Source: Gammaproteobacteria bacterium
GTDB taxonomy: Bacteria; Pseudomonadota; Gammaproteobacteria; Eutrophobiales; Eutrophobiaceae
Assembly (NCBI GenBank): GCA_965243205.1
Contig: CBDEUK010000002.1
Coordinates: 288,001-352,000 of the forward strand
DNA length: 64,000 bases
Direction: 5' to 3'
Part shown: piece by piece, positions 1 through 64,000 of the stretch
How positions within the stretch are numbered: position 1 is the first letter of the stretch
Layout: every line of letters starts with the position of its first letter
The notes under the pieces: generated by a model
Seen by the model: the letters and a program-made list of their open reading frames with translations, nothing else
Told to the model about the DNA's origin: nothing
Database searches by the model: none
Translations under genes and position numbers: made by a program

Positions 1-426
1 GAAGAAAATATACCTGAAGATGAACTCATCATAATGCGTATTACTTCCAAAGAAGATGATGAATTTAAAGGGTTAAAGCTATTGACTGCGACAAAAAATG
101 TTGAAATGAAATTTGGTAATATGAATATATTCCATCATTACGGTGTTGGAGATATGAAAACTGAAAAACCACTTTTTAGTTTAGCGAATATGTATGAGCC
201 TGGAGAATTTAACTTGCAAGAAATGGATAGCTTTACGACGAAAGGAATTGTTTTATATATGTCACTTCCAACTCCAATTGACGCAATGAGCAGTTTCGAA
301 TTGATGCTTAATACGTGTCAACGAATAGCGGATGATTTAGATGGCGAATTGAAAGGAGAACGTGGTGAGTTGGTAGATGATGCTGTGATCGATTCACTAC
401 GAGAAAAAGTTCGACGTTTTTCATAA
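1..426 (+). CDS. zipA: Cell division protein ZipA, C-terminal FtsZ-binding domain (5' truncated by window)
   Basis: Frame open from base 1; motifs FGNMNIFH, LFSLANMYEPGEF, TKGIVLYM typical of ZipA_C; directly upstream of ligA. Confidence 0.85.
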   Translation, partial: EENIPEDELIIMRITSKEDDEFKGLKLLTATKNVEMKFGNMNIFHHYGVGDMKTEKPLFSLANMYEPGEFNLQEMDSFTTKGIVLYMSLPTPIDAMSSFELMLNTCQRIADDLDGELKGERGELVDDAVIDSLREKVRRFS

Positions 427-2445
<2,019 letters not shown>

Positions 2446-2620
2446 TCAATAGTTACTTTGGGAATTTATAAAGCTACATGACTGCTATTTTATAAAATGA
2501 GAAATTGCAGTCAGATGTTAAAATAAACTACTGAAATTGAATGTTATTACTGATATTACTTTGTAATTTTTTACAACTGGGCTATGATTAAAATTCAGTA
2601 TAGCTATACAGTTTTAGTTA

Positions 2621-2881
2621 ATGAGGCTCAATATGAAAAATCGATTATTTAAACAACTTGGCCAAGGGATGACCGAATATATCATCATCATTGCTTTGAT
2701 TGCGATTGCAGCTATTGGTGCGTTCACTTTCTTTGGCGATGGTCTTAAAGGTACTATCGGCGTGGTTACCGAAGAACTGACAGGTAGTGATTCAGCTGCT
2801 ACTCAAGTGAACAAAGCTGGTTCTGAAGCAAGCGGGGCAGCCAATCGAGATATGTCAGATTTTACCGAAGGTGATAAATAA
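2621..2881 (+). CDS. flp: Flp family type IVb major pilin (start may be ATG at 2633)
   Basis: GQG|MTEYIIIIALIAIAAIG prepilin motif (E+5/Y+6); small; first gene of the tad locus. Confidence 0.9.
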   Translation: MRLNMKNRLFKQLGQGMTEYIIIIALIAIAAIGAFTFFGDGLKGTIGVVTEELTGSDSAATQVNKAGSEASGAANRDMSDFTEGDK

Positions 2882-2972
2882 CAAAACGGTTAAAGTTCTA
2901 GTTATTTTCTTCGCATAAGAATGATAAAACAGTATTTGTAGACAGATACTCTATCAATATCATTCAATTCTC

Positions 2973-3002
2973 CCTAACCGCTCATATCTCAGAGCGGTTA
3001 GG
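2973..3002 (+). terminator. Stem-loop after flp (terminator or mRNA stabiliser)
   Basis: CCTAACCGCTC-N8-GAGCGGTTAGG 11-bp perfect stem; only a weak U-tract follows. Confidence 0.6.
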
Positions 3003-3076
3003 AGTTCAACTTTTAATGTTTTCCTTTGGTATGAGTATGAATCGTCATAATTTACCAAGCTTGAAAGGAAATTAGA

Positions 3077-4936
3077 TTGGTTAAACTTCCACCAGCACTA
3101 AAAAAACAAAGCGGGCAATCCGCAGTGTTGGTTATTCTATTCTCTTTAATCTTATTAACTTCTACATTTGCCATGTTTAAAGCTGGCAAATTGACCACTA
3201 ATAAAATGCAGCTGCAAAATGCAGCTGATGCTGCTGTGTATAGTATGTCGGTTATAGAATCGAGAGATTTAAATTTCGCTTCTTATATGAATCGAGGCAT
3301 TGTTGCGAATGAGGTTGCTATTGGACAATTTGTCGGGCTTGCCTCATGGGCATATCATTTCAAATCATTTGCTGACTATGTCGATACCTACGATAAGTTT
3401 GTTTTATCTCCAATCACTCTAGGTACTTCAACACCAATAGTAACTGCGGTAACAGGTCCTTGGCGAGGGGCTGGGCAGTCCGCTATAACCGTCATGAGCA
3501 AACTTGCTAATGTTGCAACACTAGTTTTTCATAATATCAATAAAATTTATGGTTACTCTGAATTGGGTTATCACACTGTGAGTGTAATTTCTGCTGCAGG
3601 AGTTATCGATGATGTAATTACAGAAAATGGGCCGCCAGGCACCAAGGTTTCAGATTTTGGGATCATTTCACTCATTGCTCATGTGGCAACCTACGGTGTA
3701 TTGCCAAATCTGCCAGGTGAACAATTCGCGACCGGATATTTACCTGGTTCAAGAATGGATGTTGATGATTTTGGTAATGACGATAGTGGTTACGCAAGAT
3801 TAGCCGCATTGATAAGAGATTCACGTGATCCTTTTACAATGGCCAGAGGTTGGGAGCTAAGACCCCCCGGATTTCCTCTGGAAATCGAGTTACATCCTAG
3901 TTTTGGTATTGATATCGGAGTGGCTTCAGTTAGTTTCGGTTTTGATTTTGAATTGACGTTTGATCTTTCTTTAGAGCGTAAAGGTGGTAGTGAACTGAGA
4001 TTTGTTTTACCGGATAGTGGGAATATCACTGCGGGACAGCATGCAAACTGGTCGAGTGCTGATGCAACTGGATTATTTGTATTTATTGATTTCTTTTTTA
4101 GGGCATGGGCTGAAGCTTGTGTGGCGATACTCGGCTGTGCTGACATCAGTATTGGAGGTAGTTTTGAATTTGGCGATTCGAAAGCCAGTTTAGTGCTACA
4201 TGTACTAGGTCAAGATATTACGATTGTTCCTGAAATACCATTTCCAACATCCGCGCCATTTGGTTCTGGTTTTGCAGAAGTCGGTAAAAATTCGCCAAAT
4301 AATCTAGGTTTAGATGATATGGCTCTAGCATCACTAGGAGGTGTAGTTGAGACAGAGCGTTATGGAGAAGCGGCTAATAATATGTTGGCTTGGACATCTC
4401 CTGGGCCTGGTCCGATCCCACCAGTGGGTATTGGTTTTGCAGGTGCTCCACCTTATGAATCCATTTTGGGCTCTAGGGTAAATAAAAGCTACGCCGGTTT
4501 ACCTGCTTATGTAGATACTACAGGTAAAGGGCCATTTTTGGATATTGGTGCTCCATATATATTATTAGGTTTGGTACAAGATGAATCTGATTACGATACC
4601 TATTATAAAAATGATGGCACCGTTGAAAACTCACAAGAGCCAGCTGGGCGATTAAGACTGAATGAGTCTTTAGCCGATGATGAATTGGCGGTATTAGCAA
4701 AATCTGAGGTGTATTTCGCGAGACCGACGGATGCTCTGGCTTCACATTTTCATCGTGGAGATGATTTAGGAGAAACAGGCAGTGCCTTTAACCCATATTG
4801 GCAGGCTCGATTAGTAGATACTAGCTATGCGGATCGAACCTTGGCTTTAGCAATTCAACAAAAACAGGATTTTGTGAATTTGAGCAATTCATTTGATTCG
4901 CTTTTAAATAAGCTTTCATCGATACTTCCTTTTTAA
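3077..4936 (+). CDS. TadG-like pseudopilin/adhesin (Tad domain)
   Basis: GQS|AVLVILF leader, LQNAADAAVYS motif, C-terminal SEVYFARP...FNPYWQARL. Confidence 0.85.
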   Translation: MVKLPPALKKQSGQSAVLVILFSLILLTSTFAMFKAGKLTTNKMQLQNAADAAVYSMSVIESRDLNFASYMNRGIVANEVAIGQFVGLASWAYHFKSFADYVDTYDKFVLSPITLGTSTPIVTAVTGPWRGAGQSAITVMSKLANVATLVFHNINKIYGYSELGYHTVSVISAAGVIDDVITENGPPGTKVSDFGIISLIAHVATYGVLPNLPGEQFATGYLPGSRMDVDDFGNDDSGYARLAALIRDSRDPFTMARGWELRPPGFPLEIELHPSFGIDIGVASVSFGFDFELTFDLSLERKGGSELRFVLPDSGNITAGQHANWSSADATGLFVFIDFFFRAWAEACVAILGCADISIGGSFEFGDSKASLVLHVLGQDITIVPEIPFPTSAPFGSGFAEVGKNSPNNLGLDDMALASLGGVVETERYGEAANNMLAWTSPGPGPIPPVGIGFAGAPPYESILGSRVNKSYAGLPAYVDTTGKGPFLDIGAPYILLGLVQDESDYDTYYKNDGTVENSQEPAGRLRLNESLADDELAVLAKSEVYFARPTDALASHFHRGDDLGETGSAFNPYWQARLVDTSYADRTLALAIQQKQDFVNLSNSFDSLLNKLSSILPF

Positions 4937-4954
4937 ACTGAGATAATCATTAAA

Positions 4955-6070
4955 ATGAAGCAGCTGAAGAATTTAAAAGTAGATAATCAAGGTCAAGCTA
5001 TGACCGAGTTTATTATCAGTGCTTCTTTCTTTTTAATTCCTCTCTTTTTAGGTTTATCTCTGATCGCAAAATATATCGATATTAAACAAGCGAACGTACA
5101 AGCTGCGCGATATCAAGCATGGGAATATACGGTTTGGTTTGCTAACGATACTGAACGAGGCATTGATTATAATAGCGGTAGTATCAGTAATGGAGGTGAA
5201 GTTTCTGGCGGCTTTACCGAATTCGACTTGCCTGTGAAAACGACCGCGATAACACGCGATGAAGCAAAGCGCCGTTTCTATAGTAACCCTGGTAATGAAG
5301 ATACGACTTTAGAGATTAACTCTAGCGATGGTATCACTGGTTGGGAAACGGCTACTGCGAATCCATTATGGAAAGATCATACTGGCATGCGTTTATATCA
5401 AGGTGTCGATGGTAGTGGTTCGGTTCTGACAAGTTCTACTGAAACACCTACCTTGCCGGTTGTTGGCGATGTTATGAATTTTATTTTAGAAGGTATTGGA
5501 CTTGTGTTTGGGGTTGTAGCAGATTTAATGTCGGCTATTGGTTCGAATGTTGGTTTTAATGCTATTACAACGGAAGGTTATGCGATGTCCACAGAGTCAA
5601 TGCGCATCGCTAGACCGGCAAACTATCGAACGCTTTTGGGATTAGATGATAGCTTAGCTACTAATTCGATTGCTGCCAGTGATTTTAATTTCATGTCAAA
5701 GGCATCTGTGTTATCTGATGGATGGAATGCGGGTGGTAAAGAACATACCTATAACCAAGTTGGTGGTATGGTGCCTACGACATTATTAAATGAATTATTT
5801 AACCAAATACCGGGCTTTACAACAATTTGGAATATTGCTTCAGTTTTGGCTCCTGAGTTACGTTTATGTAACCCTGGACCGCCTTGGCCCAGTGATGATA
5901 AAGGTAGTCTTTGGTTAGGTCATATTGATATTGATGCTGTTCATCCTGATCGACTGGTTCCTGATCTTAGTAAACCAGACGAAAACAATGGTACTCATCA
6001 ATGCGAGAATGGTTTTTGCGATTTTGATCCAGTTGTTCCACGTACAGAGGATTCTCGAACATGTCGATAA
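4955..6070 (+). CDS. TadE-like pseudopilin
   Basis: GQA|MTEF prepilin motif, AARYQAWE, Cys-rich C-terminus. Confidence 0.85.
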   Translation: MKQLKNLKVDNQGQAMTEFIISASFFLIPLFLGLSLIAKYIDIKQANVQAARYQAWEYTVWFANDTERGIDYNSGSISNGGEVSGGFTEFDLPVKTTAITRDEAKRRFYSNPGNEDTTLEINSSDGITGWETATANPLWKDHTGMRLYQGVDGSGSVLTSSTETPTLPVVGDVMNFILEGIGLVFGVVADLMSAIGSNVGFNAITTEGYAMSTESMRIARPANYRTLLGLDDSLATNSIAASDFNFMSKASVLSDGWNAGGKEHTYNQVGGMVPTTLLNELFNQIPGFTTIWNIASVLAPELRLCNPGPPWPSDDKGSLWLGHIDIDAVHPDRLVPDLSKPDENNGTHQCENGFCDFDPVVPRTEDSRTCR

Positions 6071-6819
6071 TCAAAGGTGCAACTTTGATTAAAAGCATCT
6101 TATTCAACAAGAATAAAAAATATGTATTATTTATTTCGTTAAGTATCTTATTATTCCCAAACCTATCTTCTGCAGGTAAACCTGATTTTCCTGCTCCGCC
6201 AGACGCAGCGGTGGAGACTGTAGCTAATAATATGAGTGTTAACGGAATAAAATCTGATATCCGTGCATTTCATACCAGTGATTCCATCGAAGAGGTGGTC
6301 GAGTTTTATCGAAGTGAATGGAAACGGCCTATCAAAAAAGGTATGCCTGGGTTTATGGAAACCATCGATGCTGCTCCTTGGTATATCATCAGTCGTATAG
6401 AAGATGATTATTTAATGACGGTCCAGGTCCAAGTTAAGGCAAACGATAAATCGGGTTCATGGGGTTACCTTTCTATCAGTCCTCTTCCAGAACCAGATTC
6501 TAGAGCACCAGAGCTTGGTAAAACTGTACCGAAAATTTCAGGGAGTATAGTGATGAATGAGATGAAGCATGATGATCCTGGTAAAAAAGGTACCACTACC
6601 ATTATCTCTAATACTCATTCCGTAAAGAACAATGCTGATTATTATCAAAATCATTATCGTGGCAAAGGTTGGACAGAAGAAACAAATCAGCGCTTAGGCA
6701 CAGATGAAGGACATTCATTAGTCTACAAGACAAGACGAGATCGCGTTACTATTATGATTCTTAAAGATAAGCATTATACTCGTGTGGTACTTAACTCAGT
6801 AAAAAACACATTATTTTAG
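6061..6819 (+). CDS. Exported Tad-locus protein of unknown function
   Basis: Signal peptide (LSSA|GK); two similar halves (EFYRSEW / DYYQNHY..GW); operonic. Confidence 0.7.
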   Translation: MSIIKGATLIKSILFNKNKKYVLFISLSILLFPNLSSAGKPDFPAPPDAAVETVANNMSVNGIKSDIRAFHTSDSIEEVVEFYRSEWKRPIKKGMPGFMETIDAAPWYIISRIEDDYLMTVQVQVKANDKSGSWGYLSISPLPEPDSRAPELGKTVPKISGSIVMNEMKHDDPGKKGTTTIISNTHSVKNNADYYQNHYRGKGWTEETNQRLGTDEGHSLVYKTRRDRVTIMILKDKHYTRVVLNSVKNTLF

Positions 6820-6835
6820 TGATAAAGAAATTTAT

Positions 6836-7198
6836 ATGATGAATTTAAATAAGCTTAAACGAAATCAATGTGGACAAGGTATGGTTGAATACGTTGTGGT
6901 GCTTATGTTTGGGGTTATGGTTTTAACTATCGGGCCAGGGGGAGATATATTGCTAGACTTATTAGCTGTCTTGCATGATAACCATCAAGGTTATTCTTAC
7001 GCTACATCTCTATCGGATTTGCCGCAACACGATAATCTCGGCGAGTATATTCTTGAAGCTAATGGCGAAGACATCACGGCCGTTGAAAATAAATTAAAAC
7101 AGTTATACGACTCTGTTCCTTCATCACCTACATTTGAATTTCCAAATGATTTACCACCCAATGCGTCTGATATAACGGATGGTTTATCATTCTTTTAA
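6836..7198 (+). CDS. Minor Flp/TadE-like pilin
   Basis: GQG|MVEYVVVLMFGVMVL prepilin motif. Confidence 0.8.
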   Translation: MMNLNKLKRNQCGQGMVEYVVVLMFGVMVLTIGPGGDILLDLLAVLHDNHQGYSYATSLSDLPQHDNLGEYILEANGEDITAVENKLKQLYDSVPSSPTFEFPNDLPPNASDITDGLSFF

Positions 7199-7239
7199 CA
7201 CTTTTATCTTGTAACCATCAAAATTAATAAAAAAATAAA

Positions 7240-9366
7240 ATGGCTAAATCAGAAGAAAAAACCAGCATTCAATTAATCGTCGGTGCAGTGGGTTTTGGTA
7301 TTGTTGCTGCGTTATTAGCAATGCTTTACTTAAACGCAAAAGAAGCACAACTTAAGAAAAAATACGAACAAGACCAAGCACAAACACTACGTGTCGTTGT
7401 AGCCAATCAAGATTTATTTAAAGGCCAGGAAATTACCAAAGATTTATTCAGTGCACGTAGAGTGCCTGAACCATATGTACATGCGGATGCTATTTTCCCA
7501 GCTGATTTTGATCAATATCTTGGTCGTTCTTTAGTTGCTGATTTAGCAAGAGGTAAGACTTTATTAAAAAGTTTTATGGATGAAGATTTTCCCAGAGATT
7601 TCTCAGATATTATTGCTGAAGGTAAACGAGCAATGACCATTACTGTTGATGATATAAATTCGATTGGTGGTTTTTTGCGTCCAGGTAATCGTATCGATCT
7701 TTTCGTCAATATTCCTTATGCCGCTTCAGGTTTTAGTACAGATGTCTTTGCTACTGCAAAAGAAGAAGGTTTATTAGAATTATTACCCGACGAAATTTTA
7801 GCATCTATACCCTCTGAACTACTTGATGCAGCCAGTGACTTAGATGATCCAACAAGCTTATTAGGTGGTATAGCGCCTGATGATGTCATCATTCCAGTTT
7901 TACAAAATATTACCGTACTCGCGGCAGGCCGAGATCCTTATCGCGAAACCTTAGATGCATTAAGACAACCACAACGTCGAACCGAATCCAGTTTTTCACA
8001 CATAACGGTTGAAGTTGATCCACAGCAAGCTGCACTCATTACAATTGCACAAGATAAAGGTGAAATCGTAACGTTGTTACGTAATCGTTATGATGAAAGT
8101 GCATCGGAATTTACAACTGTAAGTTCACCTGATTTATTTGAAAATGCATCTCGAATGGCCAGTCTTGAAAAAGATCGCGCTTCAAGAGCCAGTGTTGCAG
8201 CAGGAGTTGATGTTAATGGTAATTTAGTTGATGCCGATGGCAATAAATTAATGACTCGACAACAACTAAAAGATGCTGGTTATACCGTTAATGCAGACGG
8301 TCAGATTGTTGATAAAGACGGTAATGTAGTTGATCCAAACGATCTTGTACTTGGGCCAGACGGCAATGTCATGACAAAACAACAACTAGCAGAAGCCGGA
8401 ATTACAGTTAATGAGAGTGGACAATTGATTGATGAAAACGGCAATGTGATTGATAGTAATGATGTTGTCGTTGGTAATGACGGCAAGATAATGACTAAAG
8501 ATCAACTTGCAGCTTCTGGATTAAGCGTTAATGAAAACGGCGAGATTGTGGATGAAAACGGCAAGGTCATTAATAGCAGTGATATGGTTGTCGCTAAGGA
8601 TGGCAGCGTTATTACCAAAGATCAATTAGCAGCTGCTGGTTACAGTATTAACGAAAATGGTGAGATCGTTGATAAAGACGGCAACGTAGTCCAACCTGAA
8701 GATTTAATCATTGCTGCTGATGGCAGCGTGTTAAATGAAAAACAATTAGCGGATGCAGGTTTAAAAGTGAATGAGTTTGGTCAAATCGTTGATGAGAACG
8801 GTAATGTTGTTGATCCAAAAACATTGGTCGTTGCTTCTGATGGTTCTGTTATCAATAGTAAACAACTTAAAGCTGCTGGTTTAAGTATTGATGAAGATGG
8901 CAATATTGTTGATAAAAATGGAAACATAGTCGATCAAGATGATTTGATTACATCTGCTAACGGGGAAATATTAAGTAAACAGCAGTTAAAAGATGCTGGT
9001 ATTAAGGTTGGAGCCAGTCTTGATGCAAACGGAAACTTACTTGATGCTAGTGGAAAAATTATAGCCAGCAGAGCTCAATTAGAAGCTGCGGGTTATCGTA
9101 TCAATGAGAATGGTCAAATAATTGATAAAGATGGCAATGTTATTGACCCATCAAATATTATGGTTTCAGCAACGGGTGAAATTCTAACAGCCGATAGAAT
9201 TACTCAAATTGCTAAGGAACAAACAATTTTAGGCACTAAGGGTAAATCAAACAGTTATGAATTGATTATTGGAGGCTCTAGTGAAGATGGAGAGGCTAAA
9301 AAATCGAGAAAATCACTTTCTGAAGATGAGTCTGAAAAGGTAAAAGAAACTTCAGAAAAGAAATAA
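7240..9366 (+). CDS. cpaB: Flp pilus assembly protein CpaB/RcpC with long repeat insertion
   Basis: N-terminal TM, SAF domain (VVVANQDL), GKRAMTITVD..GGFLRPGNRIDL RcpC motif. Confidence 0.9.
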   Translation: MAKSEEKTSIQLIVGAVGFGIVAALLAMLYLNAKEAQLKKKYEQDQAQTLRVVVANQDLFKGQEITKDLFSARRVPEPYVHADAIFPADFDQYLGRSLVADLARGKTLLKSFMDEDFPRDFSDIIAEGKRAMTITVDDINSIGGFLRPGNRIDLFVNIPYAASGFSTDVFATAKEEGLLELLPDEILASIPSELLDAASDLDDPTSLLGGIAPDDVIIPVLQNITVLAAGRDPYRETLDALRQPQRRTESSFSHITVEVDPQQAALITIAQDKGEIVTLLRNRYDESASEFTTVSSPDLFENASRMASLEKDRASRASVAAGVDVNGNLVDADGNKLMTRQQLKDAGYTVNADGQIVDKDGNVVDPNDLVLGPDGNVMTKQQLAEAGITVNESGQLIDENGNVIDSNDVVVGNDGKIMTKDQLAASGLSVNENGEIVDENGKVINSSDMVVAKDGSVITKDQLAAAGYSINENGEIVDKDGNVVQPEDLIIAADGSVLNEKQLADAGLKVNEFGQIVDENGNVVDPKTLVVASDGSVINSKQLKAAGLSIDEDGNIVDKNGNIVDQDDLITSANGEILSKQQLKDAGIKVGASLDANGNLLDASGKIIASRAQLEAAGYRINENGQIIDKDGNVIDPSNIMVSATGEILTADRITQIAKEQTILGTKGKSNSYELIIGGSSEDGEAKKSRKSLSEDESEKVKETSEKK
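8251..9190 (+). repeat. About 8 tandem 40-aa (120-bp) repeats within cpaB
   Basis: Unit such as MTKQQLAEAGITVNESGQLIDENGNVIDSNDVVVGNDGKI; eight QLxxxG anchors, one unit variant. Confidence 0.95.
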
Positions 9367-9421
9367 CTTTACATAATTATTATTAGATATAAACAACACT
9401 CATTCGTGGGAATATAAGACT

Positions 9422-10924
9422 ATGTTTAAAAGAATAATCATCGCAATAAGCTTTTTAGTCGTTGCCAATTACTGTATCGCTGGCACCAAGCTTGAGCTTA
9501 ATCAAGGTGAAATCAAGATCTTAAAATTATCAAATATCGAACGAGTTGCTATTGGTAATCCTGCGGCAGTGAGTTATTCCATTTTGGAAAGTGGACAGCT
9601 TTTATTAATTGCTGAGGCAGCAGGAAGTTCTGATGTGCATGTTTGGTTTTATGATGGAGAAGAAACAGAGTACTCAATTCATGTTATCGAAAGTGCATCG
9701 AACTTAGTACAGAAAAAAAATGAAGTAGAAAAATTACTGGCTGATATTTATGGATTGGATATAAAAATTGTCGGTGATCGTATTGTTTTAAGTGGAGATA
9801 TAGGTTTTGGTGATGAAGCAAAAATACAAACGGTAGTCGATGCCTATGAAGAAGTACTGAATAGTACTAATTTTGGTATAAACGATTTACGTAGGAAGAG
9901 AGATGAAATAGCTGATATGTTGTCATCTGCTGAAGGGTTATTGGTTAAGATAGTTGGTGACAAGATTATATTAAAAGGTGTGATTGATAATAGTTTTGAA
10001 GAACCAATAGAAACTGTGAAAAGTGTTTATCCTGAATTATTAGATCTAACTCAACGAGCAAGCCTGGATGTAGAATCACCTGATAATAAAATGGTGTTAA
10101 TGAATATCAAGATAACTGAATTCGCTAAAAATTATCTTGATTCTTTAGGTATTAATTGGCAAACAACAATAGCGGGCCCTACCGCTGGGTTTGCATTCAC
10201 TCCGCAAAGCAATGATACATTTAGAGCATTAAATCAACCTGGAGATGATGGACTTGGAGCTGCTAGTTTTCAAGGTGCGCTTTCTAGTACGGCTGGACGA
10301 AGTGCGCTCGGTTATTTTGGAATTGCTTCTGAGATTACTTCACGTATCAATTTTGCAGTAAGCTCAGGCGATGCACTTATCTTAGCTGAACCAAGGCTTG
10401 CAGCGAGAAGCGGTGGAGAGGCTACTTTTCTTTCAGGCGGTGAATTTCCTATACAGATTTCTAATATTAATGGTACAACAATAGAATTTAAAGAGTTTGG
10501 AATTCAGTTAGGAATAGCTCCAGTTGTTGATCGTAATAATGTTGTCAGAGCGTTTGTATCTACAGAAATTAGTTCAATAAATAATGCCGTAGCGGTTGCA
10601 GGTGTTCCAGGGTTGAATACCCGTCAAACTCAAGCCGATGTTATTTTGCGGTCAGGTGAAACATTGGTTATGTCAGGTTTGTTAAATCAAGAAGCTAGTA
10701 AAGATATTTCCGGTATAAAATTTTTAAAAGATGTTCCTGTACTAGGTGCTTTGTTTCGTTCTGAAAATTTTCGGGATAATAAAACTGAGTTGGTAATTTT
10801 TGTTACACCAGAAGTATTCGATTCGAGTTCTGAACAGAATATAAACGCAATAAAATCAGCTAATGAGAATGTTGAAGCTTTTATTGAAGCTGTCGATGAA
10901 GATTCTCTAGATATAGTATATTAA
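9422..10924 (+). CDS. cpaC: Tad secretin RcpA/CpaC
   Basis: RVAIGNP pilus N-domain; LAEPRL..SGGEFP, FKEFGI, VPVLGALFRS, ELVIFVTP secretin motifs. Confidence 0.93.
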   Translation: MFKRIIIAISFLVVANYCIAGTKLELNQGEIKILKLSNIERVAIGNPAAVSYSILESGQLLLIAEAAGSSDVHVWFYDGEETEYSIHVIESASNLVQKKNEVEKLLADIYGLDIKIVGDRIVLSGDIGFGDEAKIQTVVDAYEEVLNSTNFGINDLRRKRDEIADMLSSAEGLLVKIVGDKIILKGVIDNSFEEPIETVKSVYPELLDLTQRASLDVESPDNKMVLMNIKITEFAKNYLDSLGINWQTTIAGPTAGFAFTPQSNDTFRALNQPGDDGLGAASFQGALSSTAGRSALGYFGIASEITSRINFAVSSGDALILAEPRLAARSGGEATFLSGGEFPIQISNINGTTIEFKEFGIQLGIAPVVDRNNVVRAFVSTEISSINNAVAVAGVPGLNTRQTQADVILRSGETLVMSGLLNQEASKDISGIKFLKDVPVLGALFRSENFRDNKTELVIFVTPEVFDSSSEQNINAIKSANENVEAFIEAVDEDSLDIVY

Positions 10925-10939
10925 TAAGAGAAGCCAGAT

Positions 10940-12733
10940 ATGTTTCATGTTTTAGTAAGCAATAGTAAAGGTGAGCGGTTACAAAATTTTAAATGCACCG
11001 TTAATGAATGTCCTATTGGTAAAGCTAGAGATAACTTTATTCAATTACGTGGTTGGAAAGTCGCAAATCATCACGCAGTTATTACACGTACCTCAGAAGG
11101 TTTGTTTATAGAAAGTAAAACTAATAAATCTAATATTGAAGTTAACGGTAAAGATGTTGAGCATTATGGGCCAATAAGCACATCAGATAAAATTAATATC
11201 GCTGGATACTATATACAAGCTGGCTTAGCTGAAAGAGTCGATAATGAAGATGCTCCTGCAGTAAGTCATAATGTTAATTCTGAGATTGATATAAATTTAA
11301 CTGAAAAAGTTAGTTTAGATGATACTCTTAATGAAAATAAAAAGATTAACTTAGATGAAACTCTTGAGACAGAATTTTTATTAAAAACGGTTCATGGTTT
11401 TAATGTTAATGGTGACGATGATGATGACGGTCCTGAGGAACATAGCCAAACTCTCATTGATATAAAACATAGTGAAAAATTTAAATGGCGTAACAGAGTT
11501 CACGAAGAATTATTGTCAGCAATGGATTTGCGTAGAACGGATATTAGCAGCATGGATGAAACTGAGTTACGAAAACACGTTCAAAAATTAATCGGTGAAA
11601 TTATTGCTGAGCTGGGGTCTAAAATTCCTAGTAGTGTTAATAAAGAAAAATTAGCCATTGATGTATTAAATGAAGCCGTTGGTTTAGGACCGTTAGAAGA
11701 ATTATTGGCCGATGAAAACGTTACTGAAATTATGCTAAATAAATTCGATGAAATATTCATTGAAAAATCTGGCAAATTAACCTTATCTGATATTTCATTT
11801 TCCAGTGATGAAGCAGTATTAACGGCAATAGAACGTATTGTTTCTCCTTTAGGTAGAAGAATTGATGAAAGTTCTCCTTTAGTTGATGCGCGATTGAAAG
11901 ATGGTTCTCGTGTTAATGCGATCATTCCTCCTTTAGCTTTACGTGGACCTTGTTTAACTATTCGAAAATTTGCAAAGCAAAAATTAGTTGCAAAAGACTT
12001 AATTAATTTCGGCGCTTTAAATGAAGATATGGTTAACTTTTTAGAAACTGCTGTAAAGAATCATATGAACATTCTTATTTCAGGTGGTACAGGTAGTGGT
12101 AAAACGACCTTGTTAAACGTGTTATCAAATTTTATTCCACCGAGCGAACGTATTATCACTGTTGAAGATGCAGCCGAATTAAAATTAGTACAACCCCACT
12201 TAGTGAGTCTTGAAGCCCGACCTGCTAATTTGGAAGGCAAGGGTGCTATACCAATTCGTGATTTAGTAAAAAACTGTTTACGTATGCGACCTGATAGAAT
12301 TGTTGTTGGTGAGTGTCGTAGTGGCGAAACCTTAGATATGTTACAGGCTATGAATACAGGTCATGATGGTTCATTAACAACTGCACATGCTAACTCACCT
12401 AGAGACATGATCGCACGTTTAGAAGTGATGGTGATGATGTCTGGTTTAGACTTACCTGTTGCTGCAATTAGAGAAATGGTAGCTTCAGCGATACATTTAA
12501 TAGTGCAAATTGCACGATTTTCTGATGGAAGCCGTCGTGTAACCAATATTACTGAGATCACAGGTGTAGAATCAGGCATAGTATCTATGCAAGATGTATT
12601 TCGTTATCAACAAGAAGGTTTTGATGAACAGGGAAAAGTGAAAGGGTATTTCGAAGCAACTGGAGTTATTCCTCATTTTTATGAAGAAATGCGCCAACGT
12701 GGCCTGCCAGTCGATATGTCTATTTTTTCTTGA
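10940..12733 (+). CDS. tadA: TadA/CpaF assembly ATPase with N-terminal FHA domain
   Basis: GGTGSGKTT, LRMRPDRIVVGECR, AMNTGHDGS; FHA-like N-terminus (IGK...VANHHA...VNG). Confidence 0.95.
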   Translation: MFHVLVSNSKGERLQNFKCTVNECPIGKARDNFIQLRGWKVANHHAVITRTSEGLFIESKTNKSNIEVNGKDVEHYGPISTSDKINIAGYYIQAGLAERVDNEDAPAVSHNVNSEIDINLTEKVSLDDTLNENKKINLDETLETEFLLKTVHGFNVNGDDDDDGPEEHSQTLIDIKHSEKFKWRNRVHEELLSAMDLRRTDISSMDETELRKHVQKLIGEIIAELGSKIPSSVNKEKLAIDVLNEAVGLGPLEELLADENVTEIMLNKFDEIFIEKSGKLTLSDISFSSDEAVLTAIERIVSPLGRRIDESSPLVDARLKDGSRVNAIIPPLALRGPCLTIRKFAKQKLVAKDLINFGALNEDMVNFLETAVKNHMNILISGGTGSGKTTLLNVLSNFIPPSERIITVEDAAELKLVQPHLVSLEARPANLEGKGAIPIRDLVKNCLRMRPDRIVVGECRSGETLDMLQAMNTGHDGSLTTAHANSPRDMIARLEVMVMMSGLDLPVAAIREMVASAIHLIVQIARFSDGSRRVTNITEITGVESGIVSMQDVFRYQQEGFDEQGKVKGYFEATGVIPHFYEEMRQRGLPVDMSIFS

Positions 12734-12742
12734 GATAGAATT

Positions 12743-13624
12743 ATGATGGAATTTTTTTATGGTCTTTCAGCTGAAGTAAGTTTCTACTTAACAATTGCCT
12801 GTGTTTTTCTAACAGTATGTCTATTATGGTTTATCGTAGCAAAAAAAATACAAATAGCTGTTGAGAATTATAAAAATACATTTACATCAGCGGCGAATAG
12901 TCAATTATCAGATATGTTTGTATCATTTGATGCACAACAATTATTTATATTTAATTTAATTGCCATCATCTTATTACCATTATTCATTTGGTTACTTACT
13001 GGAGATATTTCAGCCACAGTTGTAATGTTTGCAGTGATATTCTTTTTGCCAACTATTATCTATCGTTCCATAAGAAAAAAACGTTTAAAACGTTTCGAAC
13101 AACAACTCCCTGATGCACTAGCAATGGTGTCGGGTGCAATACGCGCTGGAGCAAGCTTGAATATTGCTTTAGAAGGAATGGTAAAAGAACAGCCTGCTCC
13201 TATATCTCAAGAATTTGAATTGTTTCTAAGAGAGCAAAGACTCGGTGTTGACTTTGAGTTGTCATTGAAAAATATGGAACAGCGTATTCCTATACAAGAT
13301 TTTAATATGTTGGTAACTGCTCTCATGATTAATAGAGAGGTTGGTGGTAATTTGGCTGAGACTATGGAAAGTTTAGGTGAAACATTAAGACGTAAACAAA
13401 TGATGGAAGGTAAGATCGAAGGTTTAACAGCCCAAGGAAAATTACAAGGTATTGTTATGACAGGGTTACCAATTTTTCTTGGCGTGTTATTAAATTTTAT
13501 GGAACCTGAAGCAATGAGTAAATTGTGGACAACAACGATTGGTTGGGTTGTTTTAAGTATTATTATTGTTATGGAAACGTTGGGTTATTTTATTATTAAT
13601 AAAATTACAAGTATCGATGTTTAG
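12743..13624 (+). CDS. tadB: TadB platform protein
   Basis: FEQQLPDAL..IRAG, GGNLAE T2SSF motifs. Confidence 0.93.
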   Translation: MMEFFYGLSAEVSFYLTIACVFLTVCLLWFIVAKKIQIAVENYKNTFTSAANSQLSDMFVSFDAQQLFIFNLIAIILLPLFIWLLTGDISATVVMFAVIFFLPTIIYRSIRKKRLKRFEQQLPDALAMVSGAIRAGASLNIALEGMVKEQPAPISQEFELFLREQRLGVDFELSLKNMEQRIPIQDFNMLVTALMINREVGGNLAETMESLGETLRRKQMMEGKIEGLTAQGKLQGIVMTGLPIFLGVLLNFMEPEAMSKLWTTTIGWVVLSIIIVMETLGYFIINKITSIDV

Positions 13625-13636
13625 TTTTTATACTAT

Positions 13637-14518
13637 ATGAATAGTTTATATTACAGTGGAAGCCTAATTACATTTGCTATTGCCGGCATTCTATTTTTTG
13701 CTTTAGTAGCATTTTTGTATTCCATGATCGATCAAGAAGATCGTACATACATGGACCCACTCCCATGGAAGTTAAAGATACTTTGGCCATTTATACAAAT
13801 TATAGCTAATTTCTTTGTGGTATATCTTCCTTATGAACTATTAGAAAGTACAGATAAAAAAATTTCCCAGTCAGGAGTCAGTTATTTATTAAATGCTGAA
13901 CAGTTTATTGCTTTAAGAATTATTTCAGCCATCATAGCACCATTATTTGCTTTGTTTGTTATGGTAAGTCTTAAGAATTTTCAACCTGTATGGTTAATTA
14001 TTACCCCGATATTAGGATTTATGTTACCAATCATATGGTTGTCAGATACACGTAAAAAACGTGATGATGCAGTGATCAGAACATTGCCTGTTTATCTTGA
14101 TTTTCTAACGATGTGTGTAGAAGGAGGACTCAATTTACAAGGAGCATTAGGGCAGGCTATGGAAAAAGCACCAGCAGGTCCATTAAGAAATGAGTTTGCT
14201 ATAGTATTACGTGATTTACGTTCAGGCTTATCGAGAGCTGATTCATTACGCCGCATGGCGGAACGTTTAGATATTCAAGAGATTACAAGTTTTGTCAGTT
14301 CTATCATTCAAGCTGAAAAGATGGGCGCATCGATGGCTAGTGTATTACGCATCCAGTCAGATCAACGAAGAAATGAACGTTTTCAACGAGCTGAAAAAAA
14401 AGCAATGGAAGCGCCAGTAAAATTAGTTTTTCCACTCGTATTATTTATTTTTCCAGTCACATTTATCGTTTTATTATTTCCTATCGCTATGAAATTTATT
14501 AGTGAAGGCTTGTTATGA
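13637..14518 (+). CDS. tadC: TadC platform protein
   Basis: LPVYLDFL..VEGG, AEKKAMEAPVKLVFPLVLFIFP. Confidence 0.93.
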   Translation: MNSLYYSGSLITFAIAGILFFALVAFLYSMIDQEDRTYMDPLPWKLKILWPFIQIIANFFVVYLPYELLESTDKKISQSGVSYLLNAEQFIALRIISAIIAPLFALFVMVSLKNFQPVWLIITPILGFMLPIIWLSDTRKKRDDAVIRTLPVYLDFLTMCVEGGLNLQGALGQAMEKAPAGPLRNEFAIVLRDLRSGLSRADSLRRMAERLDIQEITSFVSSIIQAEKMGASMASVLRIQSDQRRNERFQRAEKKAMEAPVKLVFPLVLFIFPVTFIVLLFPIAMKFISEGLL

Positions 14519-14868
14519 TTCATGGTTATTTAGAGAATGAAAAAGGCGATTGCTTGATCTCTGAAGTTAAAAAAACTTCAAACTTTATTGAACGTTTCGT
14601 TGGTTTATTAGGAAAAAAACCATTAAATTCAAATCAAGCATTATTAATCGCTCCTTGTTCATCTGTACATACATTCGGTATGCGCTACCCAATTGATTTG
14701 ATATTTCTCAATAAAGATTTCATAGTATTAAAAACAGTTCGATCATTAAAGCCATGGCGTTTTGCTTTTGCAAATTCAGCTTCAATGGTTGTAGAAATGT
14801 CAGGTAATGCACTTGATACTTTAAACATTAATGTAAAACAAAAACTTTTCTGGCATGAAAAAAAATAA
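14515..14868 (+). CDS. DUF192 family protein
   Basis: R..GLLG, PCSSVHTFGMRYPIDLIFL, LKPWR. Confidence 0.85.
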   Translation: MIHGYLENEKGDCLISEVKKTSNFIERFVGLLGKKPLNSNQALLIAPCSSVHTFGMRYPIDLIFLNKDFIVLKTVRSLKPWRFAFANSASMVVEMSGNALDTLNINVKQKLFWHEKK

Positions 14869-15340
14869 ACTCTTTTTTAATATTTTATTTCTATTAGTAG
14901 CTTTGCCTCATCTATATGCTTGTAGTCAAATGGCGGTCCAATCTGAAAATAATACGACTGAGCAAGATAATAGTAGTGAATCGCTTTTAGTTCTTAGCCA
15001 AGAAGCTGAAACGGCTTATTTAAATAATGATTTAAATAAGAGTGCTGAGGCATATGAAATTCTAGTTGAAAAAATACCACAAGAGGCTACATATTGGTTT
15101 CGTTTAGCGAATATATATGTAAAAACAAATAGGCCTCAAGAAGCTATTGAATTATATAGAGAAGCTTTGATACGTGATCCAAAATTTTCTAAAGCTTGGT
15201 ATAACTTAAGTATCGTTCAATTAAAACAGACAGCATATAATTTAAATGAAATGTTGATCTATACTGATCCAAATGATCCACTTTATGAGAAAGGTATAGT
15301 TATACTTGAAAAAGTAGAAGATATTATAAAGCAAGATTAA
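14855..15340 (+). CDS. TPR lipoprotein (TadD/pilotin-like)
   Basis: Lipobox LYAC; TPR repeats YWFRLAN, AWYNL. Confidence 0.8.
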   Translation: MKKNKLFFNILFLLVALPHLYACSQMAVQSENNTTEQDNSSESLLVLSQEAETAYLNNDLNKSAEAYEILVEKIPQEATYWFRLANIYVKTNRPQEAIELYREALIRDPKFSKAWYNLSIVQLKQTAYNLNEMLIYTDPNDPLYEKGIVILEKVEDIIKQD

Positions 15341-15356
15341 TTTTCAACTTTATTTT

Positions 15357-16301
15357 ATGAATGCTATAAAACTAAAAAAAATAAATGGTTTTAATCATAT
15401 GCTAGGCCAGTCTATGGTTGAGTTTGTGATTGTATTGCCAGTGATGATGATGTTAATACTAGCAATCATTCAGTTTGGACTAATTTATAAAGCTAAAATT
15501 ACACTTAATTATGCTGCGTATCAAACAGCTAGAGCAGGCACCTTAAATAATGCCAGTTTAGAAACTATGAATTTAGCCTTCTCTAGTAATATGGCGCCAC
15601 TCTATACAACTAGTTATTTTAATATGGATAGTAGTGGTAATTGCACCAGTAGTTTTGCTGCTACTGATAGTGCTAGAAATACTAGGCTTGGAGGAAAAGA
15701 AATCACTGAGAATGGCTTGCGTGGAATATTAGATGCTAATATCAATAATTTCGATTCTGAAAAAGTCTTGTGTGCTAGAAAAGTAGTTAACCGTCAGATA
15801 GACGATGGGTACGTAAGGATATCGGTAGTTAACCCAAGTCCAACATCATTTTCTAATTTTGGGGTTGATGGTTATTACGATAGTAATGATGATGGTAATT
15901 ACAGTACGGTTAATATGATTCCAAATGATAATCTTATGTATCGTGATCCTACCGTGATTGCCTCTGGTTCTTCTGGCCAGTCAATACAAGATGCAAACTT
16001 ACTCAAAATTCATGTTGGCTATTGTTATGAATTAATTATTCCATTTATTAATCGCATAATTTGGGCAATGCAAAATTATGGACCTGGTTCTGCGCCACCT
16101 CAGGAAAAAATGGTTGGTAATTATTGGGCTGATCCTAATGCAACGCCACCAGGTTTTTTTGGGCCACCACAAGGTGATTTTGCAACGAGCTGTATAACTA
16201 ATCCGACAGATGCAAACCGTTACAGTATTGTTCTATATTCTCAAGCTATTATGAGAATGCAGTCGAATGCGGTTGAATGTGAGGTTGCAGATAGTTGTTA
16301 A
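15357..16301 (+). CDS. TadE family pseudopilin
   Basis: GQS|MVEFVIVLP, LNYAAYQTARAG, IQDANLLKI. Confidence 0.85.
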   Translation: MNAIKLKKINGFNHMLGQSMVEFVIVLPVMMMLILAIIQFGLIYKAKITLNYAAYQTARAGTLNNASLETMNLAFSSNMAPLYTTSYFNMDSSGNCTSSFAATDSARNTRLGGKEITENGLRGILDANINNFDSEKVLCARKVVNRQIDDGYVRISVVNPSPTSFSNFGVDGYYDSNDDGNYSTVNMIPNDNLMYRDPTVIASGSSGQSIQDANLLKIHVGYCYELIIPFINRIIWAMQNYGPGSAPPQEKMVGNYWADPNATPPGFFGPPQGDFATSCITNPTDANRYSIVLYSQAIMRMQSNAVECEVADSC

Positions 16302-16316
16302 TTATATTGAAATTTA

Positions 16317-17252
16317 TTAATCCGCTACGATAACTCTATTACGCCCTTCTTCTTTTGCACGATAAAGTGCTTCATCTGCACGTTGTAAAAATGAATATTT
16401 ATTTTCTTCATCACGTAACTTAGCAACACCAATACTAATGGTCATTGTAATTTCATGTTCTTGATGTTTACAGATAAGGCTCTCAACAGCAGAACGAATT
16501 CTATTTGCTAATAGTGATGCGCCTTCAATTTGAGTATTACGTAATAAAATTAAAAATTCTTCGCCGCCATAACGAAATAATACGTCACTTCGTCGGACAC
16601 ATTCACGCATACAATCAGCAATAGTTTTTAATACTGCATCGCCTGCGATATGACCGTATGTATCGTTTATGTCTTTAAATTTATCAACATCGAGTAATAA
16701 AACCGTTAACGGTAAGTTATGGCGTTGAGCAAAATCTAATTCTTGATCAAATGCGCTATCCATCGCCGCACGGTTATTCAAATCAGTTAATGGATCTCGA
16801 AAGGCAGTTTCAATTGCACGTTTATATAGTAGAGAGTTTCTTACTGGATATAATAGTGCAGCAACTAATTTATCCAGATGATTTAATTCATCTTTAGTAA
16901 ATTGCTGTTTACGATAAAAACTAACTTCGCCAAGATTTTTTCTCAGTAATACTAATTTATAGGTATAGCAATAAGATTTATTTTCACCGAGTTCGACTAA
17001 GATATTTTCTTTGAGATTTTTATAGGTAAAGCCGTCATGAGGAATAAAGGCACTGACTTCATCATCATACAACTCAAGTAATTTGGTGATATCAAGCGTA
17101 CTCTGTAAAGTTTGGGTTAAACCGAGGAACGATGAGTCCTCCATAGCATTCGCAGGCATGCTATTTTCCATAGGCTTGTTAGTTTTTTCTGTATCCGTCA
17201 CGGGTATATCCAAAGTCTGTATTGGAATCGTATTACTGCTCGATTGTTGCAT
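16317..17252 (-). CDS. Diguanylate cyclase
   Basis: DPLT.LNNR, DKFKDINDTYGH, RRSD I-site, intact GGEEF. Confidence 0.93.
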   Translation of the reverse strand: MQQSSSNTIPIQTLDIPVTDTEKTNKPMENSMPANAMEDSSFLGLTQTLQSTLDITKLLELYDDEVSAFIPHDGFTYKNLKENILVELGENKSYCYTYKLVLLRKNLGEVSFYRKQQFTKDELNHLDKLVAALLYPVRNSLLYKRAIETAFRDPLTDLNNRAAMDSAFDQELDFAQRHNLPLTVLLLDVDKFKDINDTYGHIAGDAVLKTIADCMRECVRRSDVLFRYGGEEFLILLRNTQIEGASLLANRIRSAVESLICKHQEHEITMTISIGVAKLRDEENKYSFLQRADEALYRAKEEGRNRVIVAD

Positions 17253-17290
17253 AATATTATCTATACAATTGCTTAAGTTGTTAAATAATT

Positions 17291-17306
17291 TGCAATTAGA
17301 ATGCCA
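17291..17306 (-). promoter_or_regulatory. Sigma54 -24/-12 promoter of the diguanylate cyclase
   Basis: Minus strand TGGCATTCTAATTGCA (GG-N10-GC); IHF consensus AATCAATAACTTA at 17323-17335. Confidence 0.7.
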
Positions 17307-17410
17307 TTTATATATTTATAATAATCAATAACTTATAATAATCACTTGAGAAAAAGTGTCAATGACTTGGTCAAAAAATAGCCAAATTTTAGTTATGGCA
17401 GTATAAGTTA

Positions 17411-19018
17411 CTAGCTCAGTTTGGAAGCTAGCATGGTATCGAGTAGTTCGAATGATTTATTCGGTTCAGGGTAATCTAGAGTGTAGTGCAGACCTCTACT
17501 TTCTTTTCGAATCATAGCTGATTGGACGATCAATCCAGCAATACAGATGAGATTCCTTAATTCGATAATATCTTGATTCAATTTAAAATTTCCATAATAT
17601 TCATGGACTTCTGAACGAAGCAGGTCAATGCGATGCTGTGCTCTTTGCAAACGTTTGGTCGTTCTTACGATGCCTACGTAATCCCACATAAAACGCCTTA
17701 TTTCATCCCAGTTATGTGATACCACAACTTCCTCATCTGAATCGGTTACTTGTGATTCATCCCATTCTGGTAGTACAGGAGGCGTTTCTACGTCCGGCAA
17801 TTGGCGGCAAATATCGTTATAAGCGGAATGTGCAAAGACAACGCATTCCAATAGCGAATTACTTGCCATACGATTAGCACCATGAAGACCTGAGCAGCTC
17901 ACTTCACCAATTGCATACAGTCCTTCAATATCAGTTTGCCCTTGATGGTCAATGACCACACCTCCGCAGGTATAATGGGCTGCAGGAACTACAGGAATCT
18001 GTTCTGTTGCCATATCAAAACCAAAGCTAAGACAACGTTCATAAATGGTTGGAAAATGTTCTTCTAAAAAAATTTGTGGTTTATGAGTTATATCAAGGTA
18101 TACATAATCATTACCTGAACGTTTCATTTCGTGGTCAATCGCTCTAGCGACGATATCTCTAGGGGCTAATTCAGCTCGTTCATCAAAACGAGGCATGAAT
18201 CTTTCTCCATTTTCTAGGCGTAAATATGCTCCTTCGCCTCGTAAGGCTTCTGAAATTAAAAAAGATTTTGCTTCAGGGTGGTATAAGCAGGTAGGGTGAA
18301 ACTGAATAAATTCCATATTAGCAATTCGACATCCCGCCCGCCATGCCATGGCAATTCCATCGCCCGTACTAACATCAGGGTTACTGGTGTATAAATAAAC
18401 TTTTCCAGCACCACCAGAGGCTAAAACCACAAATTTTGAGCGATGAACTTTTATTCTTTTATCACTATTATCATAGACATAGGCACCTAAGCATCGATTG
18501 TTTTTATAACCAATTTTTGAACCAGTAATTAAATCCACAGCAGTAGAATGTTCGAAAAGTTCGATATTCGGATTAGAACGAGCTAGATCTTCTAGGGTGG
18601 TCTCAATGGCTCTGCCGGTAGAATCAGCGGCATGTATAATTCGACGGTGACTATGTCCACCTTCTTTATGTAAATGATAGTCATAACTGCTATTAGGGTT
18701 ATCGGATTTCGTAAATTCAACACCTAGATTAATTAGCCATTCGATATTTTGTTTGCCATTCTCGACCACAAAACGTACGACATCTTCTTTACATAGGCCT
18801 GCACCAGCAACCAAAGTGTCTTGTACATGTGATTCAATTGAATCAAATTTGTCGAGTACAGCAGACACACCACCTTGTGCGTATAGGGTTGCTCCTTCAG
18901 AAAGCGCTTCTTTAGATAAAACACCTACTTTGGCATGTTTGGATAAGTGTAAAGCTAAACTGAGGCCTGCAGCACCGCTGCCTATAATAAGAATGTCATG
19001 AAGATATTGGTGTGTCAT
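17411..19018 (-). CDS. nadB: L-aspartate oxidase
   Basis: GSGAAG FAD motif, [24 protein letters not shown]; divergent from rpoE. Confidence 0.98.
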
Positions 19019-19146
19019 CCGAGTTAATGTATGATTCGTGATAATTTGTGTAAGCGTTTGATCGAACGGTTATATTTTTTAGAATTGTACACAGTCTAGG
19101 CATAATAATTGAAACACACAATAATTAGATTTAAGGAAATGCCCTA

Positions 19147-19728
19147 ATGGGCGAGAAAGTAACAGATCAACAGCTCGTAGAAAGAGTCCAACAAGGTGAT
19201 AAAAAAGCCTTCGATTTATTGGTTCTAAAATACCAACAACGGGTCGTTAACTTAGTATCACGGTTTGTTCGGAACCATAGCGATGCTTTGGATGTCACAC
19301 AAGAAGCTTTCATTAAAGCGTATAGGGCATTGCCGAAATTTCGGGGTGATAGTGCTTTTTATACTTGGATGTATCGAATTGCAGTGAACACAGCTAAAAA
19401 CCATTTAGCTCAACAATCTCGCCGGCCGATGGAAACTGAACAAGATATATCAGAAGCGGAACATTTTCAGGGTGAGAGTGCTCTAAAAGACAATGCATCA
19501 CCAGAACGATTAATGATGCGTGATCAAATCCAGGAAGTTGTGGCGAAAACCATTGATAGTTTGCCAGAAGATTTGAAAACAGCTATCACATTACGTGAAT
19601 TAGAAGGCTTAAGCTATGAAGAGATTGCAGAAGTCATGGAATGTCCGATTGGAACGGTTCGTTCCAGGATATTTCGAGCCAGGGAAGCCATCGATAAGGA
19701 ATTAAAACCATTAATAGACTTTAGGTAA
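19147..19728 (+). CDS. rpoE: ECF sigma factor RpoE
   Basis: DQQLVERVQQGDKKAFDLLV, CPIGTVRSRIFRAR. Confidence 0.98.
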   Translation: MGEKVTDQQLVERVQQGDKKAFDLLVLKYQQRVVNLVSRFVRNHSDALDVTQEAFIKAYRALPKFRGDSAFYTWMYRIAVNTAKNHLAQQSRRPMETEQDISEAEHFQGESALKDNASPERLMMRDQIQEVVAKTIDSLPEDLKTAITLRELEGLSYEEIAEVMECPIGTVRSRIFRAREAIDKELKPLIDFR

Positions 19729-19737
19729 CTGAAAACG

Positions 19738-20319
19738 ATGAGTAACGAGAAAATTGAACAAATATCTGCATTGATGGATGGTGAGATAGAAATTAATAGC
19801 CAAACAGTTATTGATTCTATAAATGACGAGGAGAGTCGACAAACCTGGACACGCTATCATTTAGTCCGTGATTCTTTGCAAGGCCAATTACCAGAATCAA
19901 TCGACATAAATCTTGCGGATAAAATTAGTGCGGCTATTGCTGAAGAGCCAACTGTATTAGCTCCGAAACCAAGTTCTCAACCTTCGTACATAAAACCAAT
20001 TGCTGGTTTTGCTATCGCCGCTTCTGTTACTGCTGCGGTATTAGTCGGTGTTCAGTCATTGCAACAGCCGAGTGGGGATATTCCTTCAGTACCTATTGCT
20101 AATACTCAACCAATCAATAGTGAATTGGTTCAAACAGTGACATTGAATGAACAAGAGCAACAACAATTCGCTCCTGCGGATTTAAATGATTCAGAAAACA
20201 ATCCAAATAATCCCCGCTTGAATCGCTATTTAATGAATTATAATGAGCTCAGAGCAAACAGTGCAGTACAAGGTATGCCGCCTTATGTGAGAATGATTGG
20301 ATATGAAGCGGATAAATAA
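19738..20319 (+). CDS. rseA: Anti-sigma factor RseA/MucA
   Basis: EQISALMDGE, WTRYHL, TM AIAASV. Confidence 0.93.
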   Translation: MSNEKIEQISALMDGEIEINSQTVIDSINDEESRQTWTRYHLVRDSLQGQLPESIDINLADKISAAIAEEPTVLAPKPSSQPSYIKPIAGFAIAASVTAAVLVGVQSLQQPSGDIPSVPIANTQPINSELVQTVTLNEQEQQQFAPADLNDSENNPNNPRLNRYLMNYNELRANSAVQGMPPYVRMIGYEADK

Positions 20320-21316
20320 TTATAACAATAATTTCAAAATCATTAATTACTATAACTTCCTTCTAGCAGTATTCATCATGCTTAGCTGTGTTCAAGCAGC
20401 TAATGCTGATACTTCTCAACTAGCTCGTAGTTTGATCAACTCAATGTCTAAAGCAACTGATGAATTGAACTATGATGGGATCTTTGTTTTTAGCCGTGGT
20501 CAACAAATCGATACCATGCGTATTATTCATCATGCTGATACAAATGGATCGGTTGAACGATTATTTTCGATGAGTGGTACTGCGCGTGAAGTTATTCGTG
20601 ATGAAGAAGGTGTGAAATGTATTTTTCCTGATAATCAAAAAGTTATGGTTGATAAAGTTCGACCTAGGGAATTTATTTTCAGTCAATTACCAGAACCAAT
20701 TGAGCAAGTAGCACGATTTTATAGTTTTAGTGTTGCTGGTACTGATCGAGTTGCTGGTAGAGAAGCTTGGGTTGTTAATGTAATCCCAAAAGATACTTAT
20801 CGTTATGGATATCAATTATGGATTGATAAAGATAGTAACTTACTTCTGAAATCAGCTTTAAAAAATCAAAAAGGTCGTTCAATAGAACAAGTTATTTTTA
20901 CTCAGTTAGAAGTCTTGGAAGATGTTGATGAGAATCTGCTGAAACCAGAATTAGTTGGGGCTAATTATACTTGGCATGAAAGTAACTATGACAAAGTCAA
21001 TTCAGAGATTCAGGAAACAGACTGGTTGGTGAATTGGATGCCTAAAGGCTTTAACCAAACTGAATATGAGAAACAAGAATCACAAGATTCTAATTTTCCT
21101 ATGGATCATATTATCTATTCAGATGGTTTAGCTATCGTTTCAGTATTCATAGAAAAACTAGATGAAACCAGTGACTTTGCACCAGGTTTAACACAAATGG
21201 GCGGTATTAATGCTTTTACTGTTTCTTCAAGTGGTTATCAAGTGACTGCTGTTGGAGAAGTACCGAAAAAAACCGTTCAGCAAATGGCGATTTCCGTAAA
21301 ACGTCGTTCAAATTAA
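20297..21316 (+). CDS. rseB: RseB/MucB periplasmic regulator
   Basis: LNYDGIF, DTYRYGYQLWID, YSDGLAIVSVFIE. Confidence 0.93.
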   Translation: MDMKRINNYNNNFKIINYYNFLLAVFIMLSCVQAANADTSQLARSLINSMSKATDELNYDGIFVFSRGQQIDTMRIIHHADTNGSVERLFSMSGTAREVIRDEEGVKCIFPDNQKVMVDKVRPREFIFSQLPEPIEQVARFYSFSVAGTDRVAGREAWVVNVIPKDTYRYGYQLWIDKDSNLLLKSALKNQKGRSIEQVIFTQLEVLEDVDENLLKPELVGANYTWHESNYDKVNSEIQETDWLVNWMPKGFNQTEYEKQESQDSNFPMDHIIYSDGLAIVSVFIEKLDETSDFAPGLTQMGGINAFTVSSSGYQVTAVGEVPKKTVQQMAISVKRRSN

Positions 21317-21352
21317 TTTCTTAAATAGTTCATATAGATAGTTGGAGCATTC

Positions 21353-22816
21353 ATGAAAAGAGCTTATCTAAATCTTGTCGTGCCTAGATTTCTTTTTACA
21401 TTAAGTTTGATCGGGCTTGCAGTCTCAGTCCACTCAAGATCATTACCTGACTTTACACCTTTAGTTGAACAGAATGCCGCGGCTGTCGTTAATATCAGTA
21501 CCACTGTAAAAAATAATGCAAAAGGTGGAATGGCTCCTCATCAATTTAATTTGCCAGATGTGCCTGAAGATAGTCCATTCTATGACTTCTTTCGAAAATT
21601 TTTTGATGAAATGCCTGAAAATAATGGTGGACAACCAGCACCATTTGAAAAACGTTCTTCTTTAGGTTCTGGTTTTATTATTTCAGCTGATGGTTATGTG
21701 ATTACAAACAATCATGTTGTTGATAATGCTGATGAGATCATTGTGAGGTTAAATGATCGACGTGAGTTTGAAGCAGAGTTAATCGGCAAAGATAAAAAAA
21801 GTGATATTGCTGTTTTAAAAATTGATGGTAATAACTTACCAGTTGTAAAAATTGGCAATTCAGAAAAATTAAAAGTCGGTGAATGGGTATTGGCGATTGG
21901 TTCGCCATTTGGTTTTGATCACTCAGTGACTTCAGGAATTGTCAGTGCGATTGGTCGTAGCTTGCCTAATGAAAACTATGTACCTTTTATTCAGACCGAT
22001 GTTGCTATTAACCCAGGTAATTCAGGCGGGCCATTGTTTAATCTCGATGGTGAAGTGGTTGGTGTGAATTCTCAAATTTATAGTCGTACTGGCGGTTTCA
22101 TGGGGCTTTCCTTTGCTGTGCCAGTAAACGTTATGATGGATGTTTATGAGCAACTGAAAAACCAAGGTGAGGTGAGTCGTGGTTGGTTAGGTGTTTTGAT
22201 TCAGGATGTTAATGCGGAGTTAGCTGAATCATTTGGTATGGATCGACCAATTGGTGCATTAGTCGCACAAGTTATTGAAGATAGTCCTGCTGAAAAAGCT
22301 GGATTTGAAGTTGGTGATATCGTGGTTAAGTTTAATGGTGAATCTGTTGATTTTTCCTCTGATTTGCCGCCAATGGTTGGTATTAGCAAGGTTGGTGATC
22401 GAATCCCAGTTGAAGTGATTCGGAATGGAAAAAATAAAACCTTATACGTTGTCATTGCCCAATTATCAGATACCAGTGGTACTGGTACCGGTCAAACTTT
22501 AGATAAGCCAGAGCAAAAATCAAATAATGTTCTTGATTTAGTGGTTAAAGATATTTCGGATAAACAACGAGATGAACTGAAAGTGGACGATCACGGAGTT
22601 ATTGTTGAAGAAGTAACGGCTGGCCCTGCTCAAGATGCAGGCGTTAGACGTGGCGATATTATCTTGTTGTTGAATAATATTAAAGTGAAAGACTCTGAGC
22701 ACTTTCAGACAATTACTAAAGAGTTACCATTTGATAAGTCGGTACCGATTTTAATTCAACGGCGTGGTGGCCCAATATTTCTGGCGATTAAAATTGAAAA
22801 AGAAGAAAACAATTAG
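21353..22816 (+). CDS. mucD: Do/DegQ-family serine protease (MucD-like)
   Basis: TNNHV, GNSGGPL, two PDZ domains; position after mucB/rseB. Confidence 0.9.
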   Translation: MKRAYLNLVVPRFLFTLSLIGLAVSVHSRSLPDFTPLVEQNAAAVVNISTTVKNNAKGGMAPHQFNLPDVPEDSPFYDFFRKFFDEMPENNGGQPAPFEKRSSLGSGFIISADGYVITNNHVVDNADEIIVRLNDRREFEAELIGKDKKSDIAVLKIDGNNLPVVKIGNSEKLKVGEWVLAIGSPFGFDHSVTSGIVSAIGRSLPNENYVPFIQTDVAINPGNSGGPLFNLDGEVVGVNSQIYSRTGGFMGLSFAVPVNVMMDVYEQLKNQGEVSRGWLGVLIQDVNAELAESFGMDRPIGALVAQVIEDSPAEKAGFEVGDIVVKFNGESVDFSSDLPPMVGISKVGDRIPVEVIRNGKNKTLYVVIAQLSDTSGTGTGQTLDKPEQKSNNVLDLVVKDISDKQRDELKVDDHGVIVEEVTAGPAQDAGVRRGDIILLLNNIKVKDSEHFQTITKELPFDKSVPILIQRRGGPIFLAIKIEKEENN

Positions 22817-22881
22817 AGATACTAATTATTAAAACATTCGGTTCCCGTAAACCGGGATATCCGTTAGAATCCGCTGTTTTT

Positions 22882-22911
22882 AATAGCCCATTTAATATGG
22901 GCTATTTGTTT
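22882..22911 (+). terminator. Stem-loop between mucD and lepA
   Basis: AATAGCCCAT-TTAAT-ATGGGCTATT followed by TGTTT. Confidence 0.55.
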
Positions 22912-22933
22912 ATTAGGAAGCCACAACTCGAAT

Positions 22934-24730
22934 ATGCAAAACATCCGTAATTTCTCGATCATAGCTCATATCGATCATGGTAAATCCACTTTAGCAGACC
23001 GTTTTATTCAAATATGCGGTGGTTTATCTGATCGTGAAATGTCTGCGCAAGTTCTTGATTCAATGGATATTGAGCGCGAACGTGGTATTACTATTAAAGC
23101 TCAAAGCGTGACCTTAGATTTCAAATCAGAAGATGGTCATACCTATCAGCTAAATCTCATTGATACTCCAGGGCATGTGGATTTCAGTTACGAAGTTTCC
23201 AGATCATTAGCTGCTTGTGAAGGTGCTTTATTAGTAGTTGATGCCGCTCAGGGCGTAGAAGCGCAAAGTGTTGCCAATTGTTTTACTGCGATTGAACATG
23301 ATCTTGAAGTATTACCCGTTTTAAACAAAATTGATTTGCCATCAGCTGAACCAGACCGGGTGATGAACGAAATTGAGGAGATTATCGGTCTAGATACCTC
23401 CGAAACTATTAATGTCAGTGCCAAAATGGGTACAGGCGTAAGAGAATTGCTTGAGCAATTAGTTAGAGTATTTCCAGCGCCGAGTGGCGATCCATCTAAA
23501 CCACTTAAGGCACTTATTATTGATTCTTGGTTTGATAATTACCTTGGAGTAGTCAGTTTAGTACGTATTGTTGATGGCGAAATGTCGGTACGAAAAAAAA
23601 TGAAGGTGATGTCTACTGGACGTGATTATGAAATCACTGAGCTTGGTATTTTTACTCCAAAAAGAGAATCCAGAGATAAGCTTTTAACCGGCGAAGTTGG
23701 TTATGTTGTAGCAAGCATTAAAGATATTCATGGCGTACCAGTGGGTGATACGCTAACCATGACGGATAACTCAGCGGATGAACCGGTTCCTGGATTTGAA
23801 AAGGTAAAGCCTCGGGTATTTGCTGGTTTATATCCAGTTGATTCGGGTGATTATGAAGCGTTTAGAGAAGCTCTATCCAAATTGAGATTAAATGATGCTG
23901 CGTTAAATTTTGAACCTGAGACATCACAAGCTTTGGGGTTTGGTTTTCGATGTGGCTTTCTCGGGATGCTGCATATGGAAATTATTCAGGAACGATTGGA
24001 ACGCGAATATGATTTAAGTCTGATCACAACAGCACCAACAGTAGTTTATGAAGTTTTAACTACTGCAGGAGATATTTTATATGTGGATAATCCTGCTAAT
24101 CTACCTAGCACTGATAAAATAGATGAAATTCGCGAGCCGATTGTTCGTACAGATATTTTAGTGCCACAGGACTATATTGGAAATGTGATTACTTTATGTA
24201 TTGAGAAACGTGGTATTCAGAAAAAAATCCAATATCTTGGCAATCAGGTTTCATTGACCTATGAACTGCCGATGAGTGAAATGGTTTTGGACTTTTTTGA
24301 TCGATTAAAATCGGTTAGCCGTGGATATGCTTCCTTTGATTATGCATTTATTCGTTTTGATGCAGCAAAATTACAGAAATTAGATATTCAAATTAATGGT
24401 GAAAGGGTAGATGCCTTATCTTGTATTGTTCATTATGATCAAGTACAAACTCGAGGTAGAGACCTTGCTGAAAAAATTAAAGAATTTATCCCAAGGCAAA
24501 TGTATGAAGTGGCAGTACAGGCCTCGGTTGGCTCTAAAATTGTTGCGAGACAAACCGTTAAAGCAATGCGTAAAAATGTGACTGCTAAATGCTATGGTGG
24601 AGATATCACTCGAAAACGTAAACTATTGGAAAAACAAAAGGCCGGAAAGAAACGTATGAAACAGTTTGGTTCGGTCGAAATACCACAAGAGGCTTTCATG
24701 GCCATATTACATGTAGGAAAAGACAAATGA
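22934..24730 (+). CDS. lepA: Elongation factor 4
   Basis: [38 protein letters not shown]. Confidence 0.99.
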
Positions 24731-25536
24731 ATTTTGATTTTGCCGCTTTTTTAGTCTTCATGACCTTTTTGACAGGGAGTATTTGGTTATTGGATATATT
24801 AATCTTTGCTCGTTCGCGTAATAAACTAGCTCAAGAAAAATCGACTTTGACTGAACCTTGGCCTATAGAATTTGCAAAATCGTTTTTCCCAATATTTTTT
24901 ATTGTTCTAATACTTCGCTCATTTATTGTCGAACCGTTTAGAATTCCAAGTGCTTCTATGATGCCAACTTTACTGGAAGGTGATTTTATTCTAGTAAATA
25001 AAAATGATTATGGAATTCGTCTACCTGTTATCAATAAGAAAATTTTTGGTGAACATACACCAGAACGTGGTGATATTGTTGTGTTTCGTTATCCTGTTGA
25101 TGATAAAACACCTTTTATTAAACGCATTGTTGGTGTGGCTGGAGATGAATTGGTTTATAGGGATAAAACACTATACGTGAATGGGGTTGAAATAAAAGAG
25201 ACGCATTTAGGAGATTATACGGGACAAGATTCTAATAATTTAATGATGGCAGGTTCTCAAGTATTCGAAGAAGATTTAGACGGCGTGGTACATAAAATCC
25301 TTGAAGTGCCTGGCCGTCGCTCCAAAGATGTGAATGTAGTTGTTCCAAAAGGGCACTATTTTGTATTGGGCGATAATCGGGATAATAGCAAAGACAGCCG
25401 TTATTGGGAGTTCGTACCGGATGAAAACCTAATGGGGCGTGCTTTTATGATATGGATGAATTGGCGATCAGATAGTTTTTTTGATTTATCGAGTTGGAAG
25501 GTGGACTGGAAACGAATTGGCACAATGCTAAAATAG
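24727..25536 (+). CDS. lepB: Signal peptidase I
   Basis: [25 protein letters not shown]. Confidence 0.98.
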
Positions 25537-25579
25537 TATTGGAGCTCTAATAACTGCTAATAACCGGGAGTGACTTAAC

Positions 25580-25972
25580 ATGATGCATTTGAAATCGAAA
25601 CAACAAGGCATGTCCTTTTTAGGGATAGTTTTTTTAATATTAGTTTTTGTAGTATTTGGTGCTTTAGGCTTAAGACTCTACCCTTTGTATTATGATAAGT
25701 TCCAAATTATTTCAGCTATGCAGTCTGTTACTGAAAGAGCAGACGCGGCGGATTTAACACCAAGTCAGGTAAGAAGCTATTTTATGCGTAATATTGAAAT
25801 TACTAATATACGTCGTTTTACTGATGCAAATATAAAACAACATCTAAAAATATTAAAAGGTAAAAAAGGCGAGCCTAATCAAATGAAATTAAAATATGAA
25901 GCTGAAAATAAGTTTTTTGCCGATATATATTTTAATTTAAAGTTTGAAGAAACCATGCCATTGGGTAATTAA
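25580..25972 (+). CDS. DUF4845 pilin-like protein
   Basis: QQG|MSFLG leader plus TM; conserved lepB-rnc position. Confidence 0.8.
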   Translation: MMHLKSKQQGMSFLGIVFLILVFVVFGALGLRLYPLYYDKFQIISAMQSVTERADAADLTPSQVRSYFMRNIEITNIRRFTDANIKQHLKILKGKKGEPNQMKLKYEAENKFFADIYFNLKFEETMPLGN

Positions 25973-25988
25973 TATAATTAGTAGGTGA

Positions 25989-26672
25989 ATGATCAATAAC
26001 AGCAAAAAGCTTCTTTCAGCACTTAATTATCAATTTAAAGACACATCGTTATTAGAACTAGCTCTTACTCATAGAAGTGTCGGTCAACACAACAATGAAC
26101 GCTTGGAATATCTAGGTGATGCATTATTGGGATTTGTTATAGCTGATCATATTTTTAATCGTTTCAAAAATTCTCCTGAAGGTGAGTTAACTAGGATGCG
26201 AGCCAACCTAGTCAAAAAAGAAACGCTAGCAAAATTAGCTAAAAAATTAGATCTAGGATCACATATATATCTAGGGACGGGTGAAAAAAAGAGCGGTGGA
26301 TGGCGCAGAGACTCAATCTTGGCAAATACCTTTGAGGCATTGATTGGTTCGATTTATTTGGATTCTGACTTTCATACTTGTGAAAAATGTTTGTTAGAAA
26401 TTTATAAAGAATTGCTAGAAGAAATCTCACCTGATTCTCATACAAAAGACCCTAAAACTCGCTTGCAAGAATTATTACAAGCTAAAAAGTTAGCTTTGCC
26501 CATATATAATACTATTAAAGAGGAAGGCGAGGCGCACCTAAAGACATTTACTGTTGAATGTAAGATTGAATCAATAGAAAACACAATCATAGCTACAGGT
26601 CGTAGTAAACGTATTGCTGAGCAATCTTCTGCTGAGCAAGCGTTAGAAATTTTAGAAGAAGAGTTTTCATGA
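25989..26672 (+). CDS. rnc: Ribonuclease III
   Basis: NERLEYLGDA, dsRBD. Confidence 0.98.
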   Translation: MINNSKKLLSALNYQFKDTSLLELALTHRSVGQHNNERLEYLGDALLGFVIADHIFNRFKNSPEGELTRMRANLVKKETLAKLAKKLDLGSHIYLGTGEKKSGGWRRDSILANTFEALIGSIYLDSDFHTCEKCLLEIYKELLEEISPDSHTKDPKTRLQELLQAKKLALPIYNTIKEEGEAHLKTFTVECKIESIENTIIATGRSKRIAEQSSAEQALEILEEEFS

Positions 26673-27562
26673 CTAGTCCATCTCGTTGTGGTCATGTGGC
26701 TATTTTAGGTAGACCAAATGTCGGTAAATCTACATTACTTAATCGATTAGTCGGCGAAAAAATCAGTATCACAACTCGCAAACCACAAACAACACGTCAT
26801 CACATAGTTGGTATCAGTAATCTAAAACAACATCAAATTATTTATATTGATACTCCAGGTTTACAACAGTCGCCAAAAAGTGCAATTAATCGTTATATGA
26901 ATAAACAGGCAATGAATGTTATCAATGATGTTGATGTGATTATTTTTATGGTTGAAGCCAATAAATGGACTGAAAATGATTTAACTGTTTATCAAGCTAT
27001 AAAAAATAGTAATGCGAAAATATTATTATTAATCAATAAAATTGATCGATTAGATGATAAAGCAAATTTATTACCTTATTTACAAGAATTAAAGGGCGTT
27101 GTTGGTGATATGGAGCTCATCCCTCTATCTGCTTTATCTGATAGTGAGGTTCGAGAATTTGAGCTGAAATTAGTCGATAATCTACCTGTAGCAGATAGAT
27201 TGTATGACGAAGATCAAATTACTAATCGTAGTATGCGGTTTATAGTTTCAGAATTAATACGCGAAAAATTAATTCAGCAATTGGGGGATGAACTTCCGTA
27301 TGCAACAGCTGTAACAATTGATAGTTATAAAGAATCAGAGAAATTTACTCATATACATGCGACGATATGGGTAGAACGTCCAGGTCAAAAAGCTATCGTG
27401 ATTGGTAAGCAAGGAGCTGTATTAAAATCTATAGGTGAAAAAGCAAGAAAGGAAATAGAAAAAATGATAGAGCATAAAGTTCTGTTAGAGACTTGGGTCA
27501 AACAAAAAGCTAAATGGACAGATGACGAAAATATGCTTAGACAATTTGAGTTTGATGTTTAA
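26669..27562 (+). CDS. era: GTPase Era
   Basis: GRPNVGKST, KPQTTR, KH domain VIGKQG. Confidence 0.98.
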   Translation: MTSPSRCGHVAILGRPNVGKSTLLNRLVGEKISITTRKPQTTRHHIVGISNLKQHQIIYIDTPGLQQSPKSAINRYMNKQAMNVINDVDVIIFMVEANKWTENDLTVYQAIKNSNAKILLLINKIDRLDDKANLLPYLQELKGVVGDMELIPLSALSDSEVREFELKLVDNLPVADRLYDEDQITNRSMRFIVSELIREKLIQQLGDELPYATAVTIDSYKESEKFTHIHATIWVERPGQKAIVIGKQGAVLKSIGEKARKEIEKMIEHKVLLETWVKQKAKWTDDENMLRQFEFDV

Positions 27563-27572
27563 CTAATATTAT

Positions 27573-28286
27573 ATGCAAACTGATCTTAATCCTTGCTTTT
27601 TGCTGCATCAACGTGCGTATCGTGAAACAAGTTCTATACTCGATGTGTTTTCAAGAGAACATGGGCGAGTTGGTATTATTGCTAGAGGTATTAAATCTAA
27701 AAATAAAAATAACTTGCAAGGACTTTTGCAACCGTGTCAAAAATTAATGATGTCTTGGTCAGGCAAAGGTGAACTTCCAACTTTAAATAAAGTTGAAATG
27801 ATAAATCCTATTACACTTTCATCAAGTAGAATTATATTGCTTGGCTTCTATATAAACGAACTTATCGTGAAGTTATTACATAAAAACGAAGCACATATTG
27901 AATTATTTGATGTATATGAATCTACATTGCAAGAATTAATAGATGAAAATACAGAGCAACAGACTTTAAGGGTTTTTGAAAAACGGCTTTTAGAATCTAT
28001 TGGCTATGGTTTAGTACTTGATTATGATGCGCTTAATGAAATGCCAATCATTCCTAGCAACAGGTACTATTATTCCTTCGAAAATGGAGCAAGTCTTACT
28101 GCTCCAGAATTTGGTGAATACATTCAAATTAATGGAGAGACATTATTAAATTTAGAACAAGAGCTGTTCGAAACAGAAGATTGTTTACATGAAGCCAAAA
28201 TATTAATGCGTTATATTTTTAAAATGATTTTAGGACAAAAACCTCTGCTTAGCCGACAGTTATATCAATCTTATTTAAATGCCTAA
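27573..28286 (+). CDS. recO: DNA repair protein RecO
   Basis: LHQRAYRETS, FYINEL, FEKRLL; synteny. Confidence 0.95.
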   Translation: MQTDLNPCFLLHQRAYRETSSILDVFSREHGRVGIIARGIKSKNKNNLQGLLQPCQKLMMSWSGKGELPTLNKVEMINPITLSSSRIILLGFYINELIVKLLHKNEAHIELFDVYESTLQELIDENTEQQTLRVFEKRLLESIGYGLVLDYDALNEMPIIPSNRYYYSFENGASLTAPEFGEYIQINGETLLNLEQELFETEDCLHEAKILMRYIFKMILGQKPLLSRQLYQSYLNA

Positions 28287-28292
28287 ATATTT

Positions 28293-29015
28293 ATGAAAGA
28301 ATTGAAATTAGGAGTCAATATTGATCATGTAGCCACTCTGCGAGAAGCTAGAGGTGGTGCTTATCCTTCTACACTGGATGCTGCCAAGATATCTATTGAT
28401 GGTGGGGCAGATTCTATTACTGTACATCTTCGTGAAGACCGTAGACATATACAAGATCATGATGTCGAAGCATTAAGAAATGAAGAAGATTTAATATTGA
28501 ATTTAGAAATGGCGGCAACGGATGAAATGATCATGATAGCAAAAAGGATAAAACCTGATTATGTATGTGTTGTGCCTGAGAAAAGAGAGGAATTAACAAC
28601 GGAAGGTGGTTTAGATGTTGTTAACAATATGGATAAAATTAAAATACTTTGTGATAGTTTGAGTTCAAAAAATATTTTTATATCATTATTTGTTGATCCT
28701 GACTTAGCACAAATAACCACTGCAAAAGAAGTTGGCGCTGATACAATTGAAATACACACTGGTCATTATGCGAATACCGATAATAAATCGGCTGAATTAA
28801 ATAAGATAAAAGAATCAGCAGAGTTTGCCGAAAAAATCGGTTTGCAAGTAAATGCCGGGCATGGCTTAACGGTAGATAATGTTCAAGCAATAGCGGCTAT
28901 AAAACAGATTAATGAATTAAATATTGGCCATTCAATTATTTCAAGAGCAGTTTTTATTGGACTTAAAGAAGCTGTTAGAGAAATGAAAGAATGCATTAAT
29001 AAGGCAAGACATTGA
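28293..29015 (+). CDS. pdxJ: Pyridoxine 5'-phosphate synthase
   Basis: LGVNIDHVATLR, HLREDRRHI, NAGHGL. Confidence 0.98.
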   Translation: MKELKLGVNIDHVATLREARGGAYPSTLDAAKISIDGGADSITVHLREDRRHIQDHDVEALRNEEDLILNLEMAATDEMIMIAKRIKPDYVCVVPEKREELTTEGGLDVVNNMDKIKILCDSLSSKNIFISLFVDPDLAQITTAKEVGADTIEIHTGHYANTDNKSAELNKIKESAEFAEKIGLQVNAGHGLTVDNVQAIAAIKQINELNIGHSIISRAVFIGLKEAVREMKECINKARH

Positions 29016-29016
29016 T

Positions 29017-29394
29017 ATGATATATGGTATTGGAGTAGATATTGTTGATATTTCCAGGATTAATGAAATACAACGGAAATATGAAGATGCCTTCGCTAAA
29101 AGAATATTAACGGATTCAGAATTTGAAAAATACCAAGCTCATCAACAACCATCTACCTTTTTAGCAAAACGTTTTGCATCTAAAGAAGCTTTTTTAAAAG
29201 CTTTAGGAATAGGATTATTCAGAGGTGTATCGATGAATCAGCTATCAATAGAGAATGATAGTTTAGGTAAACCTTCAATAAAATGTGATTCAGAGGCTCA
29301 AGCTTACTTAACAAAGCGCTCTATTAGAAAAAGTCATCTAAGTATTAGCGATGAAAAAAAATATGCTGTAGCGATGGTAGTGCTAGAAGCTTAA
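29017..29394 (+). CDS. acpS: Holo-ACP synthase
   Basis: GIGVDIV, AKRFASKEAFLKALG. Confidence 0.97.
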   Translation: MIYGIGVDIVDISRINEIQRKYEDAFAKRILTDSEFEKYQAHQQPSTFLAKRFASKEAFLKALGIGLFRGVSMNQLSIENDSLGKPSIKCDSEAQAYLTKRSIRKSHLSISDEKKYAVAMVVLEA

Positions 29395-29448
29395 AATTTA
29401 TTACACTATATACCGTATTAAAATAATAATAATATCAAGAAGCAAGTC

Positions 29449-31017
29449 ATGGCGGATGAAAATCTATTAAACGAAATAAATAAACGACGAACATTTGCAA
29501 TCATTTCGCATCCCGATGCAGGAAAAACCACTGTTACTGAACAATTATTATTGTATGGTGGTGCAATTCAAATGGCTGGTACAGTTAAAGCACGAAAATC
29601 TGCTCGCCATGCAACATCTGATTGGATGGAAATGGAAAAAGAGAGAGGCATTTCTATAACCAGTTCTGTAATGCAATTTGAATTTTCTAATAAGATTATC
29701 AATTTATTAGATACACCTGGACATGAGGATTTCTCTGAAGACACTTATCGAACTTTAACCGCAGTTGATTCTGCATTAATGGTAATTGATGTTGCAAAAG
29801 GGGTTGAAGATAGGACCCGAAAGTTAATGGATGTTTGTCGTCTTAGAACAACGCCAATAATTACTTTTATTAATAAATTGGATCGTGAAGGCAAAGAGCC
29901 AATTGAATTATTAGATGAAATTGAAAATGAATTAGGTATTCAATGCGCACCTATTAATTGGCCAGTAGGCATGGGAGGGCGTTTAAAAGGGTTATTCGAT
30001 CTTAAATCTGAGCAAGTACGTGTTTACGATAAATTAAACCCAGAAAATAAAGAGATATTTGTTTCTTTATCTGAGATAAACGATCTCAATAGAGATTTAC
30101 CTGATTTCGAAGAAGAATTAGAAATTGTAAAAGAAGTCTGTCCTGAATTTGATCAAGAAAAATATCTTGCGGGTGAGCAAACGCCTGTTTTCTTTGGTAC
30201 GGCGCTACATAACTTTGGTGTTGAGGAATTTTTACAACATTTAGCTGATTATGCTCCTGGTCCTCAGTCAAGAGAAACGGTTGAACGAGAAGTCGAACCT
30301 GAAGAACAAAAAATGACAGGCTTTGTATTCAAGATTCAAGCGAATATGGATCCTGCTCATCGAGACCGTATAGCTTTCTTACGATTATGTTCTGGTAAAT
30401 TTACTCGTGGTATGAAAATGCGGCATGTACGTGCTAAGCGTGATGTGCAAATTGCCAATGCAGTAACATTTATGGCCGGTAACAGAGAATTAGCAGAAAA
30501 TGCATATTCAGGTGATATTATCGGTTTACATAATCATGGAAGTATTCAGGTTGGAGACACATTCACCCAAGGTGAAGTATTAAACTTTACGGGTATACCA
30601 CATTTTGCTCCAGAGTTATTTCGTAAAGTCCGTTTAAAAGATCCTTTAAAAATGAAAGCGCTACAAAAAGGCCTAGTGCAATTATGCGAAGAGGGCGCTA
30701 CACAAGTTTTTAAACCATTAATCAGTAATGATTTAATATTAGGGGCAGTGGGTGTTTTACAATTTGATGTGGTTGCAGCAAGATTGAAAGATGAATATGG
30801 TGTTGAATGTATTTACGATGCTGCTCAAGTTGCAACAGCAAGATGGATTGAATGCGAAGATGAACAAATAATGAAGTCATTTAAACAAAAAGCAGAAGTG
30901 AATCTTGCGATAGATGGCGCTGAACAGTTAACCTACTTAGCGCCAAGTTTGGTAAATTTAAATCTTGCAGAAGAGAAATGGTCAGATATTAAGTTTAACG
31001 CTACTCGTGAACATTAA
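29449..31017 (+). CDS. prfC: Peptide chain release factor 3
   Basis: [29 protein letters not shown]. Confidence 0.99.
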
Positions 31018-31038
31018 ACGAAAAATATAGCTTCCTCA

Positions 31039-33420
31039 TTATTCGCTACGGGAGTAATGAGGGATAACTTCTTGTTCTACTTTCTTTTCAGTTTCAGGTT
31101 GTTTAGTTGGTTGAGGTTTCTCAATATTCTCAGCTGGCCTCTGTGTAGCTTCAACTGATTTATTTTGAGTACTTTCTAAGCTCTCAGATTGTTTAATTCT
31201 ATCCATACGCTCAACTTGTTGTTGTGAAGTATTGTCATTACTATTAATGGATTCACTTTTTGTATTAGCGGAAGCAGCATCTGTTTTAACACTGTTATCT
31301 ACCTTTAAGTCCGTTTGAGAACTATTTGCTGTGCTTATATTAGACTCTTTTTGTTGAACAGCTTCTTTTTGATTTTCATCACGACGTCTATTTTGATTAT
31401 TACGCCCACGACCTCTACCACGATTACGAGAAGAATTATCTGAACGTGTTTGATTATTACGTTCAGATTTTTTTACTGAATTATCAGAATTGGCTTCAGT
31501 ATTATTTTTTTGTTCAATATCTTTTGTTTTTGAATTTTTATTATTTGGACGATTCGAGTTTCGTCTATTGTTATTACGTTGACGATTATTTGAATTACCT
31601 TGCTGTTTATTACGGTTATTTCGAGAATCTTCTGAATTACGATTTCGATTGCCGCGACGGCGTGACTGATTATTATCAGAACCACGACCGCGACGAGGTT
31701 TCTTTTCTTCTTTCTTTTCAGGAATACCGAATAAGCTACCAAATAAACGTGAAATTAAACCTTTACTCTTTTCTGTTTTTTCAACAGAAGGTGGTTTAGG
31801 CGTTGATGGAATGACTTGTTGTAACGCAGGTTGCTCAACAGGTTTACGACGATGTGTTGTTGTCGTTTCTGATACCTCGCTTTCAACCTCAGAGATCATT
31901 TGGTAACTCGGTTTTTGATATTCTTTACTGTCCGCTTCAGATTGTCGAATTCGAGTGACTTCGAAATGCGGTGTTTCCAAATTTGGATTAGGGATAATAG
32001 TTACTTCGACATCGTGTTGCTTTTCAACATTCAAAATTGCTTCACGTTTTTCATTTAGAATTAACGAACTGGCGTCAACTGGAAGCTGAACAATAACCCG
32101 AGAAGTCATATCCTTAATCGCTTCCTCCTCAATTAAGCGGACTAAAGATAAAGCTAGAGACTCTGTACTGCGAATGGTCCCGGTACCTTGACAACGAGGG
32201 CACGTAATATGACTCGAATCGCCCAAGGATGGTCTAAGTCGTTGTCTAGACATTTCTAACAGACCGAAGCGAGAGATTCTACCAACTTGAACTCTTGCAC
32301 GATCGACTTTTAGATGTTCCTTGATAGCATTTTCGACTTCACGTTGATTACGATTATTCATCATATCGATGAAATCAATCACGATTAAGCCACCTAAATC
32401 GCGAAGACGTAATTGTCTGGCAATTTCAGCCGCAGCCTCTACATTAGTATTTAATGCAGTTTCTTCAATGTCGCTACCAGCCGTAGAACGAGCTGAATTA
32501 ATATCGATACTGATTAAGGCTTCAGTGTGATCAATAACTAGCGCGCCACCTGATGGTAGTCGAACTTCTCTGGAAAATGCCGATTCAATTTGGTTTTCAA
32601 TTTGATAACGTGTAAATAATGGATCGCTTTCTTTGTAGAGTTTTAATTTGGATAAATTATGTGGCATGACCATTTCCATAAAGTCACGTGCACGTTGGTA
32701 TGTTTTTTCGTCGTCAATCCAGATTTCATTAATATCAGTACGTAAATAATCACGAATAGCACGAATGATCACTTCACTTTCTTGATAAATAAGGAAGGGA
32801 GCTTCTTTTGCCGCAGCAGTTTGTTTGATCGAATCCCAAACTTGTAATAAATAATCTAAATCCCACTGTAGTTCTTCGATTGATTTACCAACACCAGCGG
32901 TTCTTAAAATCAATCCTACGCCTTTGGGGATATTTAATTGATTCAAAGCTTCTCGGGCTTCAGTTCGATCACTGCCTTCAATTTGTCTTGAAACACCTCC
33001 AGCTCTTGGGTTATTTGGCATCAATACCAAATAACGTCCGGCTAGACTGATAGAGGTGGTTAGCGCTGCGCCTTTATTACCACGTTCCTCTTTCTCAATC
33101 TGGATGATGAATTCCATACCTTCTTTGAGATGTTCTTTGACATTGATACGACCAGAGGATTTTTCATCGTCGACCATTTGTTCTCGAAGAACATTATGGG
33201 AAATTTCTTTGAAGGGTAGGAAGCCGTGTCGTTCGGAGCCATAACTCACAAAGGCAGCTTCTAGGCTGGGTTCAAGTCGAACAATTTTACCTTTGTATAT
33301 ATTGGATTTTTTTTGTTCGCGCACGGTCGCTTCGATATCCAGATCGTATAATCGTTGCCCGTCGACCAAGGCAACTCGCAACTCTTCCGGCTGAGTCGCG
33401 TTAATAAGCATTCTTTTCAT
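31039..33420 (-). CDS. rne: Ribonuclease E
   Basis: [28 protein letters not shown] Zn link, membrane helix [14 protein letters not shown]-rich tail. Confidence 0.98.
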
Positions 33421-33849
33421 TGTTTTTATCCTGTTACAACACGTCTCAACCGACTATTAGGTTGCTTAGACAGGAACCATGCTGGCTCGACTGTATTATG
33501 TTATATAGCACCCGAGGGAGACGTTTTTTGTATGTGTTTATGGAAGACTTTTCTTAGTAATCGTCTTCTTTTCATAGGCCTACTTATTTCTTAAGAAAGG
33601 CGAATGTAAATAATTAATTAAAAATTCTTTTGCCCAGTTAGCCTGATTTAAAATCGCTTACAGCTATATTTCGTATTTCTACTGATAAGCCAGACTGGAT
33701 ACAAATATGTTTCGCTACGCTTTTATGCTTTCTAAGCCTTAGTAGCTTGTAATCTGAGATATGTTATTCTCAAGTTTGTTCCACGACTCCTTAATATAGC
33801 AATCTTAGGGCAAAGCAGCAATGCTCTAGAGCCGAATAGTAATCAATTA

Positions 33850-34791
33850 ATGATGCAAAAAACCACAGGTGTTCAATATGTTAGCGTCGATTTTTCGCAA
33901 GCAGGGCGGAGAATCGATAATTTTTTACAATTACAGCTTAAAGGAGTGCCCAAAACTCGGATTTATCAGATGATTCGAAAAGGTGAGGTCAGAGTAAATG
34001 GTTCTCGCGTGAAGCAAAACCATCGGGTCGATGAAGAAGATGTTGTGAGGATTCCTCCTGTAAAATTACCAGAATCTAGTCAAGAAGCGATATATTTCTC
34101 AAATAAAATCATTACATTAATTGAAGCTTCACTATTATATGAGGATGATGCGTTATTAGTCATTAATAAACCCAGTGGACTGGTTGTTCATTCTGGTTCA
34201 GGTCAGAAAGCGGGCGTGATTGAGTATTTACGTCACATGAGGCCTGAGCTTAAATTTCTAGAATTGGCGCACCGTTTGGATAGAGATACTTCAGGATGTT
34301 TAATATTGGTTAAACAACCCAATGTTTTAAAACAAGTTCAGAATGTTTTAAAAGATCATACGATTGAAAAACATTACCTTGCTTTCGTAAAAGGGCACTT
34401 AAGGGAATCGAATTTTGAAGTATCACAACCACTCAGAAAAAATACTTTAAGTAGTGGGGAGCGTATTGTCAGAGTGGATGCAAATGGGAAGCATGCGGTT
34501 AGCCGTTTTAATAGATTGCATCAATTCAATTTGGGTAGTTTGGTAGAAGTTGAACTAATCACGGGTAGGACTCATCAAATTCGTGTGCATTCTCATTATA
34601 TGGGGCATCCAATAGCAATGGATTCTAAATACGGTGATAAAGAATTTAACAAACGAGTTAAAAAATTTGGTTTGAAGCGTATGTTCCTTCATGCACATAC
34701 TATGCTATTACCATTACCAAACTATACAGAACCTTTGCATTTAGAAGCACCGTTAAATCATGATTTAGAACAATTTTTAGAACGTATATAA
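33850..34791 (+). CDS. rluC: 23S rRNA pseudouridine synthase RluC
   Basis: S4 domain, HRLDRDTSG, TGRTHQIRVH; divergent from rne. Confidence 0.95.
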   Translation: MMQKTTGVQYVSVDFSQAGRRIDNFLQLQLKGVPKTRIYQMIRKGEVRVNGSRVKQNHRVDEEDVVRIPPVKLPESSQEAIYFSNKIITLIEASLLYEDDALLVINKPSGLVVHSGSGQKAGVIEYLRHMRPELKFLELAHRLDRDTSGCLILVKQPNVLKQVQNVLKDHTIEKHYLAFVKGHLRESNFEVSQPLRKNTLSSGERIVRVDANGKHAVSRFNRLHQFNLGSLVEVELITGRTHQIRVHSHYMGHPIAMDSKYGDKEFNKRVKKFGLKRMFLHAHTMLLPLPNYTEPLHLEAPLNHDLEQFLERI

Positions 34792-34836
34792 AAATTCATT
34801 TTTAAATTTATCATCTTGAAAAAATAGGAATCAAAT

Positions 34837-35766
34837 ATGTCGGACAATATTGACGATAAAATGGTAAAACAAATTGCCCATGAAGCAGTAGCCGAATTAC
34901 GGGCAGCAAGACGTTGGCGAATTTTTTTCTACAGCTTATTTGCCTTGTATTTTCTGGGTTTTATTTTAATTTTGTGGTCAAAAAATAACGATACGTTTAG
35001 TAGCGGTTATGGAAAACATACTGCTTTAATTAATATTAAAGGAATTATATCTGATCAAGCAGAAGCGAATGCAGATAGAGTCGTGACTGGACTACGTAAT
35101 GCGTTTGAGGATGAAAATACAAAAGGTGTTATTTTACGGATAAATAGTCCAGGAGGTAGCCCAGTTCAGGCTGGTTATATTAATGACGAGATTTATCGTT
35201 TGCGTGAATTACACCCTGAGATACCTGTCTACGCGGTGATCAGTGATCTATGTGCTTCGGGTGGATATTACATCGCTGCTGCGGCTGATCGAATCTATGC
35301 AGATAAAGCAAGTTTGATTGGTTCGATTGGTGTCATTATGTCAGGATTTGGTTTTGTGGATTCAATCGAAAAACTTGGGGTTGAACGCCGTTTATTAACG
35401 GCAGGGGAAAACAAAGGTTTTCTTGATCCTTTCTCACCATTAAAACATGATGAAGTAGAACATGTTAGGGGTTTGCTGGATGATATTCATCAACAGTTTA
35501 TCGATGTCGTAAAAAAAGGCCGTGGTTCTCGTATTAATGATAATGATGCATTATTTTCAGGCTTGATCTGGACGGGTGAGCAAGCGGTGGATTTAGGTTT
35601 GGCTGATGCTTTAGGTAGTTCAAGTTATGTCGCACGAGAAATTGTACAAGCTGAAGATATCATCGATTTTACGCCGAAAGAAAATTATTTAGATCGTTTT
35701 GCTGAAAGTATTGGAGCTTCTATAGCAAATACCTTGGCACCTAAACTAGAGCTATTACTGAAATAA
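34837..35766 (+). CDS. sppA: S49 family signal peptide peptidase
   Basis: INSPGGS, ASGGYYIA, GSIGV. Confidence 0.9.
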   Translation: MSDNIDDKMVKQIAHEAVAELRAARRWRIFFYSLFALYFLGFILILWSKNNDTFSSGYGKHTALINIKGIISDQAEANADRVVTGLRNAFEDENTKGVILRINSPGGSPVQAGYINDEIYRLRELHPEIPVYAVISDLCASGGYYIAAAADRIYADKASLIGSIGVIMSGFGFVDSIEKLGVERRLLTAGENKGFLDPFSPLKHDEVEHVRGLLDDIHQQFIDVVKKGRGSRINDNDALFSGLIWTGEQAVDLGLADALGSSSYVAREIVQAEDIIDFTPKENYLDRFAESIGASIANTLAPKLELLLK

Positions 35767-35769
35767 AAT

Positions 35770-36354
35770 TTAAGGTAGTTGGACTCCTTCATTACGTAAC
35801 ATTGCAGTTAATTTAATGAGTGGAAGCCCAATTAGAGCATTCGGGTCATCACATTGGATACTATCAACTAATGTGATCCCGAGTGATTCGGATCTAAAAC
35901 TTCCTGCACAATCATAAGGTTCATCCAATTTTAGATAACGTTCTATCTCAGCATCAGATAATGCTTTAAAACTGACCTGAATTTTTTCGGCATCCAGTTG
36001 AATATGTTTGGATTCGACATTAAATAGGCAAATTGAGGTATAAAAAGTGACTGTTTTTCCTTCTACTATCTTTAACTGTTTGAATGCATTTTCATAATTG
36101 CCAGGTTTGCCTAAGAATTGATTATTACATTCTAAAACTTGATCAGAAGCGATAATCAGGCCTGTAGATAGCTCATTCGCGATTTTTTCAGCTTTTTCTT
36201 GAGCTAATCTGAAACACAGTTTTTCGGGTGTTTCACCAGTGTTAGGTGTTTCATCAATATTTGGAGCGGCAACATCAAATGGTAACCGTAAGCGTTGCAA
36301 TAAAGTCTTACGATAGGGTGAAGTTGAAGCTAGAATTATTTTTGCAGTAGAAAT
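35770..36354 (-). CDS. yceF: Maf/YceF nucleoside triphosphate pyrophosphatase; start extended to an inferred ATT codon
   Basis: IILASTSPYR motif lies upstream of the track's 36300 start; SDQV, GKP, CAGSF, LIGLPL motifs. Confidence 0.9.
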   Translation of the reverse strand: MSTAKIILASTSPYRKTLLQRLRLPFDVAAPNIDETPNTGETPEKLCFRLAQEKAEKIANELSTGLIIASDQVLECNNQFLGKPGNYENAFKQLKIVEGKTVTFYTSICLFNVESKHIQLDAEKIQVSFKALSDAEIERYLKLDEPYDCAGSFRSESLGITLVDSIQCDDPNALIGLPLIKLTAMLRNEGVQLP

Positions 36355-36436
36355 AGCAATATCCTCAAATTTTAGTCATAAATTAGCTTAAAAATTATTA
36401 TATATATCAATAATATATGTACTTTAATAGGTTTTT

Positions 36437-36465
36437 TTGACACGTACGCATGCACTGGCTACACT
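36437..36465 (+). promoter_or_regulatory. Sigma70 promoter of yceD-rpmF-plsX
   Basis: TTGACA-N17-TACACT followed by GC-rich discriminator TGCGCGCC. Confidence 0.75.
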
Positions 36466-36475
36466 TGCGCGCCTA

Positions 36476-36976
36476 ATGTCACCTGAGCCGGCAGATATAT
36501 TACACCCAATTCGCTTGATAAAATCGGAAGCGGTATTGGAAGGCGAACTTCCCCTCAAAGAGATGGAACGGCTAAGAAGCGTGTTGTTACATACAGAAGA
36601 CAGTGTAACGTACCGTTTGAAGTTTGCTACAGATGAATTTGGTCGAAACTACATTCAAGAACGAATTTCGACAACTATAAGTCTACAGTGCCAACGTTGT
36701 TTGGGTGAAGTCAGAGTTGATATTAATTCTGAAAACCGATTGGCCATAGTAGCCAATAATGAAGTAGCTCAAGAACTGCCGACAGAGTATGAACCTCTTG
36801 TCATTACAGAAGATGAGCTGAGTTTAAGTGCGTTAATTGAAGATGAATTATTATTGGCGTTACCAATATCGCCAACTCATGGTGTTGATGAATGCCCAGT
36901 TAAACTGGAGCGGCCCATGAAAAGTGAGAAGCAGAATCCTTTTGCAGTGATTAAACAACTGCAAAAATCAAAATAG
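36476..36976 (+). CDS. yceD: YceD/DUF177 ribosome biogenesis protein
   Basis: CQRCL, LIEDELLLALP, NPFAV; the track's TTG start is the -35 box, so ATG 36476 preferred. Confidence 0.93.
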   Translation: MSPEPADILHPIRLIKSEAVLEGELPLKEMERLRSVLLHTEDSVTYRLKFATDEFGRNYIQERISTTISLQCQRCLGEVRVDINSENRLAIVANNEVAQELPTEYEPLVITEDELSLSALIEDELLLALPISPTHGVDECPVKLERPMKSEKQNPFAVIKQLQKSK

Positions 36977-36987
36977 GAGCATAAACC

Positions 36988-37179
36988 ATGGCTGTACAAC
37001 AAAATAAGAAATCGAGTTCACGTCGCGATATGCGTCGTTCACATGATTCATTAAAGGCTACTACATTATCAATTGAGCCAGAATCTGGTGAAACCCATCG
37101 TCGTCATCATATCAGTGCAGATGGTTATTATCGTGGTCGTCAAGTTATTCAAACTCAGGTTGATGACGACGAAGAATAA
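36988..37179 (+). CDS. rpmF: 50S ribosomal protein L32
   Basis: [24 protein letters not shown]. Confidence 0.98.
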
Positions 37180-37269
37180 TTAAATAATTATCTTAGTCTG
37201 TAATGACCTCTACACTAGCGGGTACGTTTATCCCTGCTGGTTTAAAAATATAATAATTAAGAGAAATCT

Positions 37270-38292
37270 TTGAATATAAAAATTGCACTCGATGCTATGG
37301 GAGGCGACCATGGTCCTTCCGAGATTATTCCAGCCGCAATTAGCGCCTTAGCCAAATTTCCAGAATTAGAGTTGGTTTTAGTTGGTCAAGAAGACAAACT
37401 CGTCGACGAATTATCAAAACAAAAACAATACGATTCTGCTCGTATAGAAATTCATCATGCCTCTGAAATTGTCGAGATGGATGAGTTGCCATCTACTGTA
37501 CTTCGCAATAAAAAAGATTCATCTATGCGTGTAGCCATTGATTTGGTTAAGCAAGAACGTGTAGATGCCTGTGTTAGTGCTGGTAATACTGGAGCCTTGA
37601 TGGCGACAGCTCGATTTGTATTAAAGATGTTACCTGGTATTGATCGACCAGCTATTTGTGGAATCATGCCTAGGATAGAAGGTTATACTCGAATGCTTGA
37701 CCTAGGTGCTAATGTAGATTCAAGTTCTGAGCAACTATTTCAATTTGCCGTGATGGGTTCTGAACTTACCAGCGCACTTGAAGAAAAATCGAACCCAACA
37801 GTTGGTTTATTAAATGTTGGTGCTGAAGAAATCAAAGGTAATGACTGTGTAAAACAAGCAGCAGCTTTATTATCGGATAGTCATTTGAATTATGTTGGTT
37901 TTGTTGAAGGCAATGATATTTTTACTGGCGAAGTCGATGTTATTGTCTGTGATGGTTTTGCCGGTAATATCGCATTAAAGGCGAGTGAAGGCGTGGCACA
38001 ATTCTTAGGACATCATGCTAAAGCATCATTTAAAAAATCTTTATACGGAAAGTTTGCTGCTACATTAGCAATGCCTGTTTTAAAATCGCTCAGAAAAAAA
38101 ATTGATCCAAGACGTTATAACGGCGCAAGTTTATTAGGACTAAAAGGTATTGTTATCAAAAGCCATGGTGGTGCTGATCGTTTGTCTTTCGTTCATGCAA
38201 TTGAAGAAGCGATCATGGAAGTTGGTCATAATGTTCCTGATCGAATAGGCCACTTGCTTGAAGATTTGTTAATCGAAAGGGAGGCCGTTTAA
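37270..38292 (+). CDS. plsX: Phosphate acyltransferase PlsX
   Basis: [23 protein letters not shown]. Confidence 0.98.
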
Positions 38293-39257
38293 TGTTCAGT
38301 CGAATCATCGGTACAGGGAGTTATTTGCCTGAAAAAGTATTAGCAAATGCTGAACTTGAAAGCATGGTTGATACAACGGACGAATGGATTCAAAGTCGTA
38401 CTGGAATTAAAAAACGTCATATTGCAGCTGATGATCAATCAACCTGTGACCTAGCTGAAGAAGCTGCTCTTAAAGCGATCAAAGCCGCTGGTATAACAGC
38501 ACAAGAGATTGACCTTATTATTGTCGCGACAACTACGCCTGATATGGTTTTTCCTAGTACAGCTTGTTTATTACAACAACGTTTGAATATTCATGGTTGT
38601 CCTGCATTCGATGTACAGGCGGTTTGTACAGGTTTTATTTATGCTTTAAACGTCGCCGATAAATATATCCGTACCAATAGCGCAAAAAATGTTTTGGTTG
38701 TTGGTGCTGAAATTTATTCACGGATTATTGATTGGACGGATCGTTCAACTTGTGTGTTATTTGGTGATGGGGCAGGTGCTGTCGTTCTGCAAGCGAATGA
38801 AGAAGCGGGTATTTTATCGTCACATATTCACGCTGATGGTGAATATCAAAACTTATTAAAAGTCCCGAATGGTCCTGGTGCAGCAAAATCAATTACAGAA
38901 ACCGATCCTTCAGTTGTTTATATGCAAGGTAATGAAGTATTTAAAATGGCGGTTAATACATTAGGACGTATTGTTGATGAAACCTTAGAAGCGAATAGCT
39001 TAGAGAAAGAAGATATTGATTGGCTAGTTCCCCATCAAGCAAATATTCGAATCATAACAGCAACAGCAAAAAAATTATCGATGCCTATGGATAGAGTTGT
39101 TGTAACAGTCGCTGATACGGGTAATACATCAGCTGCTTCAGTACCTATTGCTTTAGATGTCGCTGTAAAGGATGGCAGAATTACTCGCGGTGATAAAATA
39201 TTGTTAGAAGCCTTTGGTGGAGGATTTACCTGGGGTTCCGCCTTAGTTATTTATTAA
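38292..39257 (+). CDS. fabH: Beta-ketoacyl-ACP synthase III
   Basis: AVCTGF, PHQAN, GNTSAAS. Confidence 0.98.
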
Positions 39258-39282
39258 GTGTATAAACTATAAGATACAAATT

Positions 39283-40215
39283 ATGACAACAGCTTTTATA
39301 TTTCCAGGCCAAGGTTCTCAATCAGTTGGTATGCTGAGTGATTTTGCTGATTCTCCATTAGTTAAAGAAACCTTTGAAGAGGCTTCTTCAGTTTTGGGTT
39401 TTGACTTGTGGAACATGACACAACAAGGCCCTGATTCAGAGTTAAACTCAACCGATAATACTCAACCAGCTTTACTTACAGCGAGTATAGCTTTGTATCG
39501 ATTATGGATATCTCAGTCTGATGCGTTACCTCAAGTTATGGCAGGGCATAGTTTAGGTGAATACTCTGCATTAGTTGCTGCAGGCACCATTGAATTTAAA
39601 GATGCTGTTCAATTAGTACGTACTCGTGGCCAATTTATGCAAGCAGCGGTTCCAGAAGGTGTTGGAGCTATGGCGGCAATTCTAGGTTTAGAAGATCAAG
39701 TCTTAGTTGATTTATGTAAAAAAGTTTCTAATAACGATGAGTTCGTCAGTGCTGCAAATTTTAATTCATCTGGGCAAGTGGTTGTGGCTGGACATAAAGC
39801 AGCTGTTGAAGCAGTCGTAGCTGAAGCGAAAGAAGCTGGAGCTAAACGTTCTGTTATCTTACCTGTAAGCGTGCCATCGCACTGTGAATTAATGAAACCA
39901 GCTGCAGAAAAACTTAAAGATATTATTTCGGATATTACATTCAAAGAATCATCTATATCGGTGATTCAAAATGTTGATGCTAATGTTCATACTGACATAA
40001 ATGTTATTAAAGAATCTTTAATAGAACAATTATACAAACCAGTACAATGGACTAAATGCATTGGTAATTTATCAGAACAAAACATTGAAACCGTGATCGA
40101 GTGTGGTCCGGGTAAAGTATTGTCAGGATTGGTCAAACGTATCGATAGAAATCTAACATGTTTACCAATTTTAGATAAAGCTTCATTTGATAAAGCAATA
40201 GAAACATTAAATTAA
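39283..40215 (+). CDS. fabD: Malonyl-CoA:ACP transacylase
   Basis: FPGQGSQ, GHSLGEY. Confidence 0.98.
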   Translation: MTTAFIFPGQGSQSVGMLSDFADSPLVKETFEEASSVLGFDLWNMTQQGPDSELNSTDNTQPALLTASIALYRLWISQSDALPQVMAGHSLGEYSALVAAGTIEFKDAVQLVRTRGQFMQAAVPEGVGAMAAILGLEDQVLVDLCKKVSNNDEFVSAANFNSSGQVVVAGHKAAVEAVVAEAKEAGAKRSVILPVSVPSHCELMKPAAEKLKDIISDITFKESSISVIQNVDANVHTDINVIKESLIEQLYKPVQWTKCIGNLSEQNIETVIECGPGKVLSGLVKRIDRNLTCLPILDKASFDKAIETLN

Positions 40216-40226
40216 ACTGAAAGAAA

Positions 40227-40970
40227 ATGAATTTAACTGAACAACAAGCGATAGTAACAGGTGCCAGTCGAGGTATTGGTAAAGCCATTGCTCTAGAATT
40301 AGCTTCTTTAGGTGTCAATGTTGTAGGAACTGCGACATCTCAAAAAGGAGCGGATGCTATTAAACAAGATTTTGCAGATAAAGGATTTAAAGGGCATGGG
40401 TTAGTACTCAATGTATCTGAGCAATCTTCTATTGAAGAATTTGCAAAAGCTCTTGAAGAAAATGATATTAACCCCCAAATATTGGTTAATAACGCAGGTA
40501 TCACTCGTGATAATTTAATGTTGCGCATGAAAGACGATGAGTGGACAGATGTGATAAATACGAATTTAAATTCAGTATACCATCTGACTAAAACCGTATT
40601 GCGTGGGATGATGAAGCAACGCTATGGTCGAATAATTAATATTACTTCTGTCGTTGGTTTATCAGGAAACGCTGGGCAGAGCAACTACGCTGCTACTAAA
40701 GCTGGAATGATCGGTTTTACTAAGTCTCTAGCAAGAGAAGTAGGATCAAGAGGTATAACGGTCAACTCAGTTGCTCCAGGTTTTATTCAAACTGACATGA
40801 CAGACGTCTTAACTGAAGAACAAAAATCCACCATGCTTGAACAAATTCCTTTAGCTAGATTAGGTCAGCCTGAAGAGATTGCGAAAGCAGTGACTTTTTT
40901 AGTCAGTGATGCAGGCGCATATATTACTGGCGAGACAATTAACGTAAATGGCGGTATGTACATGGCGTAA
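40227..40970 (+). CDS. fabG: 3-oxoacyl-ACP reductase
   Basis: TGASRGIG, NNAGITRD, YAATK. Confidence 0.98.
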   Translation: MNLTEQQAIVTGASRGIGKAIALELASLGVNVVGTATSQKGADAIKQDFADKGFKGHGLVLNVSEQSSIEEFAKALEENDINPQILVNNAGITRDNLMLRMKDDEWTDVINTNLNSVYHLTKTVLRGMMKQRYGRIINITSVVGLSGNAGQSNYAATKAGMIGFTKSLAREVGSRGITVNSVAPGFIQTDMTDVLTEEQKSTMLEQIPLARLGQPEEIAKAVTFLVSDAGAYITGETINVNGGMYMA

Positions 40971-41123
40971 AAAATCTAGAATTAACTTTAAATTATAAAT
41001 ATAATTATTTGAATTTATTAATAAAAATATTTTGAAAAGACTCTAACTTGCAAGATATTTTGTTTTCACTAAACTTACACACGCATTTGGGCCAGTAGGC
41101 CTACAACGGAGGACATTTCCATC

Positions 41124-41360
41124 ATGAGCAGTGTAGAAGAACGAGTAAAAAAAATCGTAGTAGAACAATTAGGTGTTAAAGATGAAGAGGTTACTAATGA
41201 AGCATCATTCGTTGATGACCTTGGTGCTGATTCTTTGGATACTGTAGAGTTAGTAATGGCTCTAGAAGAAGAATTTAAAACTGAAATTCCAGACGAAGAA
41301 GCTGAAAAAATTACATCAGTACAACAAGCGATTGACTACGTTAACGCAAATCAAAGTTAA
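41124..41360 (+). CDS. acpP: Acyl carrier protein
   Basis: [20 protein letters not shown]. Confidence 0.99.
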
Positions 41361-41380
41361 TCTATAGTCCTACACAGCAC

Positions 41381-41416
41381 AAGGCCGCGTAGTTTCTGCG
41401 CGGCCTTTGCTTTATT
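41381..41416 (+). terminator. Rho-independent terminator/attenuator after acpP
   Basis: AAGGCCGCGTAG-TTT-CTGCGCGGCCTT then TGCTTTATT. Confidence 0.7.
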
Positions 41417-41446
41417 TAACGAACTTTAAGTATCCGAGGTAACGAA

Positions 41447-42685
41447 TTGAGTAAACGACGAGTTGTTGTCACTGGATTGGGTATAGTTTCACCAGTAGGT
41501 AATACAATTAGTGAAAGCTGGGATAATATTCTAGCAGGCAAAAGTGGAATTGCGCCTATTGAGCACTTTGATGTGAGCGATTTTCCTGTGCGTTTTGGAG
41601 GCTCAATCAAAGACTTGGATATAGAGCAATATATTTCTAGAAAAGACCAGCGTAAAATGGATCCATTTATCCATTATGGAATGATTGCAGGCATTCAGGC
41701 GATTGAAGACTCTGGTCTTGAAGTCACCGATAATAATGCAACTCGTATTGGTGTTGCGATTGGTTCAGGTATTGGTGGTTTACCTGGAATAGAAAAGGGC
41801 ACTGAGCAAATTCTTAATGGCGGGCCACGAAAAATATCCCCTTTCTTTGTCCCTAGTAATATTATCAATATGATTTCAGGTAATCTTTCGATTCGTTATG
41901 GATTGAAAGGCCCTAACTTTTCTATCGTAACAGCGTGTACCACGGGTACTCACAATATTGGTGATGCATTTCGTATTATTCAATATGGTGATGCTGATGT
42001 AATGGTCGCTGGTGGTGCTGAAATGGCAACATCTCCTTGTGGATTAGCCGGTTTTGCAAATGCTAAGGCTCTTTCGACTCGAAACGATTCCCCAGAAACT
42101 GCTTCTCGTCCTTGGGATCAAGATCGTGATGGTTTTGTATTAAGCGATGGTGCGGGTGTTTTAGTACTAGAAGAATATGAGCATGCAAAACAACGCGGTG
42201 CAAAAATATACGCCGAGATGATTGGTTACGGTATGAGTGGTGACGCTTACCACATGACTGCACCATCAGAAAATGGTGAAGGTGCATCTCGTTGTATGAA
42301 TAACGCATTAAACGATGCAGGCATAAACCCAGAACAAGTGAATTATATTAATGCTCATGGAACCTCTACCCCTGCTGGTGATATAGCTGAAACCATGGCA
42401 GTTAAATCAACATTTGGTGAGCATGCGCAGAACTTGGTAATGAGCTCAACCAAATCAATGATTGGTCATTTATTAGGCGCCGCTGGTGGTGTAGAGGCTA
42501 TTTATTCAATTCTAGCCTTAAATGATCAAGTCGCTCCACCAACCATTAATTTAGATAACCCAAGTGATGGTTGTGATTTAGATTACGCTGCTAATGAAGC
42601 AAAACCAATTGAAATGAATGTTTGTCTTTCAAATTCATTTGGCTTTGGCGGCACCAATGGAACCGTTATATTTAAACGCGTGTAA
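41447..42685 (+). CDS. fabF: Beta-ketoacyl-ACP synthase II
   Basis: [28 protein letters not shown]. Confidence 0.98.
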
Positions 42686-42706
42686 TTCTTAAGAATACTA
42701 TACACT

Positions 42707-43561
42707 ATGGCCATGACTCGGCCAGATTCTCAAAATAATATCCTAATAAATGGTCAGCCTACAGACTCGATATCGATTCATGATAGAGGTCTGCAATATG
42801 GTGATGGGTTGTTTGAAACCATTGCTGTTGTTAATGGACAGCCTTTACTTCTAGAAAAGCATCTTTCTAGATTAACGAATAGTGCGGATCTTCTAAAATT
42901 TCCAAATCAAAACATTAATATCATTAAAAATGAATTATTTGAATTTTCTCAATCAATCGATCGAGGCATAATCAAAATAATTTTAACGAGGGGAGTTGGT
43001 GGAAGAGGTTATGGATTACCAACTGAACAATCCCCTAATCGAATTCTAGTAAAATACCCTTGGCCTGATTATCCTCAAGATATGATTGTAAATGGCGTGA
43101 AGTTGCGAATTTGTGACCTACGACTATCCAAACAAGCAATTTTTTTTGGTAGTAAACATCTCAATCGATTAGAACAAGTAATGGCACGTAGTGAATGGAG
43201 TGATAAGGCTATTTTTGAAGGATTATTATTGGATGAAAATGATAAAATCATTGAATGTACAATGAGTAATGTATTTTTTATTAAAGATAAAACATTATTC
43301 ACACCTGAGCTTAATAAATCTGGTGTAAAAGGTATATTACGTGAAGTGGTATTAGAACATGCAGAAAAACTTGGTTTTAAAACCACCGAATCGTCTATGG
43401 TTATTTCGGATTTAAATCAAATGGAAGAATGTTTTATTACAAATTCGATTATAGGTATCTGTCCAGTAAATCAATTAAGTAATATTCGATTTAATAATTT
43501 GATTCAATCTAAATCCATTAGAGAACATTTAATTCAACATAATATGATTGCAAATATATAA
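42707..43561 (+). CDS. pabC: Aminodeoxychorismate lyase
   Basis: DRGLQYGDGLFET, KHLNRLEQV. Confidence 0.95.
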   Translation: MAMTRPDSQNNILINGQPTDSISIHDRGLQYGDGLFETIAVVNGQPLLLEKHLSRLTNSADLLKFPNQNINIIKNELFEFSQSIDRGIIKIILTRGVGGRGYGLPTEQSPNRILVKYPWPDYPQDMIVNGVKLRICDLRLSKQAIFFGSKHLNRLEQVMARSEWSDKAIFEGLLLDENDKIIECTMSNVFFIKDKTLFTPELNKSGVKGILREVVLEHAEKLGFKTTESSMVISDLNQMEECFITNSIIGICPVNQLSNIRFNNLIQSKSIREHLIQHNMIANI

Positions 43562-43569
43562 TTAACGAC

Positions 43570-44574
43570 ATGAAAAAGATTTTTGGCTATGTTTTTTTAA
43601 TTTTTATTATTGCTGCAATCATTGGTGCGTATTATCTATGGCAAGATAAACAACAATATCTTGCATCTCCTATAAACTTATCCGAAAAAATCAATTTTGA
43701 AATTGAATCTGGTAGTAATTTAAAAGATGTATTAAATGAATTAGCCGAAAAAAATATTATATCAAAACCTGAGTACATTCTATTTGAAGCTAAAAGAAGT
43801 AATCAAGCAAACTTAATTAAAGCGGGTGAATATCAATTATTACCTGGCACCACGCCAACACAACTAATTCAACAATTTATCGATGGTAAAGTTGTTCAAT
43901 ATAGAATTACTTTGATTGATGGCTGGAATTATCGCCAAGTATTTGAAGCGGTAAAAAATCATAAACGATTGAAACAAACAATCGATGAATTATCAGTTAA
44001 AGAAATAATGGAAAAACTTGAGCTAGAAGGTGTGCATCCTGAAGGTCAATTCTATCCAGATACATATAGTTTTCCGAACGGCACAAGTGATATCGATTTT
44101 TTAAAACGAGCTAACAAACGTTTGCATAAAGTGCTCGAAGAAGAGTGGCAACAAAAAGCAGAAAATTTGCCTTATCAATCAGCTTACGAAGCGTTGATAA
44201 TGGCTTCTATCATTGAAAAAGAAACGGCTGCTTCTGAAGAACGTCCTGAGATAGCAGGAGTGTTTGTGCGGCGTTTATTAAAAGATATGAAATTACAAAC
44301 TGATCCTACTGTTATTTATGCGATAGGAGAAAGTTTCGATGGCGATATACGTAAAAAAGATCTTTCTATTGATTCACCTTACAATACTTATGTGTATAAA
44401 GGTTTGCCGCCAACACCGATCTCAATTGCAGGCCGTGCTGCAATTAATGCAGCATTACATCCAAATGATGGAAAAACATTGTTTTTTGTTTCTATGGGAA
44501 ATGGCAAACATTATTTTTCTGAAACCTTGAAAGAGCATAACCAAGCAGTACGAAAATATATCTTAAAGAAATAA
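43570..44574 (+). CDS. mltG: Endolytic transglycosylase MltG
   Basis: ASIIEKET, LQTDPTVIY, SPYNTY. Confidence 0.97.
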   Translation: MKKIFGYVFLIFIIAAIIGAYYLWQDKQQYLASPINLSEKINFEIESGSNLKDVLNELAEKNIISKPEYILFEAKRSNQANLIKAGEYQLLPGTTPTQLIQQFIDGKVVQYRITLIDGWNYRQVFEAVKNHKRLKQTIDELSVKEIMEKLELEGVHPEGQFYPDTYSFPNGTSDIDFLKRANKRLHKVLEEEWQQKAENLPYQSAYEALIMASIIEKETAASEERPEIAGVFVRRLLKDMKLQTDPTVIYAIGESFDGDIRKKDLSIDSPYNTYVYKGLPPTPISIAGRAAINAALHPNDGKTLFFVSMGNGKHYFSETLKEHNQAVRKYILKK

Positions 44575-44589
44575 TCTAACTTTAATAAT

Positions 44590-45219
44590 ATGAATAATAA
44601 TTCTTGGTTTATTACATTAGAAGGAATTGAAGGTGCAGGTAAATCAACGCACATAGATTTTATAAAAGATTTCTTTATCAGAAACTCGTTTGAAGTTATT
44701 CATACGCGTGAGCCTGGCGGTACTAAATTAGGTGAGGCTATACGTGATACTTTATTATCGACTGAATTCCAAAATGATATTTCAGATGATGCTGAATTAT
44801 TATTAATGTTTGCAGCAAGAGCTCAGCATATTAATGAAATTATTAAACCAGCATTAGAACAAGGTAAGGTTGTGTTATGTGATCGATTTACTGATTCTAG
44901 CTTTGCTTATCAAGGTGGTGGCCGCGGAATATTAGATGAAAAGATTCAACGCCTAAAAGATTGGGTTCATTCAGACATTAACCCTGACATTACTTTGTTA
45001 TTCGATTTGCCGGTTGAGGTAGGCCTTGAACGGGCAGGAAAACGAGGAGCGGCTGATCGTTTTGAAAGTGAAGAGATTCAATTCTTCGATAAAGTTCGTA
45101 ATAAATATTTAGAATTAGCACAGCAAGAGCCAGAACGGTTTCATATTATTGATTCAAACAGAACGATTAATGATATTCAATCTAGTTTACATCGTTTATT
45201 ACAAAACAGGTGTTTGTAA
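44590..45219 (+). CDS. tmk: Thymidylate kinase
   Basis: EGIEGAGKST, REPGGT, DRFTDSSFAYQG. Confidence 0.98.
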   Translation: MNNNSWFITLEGIEGAGKSTHIDFIKDFFIRNSFEVIHTREPGGTKLGEAIRDTLLSTEFQNDISDDAELLLMFAARAQHINEIIKPALEQGKVVLCDRFTDSSFAYQGGGRGILDEKIQRLKDWVHSDINPDITLLFDLPVEVGLERAGKRGAADRFESEEIQFFDKVRNKYLELAQQEPERFHIIDSNRTINDIQSSLHRLLQNRCL

Positions 45220-46206
45220 ATGAACGTATATCCTTGGCAAACTGAACAATGGTTACGAGCGAAAGCACTCTATGATGCTGATCGCTTACCGCATGCTATG
45301 TTGCTAACAGGTAAACAAGGCTTAGGTATTGAACAATTTGCTATTCAATTTGCGACTGCAATACTTACAGATAATTTTACTGATAACGGTGTAAATGAAA
45401 GCGATTCTAAAGATTGGCACTTATTACAATCCGGCAATCATCCTGATTATTCTTTGCTGCAGCCAGAAGAAGAGGGCAAGCAAATCAAAGTTGACCAAGT
45501 TAGAGAGCTGATAGAGTTTTTACAGTACACCAGTCAGTATGGTCGAAAAAAAATAGCGATTATTGAACCAGCTGAAGCAATGAACCGTAGCTCAGCCAAT
45601 GGTTTACTCAAAACATTAGAAGAACCACCTGCAGATTCTTTACTATTACTAGTTGCTTATAAACCTGAATTATTACCCATTACTATCCGAAGTCGTTGTC
45701 AGGAAATAACATTTAGCTATGACAATTCAAAAGACTCACAGGAATGGCTACAGCAGAATATTTCAGATAAATCTGAGCTTGAATTAGCCATGATGATTAC
45801 CTCAGCACCGCTAGCAGCTAAATCATTGATCGAGTCAGAGCAGTTAGAAGAGAGGGATACTATTCTCAAAGAATTGAATTTATTACAAAAACAACAAATC
45901 GAGCCGATAAGTATAGCCGAGCGCTGGAACAGTATCGGTGCTTCAGAAATTGTAAATACATTACAAAGCTTTTTCCTGGATATGGCTAAACTTAAACTAC
46001 TTTCTGATAAAGCAAGAGTAAGTAATAGAGATATGGTAAAAAATTTGCTACATTTAGTGGCTAAGTTAGATATGTTTTCGTTATTAACATGCTGTCGATT
46101 GTTAAATGAATTGAAACAACAACTGCAGAGTACGACTAGTTTTAACACTCAAGGCTTACTAGAAGAATTCATTTTACATTGGCAATCGTTAACATTGAGC
46201 AAATGA
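45220..46206 (+). CDS. holB: DNA polymerase III delta' subunit
   Basis: YPWQ, GNHPD, ANGLLKTLEEP, TIRSRC. Confidence 0.95.
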   Translation: MNVYPWQTEQWLRAKALYDADRLPHAMLLTGKQGLGIEQFAIQFATAILTDNFTDNGVNESDSKDWHLLQSGNHPDYSLLQPEEEGKQIKVDQVRELIEFLQYTSQYGRKKIAIIEPAEAMNRSSANGLLKTLEEPPADSLLLLVAYKPELLPITIRSRCQEITFSYDNSKDSQEWLQQNISDKSELELAMMITSAPLAAKSLIESEQLEERDTILKELNLLQKQQIEPISIAERWNSIGASEIVNTLQSFFLDMAKLKLLSDKARVSNRDMVKNLLHLVAKLDMFSLLTCCRLLNELKQQLQSTTSFNTQGLLEEFILHWQSLTLSK

Positions 46207-46232
46207 ACGTATAGATGCGGAGGTAGCAAATA

Positions 46233-46592
46233 GTGAGTGCACCAGGTGGTCGTGATCCAAGACAAGGTATTTTGTCCTTAAGTATTCGTGATAAGAGTGC
46301 TCTATATGCCTCATATATGCCGTTTATCAAGAATGGTGCTTTATTCATCCCTACAGCAAAGGCATATAAATTAGGTGATGAAGTCTTTATGCTATTAACA
46401 TTGATGGATAGCAAAGAAAAATTACCAGTCGCAGGTAAAGTTGTATGGATTACACCGAAAGGGGCTCAAGGTAATAAGACTGCTGGTATTGGTGTACAGT
46501 TCAGTGAACTGGATAAAGGCGCAACTCGTAAACGCATAGAAACAGAACTTGCAGGTGCATTACAGTCTGACCGCTCTACACATACTCTTTAA
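46233..46592 (+). CDS. pilZ: Type IV pilus PilZ protein
   Basis: LYASYMPFIKNGALFIPT, VVWITP, GIGVQF; holB-pilZ-tatD synteny. Confidence 0.95.
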   Translation: MSAPGGRDPRQGILSLSIRDKSALYASYMPFIKNGALFIPTAKAYKLGDEVFMLLTLMDSKEKLPVAGKVVWITPKGAQGNKTAGIGVQFSELDKGATRKRIETELAGALQSDRSTHTL

Positions 46593-46643
46593 TTAAATTT
46601 ACTACGTCACCGTTGTTTAATATTCGGTGACCATAATGTTGTT

Positions 46644-47408
46644 ATGGTTCAATTAGTCGATTCTCACTGTCATATCCCTATGCTTGAAGATATTGCCTTT
46701 GCGGAGGTAATGGAAAATGCAGAGCAAGCAGATGTTGCTAAAATGCTTTGTGTTTCAGTAGATTTACCAACGTTTCCAGATGTTTTAGCGACGGCAGAAC
46801 GTGATGACCGTATTTATGCTTCAGTAGGAATTCATCCAAATACAGAAATGTCGCCTGAAGTCACTCTAGAAAACCTCGAAGATTTAGCCAATCATCCTAA
46901 AGTCGTTGCTATTGGTGAGACAGGCCTGGATTATTTTCGTAGTGAAGGCGATTTAGAATGGCAAAGAGAGCGATTTAGAACTCATATTGCAGCAGCAAAA
47001 TCTACTCAAAAGCCACTGATTATCCATACACGAGATGCTAAGGAAGATACGATAAAAGTTCTGCAAGAAGAGGGCGCTGATAGCATAGGTGGAGTGATGC
47101 ATTGTTTTGTTGAAGATTGGGCAACAGCACAAAAAGCCATGGAGATGAATTTCTATATTTCTTTTTCAGGTATTGTCACATTTAAAAATGCTACAGATTT
47201 ACAAGATGTGGCGAAAAAAGTGCCATTGGAAAAAATGTTAGTCGAAACGGATTCTCCTTATTTAGCACCTGTACCTAAGCGTGGTAAACAAAATCAGCCT
47301 GCATTTGTACGGTATGTAGCTGAGTTCTTAGCTGAATTAAAAGGAGTGAGCCTAGAACAATTAGCTGAGCAAACGACATTCAATTTCCAACAACTCTTTA
47401 AGGTATAA
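46644..47408 (+). CDS. TatD family hydrolase (YcfH-like)
   Basis: DSHCH, GETGLDY, HTR, HCF, ETDSPYLAP. Confidence 0.95.
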   Translation: MVQLVDSHCHIPMLEDIAFAEVMENAEQADVAKMLCVSVDLPTFPDVLATAERDDRIYASVGIHPNTEMSPEVTLENLEDLANHPKVVAIGETGLDYFRSEGDLEWQRERFRTHIAAAKSTQKPLIIHTRDAKEDTIKVLQEEGADSIGGVMHCFVEDWATAQKAMEMNFYISFSGIVTFKNATDLQDVAKKVPLEKMLVETDSPYLAPVPKRGKQNQPAFVRYVAEFLAELKGVSLEQLAEQTTFNFQQLFKV

Positions 47409-47420
47409 AATACTTAAAAA

Positions 47421-48551
47421 TCATATATTTAAATTAATTATTTCAAGTGATTTCTTGATTATATTCATAGGCGTATAAAAATGTGGGGATAAACGGACTC
47501 CACCTCCTCGATAAGCACAGATAACATTTTGAGCCATAAGTCTTTTGTATAAGGATTCCATGTCTACACCTTCAATCTTAAATGTCACAATCCCAGAACG
47601 ATGTTGATGATTTTCAGGAGTGATGATTTTAAAACCTGAAGATTTTAATGAATCGATGAGATAATCAGTTTTTTCTAATATTGCAGAGCGGATATTCGAT
47701 ATTCCTACCTCCTCGATTAATGAAAGGCTGGCAGAAAGTGCATGTATACCGAGCATATTTGGGCTGCCGCATTCGAAACGTTTTGCATTATTTGCAGGTA
47801 ACCAGTTTTTTTCATCATAGTTACCTGCATTTTCAATCATATGCCAACCAAATTGACGTAATTCCAAGGGGTTTTGTTGATTCATCCTGCAATAAAATAA
47901 TGCGATTCCCTCTGGTCCCATTAGCCATTTATGAGCATCAGCCATCATGAAATCAATATGATTTTTTTCAACATCAATTTCATGTGCGCCGAGGCTTTGT
48001 ATAGCATCCACACAAAATAAGATGTTATTTGAATGACAAAAATCACCTAATTGTTGTAAATTAATTTTTAATCCAATTCCATACTGAACTGAGCTTATTG
48101 ATATTAAACGTGTTTTTTCATCACAAGCGTTTATTAGAGCTTGTTCAGCTGATTCACAATTTATGATATCGATTTCTCTAAATTCAACACCATGTTTATT
48201 TTGCGCTAACCACGGGATGCGATTCGAAGGAAATTCCTGATTCGAGCTAACAACATTATCGCCTTGTTTCCACGATATGCCCTCAGCTACAACCGATAAG
48301 GCTTCGGAGGTATTTTTTAATAAAGCAATTTCATCCTCAGATTGAGCATGAATCAAGTTTTTTAATTGAGACCTTAGTTGAGATTCTTTCTCTATCCACG
48401 TTAGGTAATTCTGCGCGCCAGAAATTGTATTTTCATTAGCAAAATCTTTTACTGCATTAGAGGTTCTCGTTGGCCAAGGAGAGACAGCAGCATGATTTAA
48501 GTAAAATAAATTTTGTTTTAAAGGAAATTCTTCGTTGAGTTTTATGTCCAT
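47421..48551 (-). CDS. Class V PLP-dependent aminotransferase (cysteine desulfurase-like)
   Basis: YLNHAA, VDAIQ, HKWLMGPEG, RLSPHFY. Confidence 0.9.
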   Translation of the reverse strand: MDIKLNEEFPLKQNLFYLNHAAVSPWPTRTSNAVKDFANENTISGAQNYLTWIEKESQLRSQLKNLIHAQSEDEIALLKNTSEALSVVAEGISWKQGDNVVSSNQEFPSNRIPWLAQNKHGVEFREIDIINCESAEQALINACDEKTRLISISSVQYGIGLKINLQQLGDFCHSNNILFCVDAIQSLGAHEIDVEKNHIDFMMADAHKWLMGPEGIALFYCRMNQQNPLELRQFGWHMIENAGNYDEKNWLPANNAKRFECGSPNMLGIHALSASLSLIEEVGISNIRSAILEKTDYLIDSLKSSGFKIITPENHQHRSGIVTFKIEGVDMESLYKRLMAQNVICAYRGGGVRLSPHFYTPMNIIKKSLEIINLNI

Positions 48552-48631
48552 AACAAGAAATCAGCTTGGTTAATGATAATAATTATCAATTAGTGTATCG
48601 TAATAAGATTAAAATATTTAAGAGGTCGTAA

Positions 48632-49219
48632 ATGTCTGTAGTTAATAAATTGAATATAGGTGCCATTGTTATCTCATTATCATTTCCTTTCCAGGTTTTT
48701 TCGAGTGGAACAATGACGGAGGATGAGGTATCAAGTGTTCAAAGAACCCAACTTAAAACCGATTCAGAAAAACATCAGATACAAACAGCAGCAGGATTAC
48801 TAGCGAAATATGAAATAGAAGCGAATAAATTAATTGATAGTTTAGAAGAGGGCGCAAGTAGCCAAGATTTATCTTCTCAAGCATCCAATTTAATTAACTT
48901 ATCGGAGACCGTTATAGAGAGTGCCCGATTTAGATTACCGCAATGCGATGAATACCTTTCTAAAACGATCGCTATTAAAGATGAAATTGAAGTTATCTCA
49001 CACGATAGATTAGAAAAAGGTTATCACTTAGATGGCGAATTACCAAAAGCAGGGGAGGAGTGTTATCACACCAAGGATTTATTCATTCACCCAGCTACAG
49101 TTGTTGTGTTAACCCGTGATGATCCTGAACTGAATAAAAATACTAAAGATAGTATCAAAGCTGAAATAGCTGAAGTATTGGCGCACACTGAACTTGTTAG
49201 GCAGTTAGTGATTTATTAA
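48632..49219 (+). CDS. Exported helical hypothetical protein
   Basis: Signal peptide, good RBS; Cys/His cluster (QCDEYL, GYH, CYHTKDLFIHP, LAH). Confidence 0.7.
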   Translation: MSVVNKLNIGAIVISLSFPFQVFSSGTMTEDEVSSVQRTQLKTDSEKHQIQTAAGLLAKYEIEANKLIDSLEEGASSQDLSSQASNLINLSETVIESARFRLPQCDEYLSKTIAIKDEIEVISHDRLEKGYHLDGELPKAGEECYHTKDLFIHPATVVVLTRDDPELNKNTKDSIKAEIAEVLAHTELVRQLVIY

Positions 49220-51003
49220 ATATTAAATACGTGAGCATTTTGTTTGTCAGTGGGTAGCTCAACCGTATTATTAAAGTCATTGAAGCCAATCTGTGGTTTG
49301 ATCTGTAGAATTTTTTTCAAGTTAACTAAGTTAGCAGGTCTAAAGAAATAGAAGCCTTGATAAGCATCGCAATCGTATCGTACTAATACTTGTAACTCTT
49401 CTGTGGTTTCTAGACCTTCAGCAATGACTTTGAGTTTTAATTTTTTTGCAATCTCACAAACTGATTTAATAATCGTAGCTTTAACATCATCTAGATGAAC
49501 ATCTTGAATGAACGCACGATCAAGTTTCACAATATCAATAGGTAATTTCATTAGATAACTTAAAGAAGAATAACCACTGCCAAAATCATCTAAGGCGATT
49601 TTAACACCTAATTTTTTGATATCATTAATTTTATCAATCGCAGTTTCTATATCGCCTACAAATATATTCTCAGTAATTTCTATCAATAAATGTTTAGGAT
49701 CAATTTTTTTACTGAGAATATTTTCTTTAAGGTGTGTTTCAAAATTGGTGTGCCAAAATTGATTGGGGCTTACATTTACTGATAAATATTGAATTCGATC
49801 ATCACAGATAACATTTTCTTGCTGCCATATAGACAATTGTTCGCAAGCTTTTTCAATTACATATTCGCCTAACTGTTGTAATAAACCTGTGCTTTCAGCG
49901 ATAGGAATGAATTCGGTAGGAGGGATATTACCTTTTGTTAAATGCTCCCATCTTAATAATGATTCAAAAGCAATAATGTTTCTATCTTTATTAACAATAG
50001 GTTGAAAATGCAAATCTAATTCTTTGTTGTTAAGTGCATAAATCAAATCTTTTTCTAAGTTTAACCAATGCTTATTTTTTTTGCGCATTTGTTCATCAAA
50101 ACTTTGAATATTATTTTGACCACTGCTTTTTGAATGTGTAAGTGCAATGTCAGCAAAATTTAATATTTTTTGTGCTTTGAAATCTTGTTCAGGTAATAAG
50201 CAAATACCTGAGCTAGAACTTATTTTAATCACCATCTCATCTATATTGTATGGTGCTCCAATAATATCTCTTATTTTAGTAGCAATTTTTTTTGCGTTTT
50301 TTAATGCGGCTTCTTTATCTTGATTAAGTCCAGAAATAATACAAACAAATTCATCGGCACTTATCCTGGCAAGATAATCTTCTTTGCGAACAACTTTTTT
50401 TAAACGATTAGCTACAAGCTCTAATAATTTGTCACCTGTTTCAAAACTGTATTGATTATTTATAAATTTGAAACGATCAATATTAACGATAATCAAGCAA
50501 CTGTAACTTTTATTACGTTTAGAATTAATAATATGTTTGTTTACTATTTCTTCTAAATTTTTACGATTTGGTATTTGAGTTAATGTATCGATTAGAGCTT
50601 GTTGAGAAAGCTCATTGATCGTATCTTGGTTATCCGTAATTGATTCTATACGACTATGAAAGGCAATAATATTTTCTGAATCATCAAACTCTGGCGTAAT
50701 TGTATCTTTGACTAATAATTCATCACCATTTTTTTGTTTTAGACGATATTCAATTTCAAGAAATTGTATTTGTTTCGAACTTAATTCCAACAATCTATCT
50801 TGAAATTCAATTAAATCATCAATACTGATTAAATCGATATAACTTTTATTTTCAGCAATTAATTCGTCACTAACATATCCTAATAATTCATTAATATTTG
50901 GCGACACAAAACTTATCGGTAATCCTGATTGATTTAATCTGGATACCAATAATATATTTCCGTTTTTAAAAAATCGGTCAGAAATCTCTTCAAGATTAGT
51001 CAA
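49216..51003 (-). CDS. PAS-GGDEF-EAL protein, probably a c-di-GMP phosphodiesterase
   Basis: Degenerate SADEF; ESLLRW, EITE, DDFGSGYSSL, AEG.E. Confidence 0.9.
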   Translation of the reverse strand: MTNLEEISDRFFKNGNILLVSRLNQSGLPISFVSPNINELLGYVSDELIAENKSYIDLISIDDLIEFQDRLLELSSKQIQFLEIEYRLKQKNGDELLVKDTITPEFDDSENIIAFHSRIESITDNQDTINELSQQALIDTLTQIPNRKNLEEIVNKHIINSKRNKSYSCLIIVNIDRFKFINNQYSFETGDKLLELVANRLKKVVRKEDYLARISADEFVCIISGLNQDKEAALKNAKKIATKIRDIIGAPYNIDEMVIKISSSSGICLLPEQDFKAQKILNFADIALTHSKSSGQNNIQSFDEQMRKKNKHWLNLEKDLIYALNNKELDLHFQPIVNKDRNIIAFESLLRWEHLTKGNIPPTEFIPIAESTGLLQQLGEYVIEKACEQLSIWQQENVICDDRIQYLSVNVSPNQFWHTNFETHLKENILSKKIDPKHLLIEITENIFVGDIETAIDKINDIKKLGVKIALDDFGSGYSSLSYLMKLPIDIVKLDRAFIQDVHLDDVKATIIKSVCEIAKKLKLKVIAEGLETTEELQVLVRYDCDAYQGFYFFRPANLVNLKKILQIKPQIGFNDFNNTVELPTDKQNAHVFNI

Positions 51004-51096
51004 TTTGTAGCTCAGAAGTTATTACTAAAAATATTTTTTCTCTAAAGTTTATCGGCAAAAAATCTCAATAATTAAGCTAATAATGCCATATTATTA

Positions 51097-51124
51097 TTAT
51101 CGCATAATGTATATTATGTTAAAT
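51097..51124 (+). other. dif: Chromosomal dif site (XerCD) = prophage attL
   Basis: TTATCGCATAA-TGTATA-TTATGTTAAAT; spacer and XerD arm identical to the E. coli dif. Confidence 0.95.
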
Positions 51125-51235
51125 TAATTATGTCATTGATTTTTATGTACTACTTATGGGTAATTGTAAAAACAACCCCTTTTCCGTCTAATTGTTTAGT
51201 ACGCCTGCGATAATTACAAAAAGAAGGAATTACTA

Positions 51236-51604
51236 ATGACCAGCATTATTGAGGACGCGGCATGGTACGCAGACGACAAATATTTTTATTGGGATAGCAA
51301 TTATAACCTTGAAACCATCCCCGAATTGGTGGCAAAACACCCCAAAACGATAAAACGATGGCATGAAAACAACGCTTGGCCTCTCTGGGCGAAGCGATTG
51401 ATTGCATCATACAGTGGTTATTATTTGCACCCCGGCTGGCATGGATGGCGGCTCAATCCAAGAGATTTCAAACTGTACCCGCCCGGGTTACGACATGGGT
51501 TCACAGCGCCAGAAATTGAAGGACTGGATTTTATCCGGCAAAACTTGGGGAATATTCGGCACTCTGAAATGAAGCCGAAGCAATACGAATTATTGTTTAC
51601 TTAG
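51236..51604 (+). CDS. HTH + DUF3653 protein (XafT-like Xer activation factor candidate)
   Basis: HTH-like TIPELVAKHPKTIKRW; WHGWRL...LYPPG...FTAPEI DUF3653-like motif; next to att; RBS AAGGA. Confidence 0.65.
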   Translation: MTSIIEDAAWYADDKYFYWDSNYNLETIPELVAKHPKTIKRWHENNAWPLWAKRLIASYSGYYLHPGWHGWRLNPRDFKLYPPGLRHGFTAPEIEGLDFIRQNLGNIRHSEMKPKQYELLFT

Positions 51605-52001
51605 GTTTAGTATTTACAACGTCGTTCTTTTTTATATGTAGATAAACTCTGTCACCAAACAAAAAGAAAAACGCGCTAGAGCCTATATTTAAAGTACTTT
51701 GAGCGTGTGGTGAGTTCATAACAACAAGTACAAACGCCATCAGTAAAATTAAAAATGTGGCGATGTAACGAGACGACTCGCGTAAATCAGTGACCCATTG
51801 CGATGCCTTGCCCGACGGTTTGTCGATGTCGGCTAAGGCTTTTAATCGCTCGGTTTCCGCATTCATTAACTGAATCGTTTCTTCAACGTTTTGCGGACGA
51901 CCACCGGCTGAGCCTGTGACCTTAGCAACTACACCTCTTATAGTATCGACAACAGCAGGAACTAAACTTGGTAAAACAGTTGTTGCTAATATTTCAATCA
52001 T
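51597..52001 (-). CDS. Holin-like protein (3TM/GTA holin-like)
   Basis: WVTDLRESSRYIATF then TM segments, FFFLFGDR, basic C-terminus. Confidence 0.65.
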   Translation of the reverse strand: MIEILATTVLPSLVPAVVDTIRGVVAKVTGSAGGRPQNVEETIQLMNAETERLKALADIDKPSGKASQWVTDLRESSRYIATFLILLMAFVLVVMNSPHAQSTLNIGSSAFFFLFGDRVYLHIKKNDVVNTKPK

Positions 52002-52194
52002 GATTTGAGCCTGTATTTATAGGGTTTTCTTGCGTTAGTTCACTTTCTAAATTAATCACACGTTTGGTTAACTTACTGACTTTATCTGCTACGTCATTGA
52101 TGCGTTGTTCATTGCGATAGATAAGATAAATAATCAACGCCGATGAAAAGTCACCACCAGCCGATAACAGTTTCAATAATTCATCTAAGGGCAT
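51994..52194 (-). CDS. Small TM + coiled-coil protein (holin-like)
   Basis: SALIIYLIY hydrophobic stretch then heptads; overlaps both neighbours. Confidence 0.55.
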   Translation of the reverse strand: MPLDELLKLLSAGGDFSSALIIYLIYRNEQRINDVADKVSKLTKRVINLESELTQENPINTGSNHD

Positions 52195-52535
52195 GTTGTA
52201 CAGCGAACCGAACCATCAAGACCGAACAACGGGTCATCAGGACAACGACAGCCTCGGTCAATCACAATTTCAAAGCTACCCGGCGCACCGCCGCCATCTT
52301 TACCGCCAACACTCGCAATGCCAAAATCTTTAAAAAAATCATCGAATACACTGCCACTAGTAAAACCATCACCATCAGCCCCGACGAACGTACTACTTGC
52401 ATCACTCGGTGAAACACTGCCGAAAGATCCCAAATTTAGCCCAGATAAGGACTTCCCGGACTTCCACCACCACAACAGGCCGCCAATCACGATGCCTGAC
52501 AAGATCATTTTTTTCGTATTAGAATCGTTTTTCAT
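52185..52535 (-). CDS. Phage membrane protein with Cys-rich C-terminus
   Basis: TM MILSGIVIGGLLWWW; GCRCP...CTTCP; ATGA coupling to upstream gene. Confidence 0.65.
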   Translation of the reverse strand: MKNDSNTKKMILSGIVIGGLLWWWKSGKSLSGLNLGSFGSVSPSDASSTFVGADGDGFTSGSVFDDFFKDFGIASVGGKDGGGAPGSFEIVIDRGCRCPDDPLFGLDGSVRCTTCP

Positions 52536-53251
52536 GCCCTACCCGCTACTTGGTCTATAAAACCCCAATCAATGGCCGCATAAAACTGACCGCCGCCCGG
52601 TTGATTACGTCCCATCCAGTTCGCAACACGACCGCCCTTTCGTGGCCGTCCATCAATGTGCATACCGGGGCGCGGTTTCCAGTCGGGATACACACCGATA
52701 CCACCAATCGCCGACACTTCAACGGCTGCGTTGTACGCTTCGCGCAAACTACTCTCAGGAAATATATCAATCGCATCGGACAAACGACCGACCGCATAAT
52801 GACGTGAATTTTTCGAACCGGTTAATCGAAACAATGCACCGGGCGCGGGTGAAATTCGAATCGGTTTACCTAAGCGATGCCGCATATCATCCAACGCATG
52901 AATGATGCGCGGGTCAATGTGTTTTAGATTTTCATTACCGCCAAATTCAGCCGGCGTGAAATATCGAATCTTGTCCCAATCAACGGATTGAGTTTGGTCA
53001 ACGATGGGGAATTCATTTACAGTTTCCAATTCAGCCTCCCGATTGCCTGCGGTATTCGATACAGTGGGAAAAGTAAAAACGGTGTCACTGTCGAACGAAC
53101 CAAGTTTGAAAAAATCCAAAAAATCATCGTCCAGAAATCCACCATCAAGAAGACCATCCGCGAGTGGATTAGATTTGCCTTGAGCCTGTCGAGCATAAAG
53201 AACACCTCCGACAATCGTCGCGGCCGCTAAAAGTTTACCCGCCCGACTCAT
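52532..53251 (-). CDS. Membrane-anchored peptidase M15 (muralytic/endolysin)
   Basis: N-terminal TM; YFTPAEF, LDDMR..LGKPIRIS, SRH-x6-DAIDI, GIGVY, MHIDGR. Confidence 0.8.
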   Translation of the reverse strand: MSRAGKLLAAATIVGGVLYARQAQGKSNPLADGLLDGGFLDDDFLDFFKLGSFDSDTVFTFPTVSNTAGNREAELETVNEFPIVDQTQSVDWDKIRYFTPAEFGGNENLKHIDPRIIHALDDMRHRLGKPIRISPAPGALFRLTGSKNSRHYAVGRLSDAIDIFPESSLREAYNAAVEVSAIGGIGVYPDWKPRPGMHIDGRPRKGGRVANWMGRNQPGGGQFYAAIDWGFIDQVAGRA

Positions 53252-53600
53252 TGTTCAATGATGCTATGTAATCGTTTAACTGCTGATGAAATTGAGCCTC
53301 GGTAATTTCTTTGTTACCGAGTTTTTTATTCAAGTCATCCGATTTAATCCGTATCTTTTCAGCATTCGCCAGTCGCAACGTTTCTTGTTCTTGCTTCTGT
53401 TGAGCTGTCATAAAAATTAAATCATCGTCGGTCACGTTATCGTTTAAGAACGTGCAACAGGTTTTAAAATCGGCTAATACATCGTTCATTGCCTGCTCAA
53501 AATTCTTTCCACCTGTCGCTAGCATTTGCAGATAAACCAAACCTTGAAGCTTGCGCGCACGCGACGATGTATTACTCGGATTAGTTCCAAACTGTTTCAT
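53235..53600 (-). CDS. Phage hypothetical protein
   Basis: ATG at 53600 with GAGG RBS just after the upstream stop; helical/coiled-coil. Confidence 0.65.
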   Translation of the reverse strand: MKQFGTNPSNTSSRARKLQGLVYLQMLATGGKNFEQAMNDVLADFKTCCTFLNDNVTDDDLIFMTAQQKQEQETLRLANAEKIRIKSDDLNKKLGNKEITEAQFHQQLNDYIASLNNESGG

Positions 53601-53602
53601 GA

Positions 53603-54277
53603 TTAAAGTACCTCGTAGATGAGTGAATAACGTCCCCAACTGGTATTCGTTTGGTTGTAATAAATCCCGTTTCCTGCAGGAACAATGAACATCGGCTCCT
53701 TGTGGTCATGACGACCGGCCGAGACCATCAACAACGTGCAGGCATTACCATCATCGAATCCCGCTGGCGTGGTGGCTTTGTACATAATTCGCATTAATGG
53801 CGAAATGGAGACCATATCGATAGAGTAAACTTTTATACCGTTGACATTCGTAGCTGGCGGCACGATGGTAAACATGCTGGTATTGTTGAGTGCGTTATGC
53901 GCCGAAAGGGTATTCGATAAATCAATATCGCTGCTAATTTTCAGTGGAAAATCTTCGTTCTGTTCCATTAACACCGCATCATCTCTAATGCGTGACTCGC
54001 CATTCACAGACCAAAACTCAATGGTTAATGTTTTACCTGGCTGCGCTTCATTGGCTAGCCATAGCTTGGTGGTCGGCCACTTCTCAAACCGACGACCGTT
54101 AAAAATATCAACCGGCACATTTTCAGTTGAATTAAATCGTAACGTTGCCTTAGCACCGGGCGATGATGAACGGATTCGTAACTCGTTACACTGAACGTTT
54201 AATTCAAACAGTGAACGCGCAACCGATAAATCAATATCGATTTTACGAATCGGTAATAAGTCGAATTTATTACTCAT
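53603..54277 (-). CDS. Putative vertex/spike protein B
   Basis: Beta-rich; paralogous to 54277-54999; TAATG coupling; position matches the PM2 spike region. Confidence 0.6.
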   Translation of the reverse strand: MSNKFDLLPIRKIDIDLSVARSLFELNVQCNELRIRSSSPGAKATLRFNSTENVPVDIFNGRRFEKWPTTKLWLANEAQPGKTLTIEFWSVNGESRIRDDAVLMEQNEDFPLKISSDIDLSNTLSAHNALNNTSMFTIVPPATNVNGIKVYSIDMVSISPLMRIMYKATTPAGFDDGNACTLLMVSAGRHDHKEPMFIVPAGNGIYYNQTNTSWGRYSLIYEVL

Positions 54278-54999
54278 TAGAGCACCTCATATTCCAACGC
54301 CACCCACGAGTTGGCATTGGCATTTTGTTGAACGTAAATACCCAAACCGGCAGGAATAATAATCACCCTTTCTAAATTTCCTGTTGTTCCACCCACGACC
54401 ATCATCAACGTGTGCGCCGCTGTATCGGTGTACGAACTCGGAGCAGAACTTTTCGCCATAAATCGCATCGATGCACTACTGGCCGCACTGGCTAACAAGA
54501 CCTTAATGCCATTCACATTTGTTGCTGGTGGCACGATGGTTTGTAAGTTGTTGTTAACAAGTTCGAAAAAATATTGACTCACCATCGTCGGCGGTGTTGG
54601 TGGGTCAGTAATACCTTGAATTTGCGGGTCTACGGGAAACTCTATATTTACAGGGTCAGCGTCATCGATTTTCACTAAGCCAACAATCTGAGCGACCAAC
54701 GCATCGTCTTCGATTTGCGTATCACCGACAGCCGTCCAGTATTCAATCGTTAATTCCGCGCCTGCTTGAGCATCGTTATCAATAAAAATTTTTCTAGTGG
54801 GCCAATTGGTAAACCGTCGCCCGTTAAAAATATCAATCGGTTTGTTTTGTGTTTGATTGAATCGAATTTTCGCTAAGGCATTCGCGCTGTTGGACGACAC
54901 ACGTATTTGATTACAGCTAAAAGTCAGCTCTTCTAAATTACGAGCGACTGATAAATCGAGTGATATTTTACGAACGGGCAACCCGTCAAAGTTGCTCAT
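54277..54999 (-). CDS. Putative vertex/spike protein A
   Basis: Beta-rich N-domain, Pro-rich linker (DPPTPPT), beta C-domain. Confidence 0.6.
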   Translation of the reverse strand: MSNFDGLPVRKISLDLSVARNLEELTFSCNQIRVSSNSANALAKIRFNQTQNKPIDIFNGRRFTNWPTRKIFIDNDAQAGAELTIEYWTAVGDTQIEDDALVAQIVGLVKIDDADPVNIEFPVDPQIQGITDPPTPPTMVSQYFFELVNNNLQTIVPPATNVNGIKVLLASAASSASMRFMAKSSAPSSYTDTAAHTLMMVVGGTTGNLERVIIIPAGLGIYVQQNANANSWVALEYEVL

Positions 55000-55454
55000 T
55001 TCTTACGGCCCTTTTTACGGTTAAACCAAAAGTACGCCATCGCACCGAGACCCAGTTGAACTTCGGGCTTTGATAAATTATCAGCGAGTTTTCGGAACGT
55101 CTCTTGACCTGACTCAACGATTTCACCGACCGTTGTTGTGAGTGCAGCAGTAGCCCCACTCGTTCGAGCAAAGTCCTGTGATACCTGTTCAAGTGCATCG
55201 CCGGCCGGCTCTAGAATTTGTTGTATATCCTCGCCCTGTAACCCTTGATTGGTAATTTCAAACGTTAAATCCGAATCGGGTGAGCCTGAGACTTTAATCG
55301 CGGTCGCGCTCGGTTTGTCGGCAACGACTGACCCTTCCGAGGTGTCATTAATCGTTCGTGTGTTCGTGGTGCTGTTACTGGACGACGAGGATTTCGAACC
55401 GCCACCGCGATACCCTGCAAACGGTAATAGTTTATTTTGAATTCGAGTAATCAT
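54996..55454 (-). CDS. Phage membrane-associated structural protein
   Basis: GGGSKSSSSSNSTT N-terminus; C-terminal TM plus RKKGRKK. Confidence 0.65.
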   Translation of the reverse strand: MITRIQNKLLPFAGYRGGGSKSSSSSNSTTNTRTINDTSEGSVVADKPSATAIKVSGSPDSDLTFEITNQGLQGEDIQQILEPAGDALEQVSQDFARTSGATAALTTTVGEIVESGQETFRKLADNLSKPEVQLGLGAMAYFWFNRKKGRKK

Positions 55455-55891
55455 CGTTTATCTATCTGTTTAAGCATCACCAATTCACCCGGGACAAATC
55501 CATTTTCCAAATAGGTTTTAATCAGGCCCGGTCGCTTCACATGAGCGCGAACTCTGCTACACCCTTTTATCTGCCCGATTTCTTCAAGCAACGGTAAAAA
55601 CTCCATCATGAAACGCAACTCGCCAAAGTTACCGCCTACGGCGACAACAACACATTCCAGTCCGTCATATCTCAGTACGCAGCAACCGAAATCCGTCTCG
55701 CCATCCGTTGCGTGGTATAACTCACAATGACCGTTCATGACATCTCGCGCGCAATCTTCAATGCCGTAAATTTCATCCCACTCAACCGGCTCACACCATT
55801 GTCGAGCGGTGTAATTCCATTGGGTTTTTACGAGCTTGAGCGCCTTTTTTTCAGTAGTGTTTTCGCTATCATGTACCCGCCTATCAGCCAT
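55451..55891 (-). CDS. GNAT-fold-like phage protein
   Basis: VVVAVGG, GCSRVRAHVKRPGLIKTYLENGF resembles a GNAT C-terminal motif. Confidence 0.5.
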   Translation of the reverse strand: MADRRVHDSENTTEKKALKLVKTQWNYTARQWCEPVEWDEIYGIEDCARDVMNGHCELYHATDGETDFGCCVLRYDGLECVVVAVGGNFGELRFMMEFLPLLEEIGQIKGCSRVRAHVKRPGLIKTYLENGFVPGELVMLKQIDKR

Positions 55892-56094
55892 AGTGCCTGC
55901 TCCGTAAATCGTTCTTTAAATGGCTCTCTTGTAGCCCCAATCGTCACATTGACCGAGGACGTATTCCCTTCAGATAACGCGGTCGATGGCGCAGCATCAC
56001 CGCCCAAAATACCTTCGAATGGACTTTTTCCATCGCCAACAAACGGCACGCCCGAGCCACCTGACACCCCGGACAACGCACTAAAAAAACCCAT
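55828..56094 (-). CDS. Small phage membrane protein
   Basis: G/S-rich, C-terminal ALWLIGGYMIA plus KKRR; TAATG coupling. Confidence 0.65.
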   Translation of the reverse strand: MGFFSALSGVSGGSGVPFVGDGKSPFEGILGGDAAPSTALSEGNTSSVNVTIGATREPFKERFTEQALWLIGGYMIAKTLLKKRRSSS

Positions 56095-56252
56095 TAATCA
56101 AATACCTCGTTCACCAACATGCCGGCCGCAAAACCGACAGCGGCTAATAAATACGGCTGGTCAGTAACGGCGGCTTTGGCTTTTTCAACCGTTCCGCGTG
56201 ACTGAAAACCGGTGTAAAGACTGGCTGCGCCGACAATTAGTAACAGCGGCAT
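56094..56252 (-). CDS. 52-aa membrane protein (not in ORF track)
   Basis: MPLLLIVGAASLYTGF...YLLAAVGFAAGMLVNEVFD; TGATG and TAATG overlaps at both ends. Confidence 0.75.
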   Translation of the reverse strand: MPLLLIVGAASLYTGFQSRGTVEKAKAAVTDQPYLLAAVGFAAGMLVNEVFD

Positions 56253-56530
56253 CAATCGTCATCCATCACCATCAAAAACAAGAACGCGACCGCTCCATAG
56301 AGCAATGCATCGTTGTTTGAATTGGTGGTTTGTTGTGGGGCTGACTGAGTGACAAAAACCGTTTCCGGCCCCGGTGCGTGCAACGTGTCAAACGGTTGCG
56401 GCGCGCCGAGTTTTTCACGGATTTTAAACCCTAAGCCCTCGGTTACTGCTGGCTTGATACCTTCCAGTACATCACCAAACCAGCCCGAGACTCCCGGGCC
56501 AGTTGGTACGAATGAATCGAACGCGTTCAT
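56252..56530 (-). CDS. PM2 P3-like membrane protein
   Basis: Directly after the capsid gene; C-terminal TM ALLYGAVAFLFLMVM; GAGG RBS. Confidence 0.65.
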   Translation of the reverse strand: MNAFDSFVPTGPGVSGWFGDVLEGIKPAVTEGLGFKIREKLGAPQPFDTLHAPGPETVFVTQSAPQQTTNSNNDALLYGAVAFLFLMVMDDD

Positions 56531-56566
56531 AACATTACCTCGCTAATTAACGTATTTTGGTAATGA

Positions 56567-57544
56567 TTAAATACGGTCTGAAGAACCGCCGATAATCTCT
56601 TGTACGATAATCTCCGCTTGGTGATTCGCGCCGCCGTTCACATCCATGAACAGGTCGTATGCTGCGACCTCGGATAACTCGTGACCATGACCCGGCATCG
56701 AGCGCGGTGCTAAATCGATGAAGTACACACCCGTCCGAGGCGTTGCGATTTCATGGTTCATTGAATAACGAGCCTGATTCATTGCGCCCGTTTCCTTGAA
56801 TCGGACTTCTGAATCGGTCTCAACAATCAAGCTGTTGATGATGTCGTTCGCACGAACACCGTTGTCACGAGCAATGACCATTGCCGACATCACCATGCGA
56901 TTTTCGCCTGACAATAAGTCGACTTTTAATCGGTCATTGGTGTTGTTGATGTTGACTAAAATGGTACGTTCACGATGCAACGCGTAGTTGTTTTGTAAAC
57001 TGTTATTACGCACTAAGTCATGACTCATGACTTCAATGGTCGGCTCGACAGTCCAACTTAAAACAGTTGTTCCCGCTGGCGTTACTAAGTCGCTCGCATC
57101 GCCCCAATCCACGTTTAGAGTAAAACTGGTTACTCCGCCCTCGCGTGTCGCATCAAGCAATGTTGCATCTTGAGCGGCTCCGGCTTCAGGCATCCACAAC
57201 GGGATAGAGAAATACGCCTCAAATGGACGGTCACCTGTCGCAGTTCCCGGCGCGACGTTGTACGGCACAACACGGCCGCGACGAATATTTAATTCTTTGA
57301 GCGCCTTACCCGATAACGTTTTGACTGGTACGTTACCGTTGACCATGATTTCTAAATTTTTAATCAAGCTGAACGGCGCGTCTTCCAATACTGCGGTTGC
57401 CGCCGCCGTACCGATATTTAACGTACCTGATAATCGACAGTGAATTTCACGATACACGCGACCTTCATGCAGATTGATAAAACCCTGTGCATTTTGAGCG
57501 TAATTCAAAATGTCTTGAGAACGACGATAAGCAGTAATACCCAT
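56567..57544 (-). CDS. Double jelly-roll major capsid protein (PM2 P2-like)
   Basis: INLHEGRVYREIHCRLSG, LIKNLEIMVNG, YFIDL, QAEIIV align with PM2 P2 segments as recalled; all-beta; follows the ATPase. Confidence 0.8.
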   Translation of the reverse strand: MGITAYRRSQDILNYAQNAQGFINLHEGRVYREIHCRLSGTLNIGTAAATAVLEDAPFSLIKNLEIMVNGNVPVKTLSGKALKELNIRRGRVVPYNVAPGTATGDRPFEAYFSIPLWMPEAGAAQDATLLDATREGGVTSFTLNVDWGDASDLVTPAGTTVLSWTVEPTIEVMSHDLVRNNSLQNNYALHRERTILVNINNTNDRLKVDLLSGENRMVMSAMVIARDNGVRANDIINSLIVETDSEVRFKETGAMNQARYSMNHEIATPRTGVYFIDLAPRSMPGHGHELSEVAAYDLFMDVNGGANHQAEIIVQEIIGGSSDRI

Positions 57545-57569
57545 GATAAACCCTCTAAAAGTTAATAAT

Positions 57570-57593
57570 AAAAAACCGGGTAGGAACCCGGTT
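57570..57593 (-). terminator. Terminator-like hairpin just upstream of the capsid RBS
   Basis: Minus strand AACCGGG-TTCCTA-CCCGGTT-TTTTATT. Confidence 0.55.
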
Positions 57594-57599
57594 CATTCA

Positions 57600-57719
57600 C
57601 TAGCCGTTAACAATGCGGCGCAGTGGTGGCACTCGATTGATGATTGCTAATGTGATGGCAGTCATTACAACGCCGTTAACGATTTGATTAGCAGTCGGCA
57701 ATTTCACACTTGTAGCCAT
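57600..57719 (-). CDS. 39-aa membrane protein, PM2 P7-like by position (not in ORF track)
   Basis: MATSVKLPTANQIVNGVVMTAITLAIINRVPPLRRIVNG; GGGAG RBS. Confidence 0.75.
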   Translation of the reverse strand: MATSVKLPTANQIVNGVVMTAITLAIINRVPPLRRIVNG

Positions 57720-57815
57720 GAGTCGGTCTCCCGTTCGTTAAAAAAAATTACACGGCAATCATGGTCGTTACATAACCTCATTCAAGTGCTATTACGTATA
57801 CGTAAAAAGAAATTT

Positions 57816-58454
57816 TTACGGGCCTTTTAATTCGGCTTTTTGCATGCCATCGCCAAAGAAAAAGTACTGGTACGGCTGTAGTTCAACCAACTCTTTTGCC
57901 GTAACACCGGGCAAGGTTTTCGCGATGCGATTGGCATCCTCTTCGTACGTAAGACCGAATGACGTTATGTGCGATGCGTTCGATAAAAAGGTTTTATCAA
58001 CACCCGTCGGACGCTGTGATGTCCCCATGATAATCAAGCCATGTTGACGGCCAGTTGATACTAACTTTTCCCATTCAGGAATGGCGTAACCCGGCTCACT
58101 TACCATCTGAATTTCTTCAACGACACACATCAATGGGCCGCCATGTTTAGCGACTTCGTACGCGGTATCGCAAAAGACACCGAATTGCATTAAACGATGT
58201 TTTTGGCTGGCTTGGTTCGGGCGAAAGGCTTTACTGAACGGCTTGTCATACACGCTCGTTAAGTGACTGACCAATTTATCGCAACTGTCCGTCGAATCTA
58301 AATCGAACTCATGTTTGAAATCCCACACCATCAACCGAGTCGGCTTTAGTTCAGCGATGTCGTTTAATAGTTTGGTGGTTTTACCCATGCCGGTGCGACC
58401 GAAGTACGCCCGGACATTGGCTTTATGGATGTTATTATTTACGTTTACTTGCAT
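57816..58454 (-). CDS. FtsK-HerA/A32-like genome packaging ATPase (PM2 P9-like)
   Basis: Walker A GRTGMGKT, Walker B CVVEE, GRQHG, SQRPTGVDK; ATG 58454 with GGAG RBS preferred over 58562. Confidence 0.88.
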   Translation of the reverse strand: MQVNVNNNIHKANVRAYFGRTGMGKTTKLLNDIAELKPTRLMVWDFKHEFDLDSTDSCDKLVSHLTSVYDKPFSKAFRPNQASQKHRLMQFGVFCDTAYEVAKHGGPLMCVVEEIQMVSEPGYAIPEWEKLVSTGRQHGLIIMGTSQRPTGVDKTFLSNASHITSFGLTYEEDANRIAKTLPGVTAKELVELQPYQYFFFGDGMQKAELKGP

Positions 58455-59091
58455 GTGTACTTTTCTCCGCTTCCGCCCATGATGGTGCGTTAATCTCCGC
58501 CTCTTTGAATGCGGCTGGTTTTTCAGATTGTTGACTGGAATTGCTCTCGACTGGCTGACCATCTTCAGGCCATAGCACGGTTACTGTTGCTAGTAACAGT
58601 GGCCCAAAAAATAACGCGGCCGACATTTCATCGGATACTTTGCTGAGTGATTGAGCACTGTTACCGAATAAGGCTTTGAAATACGGCTTTTCCATGATGG
58701 GCGCTAATTTACTCGCACCCTCTTGGATGATGTCCGGCGTATAGATAGCCGCCATTTGTGGGTACTGCATCGACAGCGCAGCCACGACCGTTTCTATCAA
58801 TACCTTTGCGGCTTTACGGTTTTCTTCGAGTGCATCCTCTGGCGTGATGACCGTACCTTCAAGACCCGGTACACCACCGCCCTCTTGATTCGATTCAACC
58901 TGTGCCGCTCTCGCTTTTAAGTTTGCGAACGGGTCAGCGGTTCCACCATGTCCCGGTTCGGTCGAGCTCTGACTCGTCGTTTGGTTCTGGCTCTGGTTCT
59001 GGGTCTGACTCTGGCTCTGTTGGCTCGACCGGGTCGAGGTTTTCTTCTTCGATTTCTTCTTCGTGACTTTCGTCTGGGTCTGGTTTTCCAT
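58435..59091 (-). CDS. Phage protein with low-complexity N-terminus and a TM near the C-terminus
   Basis: 218-aa ORF filling the gap before the ATPase; TM AALFFGPLLLATVTVLW; start uncertain. Confidence 0.65.
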   Translation of the reverse strand: MENQTQTKVTKKKSKKKTSTRSSQQSQSQTQNQSQNQTTSQSSTEPGHGGTADPFANLKARAAQVESNQEGGGVPGLEGTVITPEDALEENRKAAKVLIETVVAALSMQYPQMAAIYTPDIIQEGASKLAPIMEKPYFKALFGNSAQSLSKVSDEMSAALFFGPLLLATVTVLWPEDGQPVESNSSQQSEKPAAFKEAEINAPSWAEAEKSTHASKRK

Positions 59092-59275
59092 CGTCTATAG
59101 GTCTCATACGTTGTCGGATTAATTGGTCGGATTTATTGGAACGGGCGAAGTGCTGAGAGCCACACGCGCCGCATGTATACGTGGCCCACTTACGTTTTGA
59201 CGATTGCTTTACGATGCATTCCGCGCCACAGTTAGGGCAATCGATTCGCCCGATGACATTCGTCGGCTCAGTCAT
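58934..59275 (-). CDS. Zinc-ribbon protein, putative late transcription activator
   Basis: CPNCG...CGACG; GAGG RBS; acidic tail; position like PM2 P14. Confidence 0.65.
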   Translation of the reverse strand: MTEPTNVIGRIDCPNCGAECIVKQSSKRKWATYTCGACGSQHFARSNKSDQLIRQRMRPIDDGKPDPDESHEEEIEEENLDPVEPTEPESDPEPEPEPNDESELDRTGTWWNR

Positions 59276-59426
59276 TTTTAAGCACCTCTCTGAGTAGTAT
59301 TACCAGCTCCAACATCAACGGAATCGCACGTTGTTGAGCAAACAACATGCGGGAACCTACCGATTCATTGGCTTTGGTTAATTCGGCTTGAATAGCCTGT
59401 AATTGTTGGTCGATATCAGGGTTCAA
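59268..59426 (-). CDS. 52-aa helical protein (not in ORF track)
   Basis: GGAGG RBS, TTG start overlapping the Rep stop; [21 protein letters not shown]...LLREVLKND. Confidence 0.65.
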
Positions 59427-61027
59427 AGTGTTACCTCCGGCGGGGGTTGTGATAATTCGTGAAAATTTACGGGGGTAGCGGGTAATTCCCGCGTACAGTT
59501 ATTGACAGGACTCCAAGGGGCGTTTTGTTTTGAATCTCGTACAACACGCCACTCATGGAGTCTGGTTAAGATCACGTCAATGTTATCGGTCACGCCGTAA
59601 ACGATGTCACCTATCGGCTCACCATAACGACCCGGTTCGTCCGACCATGATTTACATACGTGAATTTTCAGATTTTTACGTTGTGTAACAGGGCCACCTT
59701 GTGCACGTACGTAATCAGCCCAGTTACCCACATCAGCGGCATAGCGTACGCGTTCAATCGATTCGGAATCGACTTCGTTACGTAAACGACGAAGTTCACG
59801 CCACACCCCAACAGGTGGGCCGCCGATTTGCTGGAACTGTCGTATACCCCACGCACTCGCCCACGCTCGGACGAGTGCAGCGGCTTTTATGTCAGCATCT
59901 TCGAGGCCTTCCCCGTCGATGTTCTTTGAAATGTACTTTGCAATGTAGGCGGTCGCCGACCCTTTGGACGGGTCGATTTCCTCAATTTTTAATCGGTGCT
60001 CTTTGGCCCCGGGTTCGTTTGGGGTGTCCTTAATGGCATGATGGAATAGAACGTCTTGAACGTCGGCACGTTGTTCATTAGGCATGAATAGCAACATATG
60101 CCAGTGGGGGCAGCCATCGTGATGCGGCTCAGCGATTCTAAATCCGAAAACTGGTAAGCCTTGACGATGTAACTTTGCTCGGACTCGCGACCACACACCG
60201 CACAGATATTGCTGTGAGTCTCGTGGTGTTGCGCCGTTGTAGTTCGGGTTTTCATTTCCTGTTTTCGATAGCCTTGCATGAAACCGTGACGGACACGTTA
60301 ACGTATAAAAATCGGCAACGTATCCCATGTCATTCGCTATTGTTTCAAACCCAGATAATCGACACATCAATTCGTTACGTCTTAGTGCCGGGTTCGATAC
60401 TGATAGCTCCTGCAACTCTGACAACGTGTATTCCTGACCGCTGTCATTGATTGCTATCATAGACTCTAAAAACGCTTTATTCCTTTGTATCGCTAATTGA
60501 ACTCGCTCAACTGTGCCATGACTCACATACTTGCTAGCCTTACAATGCACCATGCCGTTATCAATCGCGGCCGACTCTTGCCGTCTGGTTAAATCTTTTC
60601 GTAACTTACGTGTCCACCAATCAATGCATCGAAGCCGCGCCAATCTCGCATCCATTGGCAGGGTATCGCGAGGCGGTTGAATACCTGAACGCAACGCCAC
60701 CTGTTCACAGCTGCTAATATCATTACCGTACAACTTCACGCGCCCCACTCTATCGACAGCGAACGCACGCACGTCATCGTCCTTTGAATCAAGCCCTAAA
60801 CGGTCGCTTGCATAATTCGTTTCAATGTCTAAGAGGTAATGATTCGCTTTTTGTGACGAGACACTTTCATGTATTTTTTTATACGTTCCAGCGATAACAT
60901 CGCGTAAATCATCGGCTAATTTTGTGAAGATACGTCGACGAAATAACTTGTTGTCACGACCGACCCTATCATCTGGAAAACCCGCAAATATTAGCGGGTC
61001 ATCGATTAACAGCTCGGCTCTAGCCAT
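59423..61027 (-). CDS. P2 gpA-like rolling-circle replication endonuclease (HUH)
   Basis: [34 protein letters not shown] (two Tyr), [24 protein letters not shown]. Confidence 0.95.
59495..59522 (-). other. Putative rolling-circle nick origin inside rep
   Basis: CGCCCCTTG^GAGTCCTGTCAATAACTGT resembles the P2 ori (CTCG^GAGTCCTGTCAA) as recalled. Confidence 0.65.
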
Positions 61028-61176
61028 ACGACTTCATCGCCTTCAACTTCGGTAATTTCCAATTCATCGGCATTCACATCACAAAGAAAATGCTCAACGA
61101 TTAACGGTGAATCGAGCCGCTCAGGACACAAGTCAATGACTCGGTCGAGGGCCGACCTAAACTCACGCAACGTCAT
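61006..61176 (-). CDS. 56-aa acidic hypothetical protein (not in ORF track)
   Basis: [21 protein letters not shown]...WLEPSC; GAGG upstream; overlaps both neighbours. Confidence 0.55.
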
Positions 61177-61357
61177 CCATCACCTCGAACACCTCGTCCA
61201 CTCGCTCAACTGTCATGCGATGGTAGTTACCTTGGATACCGAATAAAGTGGGTTGAAATACGACTATGGAAATGGGTTTGATATGGTCTCGGATACCGAC
61301 AATCATCGCCGTCATTAACGGCTCTGTTCGGCCCTTCAATCGTGTGCCTACGTGCAT
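61163..61357 (-). CDS. Phage hypothetical protein, first gene of the leftward operon
   Basis: GAGGA RBS; 64 aa. Confidence 0.6.
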   Translation of the reverse strand: MHVGTRLKGRTEPLMTAMIVGIRDHIKPISIVVFQPTLFGIQGNYHRMTVERVDEVFEVMDDVA

Positions 61358-61443
61358 CGAAATTTCCTCATATTGATTAATTTTTTATCGGAACTCGAAA
61401 CAAGGAGGAGGCCCGAGAGCTAATCGGGCCAAAAATTTCGATG

Positions 61444-61507
61444 TTCCAGCAATACCAGATAAGCGGAGATTTTGGGGAATCAGCACAACATCTAGTGGTT
61501 GCTGGAA
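61444..61507 (-). ncRNA. Putative antisense leader hairpin targeting the repressor RBS
   Basis: TTCCAGCAA/TTGCTGGAA-closed hairpin with a CCCCAA loop; contains TTGTGCTGATTCCCC, complementary to 61602-61616. Confidence 0.55.
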
Positions 61508-61511
61508 AAAC

Positions 61512-61540
61512 AGAATAGCTAAGTCACGCTTAACTAGCAA
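61512..61540 (-). promoter_or_regulatory. Leftward (lytic) sigma70 promoter
   Basis: TTGCTA-N17-TATTCT; overlapped by the palindrome CAAGTC-T-GACTTG (61538-61550). Confidence 0.6.
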
Positions 61541-61615
61541 GTCTGACTTGAACTTCAATTGCTTACAAACATCAATTACACTTGACTATAACAACAATTA
61601 AGGGGAATCAGCACA

Positions 61616-61993
61616 ATGAACACAATTGAAACATTGGACGCCATAAGTCGTTGTAATAACAACTGTACTGACTACAGAATTGCAAAAATGATGGGTGTTT
61701 CCACCTCTAGGGTCTCTAACTGGCGAAATGGCAAGAATTCTATGGATGATGAAGCCCGAATCGCCGCCGCAAAGTTACTAAACCAAGACCCAGAAACACA
61801 ACTAGTTTATGGACAGATGGAACGGACAAAATGTCCAGAGGTGAAGTCCGCATGGATGAATTTAATCGAACGTTCAAAGGTCGCCGGTTTCATTCTAGCC
61901 CTATTTTTAACCTTTGGAATGACATTCACTAATTTTGAAGGTGCAACGGTTGCAGCAGCAGAAAGCGCGAACGGTGTATATTATGTTAAATAA
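61616..61993 (+). CDS. HTH repressor (DUF3693/inovirus-type) with TM tail, ending inside attR
   Basis: TDYRIAKMMGVSTSRVSNWRNG HTH; ER..CPEVKSAW; TM VAGFILALFLTFGMTF; divergent from rep. Confidence 0.85.
   Translation: MNTIETLDAISRCNNNCTDYRIAKMMGVSTSRVSNWRNGKNSMDDEARIAAAKLLNQDPETQLVYGQMERTKCPEVKSAWMNLIERSKVAGFILALFLTFGMTFTNFEGATVAAAESANGVYYVK
61964..61991 (+). other. attR: dif-like site with a degenerate XerC arm
   Basis: AGCGCGAACGG-TGTATA-TTATGTTAAAT. Confidence 0.9.
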
Positions 61994-62040
61994 CGTTATT
62001 ATATTCTCATCTATTAATGCTTTTAACGTATCTATTTATT

Positions 62041-63384
62041 TTATATGAGGTATTTTTTACGCTTACGCCAGAGCGTTGTTCTACTCATTCCTAAAATTTC
62101 GGCTGCTAATTCCAGATTTCCATCTGAATCCAACAAAGCTTGTTGGATCTTTTTCTTTTCTGTTTTTAAGCCTGAGTATGTATTTAATGATTGTTCGGCG
62201 TGTCCAGTATTAAGAAATTCAGGTGGCAAGCACTGTAAATTCATAACATCTGATTGACTTACTGCATTGGCATATTCAACAACATTACGTAATTCACGTA
62301 TGTTTCCTGGCCACGGATAATTGAGTAATACACGCATTGCTTCCGGTGCAATATCGTTAATTTTTGCCTCTCCTCTTAGTTTCAGGTCACTTATAAAGTG
62401 ATGAAGTAATAAAGAAATATCCATTGTTCTTTCTCGAAGTGGCGGTATAAATAATGGGACGACACGTAAACGATACATTAAATCTTCACGAAATTTACCT
62501 TCCTTAACACGCTTACGTAATGATTGATGAGTTGCAGCAAGTATTCGTATATCTACTTTTTTTACAGTTTCACCTCCAACAGGAATCAATTCTCGTTCTT
62601 GAATAACACGTAATAATTTAGCTTGCAGATCCATTGGTATTTCAGCGACTTCATCTAGGAACAATGTGCCTCCATCGGCCCTTTCAATAATCCCTGTGTG
62701 ATTACGTATTGCATCAGTAAATGCGCCTTTAACATGACCGAATAACTCACTTTCTAATACTGAGGAGCTAAGCGAGGCACAATTAATTGCCATAAACGGT
62801 TTACCTGAACGTAAACTTTCTGCATGCAGAGCTTTAGCGACTAATTCTTTGCCGGTTCCTGATTCTCCACGTATCAATACACTTACATCAGTTTTTGCAA
62901 TATTAGATATCAGTTTAAAGCTCTCTTGCATCGTTGCATCGACTGAGAGTAATCCATGAAAGGTTTTTTGTCCGGCCAGATTCTTTTCTACTTTTTGCTC
63001 AATTTCAGAGTTATCTGGAATAAGAACTTCTAAGCCTCCATCAAATTCACCATGAGTATTTCGATAAGCAATGGCATATTTTCTAACAGGAACAATATGC
63101 CCATCAGAATGATATAGTTTGATTGCATAACCATTGATTTGACCGTGTTGATCGATACCACAACCTGCGACGCATTGCTGGCATCGATTACCTGCCAGAC
63201 AGCTTTGCCCTATTAGGTCAGATGATTTATAACCCAATACTTTTTCAGCGCCTTCACTCCAGTATGTGATATGGCGATTTTTATCTACTGAGAACACGGC
63301 CGCAGTAGGAAAAAGCATCGCAAGTTGTTCTAAAGCTGTTTTATCCAATGATTTACTCTTTCTATTTGTTTCATTATGTTTCAA
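62041..63384 (-). CDS. PAS-domain sigma54-dependent activator (start uncertain)
   Basis: GESGTGKE, ESELFGH.KGAFTDA, LFLDEV, WPGNIREL, Fis HTH; Cys cluster in the PAS domain. Confidence 0.95.
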   Translation of the reverse strand: MKHNETNRKSKSLDKTALEQLAMLFPTAAVFSVDKNRHITYWSEGAEKVLGYKSSDLIGQSCLAGNRCQQCVAGCGIDQHGQINGYAIKLYHSDGHIVPVRKYAIAYRNTHGEFDGGLEVLIPDNSEIEQKVEKNLAGQKTFHGLLSVDATMQESFKLISNIAKTDVSVLIRGESGTGKELVAKALHAESLRSGKPFMAINCASLSSSVLESELFGHVKGAFTDAIRNHTGIIERADGGTLFLDEVAEIPMDLQAKLLRVIQERELIPVGGETVKKVDIRILAATHQSLRKRVKEGKFREDLMYRLRVVPLFIPPLRERTMDISLLLHHFISDLKLRGEAKINDIAPEAMRVLLNYPWPGNIRELRNVVEYANAVSQSDVMNLQCLPPEFLNTGHAEQSLNTYSGLKTEKKKIQQALLDSDGNLELAAEILGMSRTTLWRKRKKYLI

Positions 63385-63441
63385 TTAAAAATAATTGAAA
63401 CATAATGAAACAAATATTGAAACAAATATTGAAACAAATAA
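63363..63441. repeat. 25-bp perfect inverted repeat plus three 12-bp tandem repeats (TGAAACA array)
   Basis: TATTTGTTTCATTATGTTTCAATTA-AAAA-TAATTGAAACATAATGAAACAAATA; TGAAACAAATAT/A x3 at 63406-63441. Confidence 0.9.
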
Positions 63442-63507
63442 TAATAATATATTTTAAGGTGTTTTATAACCTCATGTTTTTATTAAAAATTTTATTAAAT
63501 AAATAGT

Positions 63508-63523
63508 TGGTATTTGAAATGCT
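63508..63523 (+). promoter_or_regulatory. Sigma54 -24/-12 promoter
   Basis: TGGTATTTGAAATGCT (GG-N10-GC), divergent from the sigma54 activator. Confidence 0.65.
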
Positions 63524-63585
63524 ATAGGTTTAGGAAAATTATGACTAAAACCATAAAAAGCCTGATTATTTTTGGAGTGAGATAA

Positions 63586-64000
63586 ATGAATATAAAGAAG
63601 ATTGATTCACAGTTTTATGTGAGCGAACAAATTGATAGTGGTGACTTGCAGGATATTAGTAATGCTGGAATTAAAACGATCATTTGTAATCGCCCAGATG
63701 GTGAAGCAAGTGATCAAATGTCTCATCAGGAACTTCAAAGAGAATTAGAAAAATATGGAATACAATTAATTTATTTACCTGTCAGTAAAGGAATGATTCA
63801 GGATGAGCAGGTTCTCGATTTTAAGAAAGCTTATCAAGAATCAACACGCCCTATTCTTGCTTACTGTAGAAGTGGCATGCGATCTTCAAGTCTTTGGGCA
63901 CTTGCCAATGCAGGTACATTATCACTCAGTGATATTCTGCAAAAAAGCGCACAAGCAGGTTATGACCTAAATGCATTAGCTAAAAGAATATTGAATGGTG
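63586..64000 (+). CDS. TIGR01244/DUF442 sulfurtransferase domain protein (3' truncated; may be fused to SQR)
   Basis: Translated by hand: MNIKKIDSQFYVSEQI...IICNRPDGE...PILAYCRSGMRS...AGYDL; GGAG RBS; open to window end. Confidence 0.88.
   Translation, partial: MNIKKIDSQFYVSEQIDSGDLQDISNAGIKTIICNRPDGEASDQMSHQELQRELEKYGIQLIYLPVSKGMIQDEQVLDFKKAYQESTRPILAYCRSGMRSSSLWALANAGTLSLSDILQKSAQAGYDLNALAKRILNG

Follow-up and report, generated by a model that had tools for sequence, protein, structure and literature searches.

The window analysed here is a stretch of 64,000 nt from contig CBDEUK010000002.1 (assembly GCA_965243205.1, positions 288,001 to 352,000), which belongs to a gammaproteobacterium of the family Eutrophobiaceae. 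There is a 17-nt sequence, TGTATATTATGTTAAAT, which is present in exactly two copies in the window (51108-51124 and 61975-61991, both on the + strand) and has no third copy elsewhere in the 2.79-Mb genome. At least two matches of this sequence were found in none of 100 dinucleotide shuffles. The repeats, the GC content and the ORFs delimit a prophage of 10,867 bp (51125-61991, counted with one copy of the 17-bp core), which has a GC content of 45-50% in comparison with 33-39% in the surrounding host DNA. The two core repeats are identical and all of the prophage ORFs look intact.

The left-hand repeat is part of attL (51097-51124, + strand). We identify attL as a regenerated canonical 28-bp dif site on the basis of the exact repeat, its conservation and the switch in GC skew. 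It consists of the host XerC arm (51097-51107), the central region (51108-51113) and the XerD arm (51114-51124). Many genomes of this family and this class have the stretch from 51100 or 51101 to 51127 at 96-100% identity, with one site per match, whereas the dif table of PMC2731167 lists no identical site. The GC skew is positive up to approximately 50 kb and negative beyond this point. Such a change of sign is expected for a terminus, suggesting that attL is located at the canonical dif site and replication terminus.

The right-hand repeat is part of attR (61964-61991, + strand), a hybrid site that lies within codons 117-125 of the repressor gene and the first base of its stop codon. Here the central region (61975-61980) and the XerD arm (61981-61991) are preceded by a degenerate phage XerC-side arm (61964-61974), in which 3 of 11 bases, compared by eye, are identical to those of the host arm. 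We infer that attP, with a perfect central region and XerD arm and a degenerate XerC-side arm, is of the 'left-armed' type described by Ma and Zhang (2025; PMC12715192). This 17-bp left-armed attP and the attP of PM2 are alike at 15 of 17 bases (also compared by eye).

The gene at 56567-57544 (- strand) encodes a protein of 325 aa which, as modelled with AlphaFold2 and compared using Foldseek, is a double-jelly-roll (DJR) major capsid protein (MCP). The model was built on an alignment of relatives and has a pLDDT of 87.1. Its matches in the PDB include the STIV MCP (4e-22), PRD1 P3 (5e-21) and PM2 P2 (9e-18). A word-indexed protein search gave 10 relatives, several of them from contigs of 9.7-11.5 kb, and one relative (29% identical) matches Pfam P2_N (PM2 coat protein) above the cut-off. 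By tblastn the MCP has zero matches in a phage collection of 50,697 phage records. A putative packaging ATPase of 248 aa is encoded at 57816-58562 (- strand; phrog_2666, 7e-22). The gene at 59423-61027 (- strand) encodes a P2 gpA-type rolling-circle replication initiator (Rep) of 534 aa (Pfam Phage_GPA, 1.8e-88) and is transcribed divergently from the repressor gene. According to the ORF list, no ORF in the prophage other than those of Rep and the MCP is longer than 250 aa, and there is no recombinase family among the Pfam hits of the 20 prophage ORFs that were scanned. Taken together, these sequence data support the view that a tailless icosahedral DJR virus, Vinavirales-like and of the XerCD/dif type, is present here as a prophage, with a predicted role for XerCD.

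Some further ORFs of the prophage may be mentioned here. Two adjacent paralogous ORFs of 224 and 240 aa (53603-54277 and 54277-54999, - strand) have N- and C-terminal sequence in common. Both are without a Pfam match and may encode vertex or spike proteins of the virion. Between Rep and the ATPase region there is an ORF of 113 aa (58934-59275, - strand) with an N-terminal zinc-ribbon (a weak Pfam match) and a strongly acidic, Pro/Glu-rich tail. A Vibrio inovirus prophage (PQ189335.1, locus L019, 8493-11533) has a gpA-type Rep, two small ORFs and a divergent repressor gene that extends up to the border of the element. The order of Rep and repressor is alike in this record and in the window, suggesting that the whole replication-lysogeny block, beyond the repressor, is common to filamentous and DJR elements.

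The dif regions of other genomes also contain features of this kind. In a genome of the same genus (G001), the DNA on both sides of dif is different from that in the window and the right flank is unmatched. The canonical dif site of this genome adjoins an ORF of 81 aa with a weak HTH match (contig C10, locus L015, 2030-2333), and approximately 1.4 kb of unrelated small ORFs separates dif from a conserved EAL/GGDEF gene. This region may be the remnant of another dif-integrated element. One genome of the same class (G033) has two repressor homologues approximately 11 kb apart on contig C3 (119132-119398, L028, and 130057-130335, L023) and a third on another contig, and these may mark a tandem array of dif-integrated elements.

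The terminal genes in the integrated and circular forms

The right terminal gene of the prophage (61616-61993, + strand) encodes a P16/RstR/ORF13-type repressor of 125 aa. The product matches phrog_638, annotated as 'transcriptional regulator' (5e-19), and has a weak match to HTH_3. It is arranged as an N-terminal HTH, a hydrophobic segment at approximately residues 89-107, a linker and five residues encoded by the dif core. The stop codon of the prophage form (TAA, 61991-61993) is made up of the last T of the repeat and two flanking host bases. When 61616-61991 was joined in silico to the sequence from 51125 onward, the result was an ORF of 154 aa with its stop at 51211-51213. The continuation of the repressor frame (51124-51213, + strand; the tail) is 29 codons long. 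The conserved body of the protein, comprising the HTH, the hydrophobic segment and the linker, is identical in the integrated and joined forms.

The prophage form of the repressor would be the one of 125 aa, ending at the TAA made by the junction, and the episomal form would be of 154 aa. Because the ORF runs through attP, it follows directly from the sequence that a XerCD crossover at the 17-bp core would necessarily swap everything past codon 125.

These results bear out much of what the initial annotation of this DNA had read from the sequence. The integrated repressor of 125 aa with a TAA at the host junction was confirmed, and our in-script join of attR to attL gave the identical tail of 29 aa, to a total of 154 aa. 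The repeat at 61975-61991 is within the repressor ORF, so the gene of an HTH repressor contains attP in its 3' end, as had been claimed. The DJR capsid model and the dif repeats agree with its description of a tailless icosahedral virus of the XerCD/dif type. A promoter that it had placed at 61512-61540, however, was not found by a consensus scan.

The left terminal gene (51236-51604, + strand) encodes a product of 122 aa. A match to PM2 gp a and the position of the gene suggest that it is a probable, if weakly matched, P15/XafT-like (DUF3653-type) regulator. In a single comparison the product is 27% identical to PM2 gp a over 83 aa (E 8e-4). PM2 gp a is annotated as DUF3653 and matches the NCBIfam VC1465-family Xer recombination activation factor (XafT) at 1.9e-7, which is under the cut-off of that family. 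The product of 51236-51604 has no Pfam or NCBIfam match of its own, and in the word-indexed protein search it was itself the sole match. The position of the gene fits the terminal gene pair described for related elements (PMC12715192).

In the circular form the ATG at 51236 is 22 nt past the stop of the extended repressor ORF and on the same strand. A simple consensus scan of the + strand from 50950 to 51700 gave no promoter-like site, and the host gene to the left of attL is on the opposite strand. Integration would put the repressor gene and the P15/XafT-like gene at opposite ends of the element, the latter behind host DNA. Since the two genes are head-to-tail in the circle and at opposite termini in the prophage, and a promoter-like site is missing before 51236, it is probable that the XafT-like gene loses its coupling to the repressor promoter upon integration. 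We regard this separation, albeit deduced from a weak annotation and a simple scan, as a more robust regulatory consequence of integration than the change of the tail.

Read-through of the dif-like site in the repressor family

A HMMER search against 1.84 billion representatives gave 1432 relatives of the repressor at E<=1e-3. The survey set comprised the best 150 of these 1432, minus 7 that are longer than 200 aa, which leaves 143. Of the 143 relatives examined, 102 have the first hydrophobic segment at a 17-residue Kyte-Doolittle (KD) value of at least 1.6, and 125 have it at a value of at least 1.3. There is a dif-derived peptide after residue 85 in 106 of the 143, and it occurs in three frames and both orientations: the forward frames give VYYVK-like, CILC-like and LYIM-like forms, and the reverse orientation gives IHYA-like and YTLC-like ones. 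The motif patterns were set after viewing the sequences and the controls were clean: within the first 85 residues the motif occurs in 2 of 143, and shuffling of the C-terminal parts gave 4.1 on average and 10 at most. Stricter patterns were found in 69 of the 143, with controls of 0 (N-terminal) and 0.15 (shuffles). In the DNA of eight homologues the motif peptides are encoded by dif-like sites. As judged from the 143 sequences examined, read-through of attP is the rule within the repressor family.

By eye, most family members (window 61880-61990; P0019-P0165) have an Ala/Pro/Ser-rich linker of approximately 20-30 residues between the hydrophobic segment and the dif-derived motif, often with Ala-x-Ala-like runs. 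The hydrophobic segment and linker resemble a signal-anchor that may contain a signal-peptidase site, cleavage at which would release a C-terminal piece outside the cytoplasm.

The tails past the motif differ in length. Among the 106 examined, 22 are of 3 aa or less, 17 are of 4-16 aa and 67 are of at least 17 aa. There are 13 strict CILC cases, and 7 of them end at a TAA inside the XerD arm. A frame that ends there would give a product that is unable to change upon integration. The 67 long tails include 17 that are hydrophobic and 29 with at least 20% R+K. Only 4 of 2211 pairs of tails are similar (E<=1e-3), in comparison with 2198 of 2211 pairs for the N-terminal 85 aa, and in comparison with the window tail a z>3 was reached by 0 of 68 tails, among them PM2 ORF b*.

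At the level of subfamilies some tails are alike. Strongly hydrophobic tails are present in relatives P0003, P0023, P0027 and P0109, the first three being 44-60% identical. P0038, P0049 and P0135 have a similar hydrophobic tail and att motifs in different frames or orientation. Vf33 and K04M1, with att motifs in different frames, also have tails that are alike. Likeness of tails across att frames suggests that they can be selected as peptides in particular lineages, and the sequences suggest that in some subfamilies att sites have been swapped and the downstream peptide kept in frame.

The repressor matched 82 of the 50,697 phage records by tblastn. Among those examined are inoviruses of Ralstonia (RSS-type), Vibrio and Xanthomonas, as well as some Burkholderia phages. 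The Vinavirales are represented by NO16-like phages and PQ189348, the last gene of which reaches the end of the record. In many prophage-derived records the 3' end of the repressor gene is the end of the record. In the circular homologues RSS20, fSU1, Vf33 and K04M1, the dif-like site is inside the ORF and the tails are basic or neutral, none of them being hydrophobic. PM2 gp c is a match of the window repressor (E 6e-6). Unlike in the window, P16 of the NO16-like phage and of PM2 is short (approximately 90 aa) and has no hydrophobic segment. The dif-like site of the NO16-like phage begins approximately 10 nt past the stop of the short P16, and that of PM2 falls within a small ORF of its own, b/b*, which is flanked by gp c (HTH) and gp a. 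At 663-773 of PM2 (L033, NC_000867.1) the annotated ORF b/b* spans the dif-like site, and ORF b, which starts at an ATG in the XerD arm, encodes a hydrophobic product of 30 aa.

Searches with the repressor and MCP alignments found no DNA of close relatives in viral contigs or in genome contigs, and the metagenome contigs that match the repressor alignment provided two short, distant loci. When 400 genomes of the class were scored, G000 being one of them, 3 others had a repressor homologue and no other had the window MCP.

Explanations for the tail

The maximum KD value over 19 residues is 1.75 for the tail and 1.75 for the first hydrophobic segment. At 31.5% GC, the DNA encoding the tail is below both the repressor body (43.5%) and the next ORF (45.8%). 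The tail is contained in the spacer between the attP repeat and the ATG at 51236, which is 111 nt long and approximately 30% GC. In 5000 dinucleotide shuffles of this spacer the frame was open for at least 28 codons in 474, and both open and hydrophobic (17-residue KD of at least 1.6) in 73. Of 720 AT-rich 111-nt pieces taken from host DNA in the window, 139 were open and 18 were open and hydrophobic. The tail is nominally uncommon (approximately 1.5-2.5%), yet it was noticed post hoc for that very look, and we regard it as mildly unusual. There is no ssrA-like motif at its end.

The explanation that best fits the data is that the element carries a published module, which would combine a P16/RstR-type repressor with a dif-like attP of 17 bp ('XerD-arm plus central region') and a P15/XafT-like gene. 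The repressor is here of the long inovirus type that bears a hydrophobic segment (as in phiRSS0 ORF13), and its ORF passes through attP. The tail of 29 residues is most likely lineage-specific read-through into an AT-rich spacer, and a conserved second transmembrane domain is improbable. As part of this explanation, we favour, with some reserve, the view that the tail is incidental or weakly selected.

The alternative that the initial annotation had put forward is that the two forms are functionally distinct. The tail of the episomal form of 154 aa would be a second membrane helix or would serve to destabilise or retarget the protein, and XerCD integration would remove it and so produce a stable immunity repressor of 125 aa. 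If true, integration-dependent immunity would here exist in a version that uses the host recombinase. The tail equals the first segment in hydropathy and a tail that is open and hydrophobic arose in merely 73 of the 5000 shuffles, but T- and A-rich spacer DNA tends towards translations rich in I, L, F, Y and M, and the tail is located in a spacer of 31.5% GC just before the next gene. Hydrophobic tails make up a somewhat larger part of the long tails in the family (17 of 67) than of the open shuffles (73 of 474), although 29 of the 67 are basic and not hydrophobic. Relatives P0003, P0023, P0027 and P0109 have hydrophobic tails and there is conservation of tails across att frames at the level of subfamilies; conservation across the family is absent (4 of 2211 pairs), and none of the 68 tails resembles that of the window. 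A functional difference has been proposed for phiRSS0 ORF13 (PMC3816273), and XacF1 ORF12 is described as stabilising integration (PMC5666396). On the other hand, a switch is impossible for members with a stop in the XerD arm (7 of the 13 strict CILC cases), the NO16-like phage and PM2 do not have their attP in the repressor ORF, and the window tail is without an ssrA-like C-terminus. We regard a switch between two functional forms as possible but doubtful.

With regard to the second transmembrane segment that had been proposed, the hydropathy stands, being equal to that of the first segment (1.75), and a functional second transmembrane helix is not supported. The idea of a functional switch between one-helix and two-helix forms is likewise not supported, as 4 of 2211 pairs of tails are similar and 0 of 68 resemble the window tail. 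Conservation of the extension in homologues had been suggested as a check, and the extension is not conserved.

The prophage could also be fixed or defective and never excise, in which case the 154 aa form would be nonexistent in this lineage. Four runs of one sample contain the stretch as assembled contigs, and there are no circle or empty-site joints in the contigs of two of these (X1 and X2), although such contigs cannot show rare junctions. Two runs under the same species label (X5 and X6) gave no match, even to the flanks. The XerC-side arm of attR is degenerate (3 of 11) and close relatives are absent from the 400 genomes of the class. Set against this are the ORFs, which all look intact, the identical core repeats, the spontaneous induction reported for NO16 (PMC9966536) and the excision validated for Cr39582 (PMC12715192), and we consider a fixed prophage to be very unlikely. 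Also very unlikely is a separate small hydrophobic peptide of 27 aa from the ATG at 51130, with an incidental in-frame fusion: this ATG is in frame, and PM2 has an ORF b/b* of 30/36 aa with a hydrophobic product over its dif-like site and between its HTH and DUF3653 genes, but the AT-only bases before 51130 are without a Shine-Dalgarno-like sequence (by eye), PM2 ORF b* is outside the eight best matches of the tail (the eighth having a z of 1.0) and PM2 ORF b is itself uncharacterised.

The family-wide read-through of attP itself calls for an account, and the one that we offer is speculation. An in-frame attP in the 3' end of the gene for a membrane-anchored repressor might be a selected family-wide device that couples Xer recombination to the expression or form of the repressor, which we think unlikely. 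Such a device could act in that integration alters the C-terminus of the repressor and hence its stability or topology. Alternatively, transcription, translation and membrane insertion through attP or attR could control the access of XerCD to the site. In the window phage a further effect of the device would be that the XafT-like gene loses its link to the repressor promoter.

Known systems and significance

In phiRSS0, attP is within ORF13 and integration by the host XerCD makes a new stop, which shortens the product from 156 to 130 aa (Yamada, 2013; PMC3816273). A functional difference between the two forms of ORF13 was proposed there with reference to unpublished work (PMC3816273). The window repressor is 30% identical to RSS20 ORF13 over 86% of the query by tblastn (E 1e-4). 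It is like ORF13 of phiRSS0 and RSS20 in having an HTH, a hydrophobic segment and a dif-like attP in its 3' end, and in becoming shorter upon integration (here in silico). However, phiRSS0 and RSS20 are filamentous ssDNA phages, whereas the window element is a virus with a DJR capsid. Additionally, the RSS tail is basic and Ala-rich and that of the window is hydrophobic, and the dif core and the reading frame differ too.

The Xanthomonas inovirus precedent to which the initial annotation had pointed is real. In XacF1, attP is inside the coding sequence of ORF12, which is split by XerCD integration (PMC4076744, PMC5666396), and this regulator is reported to promote and stabilise the integrated state (PMC5666396). 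The window element is like XacF1 ORF12 (and Cf) in that attP is inside the coding region of a putative regulator. XacF1 differs from the window element in being an inovirus, and the Xanthomonas homologue that was compared is that of phage fSU1 (25% identity).

According to Ma and Zhang (2025; PMC12715192), dif-type DJR phages have a lysogeny module in common with CTX-I inoviruses, which comprises P16/RstR, a dif-like attP and P15/XafT. In the integrated state rstR/p16 and xafT/p15 are the two terminal genes, and attP may be 17-bp and arm-specific. The same study provides 258 DJR prophages with curated borders and reports validated excision for phage Cr39582. Its main text places attP "between" p15 and p16 and contains neither 'truncat' nor 'stop codon'. 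NO16 ('Asemoviridae') is a dif-type DJR prophage with spontaneous induction (PMC9966536), and a few tailless prophages at Vibrio dif sites have been described (PMC11630473). The window element is like the dif-type DJR phages in its size (approximately 10-13 kb), in having no integrase, in its location at dif and in having the repressor gene as one terminus and a putative XafT-like gene as the other. In the literature searched, with the main text of PMC12715192 as part of it, we found no published description of an attP within an ORF in a DJR phage, and no published test of long versus short repressor forms. The novelty that might be claimed for the arrangement is weakened by phiRSS0 ORF13 (PMC3816273) and by the shared module (PMC12715192).

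Integration-dependent immunity has been described in mycobacteriophage BPs and its relatives (PMC4557955). The window element is like BPs in having attP inside the repressor gene. In the BPs-type phages, attP is reportedly located inside the repressor gene such that integration changes the C-terminus of the repressor. Their own tyrosine integrase is said to act at attP, and the long form is said to have a degradation tag. The long viral form reportedly is unstable or lacks activity, and immunity comes from the truncated prophage form, which is the active repressor. In contrast with BPs, the window element is at the host dif site, has no integrase and has a tail without an ssrA-like end. The attP of TLCphi is said to have no proper XerD arm, whereas the degenerate arm in the window attP is the XerC arm. 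TLCphi XafT is a Xer activation factor, a small DUF3653-type protein encoded beside attP in IMEX (PMC6744903, PMC9226527). This is a candidate role for the product of 51236-51604, to which the similarity is indirect and weak.

In summary, the element joins known kinds, being a dif-type DJR prophage with an ORF13-type repressor and an internal attP. An attP in the repressor gene, known in filamentous IMEX phages, is here extended to a tailless DJR virus, and the capsid lineage of this virus is without a relative in the phage collection searched. If the tail is merely incidental, the element is an ordinary instance of the described module. Read-through of attP would be a rule in a large repressor family (143 of the best 150 among 1432 relatives examined), beyond two plant-pathogen phages, and the dif-derived peptide near the C-terminus of the repressor provides an annotation handle for the borders of IMEX. 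The question raised is whether long and short forms, or the split between the repressor and the XafT-like gene, have a part in setting the lysogeny decision of phages that borrow XerCD. The generalisation most worth pursuing is that most of the family reads through a dif-like site, in any frame.

Follow-up and report, generated by a model that had tools for sequence, protein, structure and literature searches.

Prophages with double jelly-roll (DJR) capsids that integrate at dif and carry a p16-attP-p15 module common to inoviruses were published for Vibrio and for PM2 in 2023-2025 (PMC12715192, in part). The Vibrio members including NO16 (proposed Asemoviridae; PMC12715192 and PMC9966536, in part) are about 10-11 kb long, sit at dif without an integrase, use a 17- or 28-bp dif-like attP and combine p16/rstR-like and p15/xafT-like end genes with a PM2-like late operon, all as in the island described here. 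Gene-for-gene the same order is found in PM2 and Cr39582, Pseudoalteromonas phages of the Corticoviridae. Two further clades of the order Vinavirales, D and E (proposed Neaeraviridae and Amphitheaviridae), are prophage-only clades of Beta- and Gammaproteobacteria that resemble the island in being PM2-like, in being known from genomes alone and in having the extended Vinavirales core of h-like, P7-like and P14/P15/P16 proteins and an endolysin (PMC9502842).

Filamentous single-stranded DNA phages with Zot-type assembly, such as phiRSS0, RSS20 and Vibrio inoviruses, come into this comparison through their regulators. In phiRSS0, attP lies inside the 3' end of the repressor gene, and integration shortens the protein from 156 to 130 aa (PMC3816273, in part). 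TLC-type elements use XafT as a Xer activation factor (PMC6744903; PMC9226527, in part), with the DUF3653 domain and not the HTH reported to activate XerD (PMC6744903), and a degenerate att arm limits their FtsK-driven excision (PMC9226527, in part).

Here we describe an island in a 64,000-nt window, i.e., the whole stretch of DNA that was analysed and to which all coordinates refer. It is best explained as a whole as the prophage of a tailless DJR virus with PM2-like organization that belongs to the order Vinavirales and to the published class of dif-type DJR prophages, which are integrative mobile elements exploiting Xer (IMEX), a reading to which we assign a probability of roughly 80%. While this kind of element has already been published, the lineage (a 325-aa capsid family) and the host are new.

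An island without recombinase at the chromosomal dif site

The island measures 10,867 bp from start to start of two copies of the 17-mer TGTATATTATGTTAAAT (51108-51124 and 61975-61991), as the first-pass annotation had proposed. This pair was established by reading and regular expression, is absent from the best 20 of at least 60 repeat families, and has no further copy in the 2,793,537-bp genome, whichever strand is read. Both copies are part of larger sites:

51097..51124, + strand: attL, read in the sequence as a complete 28-bp dif (XerC arm 51097-51107, central region 51108-51113, XerD arm 51114-51124)
61964..61991, + strand: attR, read in the sequence (XerC arm 61964-61974, central region plus XerD arm 61975-61991)

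The left dif reads TTATCGCATAA-TGTATA-TTATGTTAAAT, and attP and dif have the same six central bases. The XerC arm of attR is phage-derived and degenerate (AGCGCGAACGG, sharing 3 of 11 bases with the XerC arm of the host). The island is integrated at the true chromosomal dif, the only one in this 2.8-Mb genome. This dif marks the GC-skew terminus: the cumulative skew of its contig C2 peaks at 337 kb, 2 kb away from the dif at ~339.1 kb. Ordinary chromosomal genes flank the island, with a PAS-GGDEF-EAL gene at one end and a gene for a sigma-54 activator at the opposite end. The dif site is kept in 17 of 40 related genomes, the island sequence matches in none of the 40 bar one 44-bp low-complexity stretch, and a sister species has a dif near the same PAS-GGDEF-EAL gene with the prophage missing.

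The element has no recombinase of its own, and XerC and XerD are supplied by the host genome: a six-frame search with XerC/XerD models found host XerD (404 bits) and XerC (364.5 bits) above their cut-offs and placed the tyrosine recombinases elsewhere in the genome, with none in the island. Profile matches of the island likewise include no recombinase family and none for integrase, portal, tail or Zot. The earlier claims of dif integration without an own recombinase, and of an element devoid of these functions, are thus borne out.

This same element could be cryptic, having entered by Xer but no longer excising or making particles here; a recent arrival from a host of higher GC would be one way to reach this state. 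Such a history would suit the GC content of the island (0.43-0.51, against 0.28-0.38 in the flanks and 36.7% in the genome), the lack of its capsid gene, or of any relative, in 125 other genomes of the host family, and the degenerate attR XerC arm, given the TLC-type precedent (PMC9226527, in part). It would also suit the contigs of the two sequencing runs that hold the island (X1 and X2), which contain the integrated form only and neither an excised circle nor an empty site, a weak result because contigs drop rare forms such as circles. However, both att sites are intact, the 20-odd frames are all open and translationally coupled, and the lengths of capsid protein, Rep and ATPase agree with those of relatives. 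We therefore regard a cryptic element as unlikely; judged from its sequence, the prophage looks intact.

A lysogeny module shared with PM2 and filamentous phages

The two genes at the ends of the island are transcribed rightward, with a control region beside the second:

51236..51604, + strand: 122-aa end gene, divergent but P15/XafT-like (HTH plus DUF3653-type; BLASTP, Atlas)
61358..61615, no strand: divergent control region with a 20-nt direct repeat
61616..61993, + strand: repressor, 125 aa in the prophage, P16/RstR/phiRSS0-ORF13 family (HTH plus hydrophobic DUF3693-type segment)

The repressor matches phrog_638 (5e-19), DUF3693 at no better than E 0.035, and 62 phage records (28 from Vibrio, 21 from Burkholderia, 11 from Ralstonia and 2 from Villovirus). 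Its closest phage relatives are filamentous phages (BLASTP E 4e-16 to 2e-11; 30-31% identity over 82-109 aa to phiRSS0/RSS20 ORF13 and Vibrio inovirus regulators), followed by NO16 gp6 (3e-7) and PM2 P16 (6e-6). The inovirus link of the lysogeny module suggested by the first-pass annotation therefore stands, while the rest of the island is non-inoviral. Its "mosaic" character is nevertheless not this element's own: the module is common to dif-type DJR phages and inoviruses, so mosaicism characterizes all of the published class, including PM2.

The attR 17-mer forms the last codons of the repressor, and the frame would reach 154 aa in the predicted circle, a truncation by integration (154 to 125 aa, from sequence) like that of phiRSS0. 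In RSS20 and K04M1, attP is likewise embedded in the homologous regulator genes, at about codons 120-130. By contrast, attP lies downstream of P16 in PM2, and a long DUF3693-type repressor with attP inside its 3' end also sets the island apart from the Vibrio DJR prophages. The reverse complement of the 17-mer equals the 17-bp PM2 attP (XerD arm plus central region), as quoted in PMC12715192 (in part), at 16 of 17 positions. Novelty had been claimed for lineage, host and control logic; the first two hold, but the control logic has been described before, both as the p16/rstR-attP-p15/xafT module (PMC12715192, in part) and as attP in a repressor 3' end (phiRSS0; PMC3816273, in part).

The 122-aa protein matches NO16 gp7 (BLASTP E 5e-5) and PM2 gp a, i.e., P15 (8e-4), in which DUF3653 is found at 2.2e-15 and 2.5e-4, respectively. 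It also matches phrog_1668 (4e-6), and 19 of its 30 nearest Atlas clusters fall into the DUF3653 set (top score 0.92). The Pfam DUF3653 model gives nothing at E<=10 on this ORF and the NCBIfam VC1465 model does not match it (the latter scores 18 bits on the repressor HTH), so that the earlier DUF3653 assignment holds by transitive homology via NO16 gp7 and not by the Pfam model. The "tail assembly protein" label is misleading, being the PHROG name of the family matched by this gene. Like XafT of TLCphi (VC1465), the protein combines HTH and DUF3653-type parts and has its gene next to a dif-like attP, in an element that lacks an integrase, but the similarity is remote, and the degenerate arm is that of XerD in TLC and that of XerC here. 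Sequence comparison thus makes it a candidate XerD activator; pairwise E-values of the end genes, as of the Zn-ribbon protein below, are weak (1e-3 to 1e-7).

Alternatively, a true prophage might use another Xer route, with the 122-aa protein acting as transcription regulator only, the classical role described for PM2 P15 (PMC12715192, in part). As with CTX-type IMEX, XerC or XerD would then catalyse a single exchange that replication resolves, and the substrate might be a single-stranded intermediate of rolling-circle replication. The silent Pfam model, the single good arm of attP and a Rep that is a rolling-circle nickase would all be compatible with this. Conversely, the shared central bases fit a full exchange, genome scans with the XerD arm brought up no second inverted dif-like half-site, and the ORF aligns through just that DUF3653-type domain for which XerD activation is reported (PMC6744903). 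We consider this route quite improbable.

Replication and packaging genes of PM2 type

Divergent to the repressor runs a leftward series of ORFs, 9.7 kb long, in which neighbours overlap or abut and which is collinear, gene for gene, with the PM2 record. It begins as follows:

61006..61357, - strand: small early ORFs of 56 and 64 aa, in PM2 d/e position, no family match
59423..61027, - strand: rolling-circle replication initiator (Rep), 534 aa, P2 gpA/PM2 P12 family (Pfam, BLASTP)
59268..59426, - strand: 52-aa ORF, placed by PM2 P13 position alone
58934..59275, - strand: 113-aa Zn-ribbon protein with acidic tail, PM2 P14-like late-gene activator
58435..59091, - strand: 218-aa ORF overlapping both neighbours, placed by PM2 gp h position alone
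57816..58562, - strand: packaging ATPase, FtsK/HerA-type, PM2 P9 homolog (BLASTP, profiles), true start likely ~36 codons into the ORF

Rep matches Pfam Phage_GPA at 1.8e-88, PM2 P12 with 37% identity over 446 aa (E 2e-89) and 382 phage records, the best being P2-like phages at ~44%; this type of Rep differs from that of the Vibrio DJR prophages. The 113-aa protein matches Zn-ribbon families (2.6e-5) and PM2 P14 (BLASTP E 3e-4) with aligned Cys pairs, and the 218-aa ORF reaches E 7.6 against PM2 gp h. The ATPase (Walker A GRTGMGKT) matches PM2 P9 (BLASTP E 2e-16), phrog_2666 (7e-22), and HerA in both PDB chains and NCBIfam, and is 27% identical to that of NO16. Only 16 records of the phage collection match it (11 NO16-like, 4 PM2/Cr39582 and 1 phiG2). 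Its PHROG label "terminase large subunit" is misleading, as that family holds PM2 P9. Taken together, the homologous Rep, Zn ribbon and ATPase confirm the PM2 gene order noted in the first pass, including the divergent repressor and the intact, tightly coupled frames, and the early and lysogeny genes are PM2-like or inovirus-like.

A divergent capsid lineage predicted from structure models

The late genes continue leftward from the ATPase:

57600..57719, - strand: 39-aa hydrophobic protein, assigned to PM2 P7 by position alone
57573..57594, - strand: hairpin with 9-bp stem and a T-run after it, immediately ahead of the capsid gene
56567..57544, - strand: major capsid protein, 325 aa, double jelly roll (AF2, Foldseek, structural alignment)
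55828..56530, - strand: small ORFs of 88, 53 and 92 aa, each hydrophobic at the C-terminus, placed by PM2 P3/P4/P8 position alone
54996..55891, - strand: ORFs of 152 and 146 aa between membrane-protein and vertex genes, no family match
53603..54999, - strand: two paralogs in tandem (224 and 240 aa), candidates for vertex (penton/spike) proteins (position, fold match)
53235..53639, - strand: 134-aa ORF, no significant family
52532..53251, - strand: 239-aa candidate endolysin, Peptidase_M15_3-like, with N-terminal hydrophobic anchor
51597..52535, - strand: small ORFs of 134, 66 and 116 aa in PM2 k/l/P6 position, containing hydrophobic stretches

The 325-aa protein itself matches no Pfam family, and its family has no match among 50,697 phage records. 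Modelling supports the earlier proposal of a double jelly-roll capsid protein: the AF2 model (pLDDT 76.5, pTM 0.80) finds PRD1 P3 (3.5e-15) and PM2 P2 (4.9e-10) with Foldseek and, by VIA, aligns to STIV (Z 25.3), PRD1 P3 (23.4) and PM2 P2 (17.6), the best identity being the 20% with PM2 P2. Among its relatives, 6 of 11 and 23 of 50 match Pfam P2_C and 8 of 50 match P2_N, while its profile is marginal against PM2 P2 (hhalign E 0.0026, probability 12%). The protein is 56 residues longer than PM2 P2 with a fold nearer to STIV/PRD1, and has no detectable sequence similarity to the 265-aa NO16 capsid protein (hhalign E 0.32).

With most island ORFs lacking a family match, one might think of a plasmid-like or defence-island IMEX that carries a jelly-roll protein by chance. 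This is very unlikely indeed, given that the capsid model aligns over its full length to DJR capsid proteins (Z 23-25), that 15 of the 16 phage records matching the ATPase are PM2/NO16 packaging ATPases, and that the entire gene order is collinear with PM2.

The membrane, holin and vertex roles of the remaining late genes are candidates assigned by position. The vertex candidates, 44% identical to each other (E 2e-62), sit where PM2 has its 335-aa P1 and NO16 has gp14/gp13. Over their N-terminal ~100 aa, they match two post-capsid proteins of a relative (L012). As a whole, the AF2 model is poor (pLDDT 46); its residues 135-240 fold into a jelly roll, for which the STIV turret protein (4ind, Z 10.1) ranks first among the matches. 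The interval between membrane-protein and vertex genes is occupied by a GNAT in Vinavirales (Yutin 2022). An M15 peptidase, absent from PM2, had been proposed in the first pass. For the 239-aa ORF, Pfam M15 stays under cut-off (E 0.031), the PHROG endolysin family gives 0.0039 and no PDB sequence matches, but Atlas features support the proposal (nearest clusters 100% Peptidase_M15_3, score 0.92). The "holins" and "membrane proteins" proposed alongside it have position and hydrophobic stretches in their favour and nothing beyond these. The ORFs at 51597..52535, for which one strong hydrophobic window was seen and of which the 134-aa ORF matches phrog_28107 (1.8e-16), may be holins or lysis accessory proteins. 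The late module of capsid and candidate vertex genes belongs to an uncultured capsid lineage different from that of PM2, a new lineage that clades D/E may or may not include already.

Proposed life cycle

The free form would be a ~10.87-kb circle in which repressor gene, 17-bp attP and P15-like gene form one rightward operon, with attP comprising the central region and XerD arm next to a poor XerC arm. The DUF3653-type protein may activate host XerD without FtsK to start recombination of attP with dif, to be finished by XerC or replication; this order of strand exchange is a guess, because known XafT work concerns degenerate XerD arms. Integration would shorten the repressor frame as in phiRSS0 ORF13 and regenerate a complete dif at attL, so that dimer resolution would be kept. 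In the lysogen, the repressor would keep the divergent leftward operon off; its candidate operator is the direct repeat (61469-61488 and 61597-61616, 18 of 20 positions the same), whose second copy covers the repressor's own ribosome-binding site. Upon induction, Rep would replicate the circle and the Zn-ribbon protein would switch on the late genes, followed by packaging of DNA by the ATPase into a membrane-lined DJR capsid and cell lysis by the M15 peptidase and small membrane proteins.

Among the observations that sit uneasily with this best explanation are the very poor XerC arm of attP (3/11) and a GC content 10 points over that of the host, which is unusual in a resident phage. Terminator-like sites such as the hairpin upstream of the capsid gene number 11 in total compared to 12.8 in shuffles, i.e., they show no excess.

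Integration at the chromosomal dif site

The 10,867-bp prophage is bounded by two copies of the 17-mer TGTATATTATGTTAAAT (51108-51124 and 61975-61991; 10,867 bp from start to start), and a regular-expression search over both strands of the 2,793,537-bp genome returned these two copies in all. The pair was not among the 20 repeat families listed (of at least 60) and was established by reading the sequence together with this search. The left copy forms the central region and XerD arm of a complete 28-bp dif site, TTATCGCATAA-TGTATA-TTATGTTAAAT (51097-51124). In front of the right copy stands AGCGCGAACGG, with 3 of 11 positions in common with the host XerC arm. The site is missing from a published table of dif sequences. 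The window covers 288001-352000 of host contig C2, whose cumulative GC skew peaks at 337 kb, 2 kb from dif. The unique 17-mer pair and the skew terminus confirm the proposal of the first-pass annotation that the island sits at dif between 17-bp repeats. In its insertion at the chromosomal dif, with a dif site at one border and a dif-like repeat at the other, the island agrees with integrative mobile elements exploiting Xer (IMEX).

The GC content is 0.43-0.51 within the island and 0.28-0.38 outside it, with a genome value of 0.37. The flanking genes code for a PAS-GGDEF-EAL protein on one side and a sigma-54 activator on the other. When the stretch 47000-64000 was compared with 40 related genomes, dif was matched in 17 and the left flank widely, and the island itself had no match except for a 44-bp low-complexity stretch in one genome (G012). 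In the only other species of the host genus (G001), the distance between a dif and the orthologous PAS-GGDEF-EAL gene is 1.4 kb; a HipBA pair lies on the other side of this dif, and there is no phage. Because the right flank is not syntenic, this genome supports an empty site in part.

Within the host genus, the region around the terminus is plastic. On contig C10 of G001 (L015:1-2071), the HipB/HipA toxin-antitoxin pair takes the XerD-arm side of dif, and four small ORFs of unknown function separate dif from the PAS-GGDEF-EAL gene. The sigma-54 activator of the right flank (62041-63384) has at least five diverged paralogs elsewhere in the genome at 65-73% DNA identity. With a GC content about 10 points above that of the host (0.37), the island looks like a recent arrival from a higher-GC host; its end with the P15-like gene alone nears the host value.

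A gene order collinear with phage PM2

On the minus strand, a nearly gap-free run of overlapping frames extends from 61357 down to 51597. The features on which the following comparisons turn are:

51236-51604, plus strand: left-end gene, 122 aa, no Pfam family match
56567-57544: capsid gene, 325 aa
59423-61027, minus strand: Rep, Phage_GPA nickase (1.8e-88)
61616-61993, plus strand: repressor, HTH regulator (phrog_638 at 5e-19)

The run begins with small ORFs, followed by Rep, a further small ORF, a Zn-ribbon protein, a 218-aa ORF that overlaps its neighbours, the ATPase, a hydrophobic ORF of 39 aa, and the capsid gene. Behind the capsid come three small hydrophobic ORFs, two unknowns, a pair of paralogous proteins of 224 and 240 aa (the vertex pair), another unknown, a peptidase, and three more small hydrophobic ORFs. 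The PM2 record shows the same succession (d/e, P12, P13, P14, h, P9, P7, P2, P3/P4/P8, j/P1, P5/P6/k/l). Rep shares 37% identity with PM2 P12 over 446 residues (2e-89) and matches 382 phage records, the best of them P2-like at about 44%; the 113-aa Zn-ribbon protein aligns with PM2 P14 (3e-4), and the ATPase aligns with PM2 P9 (2e-16). As regards the internal lipid membrane and circular dsDNA of corticovirus virions, the sequence shows only the three small hydrophobic ORFs behind the capsid gene, at the positions of P3/P4/P8. The 218-aa ORF has no similarity to PM2 gp h.

In the phage collection, the ATPase matches just 16 of 50,697 records (11 NO16-like, 4 PM2/Cr39582, and 1 Lysinibacillus phage phiG2); PDB and NCBIfam searches group it with HerA. 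With a P9-type packaging ATPase and a P12-type Rep in PM2 order, the island agrees with the Corticoviridae. It does not fit the Inoviridae: family searches found no Zot/pI-type assembly ATPase or filament coat family, and the only ATPase is of the P9/HerA type. Families of integrases, terminases, portal or tail proteins, or Zot were likewise not found in these searches, and the gene order described at first reading holds.

A GNAT assignment that we considered for the 146-aa ORF was supported neither by family searches nor by comparisons. A GC-rich hairpin with a 9-bp stem and a T-run behind it separates the capsid gene from the 39-aa ORF (57573-57594, minus strand) and may act as an attenuator or stabiliser inside the late operon.

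The capsid belongs to a lineage known from metagenomes

The 325-aa protein itself matches no Pfam family, and a search of 5.8 billion clusters found 10 homologs at 44-61% identity. AlphaFold2 run on the alignment of these 10 homologs gave a model with a pLDDT of 76.5 and a pTM of 0.80, whose structural neighbors are double jelly-roll (DJR) capsid proteins.

Table. Structural matches of the predicted capsid model.
Search; best matches
Foldseek, PDB; PRD1 P3 3.5e-15, STIV 7.7e-15, PM2 P2 4.9e-10
BFVD; Tectivirus and STIV capsids at the top
VIA-align; STIV Z 25.3 (rmsd 3.0, 288 aligned), PRD1 P3 Z 23.4, PM2 P2 Z 17.6 (244 aligned, 20% identity)

The predicted structure thereby confirms that the candidate named in the first-pass annotation, for which a comparison with PM2 P2 had been suggested, has a double jelly roll. 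Its link to PM2 P2 in sequence is thin: the hhalign E-value was 0.092 when 11 sequences were used and 0.0026 when 50 were, and it was 0.32 to the NO16 capsid (NO16 being a Vibrio DJR phage of the dif type). P2_C is matched by 6 of the 11 close family members and by 23 of 50 wider relatives, and P2_N by 8 of these 50, which are the ones with a single near-full-length stretch from the top 73 of the 150 relatives listed.

At E<=1e-3, a full HMMER search over 1.84 billion representatives returned 582 proteins, of which 220 reached <=1e-10 and 9 reached <=1e-30; most are 310-350 aa long. Against this stand the absences from collections: none of the 50,697 phage records matched at E<=0.01, the capsid profile had 0 matches to PDB sequences at E<=10, and the capsid was found in 0 of the 125 other genomes of the host family and in none of 399 sampled genomes of the host class (one further genome was left unscored). 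The capsid lineage is therefore common in metagenomes and rare in collections. Pattern scans for relatives yielded 63 stretches in IMG/VR and 319 in JGI metagenomes with 0 confirmed in either, and 81 stretches in species genomes with 1 confirmed, an 11.7-kb contig (L012); scans starting from two distant single capsids found no relatives. Two of the contigs that encode close capsid homologs, with lengths of 11,492 and 10,503 bp, may represent complete circles.

The two proteins of the vertex pair share 44% identity and have one outside homolog only. As the AlphaFold2 model of the 240-aa protein is poor (pLDDT 46), its C-terminal jelly roll alone was compared. In that model, residues 135-240 match best the STIV turret protein 4ind (Z 10.1, rmsd 2.9, 96 aligned), followed by further turret and penton proteins at Z 6.6-8.5. 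Given how common jelly rolls are, this backs the reading as vertex proteins weakly. The pair takes the position of gp14/gp13 of NO16, described as penton base and spike in the accessible text of PMC13552765.

The end genes and an attP embedded in the repressor

Weak but collinear BLASTP matches connect both end genes to tailless phages: the repressor to PM2 P16 (6e-6) and NO16 gp6 (3e-7), and the 122-aa ORF to NO16 gp7 (5e-5) and PM2 gp a/P15 (8e-4). No homolog of the 122-aa ORF was found by word search and no phage match by tblastn, and the DUF3653 model PF12375 matched nothing in the genome at E<=10. The same domain is matched by NO16 gp7 (2.2e-15) and PM2 gp a/P15 (2.5e-4), BLASTP aligns the 122-aa ORF with a bona fide DUF3653 protein of another genome (G274; E 0.007), and 19 of the 30 nearest clusters in the Atlas protein cluster resource belong to the DUF3653 set, one of them named VC1465/XafT. 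Taken together, these sequence comparisons point to a divergent HTH plus DUF3653 protein of the P15/XafT kind.

The repressor matches 62 phage records, which comprise 28 from Vibrio, 21 Burkholderia P2-likes, 11 of the Ralstonia RSS type, and 2 of Villovirus. Its identity to the regulators of the inovirus K04M1, of vB_Vipa4291 (a prophage-derived phage record), and to ORF13 of the inovirus RSS20 is 30-31% over 82-109 residues, and the repressor is closer to inovirus regulators than to PM2 P16 or NO16 gp6. Its designation as a DUF3693-type repressor holds through its homologs, since the Pfam model reaches an E-value of 0.035 on the repressor itself, 3.7e-20 on the K04M1 homolog, and 2.5e-20 on that of Vipa4291.

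The 17-mer of attR makes up the last codons of the repressor gene. With an HTH, a DUF3693-type segment, and an attP inside the 3' end of its gene, the repressor agrees with phiRSS0 ORF13, which is shortened from 156 to 130 aa upon integration (Yamada, PMC3816273, in the accessible text). Dif-like sites also lie inside the homologous regulator genes of RSS20 (L034:501-511) and K04M1 (L035:667-694) at about codons 120-130, and the regulator homolog of vB_Vipa4291 stops exactly at the end of the record. The embedding therefore looks like a conserved trait of this regulator family across hosts. In the excised circle of the present element, the repressor frame would extend to 154 aa and thereby gain a second hydrophobic segment.

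The divergent control region contains a 20-nt direct repeat (61469-61488 and 61597-61616; 18 of 20 positions identical), the second copy of which spans the ribosome-binding site and start codon of the repressor gene, and two inverted repeats (61355-61365/61433-61443 and 61435-61452/61499-61516). These direct and inverted repeats are candidate operators.

Probable dependence on host XerCD and the predicted free form

No recombinase family is matched within the island, and six-frame searches with XerC and XerD models placed recombinases exclusively outside it, including a genuine XerD at 404 bits and a genuine XerC at 364.5 bits, both above the cut-offs. The island without a recombinase of its own in a host with XerC and XerD again corresponds to an IMEX. 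Its attP of 17 bp, composed of central region and XerD arm, fits the 17-bp arm-specific type of dif-type DJR prophages, and the reverse complement of the 17-mer differs at 1 of 17 positions from the PM2 site as given in the available sections of PMC12715192.

XafT, which combines an HTH with DUF3653, activates XerD independently of FtsK, and genes for DUF3653 proteins are clustered beside dif (PMC6744903, available sections); XafT also stabilises synapses of imperfect sites (PMC9226527). This published work concerns poor XerD arms, whereas it is the XerC arm that is poor here. With its attP, one small protein, and host XerCD, the island is a compact test bed for the recombination of an attP that has the XerD arm only.

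Contigs from two sequencing runs (X1 and X2) contain the integrated form only and no joints, though contigs cannot reveal rare circles. Four run entries contain the island, all from one study and one sample, and no RNA run is listed. Genome word depth was 6.7x and 13.2x in X1 and X2, which are runs of 1.0-1.5 billion letters; so low a depth in runs of this size suggests a mixed sample as the source rather than a pure culture. Two further runs under the same species label had no match even on the flanks at 90% likeness.

Relation to described tailless prophages

The kind of element is already known. As far as the accessible parts of these sources go, NO16 (PMC9966536) and Vibrio tailless prophages at dif (PMC11630473) have been described, and dif-type DJR prophages account for 160 of 258 Vibrio DJR prophages (Ma & Zhang 2025, PMC12715192). 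The same portion of the latter study reports p16 and p15 as fixed termini, a dif-like attP that is full, left-armed, or right-armed, a 17-bp attP in PM2, and a module common to CTX-I inoviruses. The island has a capsid with a predicted double jelly roll and, flanking attP, end genes of the p16 (RstR-like) and p15 (XafT homolog) types, both on the plus strand, as in this class. Earlier, Krupovic & Bamford 2007 had merely raised XerCD as a possibility. Yutin et al. 2022 (PMC9502842, in the text available) describe prophage-only clades of Vinavirales in Beta- and Gammaproteobacteria and an extended core of h, P7, P14-P16, endolysin, and GNAT. The lineage of the island may already lie within their clades D/E or the set of PMC12715192.

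The overall interpretation of the first-pass annotation, a dif-integrated tailless prophage that combines corticovirus and inovirus features, is supported. Its claim of novelty was overstated for the control logic, which is already published, but stands for capsid lineage and host. What is new is a capsid lineage attached to a complete genome, a PM2-type early region combined with a repressor/attP cassette of the RSS0 type and a late module not of the PM2 type, and a host whose family otherwise shows no such phage. Among its 126 species genomes, DUF3653 was found in 0 and P2_N in 0, the latter a weak result as P2_N matched nothing anywhere there.

We give a probability of roughly one in five to the joint reading that the island is a live, inducible member of an uncultured family-level Vinavirales capsid lineage (capsids of about 325 aa, 582 metagenome clusters at 50% identity, and no match in the phage-genome collection), seen here for the first time in a complete genome and at a defined chromosomal site. 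In this reading, the late module would have joined an early module of the PM2 type and a lysogeny cassette like that of inoviruses. The lysis-lysogeny switch would sense whether the element is integrated, as the final 29 residues of the repressor, with the second hydrophobic segment, are exchanged by recombination at attP.

The island reveals no new kind of system. It does widen the host range of tailless phages that integrate at dif without an integrase, from Vibrio and Pseudoalteromonas to a small, low-GC proteobacterial genome, and it links a large capsid family previously confined to metagenomes with a complete genome whose integration site is known. The embedded-attP repressor cassette of Ralstonia and Vibrio inoviruses is now seen on a DJR phage, which gives a tangible example of the exchange of lysogeny modules between two virus realms proposed in the literature.

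The sole relative that we read is L012, which is filed under an Omnitrophota MAG. Its capsid is 30% and its ATPase 27% identical to those of the island, and the N-terminal domain of the vertex pair is likewise present in both; Rep is not shared. Cellular-looking genes (1-2491) and a DJR late module related to that of the island (2755-11744) lie on either side of a good dif-like site (2676-2703, minus strand). This contig could mark where a related prophage joins dif in a distant host, it could be mis-binned, or it could be a free genome that carries cargo genes. Its cellular-looking genes encode GNAT, BamE-like, lipoprotein, and tRNA-binding products.

Follow-up and report, generated by a model that had tools for sequence, protein, structure and literature searches.

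A tailless prophage of a gammaproteobacterium carries, in the control region between its replication operon and its putative repressor gene, a 15-nt duplication of the repressor's translation initiation region (TIR) – and the predicted leader RNA of the replication operon would present the complement of that duplication in the loop and upper arm of a strong hairpin. Among the explanations weighed here, the best is that, through the repeat, the two divergent early transcripts are tied together by antisense pairing in trans, a reading in which we place moderate confidence. The duplicated sequences themselves, the fold of the leader strand, the thermodynamic feasibility of the duplex and the recurrence of such duplications across lineages are direct results of the analysis. 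The hairpin, taken together with the recurrence in distant relatives, probably reflects an RNA-level brake on repressor synthesis.

The prophage and its borders

The window – the whole 64-kb stretch of DNA that was analysed, with positions counted from its first letter – contains a mobile element that encodes a GPA-type Rep and an ATPase, measures about 10 kb and is flanked by dif-type repeats, and that we therefore assign to the PM2/NO16-like tailless prophages integrated in dif. This element, of about 10.9 kb and located at dif, is known here from its genes and its borders. Its extent is given by the span between the flanking repeats (~10.9 kb), and its G+C content is 46.3%, as against 36.4% in the remainder of the window. 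The borders are formed by a 17-bp direct repeat (TGTATATTATGTTAAAT) at 51108–51124 and 61975–61991, of which there are only two copies genome-wide, both at the junctions. At the left junction, the repeat is contained in a 23-nt chromosomal dif-like site (51102–51124, plus strand), recognised by comparing the site across relatives; 13 of 20 related genomes have it at roughly one copy each, which, judged by sequence, is the behaviour expected of chromosomal dif, and it presumably resembles the dif sequence of E. coli. At the right junction, the 17-bp copy (61975–61991, plus strand) comprises the dif core and right arm and overlaps the final codons of the repressor gene. The element is thus flanked by dif and a dif-like repeat, and neither a recombinase domain nor an integrase of its own was found among those of its ORFs that were scanned. 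For NO16-like vibriophages, dif-like sites and probable integration by XerCD are described in the main text of PMC9966536.

The leftward genes, on the minus strand, comprise three small ORFs, the GPA-type rolling-circle replication initiator that is the main gene of the leftward operon (59423–61027; PF05840, E = 1.8e-88; phrog_91), a zinc-ribbon protein and a P-loop ATPase, which matches phrog_2666 in PHROGs (E = 7e-22). About 12 further minus-strand ORFs are without family matches in Pfam or PHROGs, and a 325-aa ORF at 56567–57544, a candidate for the double jelly-roll major capsid protein, has no match in either collection. The single gene to the right, on the plus strand (61616–61993), encodes a 125-aa putative repressor or regulator with a putative N-terminal helix–turn–helix (HTH) and a C-terminal hydrophobic segment; it matches the ‘transcriptional regulator’ family phrog_638 (E = 5e-19) and, weakly, HTH_3 (19.9 bits, under the 23-bit Pfam cut-off). 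A divergent control region of 258 bp separates this gene from the leftward operon, and a divergent early-operon layout is also described for PM2 in the main text of PMC1950889.

A duplicated translation initiation region

The sequence GGGGAATCAGCACAA occurs on the plus strand in two exact copies, at 61474–61488 and 61602–61616, and nowhere else in the 64-kb window; in a longer register (ATTnnGGGGAATCAGCACAA), the two copies are identical at 18 of 20 positions. A preliminary description of this DNA had reported both copies and had placed the second over the repressor's ribosome-binding site, and this proved exact: the downstream copy extends from the GGGG Shine–Dalgarno (SD) sequence as far as the A in the start codon (ATG) of ORF 61616–61993. 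The proposed target is accordingly the repressor TIR at 61602–61618 (plus strand), from the SD GGGG at 61602–61605 to the AUG at 61616–61618. On the minus strand, the upstream copy together with 2 nt that permit G–U pairing (61474–61490) would make up the anti-TIR part of the leader (RNA UGUUGUGCUGAUUCCCC), at leader positions +16 to +32. Between the leader and the repressor mRNA sequence GGGGAAUCAGCACAAUG (−14 to +2 from the A of AUG), a contiguous 17-bp helix is possible, and recomputation returned the same 15 Watson–Crick and 2 G–U pairs over SD and AUG that had first been proposed.

This complementarity exceeds chance, since none of 500 shuffled versions of the upstream region contained a match of at least 15 nt to the repressor TIR (and none of 644 pairs reached 10 nt in the comparison between loci given below). 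Cofolding favours the intermolecular duplex in the window, with a ΔΔG of −11.5 kcal/mol after the cost of unfolding. Both of the two mismatches that flank the repeat are G–U-compatible, and a search that allowed up to 3 mismatches found no complement of the window anti-TIR in its own leader or operon. The repeat was also considered as an att site and rejected, as the prophage junction repeats sit elsewhere, at 51108 and 61975.

Predicted promoters and leader structure

All transcription starts given here are consensus-based predictions. The candidate promoter of the replication operon, TTGCTA-17-TATTCT (61512–61540, minus strand), has its hexamers, in plus-strand positions, at 61535–61540 (TTGCTA) and 61512–61517 (TATTCT) and would start transcription at ~61505. 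It is the sole minus-strand candidate with a consensus score of at least 8/12 in 61400–61630. The hexamers and spacing named in the preliminary description are therefore present, but the promoter is a weak one: its score of 8/12 lies under the 9/12 threshold of the promoter scan, and it is absent from the output of that scan. For the repressor, a weak candidate promoter, TTACAA-18-TATAAC (61563–61592, plus strand), was picked out by eye and is not among the hits of the promoter scans; its predicted start at ~61599–61600 would put the target at the extreme 5′ end of the repressor mRNA. Over the leftward −35 lies a perfect 13-bp palindrome read from the sequence, CAAGTC-T-GACTTG (CAAGTCTGACTTG; 61538–61550), which is a candidate for the true operator.

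From the predicted start, the leftward leader is predicted – on its fold, its strand asymmetry and the unpaired probability of its loop – to form a 60-nt 5′-terminal hairpin (61446–61505, minus strand) with the apical loop CCCCAA at 61472–61477. The minus strand at 61436–61505 folds with −23.8 kcal/mol, against a shuffle mean of −10.5 (z = −5.04), and none of 200 shuffles folds as well. A hairpin of ~64 nt had earlier been drawn by hand; computed, it is a 60-nt fold with the same stems (CCAGCAA/UUGCUGG, ACUAGAUG/UAUCUGGU and GAUU/AAUC) and the same CCCCAA loop, whose CCCC has an unpaired probability of 1.0. Over the hairpin region of the window, folding is stronger on the minus than on the plus strand (−26.2 vs −20.4 kcal/mol) because three pairs are G–U on the minus strand only. 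These G–U pairs, like the G–U-compatible flanks of the repeat and the G–U pair of L005 described below, point to the minus strand. As an intrinsic terminator the hairpin was rejected: it is not followed by a U-tract, and a minus-strand scan of 61358–61510 found no terminator. Rfam covariance models gave no match at E ≤ 1 on either strand of 61100–62100, and YUNR U-turn motifs, looked for by eye, are not consistently present in the loops.

Further along the leader lies a second module (61355–61443, minus strand), recognised by its complementarity, by its z-score and by unpaired probabilities. Here CAUCGAAAUUU (61443–61433) is complementary at 11 of 11 positions to AAAUUUCGAUG (61365–61355), which holds the start codon of the first leftward ORF (ORF1); CCUCC pairs with the ORF1 Shine–Dalgarno sequence GAGGA, the pairing encloses a GC hairpin at 61410–61430, and the leader as a whole is highly structured (z = −4.55). 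As the 11-bp long-range stem with its CCUCC/GAGGA pairing would sequester the start of ORF1, the first cistron of the lytic operon looks translationally masked by an independent module: in the model, the unpaired probability is 0.03 for the ORF1 Shine–Dalgarno sequence and 0.0 for its AUG, and the sequestration holds with the 5′ hairpin open or closed.

ORF1 (61163–61357, minus strand; 64 aa) has no family match. The earlier remark that no obvious Cro-like HTH gene lies leftward agrees with Pfam and PHROGs, both of which are blank for the leftward ORFs of 64, 56 and 52 aa; the first leftward ORFs of the window and of the related loci L006, L007 and L092 – four lineages in all – likewise have no Pfam or PHROG match. 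Single-sequence AlphaFold2 models of ORF1 and ORF2 are of low confidence (pLDDT 60.5 and 53.7) and have no visible three-helix HTH, and the ESM Atlas gave no usable match for ORF1. The small leftward ORFs may nevertheless encode a protein Cro of a new type.

Recurrence among repressor homologues

Exact-peptide scans of genome and viral contig collections found no close relatives. The protein database contained only two proteins at 43–47% identity, which enter the analysis at the protein level: P0002, encoded on a 10,044-bp contig, at 47%, and P0003 at 43%. The comparative test covered 26 loci with a homologue of the window repressor. Apart from the window itself, these came from a metagenome scan (which gave L005 and L006 only), IMG/VR (L007–L009), a Rep-based scan (L073), deposited phages and plasmids (L090–L094) and 400 genomes of the same class (L098–L112). 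The Rep-based scan comprised 80 loci, in one of which (L073) the repressor-family HMM finds a homologue, and the other 79 were not used in the TIR test; L105 and L111 were left out of the count because their start codons could not be placed. For each locus, the region from −22 to +9 of the repressor start was compared with the sequence 40–330 nt upstream, and the longest exact same-strand match was recorded.

In six of the 26 loci, belonging to five lineages, 10–15 nt of the locus's own repressor TIR or 5′ UTR recur on the same strand. The matches measure 15 nt in the window, 13 in L007, 12 in L006, 11 in L005, 10 in L100 and 10 (13 with flank) in L110, and each is equalled by at most 1 of 200–500 shuffles. 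In the count of five lineages, L005 and L006 are closely related, and one genome contains both L100 and L110, with different sequences. The copies lie 128–195 nt upstream of the TIR. What is duplicated differs from lineage to lineage – GGGGAATCAGCACAA, GACGATGAATTC, TCATTGGGGAATG, CAATGGACGG or (AAA)GCAATTGTTC – and so does the part of the TIR that is covered (−16 to −4, −14 to +2, −4 to +7 or −25 to −13). The other 20 loci have matches of 4–8 nt and no significant repeat. When, as a control, the TIR of one locus was compared with the upstream region of another, the longest match in 644 pairs was 9 nt, and none reached 10. By sequence, then, the antisense segment co-varies with the repressor TIR, lineage by lineage; covariation of the two copies had been suggested as a check in the preliminary description, and it was found, with five lineages copying their own, differing TIR or 5′ UTR.

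The position of the copy within the predicted leftward transcript can also be compared. Its complement can be placed at +16 to +40 in the window, L007, L005, L006, L073, L092 and ST79, and at +76 to +101 in L100 and L110. Between L005 and L006, the promoter hexamers are kept (TTGCGA or TTGCGC, and TATGGT) while the spacer has strongly diverged, as would be expected if the promoter is real. Near-consensus promoters lie at the equivalent place in L073, L092 and ST79; in the first two, this is TTGACA-18-TATTCT, with the same −10 as in the window, both reading AGAATAG on the plus strand.

In three lineages, an anti-SD CCCC is found in an apical loop – CCCCAA in the window, CCCC in L007 and a loop with ...CAACCCCG in L073/L092 – and these hairpins begin within a few nt of the predicted start; between L073 and L092, the outer stem is kept despite several changes in both arms. 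In L005 and L006, a GC-rich hairpin has the anti-TIR as its 5′ arm and leaves GAAUUC free as a toehold; L005, which has a 1-nt deletion, still keeps 13 bp via one G–U pair. Cofold ΔΔG values in the relatives are −18.8 (L006), −12.1 (L005) and −12.7 kcal/mol (L007). L110 has an 11/12 promoter followed by an intrinsic terminator, which gives a predicted leader of ~150 nt containing antisense segments of 13 nt against repressor mRNA positions −25 to −13 and of 8 nt against the AUG. The placement of the anti-TIR thus varies, from loop plus arm (window, L007) through a stem arm (L005, L006) to a position just before the terminator (L100, L110).

Several features of the relatives speak against the trans-antisense reading, as do the 20 loci with no significant repeat, the varying placement of the anti-TIR and the low score of the window's promoter. 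Over the L007 region, the plus strand folds better (−37.1 kcal/mol) than the minus strand (−28.5 kcal/mol). In a Burkholderia P2-like lineage, the match is only 7–8 nt long (equalled by 15/300 and 68/300 shuffles), and the loop could pair just as well with a site in its own leader. The TIR of the first leftward ORF is the same as that of the repressor in L006 and L100, so that the main role in these loci could be pairing in cis.

Proposed mechanism and competing explanations

In the trans-antisense reading, the leftward promoter (TTGCTA-17-TATTCT, start ~61505) would drive the replication operon, and its leader RNA would open with the 60-nt hairpin, whose CCCCAA loop and upper 5′ arm complement the first ~17 nt of the predicted repressor mRNA. 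The loop CCCC would nucleate on the single-stranded GGGG, after which pairing would zip down the 5′ arm, and the resulting 17-bp duplex would keep the 30S subunit from its binding site and might be a substrate for RNase III. Firing of the leftward promoter would in this way cut repressor synthesis; in the lysogen, repressor mRNA would instead be in excess and would soak up leader RNA made by leaky transcription. Together, the RNAs would constitute a stoichiometric mutual-inhibition layer atop the protein repressor. From the arrangement of the sequences we infer where transcription starts, that the RNAs pair in vivo, that translation is affected and in which direction control runs. In the preliminary description, the repressor and the leader had been cast as an ‘RNA Cro’ switch, in which the repressor blocks the lytic promoter and the lytic leader blocks repressor translation. 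The complementarity, the strong hairpin and the co-variation support the proposed connection between the two RNAs; the name ‘RNA Cro’ stands for a hypothesis in which the RNA would take the place of Cro.

Two identical sequences near divergent promoters might also be twin DNA operators, one just downstream of each promoter, serving lytic repression and autoregulation – a role that the preliminary description itself had set against its proposal. Each copy does sit within ~30 bp downstream of a predicted start; the copy in L007, TTCATTGGGGAATGAA, is a palindrome (6-4-6) that could bind a dimeric protein, and the P2 C repressor is known to use operators built as direct repeats. As two identical operators would co-vary just like an antisense pair, co-variation alone cannot dismiss this explanation, which we nevertheless think rather unlikely. 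The repeat is non-palindromic in the window, L006 and L100; the part of the TIR that it covers varies by lineage, with no fixed promoter position; and the spacings of 128, 135, 143, 147, 191 and 195 bp share no helical phase. Between their promoters, L100 and L110 carry triplets of palindromic operator-like sites apart from the TIR copies, so that the copies there would not be operators, and the window has its palindrome over the −35. Binding to double-stranded DNA also leaves the hairpin context, the strand asymmetry and the G–U-compatible flanks unexplained. The case for operators is thus weakened by the separate triplets and the non-palindromic copies, with the L007 palindrome speaking in its favour. 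There is, in our estimate, a small chance that the upstream copy works instead in the same sense as its twin, the plus-strand RNA – as a long 5′ UTR or small ORF – providing a decoy, a standby site or a site for an RNA-binding regulator. The copy opens short plus-strand ORFs in L006 (28 aa), L005 and L007, and a plus-strand hairpin would show GGGGAAU in its loop. Yet the window copy is followed by AAC instead of ATG and no ORF starts there, the short ORFs of L005 and L006 differ by a frameshift and are not conserved as protein, the promoter scans find no plus-strand promoter upstream of 61474, and the plus strand folds worse in the window. A conserved small plus-strand ORF was rejected as a candidate on the same two points, the frame not being kept between L005 and L006 and the window having no start codon.

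Other explanations keep the hairpin and dispense with the partner. The 5′ hairpin could act only in cis, stabilising or attenuating the replication-operon mRNA, with a likeness to the TIR that has no trans function. The highly structured leader (z = −4.55) with its sequestered ORF1 start fits such a role, as do the leader terminator of L110 and the leader elements of L006, L100 and the Burkholderia lineage that are also complementary to their own RNA. We nonetheless find it improbable that this is the whole explanation, since the 15+2-nt match in the window is specific to the repressor TIR, with no partner in the leader at up to 3 mismatches, and a cis-only element does not predict TIR co-variation in five lineages. 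Alternatively, the hairpin may be a structure of single-stranded DNA, such as the single-strand origin of a rolling-circle genome or a structure for its recombination: the element encodes a GPA-type rolling-circle initiator, it is Xer-integrated like filamentous phages, and the hairpin would work equally well as ssDNA. To this we give very little credence, as it leaves the identity to the repressor TIR unexplained; the hairpin, moreover, lacks any dif-like sequence and does not coincide with the prophage junctions, and in five lineages it begins exactly where transcription is predicted to start.

Comparison with known systems

Tailless temperate phages of ~10 kb have been reported as abundant in marine bacteria, and to our knowledge their lysis–lysogeny control is essentially uncharacterised. 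A trans-antisense link of the kind proposed here would be a short, sequence-defined RNA–RNA contact, and as such a handle that can be tested via compensatory mutations; if true, it would offer a compact, orthogonal and programmable switch motif, each lineage having its own pairing sequence. More speculatively, and with distinctly less confidence, the window may exemplify a class of switch without protein Cro, in which leader and repressor mRNA neutralise each other by pairing at the ribosome-binding site, a titration threshold sets lysis or lysogeny and the short duplication co-evolves. Such a class could be common to dif-integrating tailless phages and to other prophages with this HTH repressor family.

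The element resembles NO16- and PM2-like phages in its size of ~10 kb and in having DNA-binding genes divergent from the rest (main texts of PMC9966536 and PMC1950889). In the same main texts, the dif-like sites of NO16 suggest XerCD integration (PMC9966536), and rolling-circle replication is described for PM2 (PMC1950889). The PM2 repressors P15 and P16 are of a different origin. The term ‘antisense’ does not occur in the main text of PMC1950889 or PMC9966536. In the literature on tailless and Xer-integrated phages, we found no lytic-leader antisense directed at a repressor TIR.

Antisense RNAs such as sar, OOP and c4 are familiar as accessories of phage switches, and we know of none in which the leader of the lytic transcript is itself the antisense and works in trans on the start site of the maintenance repressor. 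As the predicted starts (~61505 and ~61600) lie back to back and the copy is 128 nt away, the proposed RNA would not be of the cis-encoded type represented by RNA-OUT, sar and OOP. P22 sar and lambda OOP are similar in being small antisense RNAs that tune lysis–lysogeny regulators post-transcriptionally; they differ in being cis-antisense over ant and cII, and, as far as the relevant passages of PMC12197685 go, neither hits a maintenance repressor TIR from a lytic leader. Also comparable is c4 of P1/P7, described in the same passages as a phage-encoded, trans-acting antisense RNA that recognises, by its loops and via short duplicated complementary segments, the ribosome-binding site of a lysis–lysogeny regulator (PMC12197685). 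Whereas c4 blocks antirepressor synthesis, keeps immunity and is processed from the operon of its target (PMC12197685, same passages), the target proposed here is the repressor and the RNA would come from the opposite, lytic operon. The window also departs from the immunity RNAs of P1/P7 (c4) and P4 (CI) in that the complementary site is in the divergent repressor gene and none is found in the leader's own operon.

There is a mechanistic parallel with IS10, in which the RNA-OUT stem-loop nucleates on the 5′ end of RNA-IN, covers its SD and AUG and blocks translation. Loop nucleation followed by pairing down one arm over SD and AUG is common to RNA-OUT/RNA-IN and to the proposal made here. RNA-OUT, though, is cis-encoded and overlaps its target, whereas the window has predicted back-to-back promoters and a copy 128 nt away; and RNA-OUT is a separate small RNA, whereas the regulator proposed here is the leader of an mRNA. 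In lambda- and P2-type switches, finally, the protein Cro or Cox acts on DNA at the repressor promoter. The likeness to Cro and Cox would lie in the first product of the lytic transcript shutting off the repressor – with the difference that the effector proposed here is an RNA, and that it would act on translation.

Candidate control sites around the lytic leader

Beyond the 5′ hairpin that is antisense to the repressor translation initiation region (TIR), the predicted leftward leader contains a second module (61355–61443, minus strand), which combines an 11-bp long-range stem with an anti-Shine–Dalgarno CCUCC and encloses a GC hairpin (61410–61430). This module is predicted to mask the translation start of the first leftward ORF, whose Shine–Dalgarno sequence and AUG both have unpaired probabilities of ≤0.03. 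On the DNA side, a perfect palindrome, CAAGTC-T-GACTTG (61538–61550), overlaps the –35 element of the leftward promoter and – together with the extra half-sites ACTTGA and AAGTC at 61521, 61546 and 61580 – forms a set of candidate operators.

The repressor gene itself is approached from the host side by a promoter-like site, TTAAAA-17-TATAAT (10/12; 61998–62026, minus strand), which lies in host DNA immediately to the right of the junction and is directed leftward, into the gene. A terminator-like site on the same strand (61690–61705) is found within the gene. The two sites could delimit an antisense transcript of the repressor gene driven from a host promoter, or could both be chance matches.

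Variations in related loci

Among the loci in which a repressor homologue is preceded by a copy of its own TIR or 5′ UTR, L110 (in genome G384) has, at 1824–2013 and upstream of its first lytic ORF, a near-consensus promoter followed ~150 nt further on by a strong intrinsic terminator. With this arrangement, transcripts would have to read through the terminator for lytic expression to occur, and those that stop there would constitute a free antisense sRNA. In two further loci, L006 and L100, both divergent first genes have the same TIR, present as an inverted repeat – GACGATGAA at 427–436 and 657–668 in L006, and ATGGAC..AAAATGCTAAAC at 1861–1878 and at the repressor start in L100 – so that a single leader segment could pair with both.

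Prophage ends and relationships to known elements

The prophage is flanked on the left by a chromosomal dif-like site (51102–51124) and on the right by 17 bp (61975–61991) that repeat the core and right arm of this site and overlap the final codons and stop of the repressor gene. As no integrase was found in the prophage, these flanks identify it as an IMEX of the tailless-phage type, whose integration was probably carried out by XerCD.

At its C-terminal end, the repressor, an HTH regulator, has, by eye, a hydrophobic stretch (approximately residues 89–104); because such a segment also occurs in the homologues P0002–P0004 and in those of L005 and L006, membrane anchoring is suggested. More distant homologues are found in filamentous phages (RSS20 ORF13, Vibrio K04M1 and f237-like phages), in P2-like Burkholderia phages and on an 11.9-kb plasmid of Vibrio gazogenes. 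Downstream of Rep, a zinc-ribbon protein is encoded (58934–59275, minus strand) that weakly matches HVO_2753, Elf1 and TFIIB-type ribbons and has an equivalent ORF in the related locus L007; we take it to be reminiscent of the PM2 late-transcription factor P14.
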